A stretch of 54,214 nucleotides of DNA, the filler included, from Sluysia triapertura (taxonomy: Eukaryota), in the NCBI GenBank assembly GCA_046118255.1. It is 4 parts of 4 records of this genome, joined end to end, with 100 filler letters (N's around TTAATTAATTAA, not from the genome) between each part and the next. Parts side by side here need not be neighbours in the genome. Positions count along the whole stretch, not along the records: positions 25,252 to 37,502 come from JBJNIA010125522.1; 3 more parts are not named here. The stretch is one strand, 5' to 3'. Each line of letters starts with the position of its first letter. Within the stretch, counting starts at the first letter, position 1. The notes below the pieces were generated by a model, which saw nothing but the letters and a program-made list of their open reading frames with translations, ran no database searches and had not been told where the DNA came from. Positions 1-54,214 of the stretch are shown here, piece after piece. The position numbers were made by a program, and so were the translations under genes.

Positions 1-625
1 GTGTACTTATATAATGACAATACAGTTTTTTAATATTTGAATAAGTTGATTTAATTAATTTTTAAAATAATTATTTCAGTAAATTGAATGGATTAAGTAA
101 TTAAGTAACAGAAAAATAAAAACATAAATAAATTTAATTAGTTTTTCAATAAATAGCTTAAGAAAAACATAATGAAAGTGAGATTTAAACTAGTTAATTA
201 AATAATATTTGGTTACGTTTTTAGAGATTGTTACACAAATTTGAAAAATAAGTAAAATCTTTAAAATTTCAAAATAAATTAATAATTAATAAACTATTCA
301 TATAATTGAAACAAGCTTTAAATCATAATAATTTCAAAGAAATTGGAATAAACACGAATAAAAAACAGCACAATAAAGTAGGACTAAAAATAGAAAATAT
401 ACAAAAAACTAGAGTACAACAAATTACCTTCGAAATACTATAAATCGACTTTTTACTATATTGGGTTGCTATAGAATTATTGTAAGCAAAAATGAAAATT
501 ATATTGCCAAGTAAATTATAAAAAATAATGGATATTATGCATTAATTCTATAACATTGTGAGAGTAACTTCATAAATAAATTACATAGTACAGCAATGGC
601 ATACATAGATTTGGGAAATTCAATT

Positions 626-790
626 AATGTTTTTCGTAATAATATTAGCAATGTTTGGTATAAGTCAAATGAAATAAAAGCTTCTGATTGTAGTCAACCT
701 CAAATAAGTTGATAATTTCATTTCTTAGATACAAACCAAACCAAATTGGAATAAATAATGCTAAAATATTAAATGTTAACCAAGAAAATT
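626..790 (+). pseudogene. Decayed second copy of the chuvirus-like glycoprotein N-terminus
   Basis: Translates with frameshifts/stops to ILAMFGISQ..IKASDCSQP..KPNQIGINNAKILNVNQE, collinear with LLAMFGINRTSAIKASDCNQPRPNRIQVKDAKVMSVYQD of ORF 31245..31721(-). Confidence 0.75.
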
Positions 791-3700
791 AATTATAATA
801 TTAGTACTAGAATTAAATATAATGTCCAGAAAAGATGTTTTTACTACCTAGAATAGATGAAATGCTACATTGTTTATCATACATCTGTGATGCTGATGTT
901 GGAACGTATAAATTACAGAGAAAGATAAATATAAAACAGTATTTTATTATGGTAAAATATTGTACGATTGCGAAAAATGATTATTGATTTGTTATTTCCT
1001 CATAATAATTATTATTACAATAATATTGAATTATTGTTTTATTTTTTATTATTATTTTCCATTTTTTAATTTTTCTTTTTGTTTAAATAATCTTTTTAAT
1101 AAATTATAATTTAAACTTTTGCAAAATATTTATTTTAGACATACACATAATGGAACTCGAGTTTTGTAGTAAATATGATGTAAACTCAAGAATTGTTTGT
1201 CGTAGTAAGATTAACGTTTATGGAGTAATGGAATGTAATCAAGATAATTCTTCGTCTGATACTCCAAAAGTGGAAAATGAAAGTGATCCACTTCTTGAGT
1301 CTAACAAAGCTCGATCACACTCGAATTCTATAAAACCGATATTGGCAATAATTTTGTTATAAAGTAAGAACTTGTCTGAAATGTATAATAAATTGATTAC
1401 TGTACTTTCCTTATTATAAGGTGTACCTCCTAATCTCTTTAAGGTGCCTCTTATAATGCGCAAAATACGATAATGATAATTTGAGAGCTTTTTATATGAA
1501 GATGTTTTGTATTGTATAAGGAAGTCGTTGTGCAATAAGTTTTCGATATCACTCATCCTTAAAAAGAATCGCGTGTTTTCATTGTTACTATAAGTTATAT
1601 CCTTAAATTCGTCAAAATTTCTAATAAAACATTAAAAATAGCCGTCTTTTCGAATTTTTTGATCCATTCGGTGTGCTGGGTGTCATGATAAACAATAGCA
1701 TTCTTTAGTAGAAAAAAATTAAGCAGAATAGTTATCTCTGAACATCATCATTAGTAACCTCAGAATTCACAGTTTTAATAAATTAATAATATGAATAATA
1801 CATGCTACATTTAGCCTGGAGTAAATTTTTGGTATTTCATAAGCAATACTTATTAAAACTTTTTTGAAGCATATCAAATAAAACATTAACCATTGATTTT
1901 AATGGTTTGATATTGTTCTCAGTCACTACACACACCTTAATGTCTAAAATGTTCTGAAGGACAATTTGTAATCGCTTTCAGTTGGTTTGCAAAAAATTTT
2001 CTGCTTGGCATTTATTTTTATTTAATCTTAACTTGATTAACACTTTAATTAACTCAATTTAAAGCTCGGCAAAACATGTATACTTGATTTTAGTGGAATG
2101 ATTAAACAATAACAAATGAAATAATAAACAACATAGACAACAAAAATATCAATTTCAAAACAAAACACTAGTCTACAAATCTGGAACATTTTTTGCGAAA
2201 ATGTGAAAGTTCATCCTAGGTTGATAATGCAAATGATTTTAGCCAAAGTGAAGTAGGAGATTATGTTGATTCAAAATCAACTAATTTAGCAAATTAAGTA
2301 TATGTTACTAACGTGAAACTCATGGTGCATTCTTGAAATATTATCAAAATAATTTAATGACAAGTGTTTAATAATTTCAGTGTCTATCAGTTTTTATGCA
2401 AATATGATCGCACTTTGATATTACTGCTAAACTGCAATCACTGGTTTGTTTATATTACTCATTGCACTATATTCAATTTGCATGTCATTACAAAAAAAAC
2501 AGACTCGCTTATTGATTTTTTATTACCACTAGAATTTACTTTTTGATTTTTTAATTTTATATTTTCAATTAATTATTAATGTAAAAAATTTTACTTTTAT
2601 ATTTTTTAATTTTTATGATTTTGTGTGAAAAATGAAATTATAAAAATATTAAAATTATATTATTTTAAAAAAATTACTATTTTAATTATAAAAATAAAAT
2701 TCGTATTATTATAAATTAAAAAATACCTAAAAAGAAACTTTTCGAAAGAAGTTCGTTTAATTAAATCAAGTTTTTAAAAAATGTCTTTATGTCTACATAA
2801 AGAAATACACAAGTAGAAAGCTACCATTTGTTAAATTAGAACGCCATCATTAAAAAATCAGATAAAGAAAACAAATAAGGAAACCATCACGTCATTTTCA
2901 TCGTCAAGTAAACCCATTTCAAGGAAATCGTTCGTGGCATCATCCAGTTCGTCGTCAACAAATTCATCATCAAATTTTTACAATTATTGTGCGAACCCCG
3001 AGTATTCGATTAGAGGGGTAGCATTTCCAAAGCAGCAATAATTTTATTTGACAATTCAATTTCCAGCAATATCGCCGGAGATTTTAAATAATTAATTAAA
3101 ATTCGTAAGTTTGATTTATATAAGTTGCTAAACTCACATAGAAATATAAAATACATTTATAATAGTATTTTTCACGGTTGGTCATTAAGACCAATCATAA
3201 AATCAATCTAAAATATAAAATCCTAAACCTTTAATTTGCCCTTAAGGTCAATTATAAAATAGTTATTGTAGGGTAGAGTTTTTATAATTTTATTATAATT
3301 ATAATAATAATATTATTATTATCACTTTATCATTTATAAATTTTTGTAGTATTAATGTTTGTTTCTTATTGAATTTTGTGTATTTATAATAATTTTATTT
3401 TAGGCCAAATTTTTATATAATAAAAGTATCAAAAATTGTACATTTTGTTAATTATTCTGATATTAAAATCACAACTTAGACCTATTTGATAGTTACCATA
3501 ATTCTAATTTAGGAGAAAAACCAAAAGCCCTAACGGTCATTAAATTAAAATATAAAGGGACAAGGAAAGATACATTTTCATACAAATATTATTCACTATA
3601 ATTTTATACAATTCCTAAGTTAGCGTTGGTCTTAATTAGTTTTTAGGTTATTTGTTGTTAATTGACATAAACGAGGATTTTGCCCATTATTGTTAAGTTA

Positions 3701-4759
3701 AGGCAAAGAATATTTTTATACGATTAATTTTGATAATTGTTTTCACGTAATTTTACAGGTACGCCATTAGTAAGTTGTATACTATAAACGGATTCATAAT
3801 AATTAATTATTTTGCTGTAAGTTAGGTTTTTTAGATTAAGAAAAACACCCAGCAAATGGAAATGAAATTAACATCAGTAAAAATGAAAACAAAAAATTAT
3901 TATCAATGTCATGAAAAAAGGAACATTTAAAAAACATATATATAAGTTATATATCTTATTGAAAATACAATAAAGTAAAATAAGTAATTTATAAAATTTG
4001 ATTTAACAAATGCTATTAATTACAATTATTGTGAATTAATTTAAATTTGGTAAGCAATTTTTTTACATTTACTTTCATGTAACAAATTGTTTAATAACAA
4101 TTATTTAACAATTTTTTACATTAGAATTATTGATTAATAGAGATCATTATGGTGAAAAATACTCTTATAATAATAATATTAATATTAATAATATCCCATG
4201 AATTATATTTGTAAAAGTATTTTAAAGTGTTTTTGTGTTTTTATGTGTAAATATTTTAAAATGTTTTTATTATTAATATTATTATTATTTTAATTAAAAT
4301 TGAATAAAATAAAATAAAATAAAATTATTTTAAATAATTGATTTTAAAACAAAGAAATTCGTTTAAATAAATCAAAAAATAAAGAAATTGATTTTAAAAT
4401 AAAGAAATTTGTTTCTTCAAATTAAATAAATTATCTGGATCTATTGTTAGAATATCTCGGTAAATTTTTAATTATTTAATTATTTTATAAAAAAATTATT
4501 TTAAGAAAAATATTAATTATCAAGAAAATTACACTAGTATAAATAGAAGAATAAAATTTTAAAAATAGACAAACAAGACAACACGAATTTAGCAGTGTTA
4601 GAAATATTAAGAAGAATTTTCATTGTTTGGATCCAGATACAGATAAAACTTTTCCATGTCTATGTTATTGAAAAACTCAAAGTAATTTTTTTGTATATAG
4701 GATTCATAATATCACCTTACTAGGGATATTTAAAATCATACTTAAAATAAAGTAACCAT

Positions 4760-5440
4760 TTTTGTCAACACCTTAAAGAAAGGGTTGAGTAATTTCTAAT
4801 TTTAAACTCGAATTTTCTAATCAACCTCAGCGTTGAATTATTAACTTGTATATTATTACTATACAAATTCATTTGTAAGAATTTAGTATTTTGGTATAGA
4901 ATAGAATTTTTAGAGAGTTAAACAGCTTTTTGTTTTTGAGAATCTAAACAAGTTAATTGTAATAGAGTAATTTGAACAACCAGATAAAACATTAAATTTA
5001 TTTTTATTTAACAACACCTTAATCTAAAAAGGGTTGTGTAAAATCCTAAAATAACATTTTTTCATACAACATCTCATTAAGAGAGTTGTGTAATCTATTT
5101 TTATTTAACAACACCTTAATAAAAGGGTTGTGAAACATAACTAAAATCTAACGACTTAGATAGTCGAGTTAAGTTTTATTTAGTTGTACTGTAAGATATT
5201 TAATTTAAGTGTTAGATAAACACTAGTATCGTAATTTGAACCAGTCGATTTATTTGAACTTTAAGTTAAGTTTTAAAATTTCAAAACCTAATAATACGTC
5301 TCCAAGTTTGGTATAAAACGTATATATTAGGCGGACCGACCTATCGGATAATTTGTTAAGTATAAGAAAATACTAGCAAATTAATGATTTTAAGTATAGA
5401 TTTTAAAGCTGAAATTATTAGAGCTATCTTACAAAATTTT
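4760..5440 (+). repeat. Interspersed repeat with tandem CAACACC...GGGTTG hairpin units; probable LTR-retroelement 5' leader
   Basis: Units at ~4766, ~5012, ~5067 and ~5109. 5283-5390 aligns in reverse complement to ~12945-13055. It is followed by a gag-like start (AILQNFDG, NIVPKFN). Confidence 0.65.
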
Positions 5441-6299
5441 GATGGTAATACAGTTCCCACTTAATCGATGTAATATCGTTCCAAAGTTCAATATTTGATA
5501 AAAATTGTATTCCAATAATTTATGAATTATAATTAATGCGTCCAAAACTGATCTTTGTAATAATAAAATTTTCCGAGTTGCTGCTGCAACGATATAGTCG
5601 TCTTAGAAATACAAGCTGATCACTTTTTAAATATCTTTAAAAACTCTCCGTCGAATTATTGAAACGTAACTTCTTGTATTTATATGGTTGTTCTTTATCA
5701 TTGAATAATTCCTTTTTACCATTAAAATTCAATAATAATATTTTTACTAGTTTTTTGTGCTATTTCTTATAATCAAAACTCAATAATAAGATAACAAAAA
5801 GTATTTTATAATTTCTTTTTAGCTTTTTGTACTAGATAATAATAAGTTTTCGTTTTTTAGTTTGTATTCAAAATATAAAGAATAATACAATTTACAGTAT
5901 TTAGGAAAGTAAAATATATTTAGAGAAATTATTTACAAAAAAATTTATTTAATATTTACTAGTTGTTTTTAATATTTACATTTATCAGAGATGATACTTA
6001 ATAAAATATAAAATAATATTGTAAAATAATATTAATAGAAATATTTTTTACAAATTTTTATTATTTATTAGCATTAATATTTATAATACAAATATTTACA
6101 AAAATAATAATTAAAGTTATAATAAAAATTCTCAATGTAGTATCAAAAATATACAACCAGTTACCAGAGAATGTCAAATTTCTGGAAGATTATGAAATAT
6201 TTAAGAAAAAGGCAAAGTTATTTCTGTTTCAGAAATATTATGGTGAATGACTTACCTTAAGCGTTTTTGAAACTTACGCAATATAAATTAATATATTAT

Positions 6300-6560
6300 T
6301 ATTATTAATGATATTTTTCTAATTCTTCAAACTTATTAAACAACTTTGCTACACATTTATTCTCCTACTAATAATAAACTTCCAGCTAATGGTTCATGTC
6401 TTTGCTGACATTTTTACTCTGCTATTAATGAAGATTCAAAGTCTGCATAAAAATTAGGAAAAAATTGACTTATTTAGATCATTAAATCCATATTTGTTTT
6501 CATTTGGTATTGTGCACTAATTACCTTAATGATTATAAAATGAGACATCTGTTCTAAATC
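6300..6560 (-). pseudogene. Polinton/Maverick protein-primed family B DNA polymerase (pPolB) fragment
   Basis: Minus strand gives QFFPNFYADFESSL...QQRHEP...CVAKLFNKFEELEKY (YADFES at 6432-6449), matching the pPolB exonuclease-I YADFE motif and downstream Q.H.P. Stops and frameshifts present. Confidence 0.6.
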
Positions 6561-7594
6561 TTTTTAGACAACTTACACCTTACCCTTAAAAAGTTCTTCA
6601 CGTATTGGACTTATTACAATCTTTATTAATCGTTATCTACGATTGAAATTTTGCAATTCAAATATTATTATATTTTCATCATCACCATTGTTATCAATTC
6701 CATTATTTCTTAATTATTAGCCACTGAAAAACAATAGTAGCTGATAATTAAAAAAATTATGAAATAAAATTGATTATTTTTAATTTTTTAATCATGCGAT
6801 TATTACTATTATGTTATCGTGATCACTTTAGTGATCATGACCATAGCAAAATAATAACAATTATTATCATCATCATTATTACTATTATTTATGATGCCCC
6901 AAATTAGAGAATAGAACGATACGAAAATGTGTCGTGTAATTGATCTAAATCTAATTAGTTTTGCAGCTTTTATTTTTACACTTTAATAGTAAATTCTATT
7001 AATTATCAATTTGGAAGAGAAGATAATGTATTTGATAGACAGCATACAGAGATTATATGAAAAGACTCAAAGATATTCATATTTTTTAATTTTGAGTGAA
7101 CGAAAGATATTTATTCGTTACGAACTGATAATCATAGATTATTTTTATCATTGTGATACCATTTCATTTATTTATAATTACACTTCGTATTTAACAATTG
7201 GTTTTTATTATACGCTTTACTTTGTATTGCTTACGCAATACTAATAATCTAAAAAATGAACTTGCACTAGTGGTTATTAACACTTGTCATATAAACTTAC
7301 GCGTAAAAGAGGGAAAGTGTTTTTCGAGAGATAATTAATCGCAACCATCACAAACTTGGGCTGATTCACAAATATCAAATACAAACGATTCACCAAGTAA
7401 GCCTATTATTTAGCATAAGTTGTAATTTTATGTTATTAAACTGTTATTATTCTTTATGTTTTATGTTCTTTGTTGTATGGCTAATATAAAATTTTGGTTT
7501 TATTTTGTTCTAATTGAATCAGTTGTAATTAAAATATTGATGTTTTTCTTTCAATAAAATTCCTAAAATATGAAAAAATAATAAACAAAATAAC

Positions 7595-7655
7595 TAATTC
7601 AATAACATTACAGTAATTCAAATAACATTACAGTAATTCAAATAACAGTAACATT
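7595..7655. repeat. ~20-bp minisatellite (TAATTCAAATAACATTACAG), about 3 copies
   Basis: Direct tandem copies visible in the sequence. Confidence 0.8.
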
Positions 7656-8971
7656 AAATGACCCAACCCAACACATTGGGTAATAAAAGGATTAACATGT
7701 TTAGATTTCACATAACTTATATGACAATTTTCTCCATCTAAATAACTTGTATGGGTATTTACAATGTAATCATTTTCATCCAAACATAATGGAATTTTGC
7801 CAGGTGATCTTCAGGCAGAGCACTACTAATTCGATTAATTTCTGAAAAAGAAACTAAGTTATAATAAAAATAAATATATACTTGGTTTGCAATGTCATTG
7901 GACGATTACTATTTATTTATATTTCTGTTGAGTCTTTAAAAATTACTAGCTATGATAACTCAATATTATTTTAATTAGCTAAAACAGAATCTTAATAATA
8001 TAAATTATTCAATAATTCTCATATTTAATATCAATAATTATTCATCCCAAAATTAAGCTCTTGGAAATCAAATCAATAACAACAAAACAACAATTTATTG
8101 GTTAAATAAAATTCAATTACCAATTAGTATTATTATAAATCTCTATTAAGCAGTACTAAAAACAATTAAATGAATTACAAATTATTATTATTATAAATCT
8201 CTGTCAAACAGTACTAAAATGATTAAAATGACGAGATTAACAATAACGTTTATAATAGTATCAAGGATATAACAATCTATCAAAAGAAACCAGAGGTGAC
8301 GCAACACTAATAAAAATATTAACTATTACTCACGATTATCAAATGTAAATTTTTCAAACAACATAAGAATAAAATCCTCCAAAATATATTTTTAATTATA
8401 AAAGCATCGATCTTCTCATTTACATTACTAGTTGTTATTATTGTTGTATTGTCGTTGCGTTATTGTGTTATAAAATTTTTAAGTTTTCCTTTTTATATTT
8501 TATTATTATCCAATAATTTCCAATTTTGTGATTAAACATTTTCTCAAAATATATCACTGCAACATTAATCCGACAATAATAACTTTGACTCTTACACGGT
8601 ACAGACTGTTAAACTTTATTAAATACAGAAAACAAAAATTTGATTTACGATTATCTATTATTTTCCTTTACTCTACTCAATCTACTTTCACTTAAATTAA
8701 TTCTCACATTAAAATAACAATCATTATTATTGTTAATATACATAAAAATATGTAATTTAATTTTAGTTTTCAGAATTTAATCGATTTCTGGTTTTTCGCA
8801 CCCAATTTTCTAATGAAAAATGTTTAAGATTCTTATTCTCAAACAAACCACTCTACAAATATTTCAAATTCACTTCTAGATTCTCCTCTTTCATAGCAAT
8901 CATCTCATATTCAGTCCATTATATGAGTATATAAAATTTAACATTACATAATTAAGAATTAATTAGCATTT

Positions 8972-9125
8972 TGTTAGACTTCATAAAATGGACTGACCGG
9001 GGATCGAACCCGGGACCATCGTCTGTGCAGTCGATGCTCTACCACTGAGCTATCAGCCCCGTCTAACAATTTCATTTTTAATATATTCAATTATAATATA
9101 TTCAATTATAACAATTACCCCAACA
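8972..9125 (-). mobile_element. tRNA-containing LTR-like element, copy 1 (154 bp)
   Basis: Minus strand begins TGTTGGGGTAA and ends GTCTAACA, like 29414-29573, and shares the internal ATAATTGAATATATT..AAATGAAATTGTTAGAC plus tRNA-like core. Flanks ATTT/AAGT do not form a perfect TSD. Confidence 0.75.
8989..9059 (-). pseudogene. tRNA-like sequence (tRNA-Cys-like, aberrant anticodon arm) inside the element
   Basis: Acceptor GGGCTGA/TCAGTCC, D-arm GCTC-AGTGGTA-GAGC, T-arm CCGGG-TTCGATC-CCCGG, then TTTT. Anticodon region TCGACTGCACAGACGA does not form a canonical 5-bp stem with 7-nt loop. Confidence 0.7.
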
Positions 9126-9139
9126 AAGTCCTTGACGCG

Positions 9140-9607
9140 AATTTACTCTAAAAAAATAAAACCTAGAACTTCTAAATCATCTGTTCTCGTCTCACATCCT
9201 TACACTTTCGGTTCAAATCGTGATAAAAACTGTATTGGCAGCGTATTATTGAGCGCTTTTGTGTTTCGATAGCAAAGTATTGTTTGGTTCTTTTACCGGT
9301 AGCAAGTAGAACTTGTCCAGATATATTCGAATCCAAAATGACATCTGATACTATCGGTAATATCAAAGGATTTTCGATAAGCATTTATTTGATGTGTTAT
9401 TGCATTGTAGCAATCTAATTCTGGTGTTAAAATAAGATTTACAAAATCTTCTAAATCTGCTTCATCATTCCGCAATAAAATTCTACAAGATTCAATATAG
9501 TGAGACAGTCTCAACGTATAATCTGCAATATTCCAATATTTATCAGAAATTTCTTTACAAATTAGAGGTCTGAGTGAATTTGTTTGAAAATTTTTAAATC
9601 GTACCAA
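9140..9607 (-). pseudogene. Unassigned degraded coding remnant
   Basis: 104-aa ORF 9293..9607 with protein-like composition; the same frame stays coding-like past the stop. No family recognised. Confidence 0.3.
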
Positions 9608-9974
9608 ACATTTTTAAATTTAAATCAAACTTTCACGACATATTCGTGTAATAATGATAATAACAATGATAGTATTAATTTAACGTAGAATTTCAAAAGC
9701 ATGTTTTATTGAAAACGTAAGATCTATAAATAAATATGTAGACATTGAAGCATTGTAAATATGAAGCATTGTAATTTATAATTTTAAAAATTTTAAAATT
9801 TTGAAATATCTCATTACAGAAAAATTAATTAGTACCACCTCGGTGTAAAATAAGTAATTGTTCAATCTTTTTTAGCAGAATTAATATCAAACAATTATAA
9901 TAGAATAAACGTGATATACTTATATAATACAGCTTAAACTTAGTATTTATTACACAAGTACTAAAAAGAATAAA

Positions 9975-10760
9975 TTATAAATCTGAAAATTGAAAATTAC
10001 TGTCTTTATATAAAGTGCTAATTTTGTCATCAGAAACATTATTAGAATATATTATCAAGCAAATATTATAAATATTATCAATATTATCAAGCAAAACATT
10101 TTGATGTTGTGAAATGAGAATGAAGCGGTGATAAAATAAGTTGTGGGTATGTGTATCATACTGCATAATAGGAGAGGATGTGATGGTGAAGCTTGGGTTG
10201 TGGGAGTAGATAAAGTAAATGGATGTGTCAAATCGTTTATAAAATTGGAATAATTGTGTTGATTGTAATAAGGTGAATGAATAGTAGAAGTAGTAGTTGA
10301 AGTGCTCTAATTCATCAATGCATACATACCAGTAGGATTAGGATAAACTTGATGAGCAGAAATAGTATGACAATTACAGGAGCAACCAGGTAAATACTTT
10401 ATTGATCCAGTACACTTACATGTGCAACAAATATAAGAAGTATTGGGTGTTTCCGTTGATTGTTGAATAAGAAATGGCAATAAAAGATTCTTAACATTCT
10501 AAGATTCATAACTTTCTGTATCAATCACATTAGAAAAAGTTGTTGAAGATACTGAAGGATTCATTAACTTATTTGAAGGTTCAAGATTGCTGGTGTAATT
10601 ATTATTGACTACCACCGTCACCATTATTATTATTATCGTGATTTTTGACTGCTATTTGGCCATATCTAAAGCGTTACCAGTGGTAGAATTTGAATTAAAT
10701 TTAGAACTAGTATCAATATCAAAATTATCTGGATGACACACTTCACATGCTTTCATAAAT
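9975..10760 (-). pseudogene. Degraded Ser/Thr/Asn-rich coding remnant with a Cys cluster
   Basis: Minus-strand translation includes MKACEVCHP and YICCTCKCTGSIKYLPGCSCNCH (~10367-10435); multiple stops. Confidence 0.35.
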
Positions 10761-12889
10761 AATTCTCCGTCACTACCTTTATTGTTGTTTATATTATCAG
10801 CATTTGAATTAGCGATAATTCCGATTCTTTTGCAGTATATTTCGATGAAATACTATCGGATGTAAATCATTAGTAAGACAAAAAAATAAAAGGTAGAGTT
10901 GAAAGTGCTGTTTAGAACGATGTAATGCGAATGGGAGAGAAGGTCAATTTTAGATATTATAGTCTATATAAAAATGTGTGAGGTTACTATGTCCATGAAA
11001 TACATGTAGATGAATTTGATGTGAATTTATGAATAACTGGGACACGACAATATCTATTAAAACTAATAATTTAAGAACCGCTGTGAAATAATACTCTACC
11101 TTATCAATGTAAATCTAATGGATAAAACAGATAATATCTGAAGAGTAGATCCTTTTTTGGCAATTACGTTGGCATTGAAACAACTGTTAAATTGTCATCA
11201 CAACCCTACTAAGATTCCGAAAATCTAATCTAATCTCATTTTTCAATAAAATAACTTATTTTTTAAAAAACAAAGCAATATTTCTAAAAAAAGAAATTTC
11301 TTTACTAAAAATAGAAAAGAACATTCTACAACATTCTATCAATTTCTATTGGTTGATGACTAGCATCAATTTCACAATTTTGACATTTACTTTATTCTCG
11401 GTTGCATGTTTAACTTTCATTGCTACGATTGTATCAATTTCATTATGGTGCCTATTTTTAGTTATTCTGCTCAAGTATTGTCAACAATCAACAGTGGATT
11501 ACGCTTCAAAACAGATTCTTATTTCCATGAATGCGGTAAATTATTTTTTATAAGGAATTTTTACTTTCCCAAAAATTATAAACTCTTACATAAAAATAAT
11601 TTTGTAAATTAGTCTTTTGTTCCGATCTACTGAGGGGAATTTTCTGTAAGTAAAATCAAATAGCAAAATTAAATATTTGTAAATATTATAAATTATAATT
11701 AATCAATCTATGTCAATCTATGTAAATATTTTGGTAAATTTAATTTTAAATATTATAAATTTAGTAAATTATAATTATTTTACTAATTATAATTATTCCA
11801 AGTTATGTAAATATTAATTATTTCAGCAGAGTAAAAAAGTTAATAAACTAATTATTTCAATCTATTTGTTTACAAAATTAATTCAATTTTATGATCGTTA
11901 TTTGTTCACAAAATAAATTAATTCGATTAATTATTTATAATTTGTTAATTTGTATACAAGATTAATTCAATTATAAAATTAATATGGAAAAATATCAGTA
12001 AGTGTCAAGTAATTTTAAAAATATATAAACAGTTTGACACTCAACAAAAAAGGACATTAATCGTTAAACAAATTATCTGAAGAATCAAGGAAAGTTTAAT
12101 TGCTCGAGCGTCTGATTTGGAAATCAAGGGAATTTTTAATTATTCAACAATTGATCATTATAGAAAAAACGTGCAACTGCTGGGACTATTCATTTAAATT
12201 AATTGACAAAACCGAATAATTTTTTGGAACCAAACAACAATTTGCAGATATTTTTCCATGAATAAATATGCTATTTTTGTTAAGACATTGCATTGATACA
12301 TTTGCATTAAAATCAACTTAAAATCTTTTCGTATTCAACTCAAGCATTCGACTGAGTTAAAATCAATCTAAATTCAAGTATATTTGATAAAACTCAAGTA
12401 GAAAGACCTTGAAATATATATTTATATACATTTAATATATTCGAATTTTGTATACATGTATTTGTCAATAATTTATTTATCTTCGAATAATACATTTTGT
12501 TATTTTAATTCTTCAACTTCAGTGTAGATAAACGGACTTTGTAGAGTAAGCTAAATAGTATACTTAATTGATTAAGCAAGACCTAATAGAGTTAATTGAT
12601 TTTAAGTTAATTAAAATAAATAAAGTAAAATATAATAGCGTATCAACCTTCATACTGAGTCAAAATTGATTAAGGAATCTTTAAAGTAGCTTTTGACATT
12701 TGACATCCTGTGAATATGTCTTCGTGCGGTATAAATCGTATATCACAGGTGAACCCGAAGAAATTAATATCATAATTGTTTAGTAAGAAAATCTGAACAA
12801 AATGATACCAACAAATTTTGACAAGTTATCTCAAGATTTTCAAACGCCATATTCAGTCCAGTTATGCTATGATGAATAAAAATTATGGA

Positions 12890-13246
12890 ATAATTTTACA
12901 AAATAGTTCTTCGTCTATCATAAGCTTTCATAAATTGAAGAAATGAACAATTAATACTGCTAGTGTTTTTCTTACACGTAAACAAATTACCTGAAGAGTC
13001 GGTTCGCCTAATATACACGCTTTACACCAAAATTGGAGACGTATTATTAGGATTTACTATAATTTTTATATTAGTATTCACTTAATACCTTAACTTACAG
13101 ATATTAAATTAACCTTAACTTTTAGATAGTTAATTTAATTAAATTAATTAAGATTTTATGCGTATGTTACGCAACCCTTTTTATGGTGTTGCTTCAAAAT
13201 ATATTTAAGATTTTATATTTACGCAACCCTTTTTATGGTGTTGCTT
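12890..13246 (-). repeat. Second (inverted) copy of the 4760-5440 repeat, truncated by the gap
   Basis: Reverse complement reads GCAACACCATAAAAAGGGTTGCGTAA twice, then CCTAATAATACGTCTCCAATTTTGGTGTAAAGCGTGTATATTAGGCGAACCGAC, matching 5287-5340. Confidence 0.75.
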
Positions 13247-13346
13247 NNNNNNNNNNNNNNNNNNNNNNNNNNNNNNNNNNNNNNNNNNNNTTAATTAATT
13301 AANNNNNNNNNNNNNNNNNNNNNNNNNNNNNNNNNNNNNNNNNNNN
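13247..13346. other. Assembly gap with artificial linker
   Basis: N44-TTAATTAATTAA-N44, identical at three places in the window. Confidence 0.97.
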
Positions 13347-13348
13347 TA

Positions 13349-13377
<29 letters not shown>
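13347..13377. repeat. (ATT)n microsatellite
   Basis: Directly visible next to the gap. Confidence 0.9.
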
Positions 13378-13379
<2 letters not shown>

Positions 13380-14090
13380 GCATGAAATTTAATCATATTT
13401 GTCATCATTGACATGTTGTGTATTAAATTTTATCTCTACCCTGAAATGTCATCAACTACCAAATGATATGTGAACTGACTGTATTAACTGCCAATCAACA
13501 TTTCGTATGATCAACAGAATTATAAAAAATAATCATTTATCGGTACTTTTACTTTTGTTTTTGTCCGTCATATATCATTTAACGAAAAAGTTCTAATACT
13601 GATTCATCTCATAAGCATGCATTAGCAACAATTAATACTTCAAAGAAAATAAATTATGATATCAAAGTTTTAATATGTTAAAAGATATCGTTTACTGAGC
13701 CTTATTTTCTTCAAAAGGTACAGAAAATAAAATTGTTAAAATTGAATTCTTATACAGTTTTAAATCAATGATAGCTAAGAATGCTCATTGTAAAACGTTT
13801 GAAGATCATGATTGCTGATCACAAATATAAGTTCAATTATTAGTTCAATTACAAATATTAGTTCAATTACAATTACAATAACTCTAGAGTTGTTAACGTT
13901 ATTACTTCATGTTCGATAAAGTTTATCGAGTTATTTCAAAATTTATTTAAATCTTTTATTTTGGCCATTTTTATCATACATCCAATGTTTTATAATTACT
14001 ATTTTTCTTGGCATACAAACAATAAATGTTTAATATTAACAATATAGCGAATATAAATAAAGTTAATATGAGTTTTGAATCACAGACGCA

Positions 14091-14112
14091 ATATATATAT
14101 ATATATATATAT
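14091..14112. repeat. (AT)n microsatellite
   Basis: Directly visible. Confidence 0.9.
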
Positions 14113-14999
14113 TGGATATGAATACCATCCCACTTTTATTCATATTTAGTTAATGTACTAATTGAATCCACTATATACATCATTACTTCGTCATAATTTT
14201 ATTAAAACCTGATTGCGTCTTTAAAATATACGTGATTAATATGAATCAATTTAGCTTTTATAATTAATTACTGATGCACTTTAATTATTAATAAATTATT
14301 TTAAATAATTCAACAATTTCATCTCACTTAATATCTAATATTGTATTAGTTTATTTTTAGTAGCTCAAATTTAACCAATTATATTTCGAGTAAGTATAAT
14401 GTTACTTGCTATTACTTTCATAAATGAAATATGGTTCTTATTTAATATATAAATTATTACTAATATGGAGAACAAATAAATCATCAATAATCATCATAAT
14501 GACGCCAATTAACAGACATTAATGATAATTTGTTAATCGATTAGCATTGAATTAAATTAAGCATTTGCAATACTTTCGAATATTATATTATTGAATGATT
14601 AAAAAATTATTCATTACGTACATTAATTATTTAATTATTTTGAAATTAATTTGAAATTTTAGTTAAAATATTGCACGGAAAATGTTTTATGTTAACGCAT
14701 TTGTGAAAATGAGTCAAGATATTCCCATAAATTCACAAATACTGTATCTGTTTATAAAACTATATCTTGATTTATATTTCGTATAACAATTATTTTTAGT
14801 ATTTAATTTGCCATTCTTATCAGTTTATTTATTGTTTTAAAAAAATGGAATATTGGAAATAGATTTTTTTGAAATTATTATTAACAGTTATATTTATACT
14901 AATGTTACACATTTAAACACTTTTAGCTTTTTAACACAAAAACCAATAAATTTTATTTTTAATCATTGGGTAATGAAAAATCAGTTAAAAGACAATAAG

Positions 15000-17430
15000 T
15001 AAAATAAATTACAAAATATGAAAACGGATTGTTAAAATGAAAATACAAAATACAAATGCTACATTCATCAAATGGACTTCAATCTATATCTAATCGCTTC
15101 GTAGCCCGATGAACCATCAGTCCATTACAATAAGTTATTTTCATTGCAGTCAATAATAAAATTTCTTTAATTGGCACCTTAACAAAACTACAACTAATAT
15201 AAAAACGTAAACAGTGTGGTGGCCCAATTCGTAATTCATAATTTTGTTACCACGACTCCACTCAACTCCACAAACTATCTTCCAGACACAAATACACAAT
15301 CTTTAAATAAATCAAATGATAAACCCATCACAGAATACTCAGAAAACTCAACACATCAATAACAACTTCGAAACTCAAATTACCTTTTAAAAAGCACTTC
15401 AATATACCTTTCCAGAATTTTCAAATATTCAAGAATGACAAACAATTTAAACATTGGCGGCAAATTAGCTTATATTGTAAACAAATCATGAGAATATCAT
15501 ACAACGATTGTGTTACATAAAATTCGTGTCAAAAGCTTCCTACTCGTGTACTTATCTCATAAATTTGACAATTTTAAATTAAATAATCAATTAACACATA
15601 CTCGATTTATTTACTCAAATACTCTTTGAATCTCTCAATTTTAATGCATTATTTCCATTATAATACTATTTACTCTTAAATACCTTATTTATCCATTTTC
15701 ATTCACAATGTTTGAGTTTTGATGTCAAGATCATGTTAATCCCAAGAAAAGAAAAAAAGAAAAAAAAATTATATTTTAATAATGACAATAATAATTATGT
15801 TAATTAAAATTACATATAACAATTACAATGGCTGTCATCTTGCATTTTGTGCCAGTAATCGTCCAACACAATTAGACAAAAAGTTTTGTACCTAAAAATC
15901 ATGCAATCAAAAATTTTGAAAATAAAAATTTGATGAGTGTAACACAAAAAGAATTGCATGTCGCTGTAATTATTGAAAAAATTGCACACAAAAGAAGAGT
16001 ATAGATAATCCACATTACAATATTGTTTATCACTTCATCATCATCGCGGGATAAATTTTATCACAAATCACTATCAAATGGAGCAAACAATGACGAGTTT
16101 TTCCAGAGTATTCAACAACCCAAAGTTCATAGATATAGATATATTGATTAGAGCGATACGTAAGATGCAATAACTCAAAAATGTTAATTCTACCAGTTTT
16201 ACAGCTATCAAGAAACGTTAAAGTCACATTGGTCTTCATGATCCTACACCTTCCACGTGGTCTAATCGTAGTCTAATATTTGATCTATTCCATCTTCATT
16301 TAATATAAAGCGGTTCGCAACTGTTCAGCCGTAAGAGCAGTTGAATTACTTTTCCTTGAAAATTCACGTGGTTTTTCCGGATCAGATGAAGAAATGAAGC
16401 ATTTTAAAACAAATTTAAAAAAAAATTCAATCCACCTAATACCAAAGATGAGGATAAGTTATTTTCCAGCAATTACTTAGCTCCAATGCTGCACCAATGG
16501 ATCCACTGTATGTCTATTTTCAAATTGTTTCAGTTTTATTGCCAAATTTCATATTGAAAACTACCCATTCTCGTTGTATTTATGCATTATCTACGCACTT
16601 TTTTTATTTGTTTAGGTTTGCATCAAGCACAAATTAAATATATCGATGTTATTTTTAGTGCAACTTGTATAAAATTTAACAGGAGTTTTAAATCAAGTAC
16701 ATACATCATTGCGACTTATACTAGATTGAATCATATTAGGTTAACATCAAGTTCGTAAATAACAAAATCAAAACATTTAAAGAATAAACATTTCCAAATC
16801 ACAAAACTTTATTGCGAATCACAAAATGAAATCAGCACCCTATAAACAAATATTCAATTCACATAATCAAAAACAATTTATACATTATTCGAGTAAAAAC
16901 TTGTACCTTGAATTTCAGAAATATTTTCTTCCAATGCCCAACATAAATCCACATAGCATTAAAATTTAAAAATGCAAAATAATAATACAAATCAAGTAGT
17001 AATTGTATACAAACTTTAAAACACAATCAAAAGATATTTAAAATCAATAGTTTAATCAATGAATTTTAACATTCAACAATATTTTATAGTCACAATTTTC
17101 TAATAAGAACTTGAGTTTTACAATATGTTTCAACATTCACATTCTAAATCGAATTTTAAAAGTAATATTAATAAAAGCATACAAAATTATTCATAACTTA
17201 ATGTTATTGTATGCATGCGAACATGTCTTTATCTGATTGATTATTCCAAGCCGTTATTATGCTCAGACATTTATTATCTATGAATTTAACAACCTGGAGC
17301 ATTGATGTTATGCCAGTCAAATCAGTCACCAGGCTGCATAAAGAATGTTTAACATTACATATAATAGTACATATGTTACACAAAAAGATTTCATAATCCC
17401 TAAATTGCTCATATTTCGTATAATGCATTA
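15000..17430 (-). mobile_element. Probable CACTA/EnSpm (Mirage-like) transposase relic
   Basis: Collinear degenerate motifs on the minus strand: N-terminal CxxC (FLCNIC), LMLCGFMLG, ISFCDS, VD.MH, KPREFSRK..TAEQLRTALY (cf. P.EF.RKPR..KA.ELR.FLLY), HCLLHL, YLYSSF. Heavily disrupted; boundaries approximate. Confidence 0.5.
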
Positions 17431-17909
17431 TGATTCTGCATTACTTACGACTCCATCGTGTGTAAAATATTTATTGTAATAATAATGCAGCAGAAATTAT
17501 GATTTTCTTTAAAAAGATGATCATTTTTCTTGCATGTCAAAAGGATCTACTTCAATCAAGTAATAATTAAAATAATTTTCTCTCAAAACATCATTTATCA
17601 TATAAGCATTTTAAGTTTAAAAAATATAAATGAAACTAAACCAAACATTATTAAATATTATTATCATATATTTCAAACTTTAGCTCCGAATACTATCACA
17701 GGTCCAACTATCATGATTAAAATTTATTTGGTATTTCCAGAAAACAATCTTGATTGAAATGTACACGTGATATTCGATTTTGTTTTCATTAAGGTTAGTA
17801 AGAATAATTTGTTTCTTAGTATTTTCATACGAAAACATCTTGATTTTTCTACTATCTTTTTATCTTTTATCATTATATCACATAAGTTATTTTTGTCTTT
17901 GATATATAT

Positions 17910-18248
17910 CATGGATTCCCAAAGTGGGCGCTACCGCCCCCTGGTGGGCGCTGCAAGGATCCAGGGGGCGGTGGTGAATACAAGTTCATTTAGGGGCGAT
18001 AACACGATAATACTATATTAAATATTTTGTAATAAAATAAGCCCTTTACAAATAATAATAATATGATATTTTTTCTACCTAATTTATTTATATTTTTAAT
18101 ACATTTAATGAAAAAATAATGACATTAAGATTTTTATATAAATTGCTACTAAAAGTTTTAAAAAATGTGGAGTGGATTTGTTTGGAGGCGCTAAGTAATA
18201 TTTATTCTGAAAAGGGGGCGGTATGACCGAAAAGTTTGGGAATCACTG
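17910..18248. mobile_element. hAT (Charlie/Buster-type) MITE, 339 bp
   Basis: TIRs CATGGATTCCCAAA / TTTGGGAATCACTG (12/14 match) with GC-rich subterminal GGGGCG/CGCCCC motifs. No intact 8-bp TSD. Confidence 0.75.
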
Positions 18249-19628
18249 ACTTAACCGGTTATAGTAACGTCTCACAACATATCGTTGGCGCTTTTGTAAC
18301 TGATAAGTTAAAAGATCACCTAAAAATAATGTCACTTTCTACCAAATTAATGGTACAGGGTCTTATACTTGCTCAATAGTATTAATTTATTAATTAAATA
18401 ACACGAAAGTATTAATTCTTTTATTCCAAAAACACAAAAATCTTAAATAACTAAAGTGCTAAAACGGGAAAACAAAAATAATTATTTTAAAGATTAAAGC
18501 TAATATAATTTGAGTAAATTTTATCCCGCAGTATATCGGGGACTTACAAACTATAAATTAATATGAAATTTACTTGAATTTTATGATTTTAACTTCGAAA
18601 GTTAAAATCACCCTTAAAGTCTATATAAATTACCAAAAATTGATATTGTTCAGAGAATAATCGAGGAATAGCTGGAAATTGTGACAATTACTAAAATTCA
18701 CAATTATCTCGAATAACGCATGAAATTGAAACTTTGTGTTTTCTATAATGGCGATGATAAAATGGTGATTTTCTATTATATTTTAAGAAGCTAATTTTCG
18801 TTTTTTAGAAATTTTATTTTCTTTTTTGGAAAATAATTGTTTTTAAGTAATTTTCGAGATAAATAAGTGGTTTTGAAAGGTTTTAAATGATTTTGATTAA
18901 TTTCTTGATGGTTTTAAATAGTTTAAAGTAATTTTAAAGTGTCATTATGATATTTTTGAATTATTTTATAGGGTTGTGATGACAGTCTAACAACTAAATT
19001 TAAAGATTAAAAAATTAAATACCTTAAAAGGTTTTATTTATAAAATATATTCTATTATTGTCCCGATATAGTATTAAATTTTCAAATTTTTACTTATTAA
19101 ATTGTAATTGAAATAATTTTAAATTCTTAGCAAGGCATTTGTAAAGTTGTATAGTAGCTCTCTGAAATTATAATTTTGAATAGAGTATACTGTGCTGATT
19201 TTGAGATGTTTACCAAAGTAAGTTATGTTGTTATTTTGTGTTTGATATAATTAAATCATGGGCAACTAAAGAAAGAGTCAATGTATTATATTTGAATGCT
19301 GATGTAGAAGGTACAAATACGGTAATAATAAGGTAATAATAATGTATTATCATTATCAAAGTTTATAGTTTATAAGTCAAGTCAAAATTCAAATTTATCA
19401 AAAATTTCGCAATCTGAAATATGTATAAATTACAAACATAAATTTATAAATAATTTAAAATAAATGAATTCAAACATTTATAAATCATAAATAATTGTTT
19501 AAGAATAAATTACTAATAATAATTATAAAAATAATAAATTTTAATAATTAATGAATATAATAAATCTTAATGCTAAGTTTTACATAATACATAATAAATT
19601 ATAATAAAAGTTAGAATAAAGTGATTCA

Positions 19629-19648
19629 TGTGACCTTGCAAGGTCACA
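19629..19648. repeat. Perfect 20-bp palindrome TGTGACCTTGCAAGGTCACA
   Basis: Self-complementary; related palindrome at 23565-23580. Confidence 0.85.
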
Positions 19649-22600
19649 AATCTTTTATAAAATAAATGCATTAATTCAATCAACAATTATTAATAAAATT
19701 TTAAAGACGCGATTTTCAAGTTATCGTATCATGACTGGCGATGTGTTGCTGATTATTATTAATTTAATTAGAAAATTAATTGTAGGAATCAAAAAACTGT
19801 TGATAATCGTTAGTTAAATTTGTAATACGATTTTTCAATTTTAAGTTGACAGTAAAATATATTTTAACTCGTAAATAATTTTCAAAAATCAATCTTTTAT
19901 TAAGATCTTAGTAAAATAACTTGTTAACACTGAATTACCGATTATATAGTAATCGAATAATTTATCATCTTTGAAATTTGTCTATAAAATTTGTAAATTA
20001 TTACGCTGACCAATGTGTTACCAAACCTTAGTGCTCGAATAGTTGTTTTATAAGAAAGAACTAATTGTTTTTTCCCTATCATTTTAAGATAAATCAACAA
20101 AATATAATTAACAATTTCAAATTAAATTCTATAGAACCTTTTAATTTGGATTTGTAAACTTATTTAAAAATTTTAACCGATTTTATATCGGTAATAATTT
20201 ATTTATTTAAATTACACGTCAGACAAATTTAATCTTACACATTTGAATGTTCGAACATACTTTTCAGTAACCAATTAGTGAATAAGTACGTATCTTTATC
20301 CTAGTGAAACTTACGTTAAATATTTAATTATTAAAGCACAAAATTTAGTAAAGTTACTCTTGAAATAAAAATGATAAATTACTAATAATCGTGTTCATTG
20401 AATTAGCTAGTTGTAAGGTGCGTTATACTTAGTTTTCGCCGATTAAGACCTGTAAGGAAATTATATCTCAAGATAACATGAACCTCAGTTTAAATTAGAA
20501 CTAAAATCCTACCGACTAACCATAACTCTTAAGTCTAGGATCTTAAGCAAACTTGTTCTTTCATATCATTTTTGGTGAAGTAAAATTAAGTACATTTACT
20601 TGTAGAAACCCGCCAATATATTTACATGACAGAAAAAATCATTCTTTAAATATGCTATTTGTGCCGTTTTGAATTTAAACCCTCTAACAGTTAATCTAAT
20701 AAAATTAATATGATAATATCCTACAGAGATGTCTACTATAGAACAAACATCTAAAATGGGTTCGACGTTTAATACTAATTATTTTAAAAAACAGAAATGG
20801 AATAACTATATTATAATCGACGTTAAAATGTAGATTTATTTTATATATAAAGTAGAATTTGGTTATTAGGATTATTATATTTTAATAATAATCTATTCAG
20901 ATTATTATTAATAACTTTTAAAGGAACTAACCTATTTTTTAAAAATTTTTTTGTCTGCAAATTAAAATTCTTGATATTATTTAAGTCTTTCAAATGTTTT
21001 CTTTTGACTAATAATTTCCTACTAAAAATAATCTTCAGAATTTTTAATAATTAATAGCTTCTTCAAATTGATATAATAATTGAACCAAATTAATGTTGAG
21101 AATATTTATAAAGACTTTACTGTTGAAAATAATTTAACGATTTAGCACAATTTATAACCATATTCAACCAATCATATCTCAACACTTTATTCTATGTTTT
21201 GTTTCATAATTTTAAATATTCATTTAAACATAATATAAAAATAATAAAATAATTTAGTCATTTAGAATTAAATTAATTTCAAGAATAAAATACTTTAGTA
21301 TTTAAAATATACATTATAAAATAATGTATTAATTTTTATTACATAATTTTTTATTTATACTTAAAATTTACATTAATTAAAGATTACAAAAAACATATAA
21401 ATATAAAAATTTTTCATCATTTCAGTGAGCTTAAGTTAAATTCTAAATATTTGATAAAGATTTAGAAAAATACAGGTTCAGTTACAATCTATGTCTTAAA
21501 ACGAATAAGCGCAAAAACTGTTGAATTTGTTTATATTCGTGCATGAGATGTTCTTAACTAGTATTTTATACACAATGAATTTAATGTCGCATTTATTAGG
21601 ATACATCAATAGACTGATTCGAAGAACGTGTTAATTTTATTAGATTGTTTGGTATCTGTCCTCTCTTTATTTCCTTATTTAGGGAGGAGGAAAAATTTTA
21701 AAATACTTAATTAATAATTTTATTTAAAAATATACTATAAAATTTAAAATAAAAACACAGATAAAATCACTTTATGATTAATTTGCCTTTAATTTCTTGT
21801 CGTTTTAAATAAGATTATTTTAATAAGATTTTAGCCCTAATTAAATCAGGCAAAATATTTTCAAATGCATTTTATTATTTGTTCCACGGAAGAATAAACA
21901 GCCTTATAAAATTTAAAATTACGGAACATAATAATCAATTAATCATATTGTTTCGTCGACTAAAAATGGTGTCTTAATAAATTTGTAGAACCAACATTGA
22001 AAAAACAAATAATTGATATATATTTATACGGATCCCCATTCATTAAAATGTTTCCAGATTGGAGAGAATATTTTTTCCCTCATTATTACTACTGACAATT
22101 TATTATTTAATAATAAATGTAAGTTTTAAATTATTATCAATTACTACATTGTAAATTTATTATTTTATTTACTGACATTATATTTCATTAAATTGTTATC
22201 GTTATAACGTTTTCTTAAGGACGTCAAAATCTTCTCAATGAACAATGTTATTCTTTTTTCACAACGTGTCTGTACGGTTTGCTAAGCATCGATTTTAAGA
22301 AAAGTAAAAATCTAAAACAATGAGTTTATTTTTCATATTCTTCTTTTCGTGCAAACTATATTGTACACAAAGATGAAAATGCCACTTAGTATAATTATTT
22401 TAAATATTTAAGTCATTGTTTTAGTAAAAATAAACATTAATTGATTGCTTCTTAAATCTTAAATAATATAATTTATAACTTTGGTATGTATTTAATATGT
22501 ATTAAATAAATAATATTTATAACTGAAACATACATTTTATTGTTAAAAGGAAGTGATACTGAACAAAAACAATTTCAAAATAAGATTAAAATAATCAAAT

Positions 22601-23564
22601 TATATTATAACAAAGAGTTTGTACAAACATTTATTAGAATATTTTCTTTTGTTTAATTGATTATTGTTTTACAGACAAAGCACTAAAAACAAAACAGCTG
22701 AAACTGATACAATTAAACAATAAACAATATTTAGTATAGTTTCTTTTTCAAATACAAACTATGTAAATAAAATGATTAATAAAATGAAAGTACTTTTTTA
22801 TTAAATATGTAAAATATTTTAAATTCCTTTTAAAATATTTTAGGAACACCAAAAATTCAAATTCATTCTTCATTTTTCTACCTTCTTTAACTGATATACA
22901 TCTCTTTATAAAGGTTTTATGAATTTACCTATGATCCTAGATTTACAAGTTACGGCTATTCCGTGGATTTTACATTCTTATTTCAATATCTATCTTAAGA
23001 TAAAGTTTCCTCACTATTGGGTTATGAAATCTTACACCTTATCATTAATCAATTCCTTTCTTTATGAAACAGTAAATTTATTTGGTGGGATGTAATTCTC
23101 AAAATTCGGATAGAATTTAATGTTTCTGCTGCGATTTAAATTGAGGTTTGATAAAAAGATAAAGGACTACTAATTTAAAATTTGTTGATAACATTTTCGA
23201 CTTATAAATTTATATTTATAGATTTATATTTTTCATCGAGAGATTGGTATAAAAATCAACTATAAAAAAGTGCAATGGAAAAATTGATAAGGTTTATTAA
23301 GAAAATGGGGGCAGTTTACAAACTTCGATATTTACAATTTAATAATAAGTTACGAAGATTATTTTAAAAGATCTTTCAAAAAATAATCAAAAATTTTACG
23401 ACAATTAAAATATGTGAGAGCTTAAATAAAATTAATTAACGATCATTTGATGATAGACCGCGAATATAAACTATTTATAATTATGAAACGAATACAAATT
23501 GAAATTTGTTACAATAAAATTGTGTGACATTTTGTTTTGAATGTATGTATTTATACGTGATCTG

Positions 23565-23580
23565 TGACCTTCGAAGGTCA
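23565..23580. repeat. Perfect 16-bp palindrome TGACCTTCGAAGGTCA
   Basis: Self-complementary; same TGACCTT-NN-AAGGTCA core as 19629-19648. Confidence 0.85.
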
Positions 23581-24923
23581 AATGAATTTATTTAGACATT
23601 AAAATATATTATTTAATTATTTAAAATTATTTTTATTATTACTATTGTGGAAATGGATGCGTAATAACAATAAAATGCTTAATATAATATGTGAGTTCAC
23701 CTACTATCCTAGTCTTACTAGTAACTGCTAGTCCGCAGGATTTCAAGTAAAAAATGGTAATGCACTCTTACTGGAGGTTAATTTTAGTTTTCAATGACAT
23801 ATCTTAACGTTTAACTATTTTTTTAATTTTAATAAGATACCTTTTCGTAAATAAGTTTGATTATATTCAATATAAGTTATTAAATGGGATTTTACAAAAG
23901 ATCCTTCTTAAATAAGATCTACAAATTCTATATTTCACAAAGTCCGATAAGGAAAATCGGTTTACAAATTTTATGTAAATTTATTTTAATTAATTTGAGA
24001 CTGTAAAAGTTACGAATAATCTTCTTTAAAAGAGATGTAATTATTTTCTCAAAATACAAAAAATAAAAAAACGTTAAACAAATTATAGGAATGCATCGAG
24101 GTCGTAATTTATCAGATTATCGACAATGTAGTCGTAAATCACAAGAAAAACTTTATTTTAAAAACAGATTTTACTTAGAACCTTTTAAATTGTTTTGCAA
24201 AAGTTTATCTATGAGATTTTAAGTAAGAGTTTACAAATGTACATAAATCGCACAAAAAACTTAATCAAAATAAACTAACGAGAACAAATTAGCAATAAGA
24301 TCAGCTCAATAATTAGAAACGTTGAATGTATCTATACATCATTTGGTATCTCTTATATTCGCTTGAATTTAATTACAAATGTATATCATATTTATAATAA
24401 ATTTGCTTTGACCTTGACAGTTAATAATAAAACAAGAAAAAAATTAAATTTACATAATCTAGTCCAAATAATAGTAATTCAACAATAAAAAAATCCAAAT
24501 AATATTATCAAATATCTTAAGTAGAACAAATATTGATTTAAAACACACCAAGAAAACATTAAATATTCGAAATATTATCATGACAAATACACAATCAAAA
24601 TATTAATTATTATGATAAATATGTATAATCATTTATTTAAAGATCATAAATTCTATTGTTTATTCACAAATTCCAGTTCAATATATTACGTGATTATCAT
24701 TTACTTAAAATATTATTTAAAAATTTTATTATTATTATTGAGTCAAAAGATCTCAATATTAACATTAATATATTATTAATATTAACATTAATATATATAT
24801 ATGAACTTTATTTTTATCATATCATAATTTCATAATAATAATTAGAATATTAATATAATAATAACAATAACAGTAATAAATTTTAACTAAATATTTCATC
24901 CGTCTTTATCATTATCGTTAAGG

Positions 24924-24924
<1 letters not shown>

Positions 24925-24991
<67 letters not shown>

Positions 24992-24995
24992 TATA
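24925..24995. repeat. (ATT)n/(ATC) microsatellite
   Basis: Directly visible. Confidence 0.9.
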
Positions 24996-25151
24996 ATTTA
25001 TATCCCAGTGAAGGACGTTTCTATAGATTTTGTAGAATTGATCAGAAAATTTATGAGGGACTTTTCCTTAATTTAATAATAACGATGCAATTATCACTTA
25101 TCAAGTAATGCAAAAATGTAGTTCCGATAAAGTCTAAGACTCGATTTTACG

Positions 25152-25251
25152 NNNNNNNNNNNNNNNNNNNNNNNNNNNNNNNNNNNNNNNNNNNNTTAAT
25201 TAATTAANNNNNNNNNNNNNNNNNNNNNNNNNNNNNNNNNNNNNNNNNNNN
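25152..25251. other. Assembly gap with artificial linker
   Basis: N44-TTAATTAATTAA-N44. Confidence 0.97.
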
Positions 25252-27149
25252 AATAACGTTCAACTTATTATATTATTCCAAGTTTTGACCCTTATATCAA
25301 CCCTTATCCTTCACTAATCCCAACAATAGGACAGAGTCAGAATAAAGCAAACTGTAGGGAAGCTGCTTTAGTTCATCAGTAGATAACGGTGAAACTAAAG
25401 TCATTTCTTTAGCAATTAACTAAAATAATCCATTTTCTTTTTTGGACATTGGTTAGTAATACATTTCTTACTGTTCATATTTTGCATTAATACCGTTTCG
25501 AAGATTTAAGTGGTGTCACTCCTGGTTGTGATTTGTTTTTAAAGAATAAACAATAAAGAATAATTTACAATATTGAGAATAATTTACAAATAGAGAATAA
25601 TTTGTATCGTTAGGTTGTAAATTTTGTGATAATTCAAAGAATATATCGAGATTCTGAATTATTGAGTTTTATTAATAATTTGTAAAATAAAGTATTGACA
25701 CAACAAAAGTACATTGTCTGTATATAATGTTCTAAACTAGATAGTAAAATTTTAAAATGCCAATTGTATTGTGAATAAACTTGAAGTATTTTCTAGTGTG
25801 ACGAAGTCAATATATGTTAAAAATTCTCCGTGAATTAGTAATAAAGTGTTTTAAGGTGAAAGTCAGGGATGTATATGATAGACGTTAATTAGATGAATAA
25901 GAAATTATGTAGAATTAACGAATTGTATAAGAATTATCATTCAAAATTCCACTCATATTACAGCCAAAGAAATGCGCATAACTTTGGAATGTTACTCTTT
26001 GTTTTGATACAAAATGGAAAACTAGTTTTAGTTTATCCCAGTATTCGAAATAATTTCAAGTTGAATTTATTTATAACTAAACTTATCTTCTGATTTTTAT
26101 TAAGACAATTGTGGTGGTACAACCTCATAGATTACGTACACCACCCTTACTTTAATCAAAAATCACACAAACTCATTACAAAAATCACACTAAAATAAAG
26201 TACATTTGTAATATTTACACTATTACACCTTTCATCATTAACAAAACATAGACGTGTAATAAGCTCTAACATTTTTTTAATATTCTGTTTATTGATATAG
26301 AAGTAACAATTGTCACGTCATCACTACGTCAACACCACTCCTTTAGTCTATCCTTTTTATACAGAATTATTGTAAATGCATTATACATCGTGTAATATTT
26401 TATATTCAAGATTTATATAGTACTTTTGTAAAGACATCTCTAGCAATTTCTTTCTCAAACGATCTTTCCTCGCGTGTTTGTGCAGAAAATAAATAGTAAT
26501 TCCTGTTCGCAATATCAACAATTCAAACCAGGTCATCAACAACATTTATCATTTTAATTTTAAATATCGGCCAAGGATTTAACTCTTATTTAACCCTATA
26601 ATACTTTCCTACAATGGAAGAACGCATGAAGCATCAAGAGAAAATGTATGAACAGACTCACAAAGAATTTGAAACGGCTGTCACGAAAGAAATTGGTCCT
26701 AACAGTAATTCGAAATGTTTTACTCCCGAAAAACTACAAGCAGCCGCCGATTCGACTAAAGAATTACCGAAACAGATTCGTGGATTTTCATTGGGTAATG
26801 CTGAAACTGCTTGGCCTCAGTGTGAATAGAGTATAAAGTCGAGATGTTTTATGAAATTCATTTATGGACTAATAAAACATTTTCCTTCATCGGTTTCTAT
26901 ATGACATTAGTTTTACAACCAATGTTATTTAGATACCAATTCAGTACTAATCTCAGTTGGTTACAATGCTGGGGGCATGTCAAGTTAAAACTTATCTTTC
27001 ACATTGTCAATCTATACTATAGTTATATTTACCGTTGAACGAACAATTGCTATGACAAAACCACGAATAAAAATAAAAAATGTGTAGTTAATTATTATAG
27101 GTATTACAATTATTATGAAAGTTAGTTACGACAATCACTGTTACATCAA

Positions 27150-28480
27150 TCCAAGTCCACAGAATCATCATATTCCATGAGATAATCATATCGGAATAGA
27201 GAATGGAAGTTGTTGTCTTTACGAAATTTTAGTGAAGACAATAATTGCAGTGTGGACTATTGGTGCTGTCTTTGGTACTGTCGAGTTTGAAGCACGTGTC
27301 AACGGTTTGACAAGTGCTGGATTGGATGATGATGACATCACTGATGGCTTTACCAAGTTTGAAATCTAAGTCAATGATGAAATAGAAAAAGAAGAAGAAG
27401 AGGAAGAGGAAGGAGAAAGAGAGGACACAAGCTTTGGTTTTTTAGGAGAGGCAGTAAGTTTTGAATTAGAAGTAGGTTTAGTAGAGTGAGGTTTCTTAAA
27501 AAGAACAGCAGGAGCATTGTTACAACGGGTGATAAACTGCAAATCTCGCTCCCTTGTATAGTCAAGTAGGGTCACCAATTCTGTGACCATCTGTCGATAG
27601 GTCAACACTGGGAAAATAGATAAGATCAGCTGCAGTGTCTGGCGTGCCCTAAAAAGGGATCATCAGTAGAAAAGGGAACCAAGTTATGGTTAGACATATT
27701 AATGATCCCTCTTAATAATAAGAATTTTGGGGTTCAGCGCCACTAAGATTTTATTGCACAAGATTCCTATTCGTTGTGGACGAACCTCATCGATATCCTT
27801 AGCTAGTCTAAGGTCGACATCCGTAATTGTTTGGATGTTTCGCCTGAAATTTTGGATACGACACCGAGGTCTGATTCGAGCCTCAGTGTGGAGTTGGCGG
27901 CTGTATAGAGTACAGGTTACGCAGATTAAGTGCCATTTATTCAAAAAATCTGTGGCATATTGAAAAGTCACCAATATGAGCCTATCCTCATCATACGCGG
28001 AAAGAGACGGAACGTGCGTATATGAGGAGCCGCTTTTCCAACGGCTCATGTTATCAAGGTCCTCCACGAATGGAAGAAAAGAATGGTCAATAAGAGGAAT
28101 TGAGGGTAAAACAAAAAGAAAAGCAATATGGGTTAGAAATTCATGGGCTTCTACAGCCTTAGTCAACCAGGAAAGGTGAAGTATTGACTGTCTTTCTATA
28201 CGTAATAATAATGGGATTCTCTCGACTACTAAAGTAACCTTAATTGCTCCACGCGCGGATACCACATATGGTGTATCGAAGTCATCAGGCACGTTGGTTA
28301 AACCGTGCCAGGAAATAAGGGGAAGTTCCGACGATAAAGAAAAGATGTTTGTTGCCACATTATCGGTAAATTTGGACTTCACTTTACAGTCCGGGGCAAA
28401 CGAGTTTGGAAAGAATTTTGGGGTAAGGTTTTCGACACAGAATCTATCAAGAGAAGAATAAAAAACGATGATCTGGTTGA
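27150..28480 (-). pseudogene. Relatively GC-rich unassigned coding region (227-aa ORF plus frameshifted continuation with Ser/Pro/Lys-rich tail)
   Basis: ORFs 27699..28382 and 27366..27608 are joined by a coding-like segment (SNHNLVPFSTDDPF*GTPDTAADLIYFPV). Base composition is clearly less AT-rich than the flanks. Confidence 0.45.
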
Positions 28481-28903
28481 TTGTCTTGGCCTATAGTTTT
28501 TTGACTTGTTTTGTGCTGTATGAAGAAAATAAAATTTAAAGTTTCACACAAAAAGGAAAATAAATATATTAAAAAAAATAATGTCATAAGTAATTTTATT
28601 ATTGTATATTAATACTATAATAGGAAACATAGTAATGTTTTAAAAATGGGTTTTTTTACACAGTCGTGCGTTTATCTTATAAAACTTCATCAGTTGGTGT
28701 CTTCAATGATTACGCCTCTGCGACTTTGTCAGCCCTGGTGGCACCTGAAATCCATTATAGAGGATGCCAACATTCGCATTCTTCCGGAGCCCATTATAAG
28801 CTACAACAGGAGTTAAGTTTGGTTGGATATATTTTATAATGAATTTGTAGGATCTACGAAAAACTTTCTTATATTAAATGTAACATTCTTTAATTGTGAC
28901 TCG

Positions 28904-29029
28904 ACATAAAGGAGGTAAAGGAGTTAAGGCGGAGTCAAATAAAAAATATAGAAATCGAAAATGGAAGCGATGTCTACAAGGTATTGTAATGGTTTAATAT
29001 TTGTGGATTGGTCTGCGGCAAATTGAGCA
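28904..29029 (-). pseudogene. Degenerate RING-H2 zinc finger
   Basis: Single frame: CSICRRPIHKY*TITIPCRHRFHFRFLYFLFDSALTPLPPLCRVTI. This is the CxxC...PCxHxFH...PLCR spacing with two ligands lost and one stop. Confidence 0.6.
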
Positions 29030-29413
29030 AAGTGTAAATCGTAATGAAGATTGTGTTGTTTTGCTAAAAATAAAAATTATATAATAAGATAATACTTACG
29101 TAAGAAAGATTAAGTAGTGAGTAAGATTAATTTAAATATAAAACTTAATATAAAAGTTAATTCTCACTAAATTACTAAAATATACTAATAAAAACGTATT
29201 CTTAACCAAATAATTGATACTGTGTGTGATTTTAATAAAATATGAGCTCCAACACCATCCTGCTCACAACCGAAAATTGACAGTTAACAGCCGTCACACA
29301 TGGTTAGTAAAGAGGGAAATGCTATTACTCGTATTTTGTACCTTATATAATTTATACCTTAATGAAAAAGTGATTTTTATGTCTTATAAATAAATAAATA
29401 ATTGCATCGCCTG

Positions 29414-29573
29414 TGTTGGGGTAAAAGGCCTAAAAAGTGCCAAGCAGTATAATTGAATATATTGAAAATGAAATTGTTAGACGGGGCTGATAGCTCAGTG
29501 GTAGAGCAGTCGGACTGCGCAGACGATGGTCCCGGGTTCGATCCCCGGTCAGTCCATTTTACGAAGTCTAACA
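29414..29573 (+). mobile_element. Solo-LTR-like element with internal tRNA-like sequence (Helenus-type TRIM candidate), copy 2 (160 bp)
   Basis: Starts TGTTGG, ends CTAACA; perfect 4-bp TSD CCTG at 29410-29413 and 29574-29577. Removing it restores the protease frame ..LSGVTG-DAII. Confidence 0.85.
29484..29556 (+). pseudogene. tRNA-like sequence inside the solo LTR
   Basis: A-box TAGCTCAGTGG, B-box GGTTCGATCC, paired acceptor/D/T arms, TTTT terminator. Anticodon arm aberrant (GTCGGACTGCGCAGACGA). Confidence 0.7.
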
Positions 29574-29761
29574 CCTGTAACTCCTGATAGATGAGAGGTA
29601 CGATTAGCTAAATTTTTTAATTCATCTTTATTTAAGAAACTTTCATTGATTAAGGAGGCTACTGCTCCTGTATCAATTAGTGCTGCTACTACTCTACCAT
29701 TTATTCTATCATTTACTATTGGTCCTTTTGATCCATTATAATTGTTGTTAGCACATATCAT
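29574..29761 (-). pseudogene. Retropepsin (retroviral-type aspartic protease), interrupted
   Basis: PIVNDRINGRVVAALIDTGAVASLINESF...LSGVTG: catalytic DTGA and flap motif. Confidence 0.85.
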
Positions 29762-31721
29762 ATATGCTGCAAGCGGTGGTAATCTTCGAGTAATAGGATA
29801 TAGTCTTTAGTTGTTTTTATAGTTTTCTGAATTTCAATGCATTCTTGATTTTCTATTATTTCTTCATTTTTACTGTTTTGTAATTGTTGTCTTTCTTCGT
29901 ATATTCCCTCTCTTTTCTTATTGCATTTATTTGGGCATTTGCATGGTGGTGCAAGAGGTATTTTGCTAAAAACGAGAAACATCCAATTATTAATTTCCAC
30001 GTAAATCCTTAGATGTTATAAATTCAGACTACTGAAAAGCTTGAGAAATTATTAAAGCTGTTACCTTTAATTATTATATATTCATATTAGTCCAGAAAAC
30101 GCTTGTCCTAATATTAAAAATTTTCTCCACATCTGTTTCAGTGGATCTTGTGCAGCTCTTTTGAAATGATCGGGTCTCAATATTAATTCGAAATTTACCT
30201 TTCCATTCTTTTCAACTACGATTTATCTACGATTTATCAACGATTTCAGTTAATATTTTTGACCTTTTTATTGGGAATCGTATCTCCCGCCAAGCTGCTT
30301 GAATATCATATAAATGCCAGAATTTTGTATATTTTTTATAGCTAAAAATTTTAGTTTACCCTTTAATTCGGTTAGTCCTATTATTTTTGGAGTTTTTACC
30401 TGGCTCCTATGTGGCAGTGATATCCATAAATTATCATCAATTCTATATTCTGGTGCCATGACATTAGAGCAGTGCATCAATTTTGGTTTGACTTTATTAA
30501 TTTACTCTGGTTACCGGTTCGAGGTATGTTTCTGTTTTACCGTATAATATAGGTAATTCATTCGTGCACTCGGTGGTTGACCTTAATTGCACTTCTACCT
30601 TTTCACATTTGTATGTGTATAATACCTCTCCCATCATCGACCAAAAACTCCTTCTTCTAGTGGTAGTAATGGCGCGACTAAGTCCGGGTTTGTAATAGCT
30701 ATTGCCAATTTTGTGCGTAAAATTTCTTTGTTCAATTGACAATCCCGAGTAACCATAATCTGATAAATTTTTACTAGAGATATCAAACCTAAAGGGTAGT
30801 AGAAATCGATTTTATTATTAAAATAGGCATTTAATTTTGTATTTTTCGTATCAACGTCTTTCTTAGCTTGTTAAATTATTTTTTCTGAGATACAAATTCC
30901 TTGTTAGTAGTCGCTGTTATTTCTTTTCCACAGCGAATTATTCTTCCTTTTGAGATAAAAATCAAACCGTCTTCTTCTTTACTGGCCATTAGTATAATCG
31001 GTGTTTCGACTTCATCTAGTCTCTTTCTTTATATGTGATCAATATTTCTATTTATTTCTTCTATTGGGTATTCATCATTATCTTGATAGATACATTAAAT
31101 TTTATTTGTTTATGAAACATTAGTGGACATTGAAATTTGTCCAATTCATAAGTTAGTGCTGATTCTCCAGTGTCGAAATTGGTTTGATCACTTTTGCAAT
31201 ATGATCGCGACATCATCGTATCTTTTTCCATATCAAATCTCTCGTTAAACGATTTTAGACTCACTACGTAAGTCTCCTTCGTATTCTATCGTTCCTTGTT
31301 CGTATGTCCCATCTATTAATACATTTCCGGCGGTTCTTATATTATAAATTATCTTTTCATTGTTTCCAGTTTTTAATTTATCTTCTTTTGTTAAACTTAT
31401 ATATCCCGTCTCAAATGAATCTCTGCATTGTTTAGGTAATATCTTTAATGGTTTGAGTACATTTGATAATTCTATTATTGATGAATGGCTATGATGACCG
31501 CAATACCAGATTGCCACTGATCGTTTTACCATACATTCATTTATTAGAGTCGTAACTAGGTTACCATCTTGGTAGACACTCATTACTTTAGCATCTTTCA
31601 CTTGTATTCGGTTCGGCCTTGGTTGGTTGCAATCAGATGCTTTTATTGCACTAGTTCTGTTTATGCCGAACATTGCTAATAATATTATAATGAACAACAT
31701 ATTGTTTGTCGAGTTATCCAT
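29762..31721 (-). pseudogene. Chuvirus-type envelope glycoprotein, frameshifted
   Basis: Signal peptide then A.DC; YCGHHSHSS; C..SFETG; AG...DGT; GEVLYTYKCEKVEVQLRSTTECTNELPILY...YLEPVTR; CSNVMAPEYRI..LW; SGIY; TM-like FLILGQAFSGLI (~30085-30120). These are in the order seen in Chuviridae-like G proteins; split over ORFs 31245..31721, 31061..31264, 30497..30742, 30268..30480 and 29758..30000. Confidence 0.8.
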
Positions 31722-31766
31722 TCTTGGTATTGCATTGTTTAATATGTTACCGTTGTTGCCTAATAA

Positions 31767-33500
31767 TTATGTCATTATATCTGTCGGCTCTTCCGTTTTT
31801 TGATTCTTTTTTTCTTTTTTGTTAGTGAGCCAACCTCCTTGATCTTCAATCCATAATTTAGTTTTCTTAATTACAAAATCTATAATCTTATCTATTTTAT
31901 TTCTGGTAACCATTTTTTCTTGGTATATAACATATGTTAAGATTATTTTAAACTTTTCTTCGTCTAATACTTTACCAATTAACTTATTTATTACCACCTA
32001 ATATTGTTCGTTTTCTATAAAATCACTAATATCTTTCTTCAAACTTTCTTATCAATTTATTTATAGAAACTTTGTTGATTTCTCACAGTAACTTTATATA
32101 TTTAGTAAAATTAATAAATTTTTCAGATAAAAGGCATAGATCATTCCTTTAGTGTCTAATTCAATTTCGTCGTCATTTTCTCAATTTATTTTTGACAGAT
32201 CAATAGTATTCTTAACAATAGGTGCGGATATTACATCACTCTCGTCTTCTTTTTATCGTATTTGTTTCCTTATCAACGGTCTCTATATGCAGGTTTTTAT
32301 TAAGGTTCACTATATAATCAGGTGGCTCATCATTTTCTGCTTCAGCATCTATATCAACTACGTGAATATCATCACTCTACATTAATTGTCTTAGTAACAT
32401 ACGTGGGGACTCATTATCTGTTTTATCTATTCCGTTTTTAACATTATCATCATTTGAATTCTCATGCATTATTTCTGCCTTTATCATTTCATCATGGTTT
32501 CATAATGGGTAACCGCAATCTATCAAAAATTATCTAGGTTCTAGAAATATAATTTCACATCCATTATTGGTAGATCATTTAATTTAAGCATATCTATTAC
32601 ATCTTCTAATACTATAGTAACAGGCAATTCCTTAAATACATTTACCAATTCAGCTAGTAGTACGTTAATTTTCATTAATGTTTCAGGTTGCTCTATTCTG
32701 CCAGCTAAACTTATGTTTCTTAATAATTGTCTTGCCTTAAAGCTATGTGGGCTATCTTCCTGACTTAAATAAAGTAAACATGACCGAATACTTTGTCTGT
32801 TAAACATATCTAAATTCATTCAAATTTTTATCCTTATTTTTGCTGTCTGCTAAATCTGAAAGAAATGTATCCACCTCTTTGATCAAACCACTAAATGTGG
32901 TTTTTTGTGTGCTACTTTCTTCTTCATTACCTATAATAATCATTGAATCAATATCTGAATGTATCGTCAATTTCTTCTTGATCGTATGAGCTAATTGTTT
33001 CTTCTTCTTCTAAGTTTAATACACAATCAATATCACTTAATGTTGATTTTCTATCCTCGTCTTTGTCTGTTATACCAATATGCTTCATCCATCTACTTAC
33101 AATTTTTTCGGCATGCTTTCTTTCTTCTTCAATTTGTTGAGCACTTTTAATTATTTTTGATTTTGTTGTTCTTCTATCTCTTTTCTCTACCTATCTTCCT
33201 TTTCCTTGCATAAAGTAATTATGTAAACAATTAATAAACATATAATCTTCAAGCCTAGGTTGTTTCTTTTCTTCCTTAGTTTCGTTTGTATCCATTTTTG
33301 CCATACGAAATTCTCTTAACATCTCTTCCTCTTCATCTGTCAGTATTATTGTGGTGGCCCAGCCTACACCTACCTATATATCACATCAATCATAACTTTC
33401 ATCTACACAAACCTCATGATAAAAAATTACATTATAATAAGTCTGATTTCTATCATTTACAACATTAAACACTCATCCTTATAAAATCTCCGATTCCTAA
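31767..33500 (-). pseudogene. Unknown charged/helical ORF-X remnant upstream of the glycoprotein
   Basis: ORFs 32541..32819 and 31767..31997 plus coding-like frameshifted segments to ~33500, same strand as gag and G. No RT, RNase H or integrase motif seen. Confidence 0.45.
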
Positions 33501-34335
33501 TAAAATCCTTTTTACAAACACCTTCTCATCAAAATAAAACACAGCGCATTGTCAACTTGTCATCATTATGATACAATATCTTTTTATCTGTATTTTACAA
33601 CCTTTATATTTTATATTTCTATATATTTTATAATTTTCTAATAATTTTCTTCTCGCAAAAATATTAAAGAAAAGGCTAAGGTTATTGCAATTGCTACAAA
33701 GATGTACTAGTTTTACTAACTCATTTTCTAAAGATAGTTATTGTCAGTCACCTAAGAAAGTTGTATATACGCAGACAGACAATGACGATTTCCTAAGTGA
33801 AAAGTTAATGGATAATTTGACATTAATAGAATCACTAATTGTAATCATAGATTGTAAATTAACGTGTACCATCATCTCTTATTAATAAAAATCGCAATAA
33901 TTTATCAATTAATCAGGATACAAAACAAATGACATAGGATATTAATAACAAAAAATTAAAAAATTAGCACACCGAAATAATATTCTCGGATTAATTACAA
34001 AACAAATATTATGTTTGGTTATAAATTGTAATATTTTTATAATTTTTATATGCATTTATTAATTATTTTTCCATAAACTTTTGAGCTTCGCATTTTTCGC
34101 ATTTTTGAGTTATAATTTTTTGTTATATTATTTTGTTTCATATCTCAAATTTTGTCTTATTTTTTGAATATTGAGGATTAATTTCAAAATTTCTATATTT
34201 AATTCCCAAATGTGCTTATGTTTTTTATGAATTATCAGATAAATGAAGAAAAATAATTTGTTTAAATAATCGTATCAGCCTAAAATTCAAACAGCGGAAT
34301 AACGGCATTAATCTTTTTTGTCCATTAGGTCAGTT

Positions 34336-35780
34336 ATGAATAATGTAAAAATTGACAGAACAGGTCAAGAGATGTTATTGACATGCGAGTTTATTAAAGA
34401 ACCTTTAGTAATTAGTAAGTTACCTCATATAAATGAATTATTAGCAATAGGCCTATTGTTTATTTGAAAGACAAAAACCCATACATGTGGGATTACTAAG
34501 GAATCCCTAACAATTGGTAAGCAATTCGATATGAATGAATTATTAATTATAGGTTTAGTGTTTACCAAAAAGGCATACCAAAATCCATACATGTGGAGTT
34601 ACCTTTGGAACTGTTTTTAGAAGCTCATTTCTAACCATTCGAAAAACGAACCATTGTATCTGTAATATATTTTTCATAATGACTGTGTCGATTTTGCACA
34701 TATGTGTAGAACGTTTTCAAGTTAAAGATTTTTATATTTCTAAGCCTTCTTATGGTGATTATTATTTAAATGAATTCGTAAATTTGATTTGTGTTGTAAA
34801 GAGAAACGCTGCACTTAAAGTTGTTTTTGTTAACATTGATAAAGTAACTCACCGATATGAATCAGAAGATTTGATTCCATACGATAAGGAAGATGTAAGT
34901 ATTGGTTTAGAAAAGTTAGATAATTCTATCTTGAAAGTTACGTATAGAATAAAAAGTTTACAGTGGAATCAAAACGCAACTTCGTATTATTCTACGTTGA
35001 GTTTGAAATCTAATATCTATAATAATTTTTGTGAAATAATTGTTTAAAGTGTAAATTTGAAATTAATCTTGCAGCACACACAAAATAATAATGTTCCTAT
35101 TCTAAAGAGTTTCAGACTACATAGTTTGTGGAGTTGATCGATTGCATAGAATTGTTTATTTAAGTTTTGTAATTAATTTGTTAAAGAGTAATCAAGTCAA
35201 ACAGGAATATTACTTGCTTGGTATCGATGGTTAGTCAGTAGACCTACAAGTTTACAGTGTTATTTTTCATTCACCTTTTGATTTTAATTTTAGTCTAATT
35301 TTCAAATTAAGTTGATTCAACATTTGATTAAAATTGTGGGATGTTTGTTTTGCTTGTTGACATTAATTACACGATGCATCGTTGTTACAATAATATTACT
35401 TGTAGCTGTACTCCCACAGCCCGATCATCGAATTAAACTTTTTAAATAATTCAGATACTATGAAGTCGAATAGAGAAGGCACTCGTATATCAGGTAAATA
35501 CGTTCATAAAGGACTAAACGTTGCCGAGATTTGTTTTAACCACTTCATTGTTCGTTCTGAATACAATAATCCTTTTATTTTCATGTTTTATCATATAGGT
35601 GTAATTTTTTATCACAAGTTTGGCATTTTAAATGATTTTAAATTTAAAAGGATGAACAAAAATAATAGTTACAACGCAAACGTACGTATTCATCGAGGCC
35701 GGTATAAGGTTTTAAATAATTTTGAAATCCATTATCATTACGATACTGTTTACCTTGTGTATGATTTTTATCACGTCTAA
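34336..35780 (+). pseudogene. Antisense coding remnants nested in the retroelement; N-terminal ~34-aa tandem repeat
   Basis: TCEFIKEPLVISKLPHINELLAIGLLF / TCGITKESLTIGKQFDMNELLIIGLVF / TCGVT starting at 34381, 34483 and 34589; further ORFs 34679..35047 and 35460..35780. Family unknown. Confidence 0.4.
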
Positions 35781-36114
35781 ACCTTATTGTATAACTTATA
35801 TTGTTCAAAACGTTGAGAAGAGTGCATACAATGAACTGATATTCGATAGAGCAATAATTTATAAGGAATGCAAGTCTCATATCATTATAGTTGTTAGTTT
35901 GTTAAATGTGTCACCAATTTTTGTAAACTCATTCTTATTTGTGTACAAAAAAAATTTTTCATGTTACTTTTATTTAAAAGTTTTCCTTCATAAAGAAATT
36001 TTCAAGTGCCTTAAGCACCAATATTGTCCTAACTTTAGTCCTTATATAAATAAATTCCTAGTAATAATATGAGTAACAAAAGAGATAACAATAATTTTAA
36101 TTTCTTAAATTATA

Positions 36115-37296
36115 AAACTAAATCCACAATAATTCTTGGATGACTCTCATATTCGTAATCCTCATACTCCTCATCATAATTACAATTTATTTGTCCTTCA
36201 CTCCTTTTCTTATCGAATCTTACTCTTCCTGGTGAGGTTTGTCTAGAGTTCGACATTCTATTTAAATCTTGCTTGAATGTATTTGACCTTAACCTACTAC
36301 AGTTTAGAGCATAGTGCTCATGCCTACCTCAATTGTGACATACTAAATCACCTTCTATATTTGTTCTAGTTTTATAATTGTTTTTATAGTTTTATCGTGC
36401 AGGACCTTTATCTCTTACTGAAAAATTATTATTAGATTGGTACTAGGCCATCTTGGCTGTGGTCGTTGTTCATACTCTCTGGAGCCCATATTATTTATTT
36501 GTCTCTTCTCAAATCCTCTGTTACTCCTACCAACATTAGTGTGGTTTCTTCCTCTGTTATGCTTAAAATTGTTTGAGTTTCTCCTACTATTTCCTCGAAA
36601 ATTATTGCTACTGTTACTATTATTATTGTTGCTATTAAAACCATTGTCTTATTAAAATTATTATTAAAATTATTAATATTATTGTCTTCAAAAGAATTCT
36701 TATACTTAGGGAATTCATTAAAATTATTTCTCGTATTTTTGTTATCATCCATGTAGCTTATATTTTTTATGCTTTCGTTTTAGTACGTTCAATACTTCTT
36801 AATTTCTTAACCGTGTCTTTAAATGGCATATCCTCGATTAAATTTACATAAATTCGTAGTTCGGGACGTAGCCCATTCCTAAACTTATCTATTAATGTTA
36901 TCTCTCTTCTGTTATCTACAATTCTGGCTCTGGACGCTAAACTTCTAAGCACACAGGTTTCTACACCCATATATTAAGAATTCTTGCATAGTATTTTCCA
37001 GTCTTCTAATGCTATTCCTTCGGTAAAAACATCAACAAATGTGTTCAAATCTTCTTTATGTGCATCTTTTATCTCCTTATATGTTTGTATTGCAACATCA
37101 CTTAAATGGTATTGTATCCTCATAACCTTATCTATTGGTGTCCAACTGTTTGCTTCAGTTAGGCTATCAAATTCAAATCGCAAAGTTCTTCCTCGGCGCC
37201 ATTAAACTAGTGCATTTCTGGAAGTATTACTATTGGCTCAATATTCTGAGTCAATTTAGACATACAGTCTTTAAATTCTTCAAAGGGTACTGTCAT
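36115..37296 (-). pseudogene. gag: Ty3/gypsy-type gag with CCHC zinc knuckle
   Basis: ATG at 37296; LPEM..FNG; FDSLTEANSW...YHLSDVA; LIDKFRNGLRPELR; Asn/Arg-rich linker; CHN*GRHEHYALNC (CX2CX4HX4C with one Cys changed to TGA) at 36299-36340. Confidence 0.8.
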
Positions 37297-37502
37297 TGTA
37301 AAGTGAGTTACTTCTTAAAGTTCTCTTTTATTTCTTCTTAGTGTTTAGATTTTATCTTAAAACAATTATAAATTTTATGCTCACTGAGTTCGCCTATAAT
37401 CTAAGTTTTATATCCTACGGAAGATTTAGTTATAGGTAAGTCAAAAGTTTCTACGAAAAGTGTTCCTTATGTCTTAGACGGAGGGTCTTTAATTGCACTT
37501 AC

Positions 37503-37602
37503 NNNNNNNNNNNNNNNNNNNNNNNNNNNNNNNNNNNNNNNNNNNNTTAATTAATTAANNNNNNNNNNNNNNNNNNNNNNNNNNNNNNNNNNNNNNNNNN
37601 NN
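37503..37602. other. Assembly gap with artificial linker
   Basis: N44-TTAATTAATTAA-N44. Confidence 0.97.
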
Positions 37603-37676
37603 TCTTTTTTTGTGCGATTTTTTTTATGCGGATTTCCCTGGAACGCATCTACCGCATAAAAAAAGAACCAAGTGTA
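37603..37676. mobile_element. End of a probable pogo/Tc1-mariner-type MITE
   Basis: Subterminal inverted motif TTTTTTATGCGG / CCGCATAAAAAA, ending ...GAACCAAGTG followed by TA. The other end is lost in the gap. Confidence 0.5.
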
Positions 37677-38003
37677 CTTTTAATTTAATTATAAAAAAGA
37701 AAGTGCTACGTCAAATCGAAACTGGAGTACCATACTGTATAAAATTGCAACTACCATCCTCTAAATTACTTGAAAATAAATTTATATATATAGTAGAAAT
37801 AATCGTGCACGAAAAATCTCCATGCACTGCTTCTAGATTAATTTTGTGGTACGAGCATTTGGAATACAAGGAAATGTGAAGAAAGTCTTCAAATAATTAC
37901 TACAAAAATTTAAAGAAAAATATAAATAATTAATTAATTAATTTTTTATGTATGCGCTTCTTTCGATTTACTATAAACACATTGTTATAAGTTAAGTTTG
38001 AAA

Positions 38004-38530
38004 ATGGATTTAAATAATAATTCAACGTACCAAATTGTAGGCCCAAACGGTAGTGGAAAACACATTTGTGTATAAATTATTGCAAAGTAATAAGTTCAAA
38101 AATAACTTTAAAATGTGTTGACATCAAGGTGAGTGTTGGGTAACAGAATCAACTCACACCAAATTTTGTACATTAAAAAATATTAAATGTTACAAAAAAT
38201 GATGTAATCATTATTAATGACTTATACCTAGAAGCTGATAAACAAGTTAATTGTTATAATTTATTCGCTAAAATAGCTAGACACAGAGAACCGACTTCTT
38301 TTTATAACTTAAAATTAATTTCGTCAAGGTGGTAATCATCGTACTCAAAATTTTATTGGTAATATTAACGGACATTAATCGTAATATTTAAAAATCATAG
38401 AAATAATACACAAAAAATTAATTCTACAAAAACTGATATTTGTTCTTTGATTTTACAGAAACATATCCCGACGATATGCATATATCTATCGATTTTTTAA
38501 TTCCAAAGGTATCACTTATTATAAACAATG
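38004..38530 (+). pseudogene. Polinton/Maverick A32-like packaging ATPase remnant
   Basis: MDLNNNSTYQIVGPNGSGK(T) Walker A; DVIIINDL Walker B; NLFAKIARHR; IFKNHRN; YAYISIDF. Motif order matches Polinton ATPases; frameshifted. Confidence 0.8.
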
Positions 38531-40237
38531 TATTAAATAAGATATTGACTAAATTTAAAAATTTTGTAGTTAAAGTTATTCAAGTCAAATACATTAAACA
38601 ATTAATTTAGTCTGCGTTGCAAGAAAATAAAAGGATGAAATTTGAACGCAGTTTAACATACTTTAACACTTTGGTACATATTCTTACACAAAATTTAGTA
38701 GCCGTTGAATTTGCTATTACTGTTACAGATCTTTTACTTTATGCATTTCTTGTTCCAAAAACTTTAATATAAACTTCAAATAATCGTGTGTAATTTGAGG
38801 CTTAGCTTTTAAGATACTTAACTCGCGGCAAAGTGTCGTCAATCTAAATTTATTCTACATGTGACGTTTCAAGAGCTCTTATACGAAGTTTAGCATTCTC
38901 TTTACATTTTATTATAATTTTTTAGGGTTTAATTTGAAATTTACCTCATCTTGCAATGAAGCCAATATTTCTGGATTGTTCATATGTTCTTCTGTAATTG
39001 CATTCAAATCATTGTTTATATTAAACTTAGATATTTTATTTTCGTTATTCATTTTACCTTCAATTTAAAAAAGTATCAGAATTGTAAATTTTGAAGGTAT
39101 TTTAATTTATTTAACGTTTTTCATGTAATGAATGTTTACTGAATGTGTCATCTTGATCATCCGGATTCATTCCTAAGTCTGTAATAAAATTATTATGATC
39201 AAAAGTGACATCATTTTTGTTACGTCACGAGCATTGTTTTAATCATGTTGTACTAGTCTATGCATCTCGCAAGGTCCTATATTAGCTTGTGGTGTTTATT
39301 TGTAATAGCTTTTAGTGTTGCTATTAATTTATTCAGGACTATCTTTCAGAGTGTAAATTCATTGAAATATAATTAAATATCTTCATGATTTAAGTTCGGA
39401 TTATTATTTTTTGTATGATGAAAGTACATCTGGCGAGATACATTGACAACGATCTGAAGTGCCATTTCTAAAGTAAAGTTAATTTACTCGAGTCAGTTTA
39501 GCTTATAATAAAGACGGTGATAGTATTAATATTCTTCTACTATCAGTAACAATAAAATGAATATAATAAATTATAATTTTGTTCAGAAGTTTATGTGCGA
39601 TTTCATTATCATTGTAAATTGTGTAAAAGTAACGTTGAAAGCTTTTAAGATGTTAAATGTGAGGTAAATTTACGTGTTTGAATTAACCTTAATCGTACGC
39701 TATTTATATTGATTTGTATTACTTGCCGGACGGAATTAATTTGCAAAAGGTGTGATCAGGTGCAAATATTTACTTAAAATAACATAGCTCACGTACTATT
39801 TACACTAGATTTATGAAACAAAAACGAAATTAAAGAGAATGGAATTTTCTATATTCCTATAATTCGGCAAACAACGAATACAAACAGTGGTTAATATATT
39901 AACCATTCGTACGATAAAGGTTAATAATTTTATTGTTTATGGTGTGAAATAAAGTTTTGTTTTGGAATAAAATGAATAAAATTAAGCGAAATAAGTTGTA
40001 TCACCAAAATTATAATTTTGCGTTGCTATAACGCTATTAATATCATATTTTCTTATTTTTAAAATACATCTTTATTGTCATGAAACAATTATATTAACTT
40101 AAACTTCATTAATATTGACCACGTAATTGTTAATTAAACATTAATTAAAAGAAACGAAAATGCAAGTAAAAGTATTATATTAAATTAAAGCAGAAAATAA
40201 ATTGTACTTATTTAATTTTTCAAAATGTGTTATGCAA

Positions 40238-41400
40238 TTATTCAAAAAAAACGGGACTAACCGAATCATCTCTGGATATATATTCCGGTAGAGTGTGTAG
40301 AGTGTCAAATAATCCATTATCACCAGCATCTGTATAGTAACCATCTGTACGACCAGTACTTATCATACCTTCTAATTCTAAATTCCGAGGAGTGTTATCA
40401 TTATCCTCCCATTTTTCTGATGATATAGTAACCAACTCTTGGGTTGGAATTGTTCTATTTGAATCGCAAACACCATTACTACGTGAACTGGCTTTACCAC
40501 TATCATCTGTTATTAATAAATTTGTAGCAATTGTTACATCATTCGCATTATCAGCATTGGTATCATTACCGAAAACGGTTTCTTTAGGAATACTTTGTAA
40601 AATATTGTGCAAATTAAAACTACCATAAGTTGGTGATAATATTTCTTTCAGTCTTGATTTATTATTAAGTAAATAGTTTCGTAAAATTTTTTGCTTAATT
40701 TCATTTTTCAAAACATCAGATACTAATTGACAATCGTCTGTGTCTTGTAAATTTTGTTGAGTTAGGCCATCTGTTATAATTGAACTCATTTCTGATTCAA
40801 ATATTGGACCTGTTGGAACCGTAGCGCCAGGTTTCATAGTGGATACCAGATTTCGTTCTATGAAATTCATTTGTGTTTTTTTAGTAACCAAATTTTCATC
40901 ACAAACTTCAACATATTCACTTTCATTTTCCTGTTCTTTAGTTTCTACAATCGATATTGCTTCTTCCATTGTATGAAATGATTCATCATTAGAACTAAAT
41001 TGACATGATGATAGAAAATTATCTACTTTAGTTATTAAAATGTCATCATTTTCTTTGTTATCTGAATAATAATTGCGTGATGAGTGCATTTCGTTATCAG
41101 AATAATGTTCTTCTAACTCATTCGAATGATTTTTAATAGGTTCTGTTTCGTTCATTTGTTTATTGGTTATTTTATTGGATACGTAATCTGTCATTTGTTG
41201 AGTATTTGTGTTAAGACTGGTACAAGTTTCTGTTTCATTCATTATATTTGTTTCAAATGATAACTTTTTAGATAACGATTCTAGAAAATTTTCATAATCA
41301 CGAATAGAATTATGCTTTGGTTCCAATACTTTTGTAATAGGTGTAATATCTTTTGTAATAGGGGTAGCTGATATTTGTACAATTTCATTGATCTTATTTT
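40238..41400 (-). CDS. Host gene of unknown function, last coding exon (7 of 7 visible)
   Basis: Acceptor TTTTCTTCAG, phase 1, open through the 362-aa ORF to TAA at 40238; acidic Ser/Thr/Asn-rich. Confidence 0.8.
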
Positions 41401-44269
41401 CTGAAGAAAAATAAGAAAATGTATTTTGAATTACTTTAATGCTGCTTTTATCAAAACAAGGTAATATAAAAATATCTTTTCCTTTTCAAAAAATTTGTTT
41501 TCAACATAATTAATATCATGTGTTATGTGCGAAACTTTTGATGTTTTACCAAAGTAAATTTTAAGTTAGAGATCAAAGATAACAATAAAATAGTTTTTAT
41601 GAAATTTAATAACTTTACCTTCACTGCCTATAGATTTCAAAAGTTCTAAAACTTCTTCCGGAATTTCAGATATTATATTTATAAAAAATCGCTATTGCCG
41701 ATTTTATTTGAAGATCTAACATCCAATTCTTCAAATGCATTTCTAATTCAAACGAATAATCAACTATGTTGTCATGCTTTTGGTTGATCGTGTACTGACA
41801 CTAATTGATTCTGTTTTCTCTATTTTGAATGCGCCGTTTACTTATATTAAATGTTCTTGAATTTCCATTAGAATATTCTACGACCCCTAAATAAGATCTT
41901 TTAGTTATTTTTCATCATTAAAATTAGTACTATGGTGATTACGATCATTCCTTTCTTCAAATTAATATTTGTTTAGAGGTCGATAACCAGTGCTTAACAT
42001 AACATATTAAAACATCATCTTGTTTTAATGATGTGGTTTTCACAAGATCTCAGTCGATATTATATCGACATATAGATGAACGGGCTATTATGTATACGGT
42101 TTTATGTTTCTTCCGAATTTCTAATATTCGTATTACTACCAAATTAAACTACAGAATCATGAATAAACATTTTTCATTAAATTCACACATGGGAACAACT
42201 ATCCTTTTCGTTGATTTGAATATATTACTAAAATTTCCAAATGACCTTGCATAAACGAGAAATTTAAAGTTTTGTAGATAATCAAACGTAATGGATATAA
42301 ATATAACCATCTAAATAGTAAGACTAATTTCTAGCATTCCCAAAAACCAAAAATAAAAATCTTTTGTGGTACTTCTATATTTTTAATTACAATAGTTACT
42401 CTACCTAAATAATTTTAATTTAAACCATCGAAATTCTAACTCAATTATCTCAATTCTTCAAATTTTGTCACTTAAATTTCTAATTTGATACTTCTTATAA
42501 CCACTTTTCAATCTTTTGGAATAATGAGTTAACATTCGAAAGGGCAATTACAAAACTTGGAGACTGACCCGTTAGTACCGACAGATTATTTATTAAACAA
42601 CATACTTATGATATGATATTTAAGTAAATATGTAGCATTATTATAATAAACAAAATTAACATTTTAAAATAAAATAATTAACAATACATAATCAAGAATT
42701 ATGTAAAATTATCACTTTTGAATTAAAGGCATTAATGAGTTATGTTCATTTCATTTGATACTGCAACACTGGAGCCAAATTTTAAATTTAGGAATGTTAA
42801 ATGCAATTACTTGCAGATCATATATGCCTTTATAAAACATTTATAAGAACAAAAACAAATAATAAGGATGAGAATGAAAATTGACATTAAAAATTCAAAA
42901 TAAAAATAGAATAATAATAATTAATAAATAGAAACAAAAATAAATTTTTTTAAATTAAAAAAAAATTTACAATATTATTTTTTTACAAATTCGTAAATTT
43001 TGATTTTTTATTGCAATAAATTTAATATATCGAAGGTTAAGTAAGGTTGAAGATGATTTTAGAGTTATAGCAGCACAATTATAAAACTAAAACTTTACTA
43101 AATATTACTAAAACGATTACGAGAAAATACTACTTTTTCAATTTTAATAACTTTTTTTAGTTTAAATTATATTAAACAAAAAATAACCAATATTTTGTAC
43201 AAGCAATAATTTAATCATAAATAAAATGTAATTGCAATTATTCGAATTACAAAGAAACTGAAGATGTAGATGTCAAACATTAGACTGATGCATGCAAAGA
43301 ACGATTTTATACGTATACTGATAAAAGCAAAGAAAAGTAAAGAAGATCTGGATGATAAGAATATCCAAGAAAGTTATCATATGGCCTATAAAAATATGAA
43401 TCAACTTAAGCATCCCATTTACATTAGTATCATTTTTGCTTTTTGTTTTTTACGTTGTTGGTTAAGAGATTATCAAGCAAAATGACAAATCGAATCAAGT
43501 CTAAAAATATTTATGTGAACCTAACACTTGAGTGGCAGTTTCAATTAGTACAGATGCTTTTATTGAATTCCATCATATCAAATTCACTGATTATCTCAGA
43601 AAACGTATCGGGTTATGAAAATCCTAAGAATCATGTTGATCATTTGGCAAGCAATTCTAAGGATAATTTTGGAATGGAATTTGTTACAATTTTATTTACT
43701 GACGATCTCGATGGTGACAAAAAAACTGTATATTTGTTTAATTTTTGAGTATGATTATTAATTTATGTTTTAATTTATATATGTTGAATTTTTGTCCGAT
43801 GTTTTTGAGTTAATTTGCCAACATAATTTTGTACAACTTTGTTGCTAGGCCTTAAGCCAGTTTTTAAACCAGTTACCACACAAGATTTAAGTAATAAATT
43901 AAAATTTTTAATTCGATATTTAATTAAAATATCGAACAAATTTATGAAAGAAAATTTTAAAGATTAATAAAAATAAGAATTCAAAATATAATGCACATAT
44001 AATTTCATAAATAAAATGACAATAGTTTCCAAAATGCATCCCGCGGAAGTATTTTACATTGATAATTTGAAAGCTGTGATTAATAAAATGGACATTTTCA
44101 AAGCATGCAAAGTTATTACAATTAATGTAATATATGTTAATGATAATAGCTGAAGATGACATACCTAGTTGGAAAACAATTGATCTGTTATCCAGGAGAT
44201 ACTAAATTCTTTTGAAAATCTTTGGTTAATTATTTATTATTCAAAATATAACTTTTGCATAAAACTAAC

Positions 44270-44425
44270 CTTCTGCAGAAGATTTCTGTAATATATCATT
44301 GTTATATTCATTTTGAACCAGAGTGCTATCAAGATCAATAGTAGTTGTATTTAAATCATCAGTAACCACTGGTTCAGATGTATCTTTGAATTCTGACTCA
44401 GAAAAGCCATCAAAGTTGATTAGAT
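44270..44425 (-). CDS. Host gene exon 6
   Basis: TTTAATAG acceptor, GTTAGT donor, phase 1/1; DLINFDGFSESEFKDTSEPVV...KSSAE. Confidence 0.75.
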
Positions 44426-45693
44426 CTATTAAATAAGAATTATTATTACCACTCTATTAAAATTAAAGCAAAACAATGAAAATTTTTGCATGAAATTTTC
44501 CATCTTACTATTTAAATGCAATAACATTTTAGAGGATTATTATTAAAAACAATTTTAATAATACATTAGCTACTTATTAATAATGAAAAGCCAGTATAAT
44601 GTGGAAAAATATGATTTATAAAATTTTATGGTTGTCATATCGAAACAATAATTGGTGTGATTACAATAACACTTATTACTGAAGATAGTAAAATGAACTA
44701 CTTTAGTGGAATTCTGCAAATTATGAATAATTTTTTTAATTTTAATATAACAAATATGGTAGATTTCAATTGTCAATGAAATGTGTTCTTTTCGTGTACA
44801 ATAAATAATTAAAGTTATTCTACTTTTCATTACTAAAACGATTTTGAACTTGTCGAAGAAAATTATATTTAAAAAGTTAGCCAACAGCTAAAATAATAAA
44901 AACTTACTGAAAATGCAGAAAAATTTCGTGAATTTACAATATAACTAATTAATAATAACAATTGTATTAGAACAGTGTTACATTATTTGTAACATCAATA
45001 ATGATATTCTCTATGGAAAACTCTATAGTTTATGTTCTATTGATAAATCCTTCAATTCTATTCTACTATAAATTTCTATTATACAGTTCTACTCTTTAAT
45101 TCTATTCTACAGTTAAATTTTATTGGACGGGCAGTTAATATCACATAAACGATTCTAGTATATGCATTGTTGTGATAATATAGCTACGTTCATCTATATA
45201 TATTAATAATTTGTTTTCTCTAACTATAGTTTGGCTGTATTATGCTGTCATTCATTCTATTCATTTAGTGGTTATGTGTTTATATGTTAGTATTGGATAT
45301 GTGTTTGTTAGTATTGGTTTTTCCACTTCTATTTTAATAAAAGCAATAAGGTCCTCTATCTTCCAGTGTTTCTGTCCTATCTGTAACATTTGCTACTTGC
45401 TAATTAAATGTCACGAGTCTATCTTTTATCCTCTTTCTTTTTCTCAGTATATTTAAGTATATTTTTTTAAAGCCATTGAGATATTTTATTAAAATTTCTA
45501 ATACATTAGTTTTTTAAATTCACTAGAAAATTTTTTCACAAAAAGTACTTTGAAAATAATAGTAGTAAAAGTAATTATAAATTCAATCACTAAAATGTAT
45601 TTTAAAATGTCTCTGATTTATAATATATAATTAAATCGTTTTTGTCTTGTAATTTTGATTACCCATTTAATTTTTTAAGAATATAATTTTAAC

Positions 45694-46170
45694 CTTGATC
45701 TGAATTGTTTAATTTTGATGTTAAGGTAATTTTAGTTATATCTTCGCACCAAACTGATCTTTTGTCGGATCCGTAAGATACCAAACTTCCATTACTTTGT
45801 AATGTAGTTGAATTTTTCTGTGATACGACTGATGTTGGTGTTTGATTCTTTAAGGATATTATTTGCGCAAAAGATTCATTTGAATGTCTCGTTGATGTAG
45901 GATGACAATTAATTAAAGATTTGACGCTTGATTCTGATTGAGTGGAATGAAAAGATGATTTAATTGGTTGTTCAGGAATAGATTTCAAGGACTGCAAAGA
46001 TGTTGATGTTAATGAAGATGTTGATGAAGATGTTGATGTTGATGAAGTTTGAGAAAATTGTTGATATTGTTCTAATAAGTCCCGAAGATCGATTTTAGTT
46101 AAATCTCGTTTAAACCACGAAGGTAGTTCGGAAGATATGTGAGAATTATCAAGCAAATCTAAATTCTTAA
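45694..46170 (-). CDS. Host gene exon 5
   Basis: TTTTTAACAG acceptor, GTTAAA donor, phase 1/1; covers the Ser/Thr-rich ORF 45689..46156. Confidence 0.75.
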
Positions 46171-46269
46171 CTGTTAAAAATCATACTTAAATAGGTTAAA
46201 TACTAGAAACTATATTTTATACAGAAAATCAAAGAACATGTAACTCTTGTTCTTCATTTTTAAAACATT

Positions 46270-46910
46270 TCATTATGAAAATTTAAATTTTATATGAAAG
46301 TTCATTTCAACAATATTTATTAAAACCCTTTAATTATGTATGCCATCAAGTGATGACAAAAGCAAATTCACATGAAACTCAGAGTTAATAAGCGACTTTA
46401 AAATGTTACTTACTTCAACATTGACACTTACAGACAAAACTTTTTGAAATTAATAAGTGTTAAGATATATTTCATTTTGGTTTAGAATCTATTTTTGTAT
46501 CTTGGCTTTTATCTTCTAGCTAAATTTTAGAAAAACACTGAACATTTATTTTTGCGGGTCTCACAGACGAAGTAAATTTTACAAAGTTGTTTTATAGATA
46601 ATGTTTCATCTACTGGAATATTTCAAAATTTTCCATATCTGTTCCAATAAAACAATATAAGTATCTGTAAGTCACACACATGTTGGAAACAAATTAGTAC
46701 CATTATTGAGATCAATTTGGTTAGCAAATACTAAAGGACATGAAAATCATGATACAGTTACTATAACTATAAAAATCCTACCTATTTACCTTTATCATCT
46801 TCATCATCTATAAACAATAAGTTAAAATTCGTGATGATTCCGAACAACCCATTTATTTTTCAATCGGAAACAAGACACGTTTAACTATTCATTTACGAAA
46901 AAAGACAATG
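46270..46910 (+). pseudogene. Polinton/Maverick minor capsid (penton) remnant
   Basis: HVGNKLVPLLRSI...NPTYLPL...KIRDDSEQPIYFSIGNKTRLTIHLRKK resembles the Polinton penton C-terminus (VGD..PLLR; P.Y.PL; IRD..G..I.F; TLHFR). 5' limit approximate. Confidence 0.7.
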
Positions 46911-47158
46911 ATTCCTGAAATTATTAAAGCTTAAAGTCAACTACAAATGGGTAATGAATTACTCGGAAGACTAACTTTTTCTAGTGAGAGATCGGTAGTT
47001 GAATTTGTGAAAAGAAATGCTATCAACGAAAAAGCTAGAGTACTTACCATAAATAATTAAGAAATTACTGAACACGGTATAATTCTTCTATTCAACCAAA
47101 CAATCGAAAAGGTTCTATATAACCGAAAAATAATTGAAACTACATTTAATAAAAAATA

Positions 47159-47610
47159 ATGAGTTGTGTAAAAACTGAATTATGTATTTTTTATTGTCCT
47201 CTTCAAATTGTTGTATAAAGTGCAGCTTTTCAAGAGATTAATCTTATCAAAACAATAAATTATGATGGTGATGTTGATTACTTTGATCTTAATGATACAT
47301 TATTATGCATTGAGTTGACATCATACGGTACAGATTTAACTGATAAAGAAGATGTTTCATAAATTATCATTTAATAATACTCAAATTGAACGTGAAAATT
47401 GTACTTATGCACAAAAAGCAATAATCAAAAATAGTCATTATTCTATTAACACTAAATGCTATTGAGTACGACTCAGATAAAAGTCGCAGAGTGCAATGGA
47501 TTGAAAAATCGAAAAAAATGCAACTAGGTGGTTCACTATTGTATTTTTTCGGTCAACTAAATTGCTGATTCCAGATGTAAAAATTGACTTGAAATTACAA
47601 AGCAATTAAT
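47159..47610 (+). pseudogene. Polinton/Maverick major capsid (double jelly-roll) N-terminal remnant
   Basis: MSCVKTELCIF..PLQ..FQEIN..GDVDYFDLNDTLL..FNNTQI..TYAQKAII..KLLIPDVKIDLKLQ is collinear with Polinton MCP motifs (KSELDLF; Y.DL..T.L; YAY.A.I; KLL.PGV.L.L). Confidence 0.75.
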
Positions 47611-49827
47611 CATTAAATAAAAAATTACCAATAAATTTCTCAAATTATATTAAATTAAATTATTTTAAATATTATGATTATTTCAGTTTTGATCCGATTT
47701 TTCTATTTTGCAAAATGTTATTTATTCTAGATTATTATAAAATACCCCTGACTGCGATTATCATATTTTACCGTTATATTAAATTTCTTGAGTTTTAATA
47801 AATATTATGAACGTTTAACTTTGGAAATTATTTTAAGTAACTTTGTCTTTATAAACCAATTGGAAGTTGGTTCAGAACATTTCTCTGATGGAAGAGATGG
47901 AAATTCAAATTTTAATAGTTAAATTAAGCTAGTTTCAAATCCCGATACTCACAAATAAATTAAATGCTTATTTATTATTAAAATATGTTTATACGTAAAT
48001 ATACGTAAACATAATTCATGAAAAAAGGGCCACAAGAAATTGAATATATACGTTAATTCTTTGCAAATTTCATTCCACTTCTATGTACCATAACCTCTAT
48101 GTAGGTAACTAAAATTCATCTACCAAAATAGTCATCAAAAACTGGGTGTAATAATTTATCAAAATGTATCCAAATGATTTGGTCCAATACAATTCAAATT
48201 ATGATTGTATTTATTTCCTTGGTAGAGAAAATTATTGTGGTTTCAAATACAGAAAGCACTGCTTTGTGTAACGTCGTCTATTGATTGCACGACCAATAAA
48301 TTCATCGATATCATTCTATGACAATTCTTTAGAGATAATTTCTCCCTATAATTAAATTCAAATATAATTAAATTCTTGTTAATACGATGTAAATGATTCT
48401 AATACGTGCATTATCGTGATGGTGTGCTAAATTTCAATTTCTTAAGAACAAAACAGTAAAGAAACATTTCCACTTCAACTAAAACAATTCTAATATTGTA
48501 AGTTATTTACTCACATATAATTTGGTAATCCCATTTATTTTAAATCATTATCATTCAGTAGAAACACGTTGTCTCTGATTTCTTTCAGAGTGTAAGTGAG
48601 AATTTTCAGCATAATTTCATTTGATTTACTCAAAAAACAGTACACTAAAATCTTTTCCAAAAAGACTATTTGGTTTTAATATAGCTTGAAATTTTCTTTA
48701 AATAATATTCAACATTTAACTTCCTTAAGTGGTAACAGAGAATACTTCCTTTAACTGCATATGAGTTCATTTCATTTCATATCACTTTTTATTGATGCTT
48801 GAAATGAATTTTTAGTCTGTGACAAGCTAACAAGTATTTTATAAAATAGTATAAAACTCTTTTTTAAGGAATTTTGTTGGTAAATTAAAATTTTATTGCA
48901 TATTCATGAAGGTATCAATAAAGAAGTTTAACGTTATTTTTAAAAGTATATAAAAATTTGCTTCTTTTTAGTAATATTATCTCATTGTGCTCATGAACTC
49001 CTCTTTTCATTGTATGAGTTTGTTTCCTAAGTACATCAAAAAAGAGTCTTTGTTACATTCATTTTACATCCTCTATTTCACATCTTCTCCAAAGCCAATA
49101 TCTATATATCTTAAAATATATTAGTAATTTTTACATAGCTAATATTTGAAGTATTTAAAGGTGAAAAACATACCAAAATGCATAATGTAAGACTATAAGA
49201 AAAGAATGGTTTTTAAAAAACATTGTATTAGTAGTTTTGAATTCGTAATATGGTTTTTAATTATAAAAATTAGTGGATAGAAATTACGGATCTATAAAAT
49301 TTTTATTATTTCATGTGGGTTTTTTAATTCTGGCCTAAAATTAGCACAAATGACATTATGGTATTGGTTACAACGCGAAAGTAAAATATGTTAATGTGTT
49401 AATGAAAATATGTACAAAGCAAACTAAATTATCTTCTAAATTTCGTGAAAAATAATAAATTCTTTTTTCGGGAAGTCTTTTAAAATAAATGATTAATAAT
49501 TTTGCATACTTTAATATACTTTAAAAATTTCAAACGTTTAAATTCAATGAAACTATTCATTATTAAAATAATGCATGATAAGCGAGGGAATTTTATACAA
49601 GTATTCAATATCCGGTTCAAATATTATTTAATATAAAATATTCATTTTTATTTATTAATTTTAGAGAACTTTTTATATAATTGCGATAATTTACAAAAAG
49701 GTTTTATTGCTAAATTCAATGTTAATTATTACATCCATATAGTTCAAATTTATGTTTTTGTAGAATTTCTTTTCATCAAGTTTATATACGAGAGATTAGT
49801 AATAATCTATTAAAATCAATGACTAAC

Positions 49828-49897
49828 TATTCTTGTCAACATTCTCAGGTGCTGAATCTTTGCATTGTTTATTATCCACTGCATCAAAAAATATCGT
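49828..49897 (-). CDS. Host gene exon 4 (70 nt)
   Basis: AATTCAG acceptor, GTTAGT donor; TIFFDAVDNKQCKDSAPENVDKN. It bridges phase 0 to phase 1 exactly as the flanking exons require. Confidence 0.7.
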
Positions 49898-49901
49898 CTG
49901 A

Positions 49902-49937
49902 ATTATTATTATAATTATTATAATTATAATTATCATA

Positions 49938-49982
<45 letters not shown>

Positions 49983-49994
49983 ATTATTATTATT
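49902..49994. repeat. (ATT)n microsatellite
   Basis: Directly visible; abuts the exon 4 acceptor. Confidence 0.9.
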
Positions 49995-50341
49995 GAAAAG
50001 TAATATTAAATTATTGCAGATATAAATTGATATTTTTACATTTTTAGATTTCTTGTAACATTTTATTTTACAAAATTTCCATTATGACAAGAAATCATTT
50101 ATTAGTGTTTGTAACTGTATCTGCATTAGTATGACCTAATTTCCGAAATTATCATATAAATGTTTATATAGAATAAGATAAAGAAAATGTGCACAAGAAT
50201 ACTTTCTAAGTTATTTGAAAAATTAATATTGACTTTAATATTATAATTAATCAAAATTATTGAAATCATAGTTTAATATTAAATAATATTAATATACATT
50301 AATATTAAGATAATATATTAAGTAAATATGCAAATTCTTAC

Positions 50342-50515
50342 TGAATCAAGAGAATCATTAGATAAATGTTTTTGTATAGTTATTAAATCGCTTAAATTAA
50401 CTTTACCATCCAGTTTATCTAATGCATTTTGCTGGAATTTCTGTATTTGCATCATATATTCCTCAGTATCACCGCTATTAGAGACTGTTTCATTGATTTT
50501 ATCATGTGAAATATT
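50342..50515 (-). CDS. Host gene exon 3
   Basis: TTTTTGTAG acceptor, GTAAGA donor, 58 open codons NISHDKINE...NDSLDS. Confidence 0.75.
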
Positions 50516-50590
50516 CTACAAAAATAGCATATATAAATATTAATAAATTAAGCTGTAAAATAGAAATATAAAACAATAGTCATGTATTAC

Positions 50591-50681
50591 TTCAGTTTCT
50601 TCATGTATATTGTCCAATATCGCTGCATTCTTAGCACTAAGAATCTGTTTAATTTTCAAATCTATTTCTTCGATACTTTTT
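50591..50681 (-). CDS. Host gene exon 2
   Basis: AATTCAG acceptor, GTAATA donor, phase 2/0; KSIEEIDLKIKQILSAKNAAILDNIHEETE; 75-nt intron to the next exon. Confidence 0.75.
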
Positions 50682-51566
50682 CTGAATTATACGTACAAAA
50701 TTAGGAAATTGTATTATAGAAAATTGCTTAGATATATAAATTGATCTAAAATTTGAACATATCTTTTGAAAAATTTTGGAATATAATAAAAACACACACT
50801 CTTATTAATATAATAAAACATAAAACATGAAACATAAACTTGATAATTATCTTGATAATTGATTAACAAGACTAATGTGGAATATCTTCGTACTCATTTA
50901 ATATTTTTAAACTCCTTGTGATTTGAATAAATAGAAAAGAAACACAATTGTAATGAATGTATGTCAATGAAATATGTTCAGTAATAACTGTTCAACCAAA
51001 ATTAAATGTCCAGTGGACCTCAAGGGTTAAGATTAATCTTAAACTGTTTCTCACCTTAAAGACTTAGAATGTTATTCAAACTTCATCAACTTCAGCATAA
51101 TAGGTCTTTAATGTAGATATATTTCTGTTTCATGTAGATTCCTGATTTTTTACATTTTTAAAAGCATACCTTATTATACTTTCATAAATTGCTAGTATTT
51201 TATTTTTACTGTGATTGCTGATCTATATTTTAGCATTAAAAGAATATTACTTTATCACTCCTTAACATTACTGAATAAATTTTCAAATATTATTTAAATA
51301 TTGTATTTTATACATTTTTTGATCTAAACATACTGAAGGTTTAGATCAGTGCATATTTTAAATACGACAAAAAGTTTACTTCACCTTGTATTGATAAAAT
51401 AGATATTATTTACGTTTTCTTTTATTCATTTGGTCTCATACTTCATCATCAAAATTTTACCTTCATTTTAAATGAACTAAAACTAATATTAAAATGATTG
51501 ACCGCGTGATTTTCTCATTAAAATTATAATGAAATCTGTTCTTGATTTGGTTTATAATTTAAAATT

Positions 51567-51567
<1 letters not shown>

Positions 51568-51625
<58 letters not shown>
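51568..51625. repeat. (AAT)n microsatellite
   Basis: Directly visible. Confidence 0.9.
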
Positions 51626-51627
<2 letters not shown>

Positions 51628-51727
51628 AGGATCTTATAAAGAGAAGATCATTCGAAATACATAAAAATTTGTTCACATTTTCAAATGTTTAATGTGTACT
51701 TATATTAAAAGCATATTCAAAACTAAC

Positions 51728-51959
51728 TCTAGTGTTTCTCTTTCCCTTGCAATAGCGGTTTCGTTTAATAAAGCATCTACTTTCATAGCGCTATTTATGT
51801 CACTGTCCACTAAGTGATTGTCTTCTGACGATTTATATTTACTATATTGTTTAGTACTCGGTTGAAGATTTTCTGAATTAGATCCTGTTAAAACTTGATG
51901 TTTTTCTTCTTTTTGTTCTTTTATCATTCTATATAATCTATCCATATGTGAATCTGTAT
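51728..51959 (-). CDS. Host gene exon 1 of those visible (probably internal; start upstream, or ATG at 51945)
   Basis: AATTTCAG acceptor, GTTAGT donor in phase 2 matching the next exon; covers ORF 51700..51945. Confidence 0.7.
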
Positions 51960-52659
51960 CTGAAATTCAGTTTTATACATAAATAAACTAGAAAATAAAA
52001 TCTAGTGGCCTTAGACAAAATTTATGAAATAGGCACGTTATAAGTTAAAAAAATAAAAAAAACTTCTGTTGAGCAAATAATTCAAACAAATTTAGACCTA
52101 AAATACGAAAAATATAAAATAAAATAGTGTGAATTTCTATTACTACATTCAATCTTTTGTAAGTAACTTAACTGTAATTTGTCATTCACAAAAAAATTAA
52201 TGTTTTAATTTAAAGTATAAACAAGAACTTATATCAAAGTAATATAACCCACACGAAACATATGTTGCTCATAATACATTTAAAAGCATGAGTATTTTAA
52301 TACTTTGAGTATTTTAATAATTTTGAATGATATTTGGTTCGATTTTTCGCGTGGCTTTCAGTTGGATCAATCTAGTTAAGCAATTTTTCATGGGAACCAA
52401 ACTTATTATAGGCGAACCCAGTAAATCTAATTTTTATATATTATGCGCAGATTACAACATAAATCTGGGTTTCAAGTTATTGAATAATTTTTATTTAATA
52501 GTTCTGGATTAAATTCAATTATGAAATGAATCATTATTTTACTTTTCTTTGAAGCTATATCAAATCTAAAAACATTAGAACTAATATATTAAAGGTACAA
52601 CTTGGGAGAAAGATTATTAAAGATCATAGACAGTAGATAGTTAAAGAGGTTTACTTTTA

Positions 52660-53600
52660 GAGCTATATCATGCCCTTTCAGTAACTCGAAATGATTATCA
52701 TCTTTTGCAGCCAAATAATATTGTAAAGGATTAGACCATAAATCATCTTGTATCGCTTCGCCAAATTCCACCAAAGCATTAGAAATATCAGGTGTAAACT
52801 ATTGCATGAAACTAAATGTTCTCAGTACTATCCGGAATTGATGAGAGTGTTTCTAAACTTGAAGAATCATCATTGTTAGTAAAAGTTAATTCAGAAATAG
52901 ATCTAGAGTTAATTCGATACTTTAATACAGCCAAACTATTCTGGAATCTATCACCACCCGTGTAATCGATTTCCCCACGATCCCAATGTATTCTGTCATT
53001 ACATTCTTGTTCATGAAACTCTTCATAGTTGCTTGATTGGTTGTTGATTGGCAATTGTTGACAACTCCATTTCTTCTTGTTGATGTTGAGTTGAGGTTCA
53101 TGATGCTAGTGATGCTGGTTATGTTCGTTATGCTTGAGATGGTGCTGTTCAGTCTGAGGAGGTTCATGATGTTCGTGATAATGCTGTTGAGGCTGAGAAG
53201 GTTTATGATGACACTGATGTTGAATATGTTCGTGATGATACTGCTTTTCTTGTGGTGTTGTCAAATAAGATGATTGTTTATAAAATATATGATGTTCAGT
53301 TTCTTCAACATTTGCTGGCATCGGTGGTTCCAGTGAAACTGACTACCAAAGATACAATTGGTTCAAATAATGAAATGTCTAAACTCGAATGTGATGGAAT
53401 ATTATTTTTTATGGGTGTGGAATTGTCAAAATGTAGCTCTAATTTTTGTTTGCCCAGAACTTTCAGTTTAGTTTTTGCTTTCTTCTATAAGTTCAAATCT
53501 TTTAGCAAGTAATACTACAGAGTCAATCTAGGTATTATTTTCTAATTCTCTAACTAAATGTCGTACTTCAGATTCAATGAAACTTGTGGATTTTCGATAC
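52660..53600 (-). pseudogene. Divergent intronless SET/TAF-I (NAP family, TSPY-like) histone chaperone pseudogene
   Basis: SFMQ*FT...EFGEAIQDDLWSNPLQYYL matches the SET C-terminal SFF.WF...LGEVIKDDIWPNPLQYYL. Upstream FMNKNVMTEY..SRIVW and LAKRFELI are collinear with NAP-domain motifs. Conserved Trp codon is TAG; several stops. Confidence 0.75.
53090..53250 (-). repeat. Degenerate coding-like tandem repeat inside the SET pseudogene
   Basis: Recurrent CAGCATTATCACGAACATCAT(G/A)AACC-type units; His/Gln-rich in one frame, Ser/Ile/Thr/Asn-rich in another. Confidence 0.6.
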
Positions 53601-54214
53601 TTCTTTTTATAAGTGGTTGGAGCAGGAAAAGAGAAGTAAGAGTGATAGAAATTTGTGAGGAAGAAAATTATGGTGGAAAATTGAGAGAAATTGAAGATAT
53701 TTTTATAGAAATTTTATTTCAATTTTTTATTATAATTGGATTTTAAGTTATGGAGATTTAATTTTTAAGTTATGTGGTTGTGTAGTTGTATTTTTAAGTG
53801 TTTGAAATTTTGAATAGTTGGGTCACCACAATAAAACCACAGCAATATGTCTCTCGATCTTCCTAATTTTCGAAAAATTTCTTTAAAATATCAAATTTTC
53901 AAATTTTTCTTTTATTCTAATGTTAAATTTTTATTTCTTTCCAATGTGAAAAAATAAATGTCGGAAAATTATAACATGATTATTGTATAACTAAATTTTA
54001 TTTATTTATTCTATTTATTTCTAGACATCGAATGAACGAATTTGAATTTTCTGTAAATAAAATAAATCCTACAAATCAAGTGATCTATACCTCGAGTATT
54101 TGATTAATGATAGATAAAAATAATAGTGATCCAATGTTATGAATGTCTGAAATTGAATGTATATGAATAATTATAATTTTATTAAATTGAATTGGTATTC
54201 AAAATATTATATAT

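Follow-up and report, generated by a model that had tools for sequence, protein, structure and literature searches.

The window, by which we mean the whole 54,214-nt stretch of Sluysia triapertura DNA that was analysed, very probably contains a copy, dead and truncated at its 3' end, of a high-copy Ty3/gypsy family. Its parts run gag, accessory region (X), gB-type env, protease, and the family is likely a flatworm errantivirus related to Burro, its intact members being predicted to encode a single Gag-X-Env-Pol polyprotein. The order gag, X, fusogen (G) and protease (PR), with every part on the minus strand, was borne out in the sequence, by Pfam and by alignments to relatives (Table 1). The initial annotation had already recognized this architecture but missed a 2.8-kb insert, a short interspersed element (SINE) and a Bcl-2-like segment. 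All four parts of the copy carry stop codons or frame changes, and this point decay, together with the 2.8-kb insert and the SINE at the truncation point, has destroyed coding in this copy.

Table 1. Features of the retroelement copy and of the inserts at its locus, in window coordinates.
Feature	Position	Strand	Basis
tRNA-derived SINE-like insert	29448..29573	+	ARAGORN and Rfam RF00005 at 29484-29556
N-terminal half of a retropepsin, with DTGA, cut off at the SINE	29574..29806	-	PF00077, PF13975, relatives' proteases
Fusogen, chuvirus-like, class III (gB-type), broken but near full length	29890..31720	-	PF24664, tblastn, relative's model
Accessory region X, broken coding remnant	31767..33344	-	Six-frame translation, high depth, spacing
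Bcl-2-like segment (likely), GGW motif at its end	31794..32018	-	PF00452, relatives' profile
Secondary insert, 2,779 nt	33350..36128		TG...CA ends; 5-nt flanks agreeing in 4 of 5 positions
Gag remnant, broken	36110..37300	-	tblastn, gag profile, CCHC-type motif

The identity of the env was supported by both sequence profiles and structural modelling of a relative. Four fragments of the fusogen are collinear along the Pfam profile PF24664 (Monjiviricetes_fusion), covering profile positions 34-153, 297-368, 372-417 and 425-479 (E = 1.3e-10, 4.4e-6, 3.2e-11 and 5.1e-5, respectively), and a further match covers positions 425-559 (E = 1.6e-9). Alignments to relatives by tblastn were likewise collinear, with E down to 6e-75. 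A hydrophobic signal-like stretch was found at 31700-31644 and a membrane-proximal motif at 30129. The near full-length chuvirus-like glycoprotein described initially is thus upheld by the PF24664 match and the signal-like stretch, but it does not occupy a single reading frame, being split over all three. The fusogen of one relative (P0001) gave a predicted structure with a mean pLDDT of 64. Compared with the PDB, this model returned herpesvirus gB in 40 of the 40 matches listed (best E = 1.5e-12, at TM-scores of only 0.15-0.20); compared with a viral library, it returned chu-like virus glycoproteins first, the best being that of Tacheng Tick Virus 4 (E = 9.5e-38). The assignment to a chuvirus-like, gB-like fusogen agrees with PF24664 in the window and with the chuvirus G and herpesvirus gB matches of the P0001 model, and a gB-type class III ectodomain lies between the signal and transmembrane segments, as judged from PF24664 in the window and the model of that relative. 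Word-index protein searches with the N-terminal piece of G, and with the X tail plus G, returned no match, which we attribute to low sensitivity because a full HMMER scan did find relatives. Among viral contigs searched with a piece of G, none of 88 candidates was confirmed.

The gag remnant has no Pfam match and was recognized by tblastn with the gag of P0027 and P0008 (37177-36788, E = 8.5e-7; 37156-36854, E = 5.6e-6) and by a two-sequence gag profile searched against the window (E = 6e-12). The alignments to relatives confirm the gag part of the CCHC gag that had been proposed, but its knuckle at 36340-36299 is degenerate, with a stop codon at the second Cys position. The window holds the pair expected of a Ty3/gypsy element, a gag with a CCHC knuckle, here degenerate, and a retropepsin. 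Gag had also been described as adjoining X; the two are in fact separated by the unrelated 2.8-kb insert, which is likely a solo-LTR-like piece from another family, foreign to the element. In contigs from the public run X1, examined over 25300-37500, summed contig depth (which differs from copy number) ranged from 15,000 to 92,000 across gag, X and G, versus 153-1,322 in bins wholly inside the insert, with single-copy records at about 20; this run is possibly the source of the window itself, so the depths are not independent of it. Two contigs from the same run join 33344 to 36133, and therefore other copies exist that lack the insert. Run X1 indicates a high-copy family.

Region X had been taken for an open reading frame of ~1.7 kb. 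Six-frame translation instead revealed a 1,578-nt remnant with many stop codons and frame changes, that ends in the frame where the fusogen begins, one stop codon lying between them. With the insert removed, the knuckle and the fusogen are 657 codons apart, compared with 652 in P0027 and 664 aa in P0006; the spacing is shorter in P0008 (367) and P0003 (401).

The segment of X before env is likely Bcl-2-like, judging from profile matches in the window and in relatives. The window's X end matched PF00452 (Bcl-2) with E = 0.046 and 0.15, the aligned segment of P0001 with E = 9.6e-4, and P0027 and P0002 with E = 0.055 and 0.2, every one of these scores lying below the Pfam cut-off. The P0001 segment also matched BCL-XL (E = 4e-4), second to a designed repeat protein. 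When a profile of three relatives was searched against the window, the segment was the best match (E = 0.0014), a test that is partly circular because two of the three relatives came from a query that included the segment. The GGW motif at its end, which we take to be BH2-like, was present in 3 of 10 proteins checked and also in the metagenome locus L001, which carries it without a Pfam match in that segment. When the X tail of the window was compared by sequence with the PDB, no Bcl-2 protein appeared at E values up to 10, and the tail had no usable match in the ESM Atlas. The predicted fold of the X tail plus the G start had a pLDDT of 34; Foldseek found no match to this model at E ≤ 0.001, Bcl-2-family proteins making up 9 of the 47 matches listed (E = 6-9), and in a structural comparison (VIA) the best Z, 5.0, belonged to an unrelated protein. 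A ubiquitin-like unit in the window was also considered and dropped, the 92-aa X fragment aligning to P0027 with E = 2.7.

The protease matched PF00077 (E = 3.5e-5), PF13975 (E = 2.4e-5) and the protease domains of relatives. The DTGA retropepsin noted at the outset is confirmed by PF00077, but it ends at 29574 in the SINE, and no reverse transcriptase (RT), RNase H (RH) or integrase (IN) was found 3' of it when the window was searched with the Pol parts of three relatives. A second copy of the SINE lies at 8972-9095, with 96% identity over 126 nt. Of the three N gaps in the window, one (37503-37602) is directly upstream of gag, and the 5' end of gag and an LTR were not seen beside it. The window contains no repeat pair that could represent LTRs, being cut before an LTR could show.

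The X tail plus the G start served as query in a full HMMER scan for relatives, which returned 27 proteins at E ≤ 0.001, and the set was extended by the cluster member P0028 and by L001, the 1 confirmed of 51 candidate metagenome loci. PF24664 was detected in 14 of 14 relatives scanned, 13 short ones (104-318 aa) having been left out. In all eight proteins with both domains (P0002, P0003, P0004, P0005, P0006, P0008, P0028 and L001, of which P0004 and P0028 fall in one 90% cluster), G lies ahead of the first protease within one ORF, and in all four relatives that have both a CCHC knuckle and G the knuckle comes first. Four of the eight, P0003, P0005, P0028 and L001, carry G-PR-RT-RH-IN in a single ORF: P0003 fits CCHC-G-PR-RT-RH-IN within 2,627 aa, the frame of L001 runs G-PR(s)-RT-RH-IN over 3,426 codons, and P0005 and P0028 are arranged likewise, P0028 reaching 4,844 aa with ankyrin repeats. 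The order in P0027 is gag, CCHC, ubiquitin-like (E = 0.031), Bcl-2-like (E = 0.055) and G, which agrees with the published order of Burro (PMC6431247). The Pol of P0029 has Ty3-G Gag-Pol as its best PDB match (E = 1.9e-122).

These comparisons support several proposals of the initial annotation. The Ty3/gypsy type is supported by the relatives' PR-RT-RH-IN order and by the Ty3 Gag-Pol match, and the placement of the copy rests on relatives at ~22-39% identity in G. The position of env before pol is seen in the window and repeated as G then PR in 8/8 relatives, and the suggested G-Pol polyprotein agrees with G, PR, RT, RH and IN sharing one ORF in relatives. The check that had been recommended, whether G consistently lies between gag and PR, gave CCHC before G in 4/4 and G before PR in 8/8 relatives, and in the window env lies between gag and pol. 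On the sequences compared, the gene order is a property of the family, not a local accident. L001 showed no repeat pair, its sequence being cut before an LTR could show, and none of 21 candidates was confirmed among genome contigs searched with P0003. Peptidase_A17 and DUF1758/1759 are Pfam markers typical of BEL/Pao elements; none of them was among the relatives' Pfam matches, and the relatives' Pol is Ty3-like, unlike the BEL/Pao-type Gag-Pol of Anakin.

Though presented as novel, the architecture has been published, both in the planarian element Burro in 2019 and in GAG-ENV-POL elements of three phyla that carry a gB-type env, and the copy is most likely a decayed, Burro-related addition to this described group. 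Burro (GYPSM1) is a planarian Ty3/gypsy element encoding Gag-BCL2-env-PR-RT-RH-IN in one ORF (Arkhipova and Yushenova 2019, PMC6431247). According to the sections of that paper used here, Burro elements are giant, over 30 kb, with an ORF1 of 4,873-5,140 aa that includes MATH, BIR, ankyrin, SUMO-like and dUTPase motifs; the Burro env matches mononegavirus fusion glycoproteins and is likened to gypsy Env by HHpred; and Dugesia japonica carries decayed Burro fragments with stops and frameshifts (PMC6431247). Burro and the family studied here have in common a CCHC Gag, an accessory region that here is likely BCL2-like, an env followed by PR, which in the relatives here share one ORF, and a high copy number (PMC6431247). 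They differ in their env, which here matches PF24664 and, by the relative's model, gB, whereas that of Burro was likened to gypsy Env (PMC6431247). They differ also in size and content: knuckle and env are ~660 codons apart here, and the MATH, BIR, ankyrin, SUMO-like and dUTPase motifs or domains of the giant Burro elements were not detected in the window, where decay of X lowers sensitivity. In addition, the window copy is without LTRs and without Pol beyond half of PR.

Ty3/gypsy elements with a gB-type env have been described in many phyla by Chary and Hayashi (eLife RP108449, PMC13524379), with GAG-ENV-POL order in Nematoda, Bryozoa and Platyhelminthes. In the parts of that paper considered here, an ancient acquisition of env is argued, where the initial annotation had proposed independent capture; gypsy elements with Chuviridae-like glycoproteins are described, Chuviridae-like baits having retrieved 114 arthropod gypsy elements; and two Schmidtea families are given 45 and 215 copies (PMC13524379). 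Its Smed_errantivirus_1-6 resemble the family here in having a Ty3/gypsy Pol and a gB-type env 5' of pol; they are intact, whereas the window copy is broken and truncated, and the likeness in sequence is one of env motifs (PMC13524379). Three short window motifs, picked after seeing the rows and so offering a lead, had five occurrences in the paper's table of gB-type env, all in Schmidtea mediterranea rows, a count in which alignment gaps could mask matches in other rows (PMC13524379). In contrast to the family here with its likely Bcl-2-like segment, the main text of the paper does not contain the term 'Bcl' (PMC13524379). The nematode ERVs of Sacco et al. 2022, cited there as a metavirus with flipped env and pol, share the env/pol order of the family here; their hosts are nematodes, and they are likened by description only (PMC13524379). 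Anakin BEL/Pao elements and solitary Jingchuvirales G endogenous viral elements (EVEs) also combine a chuvirus-like glycoprotein with an LTR retroelement, inside it or next to it (PMC10084718, PMC7642597), but on a BEL/Pao backbone or with no capture, whereas the relatives here have a Ty3-like Pol (PMC10084718). In the passages of the same source on insects, gypsy associations of chuviral G are fragmentary only (PMC10084718). Troyka (PMC12440569) was considered and, on its abstract, judged unrelated.

The same architecture might instead belong to a separate lineage in a non-flatworm host, with its own acquisition or rearrangement of a chuvirus-like env, as would fit the absence of monophyly among GAG-ENV-POL elements in the published Pol tree (PMC13524379) and the identity of only about 30% to the nearest relatives. 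This is decidedly unlikely, given that a Bcl-2-like segment directly 5' of env is the Burro order (PMC6431247) and that the env motifs are common to Schmidtea rows and absent from the insect row shown (PMC13524379). A Burro-related origin is preferred. A more specific version of it, tentative and rather doubtful, is a compact Burro-related family, possibly extending beyond the reported planarians, whose single Gag-Env-Pol polyprotein has kept a Bcl-2-like accessory domain directly before a gB-type env and which has reached very high copy number. If true, such an enveloped retrotransposon would bring along its own regulator of apoptosis. Burro1 protects planarian stem cells through an IAP-like domain according to a second-hand report (PMC13465017), and passages on its function and expression are found there and in PMC8532177. 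This stem-cell question would be carried further if a smaller sister family had conserved a Bcl-2-like unit, but the broken copy cannot answer it.

The ATGA overlap at 29761-29758 to which the initial annotation drew attention is present in the sequence. It would allow Env and Pol to be separate ORFs coupled by termination-reinitiation, a very improbable arrangement in view of G and PR sharing one frame in 8/8 relatives, of protease-frame similarity reaching 5' of the ATG, to 29779 (E = 0.004) and 29800 (E = 3.6e-4), and of the many other frame changes in the copy. The first two of these observations make the overlap better read as decay, and it is probably a by-product of it. From the membrane motif to the protease there are 150 codons in the window, compared with 146-202 aa in 7 of 8 relatives and 389 in the eighth. 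Least probable of all, and largely refuted, is that the parts came to adjoin by chance (through nested or tandem insertion, through a solitary chuviral EVE lying next to gypsy debris, or through misassembly): at least two secondary inserts lie at the locus, an N gap adjoins, insects commonly carry solitary chuviral G EVEs with gypsy fragments on their flanks in the material cited (PMC10084718) and, among the run X1 contigs listed, none was shown outright across the G/PR junction, but order and spacing are repeated in independent natural ORFs, gag, X, G and PR all have very high depth in run X1 while the insert does not, and gag is joined to X in two contigs of that run.

In intact members of a Burro-related family, Gag and the accessory region would be made in the cytosol. 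An internal signal stretch, cleaved by signal peptidase, would next direct the ectodomain of the fusogen into the ER lumen. Transfer would halt at the transmembrane segment, so that Pol would be made on the cytosolic side, joined to the Env tail, from which the element's own retropepsin would free it. A hydrophobic peak 3' of the ectodomain was present in 8/8 relatives; a signal-like peak exceeded the threshold in 4/8 of them and also in the window. The class III fusogen is predicted to give particles entry to other cells, and the likely Bcl-2-like segment may reduce cell death in the host. With env inside a Gag-Pol polyprotein, both the membrane topology and the way in which Pol is packaged would differ from those of retroviruses.

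Outside the element, none of 68 flanking ORFs had a Pfam match. A 263-aa ORF at 27702-28490 had no match in the word-index protein search, whose sensitivity is low, and a flanking ORF gave no usable ESM Atlas match. The window is AT-rich, with a GC content of ~0.24-0.25 outside the element versus 0.29-0.33 inside it.

The 2,779-nt insert between gag and X is moderately repeated, begins with TG and ends with CA between near-identical 5-nt flanks, and resembles a solo LTR; its two plus-strand ORFs had no match in a Pfam search.

Coordinates of open frames and the insert (window positions except for the metagenome locus L001)
Feature	Coordinates	Strand
Insert	33350-36128	
Insert ORF	34559-35047	plus
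Insert ORF	35406-35780	plus
Frame upstream of element	40238-41485	minus
Frame upstream of element	45689-46180	minus
Frame upstream of element	52812-53105	minus
263-aa frame downstream of element	27699-28490	minus
Frame beside the 263-aa frame	27366-27659	
L001 496-codon ORF, 3' of integrase	10617-12107 (L001)	plus

Pfam searches likewise returned no match for the three upstream frames, which may be host exons, or for the 263-aa downstream frame, for which a homolog search was also blank. The stretch containing this frame is GC-richer (0.41) and is possibly another mobile element.

Among the relatives, the separate L001 ORF matched the RNase_T exonuclease family (PF00929, E 1.4e-5) and is likely an accessory gene of that relative. 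Multiple protease-like D[TS]G motifs were present in the L001 ORF encoding G through integrase and in the related proteins P0028, P0006, P0005 and P0002, with the most (8) in P0028 (4,844 aa), two of them past the integrase. The Gag-Env-Pol polyprotein P0003 lies on a 9,084-nt contig of a MAG labelled 'Flavobacteriaceae bacterium', a bin that is likely contaminated with eukaryotic DNA. A short RT-like fragment separate from the element (838-968, plus strand) was detected in the window against P0003 Pol (E 0.002). The window also carries two copies of a tRNA-derived SINE-like element (29448-29573 and 8972-9095) that are 96% identical to each other, one of which was called as tRNA-Arg(gcg) by ARAGORN.
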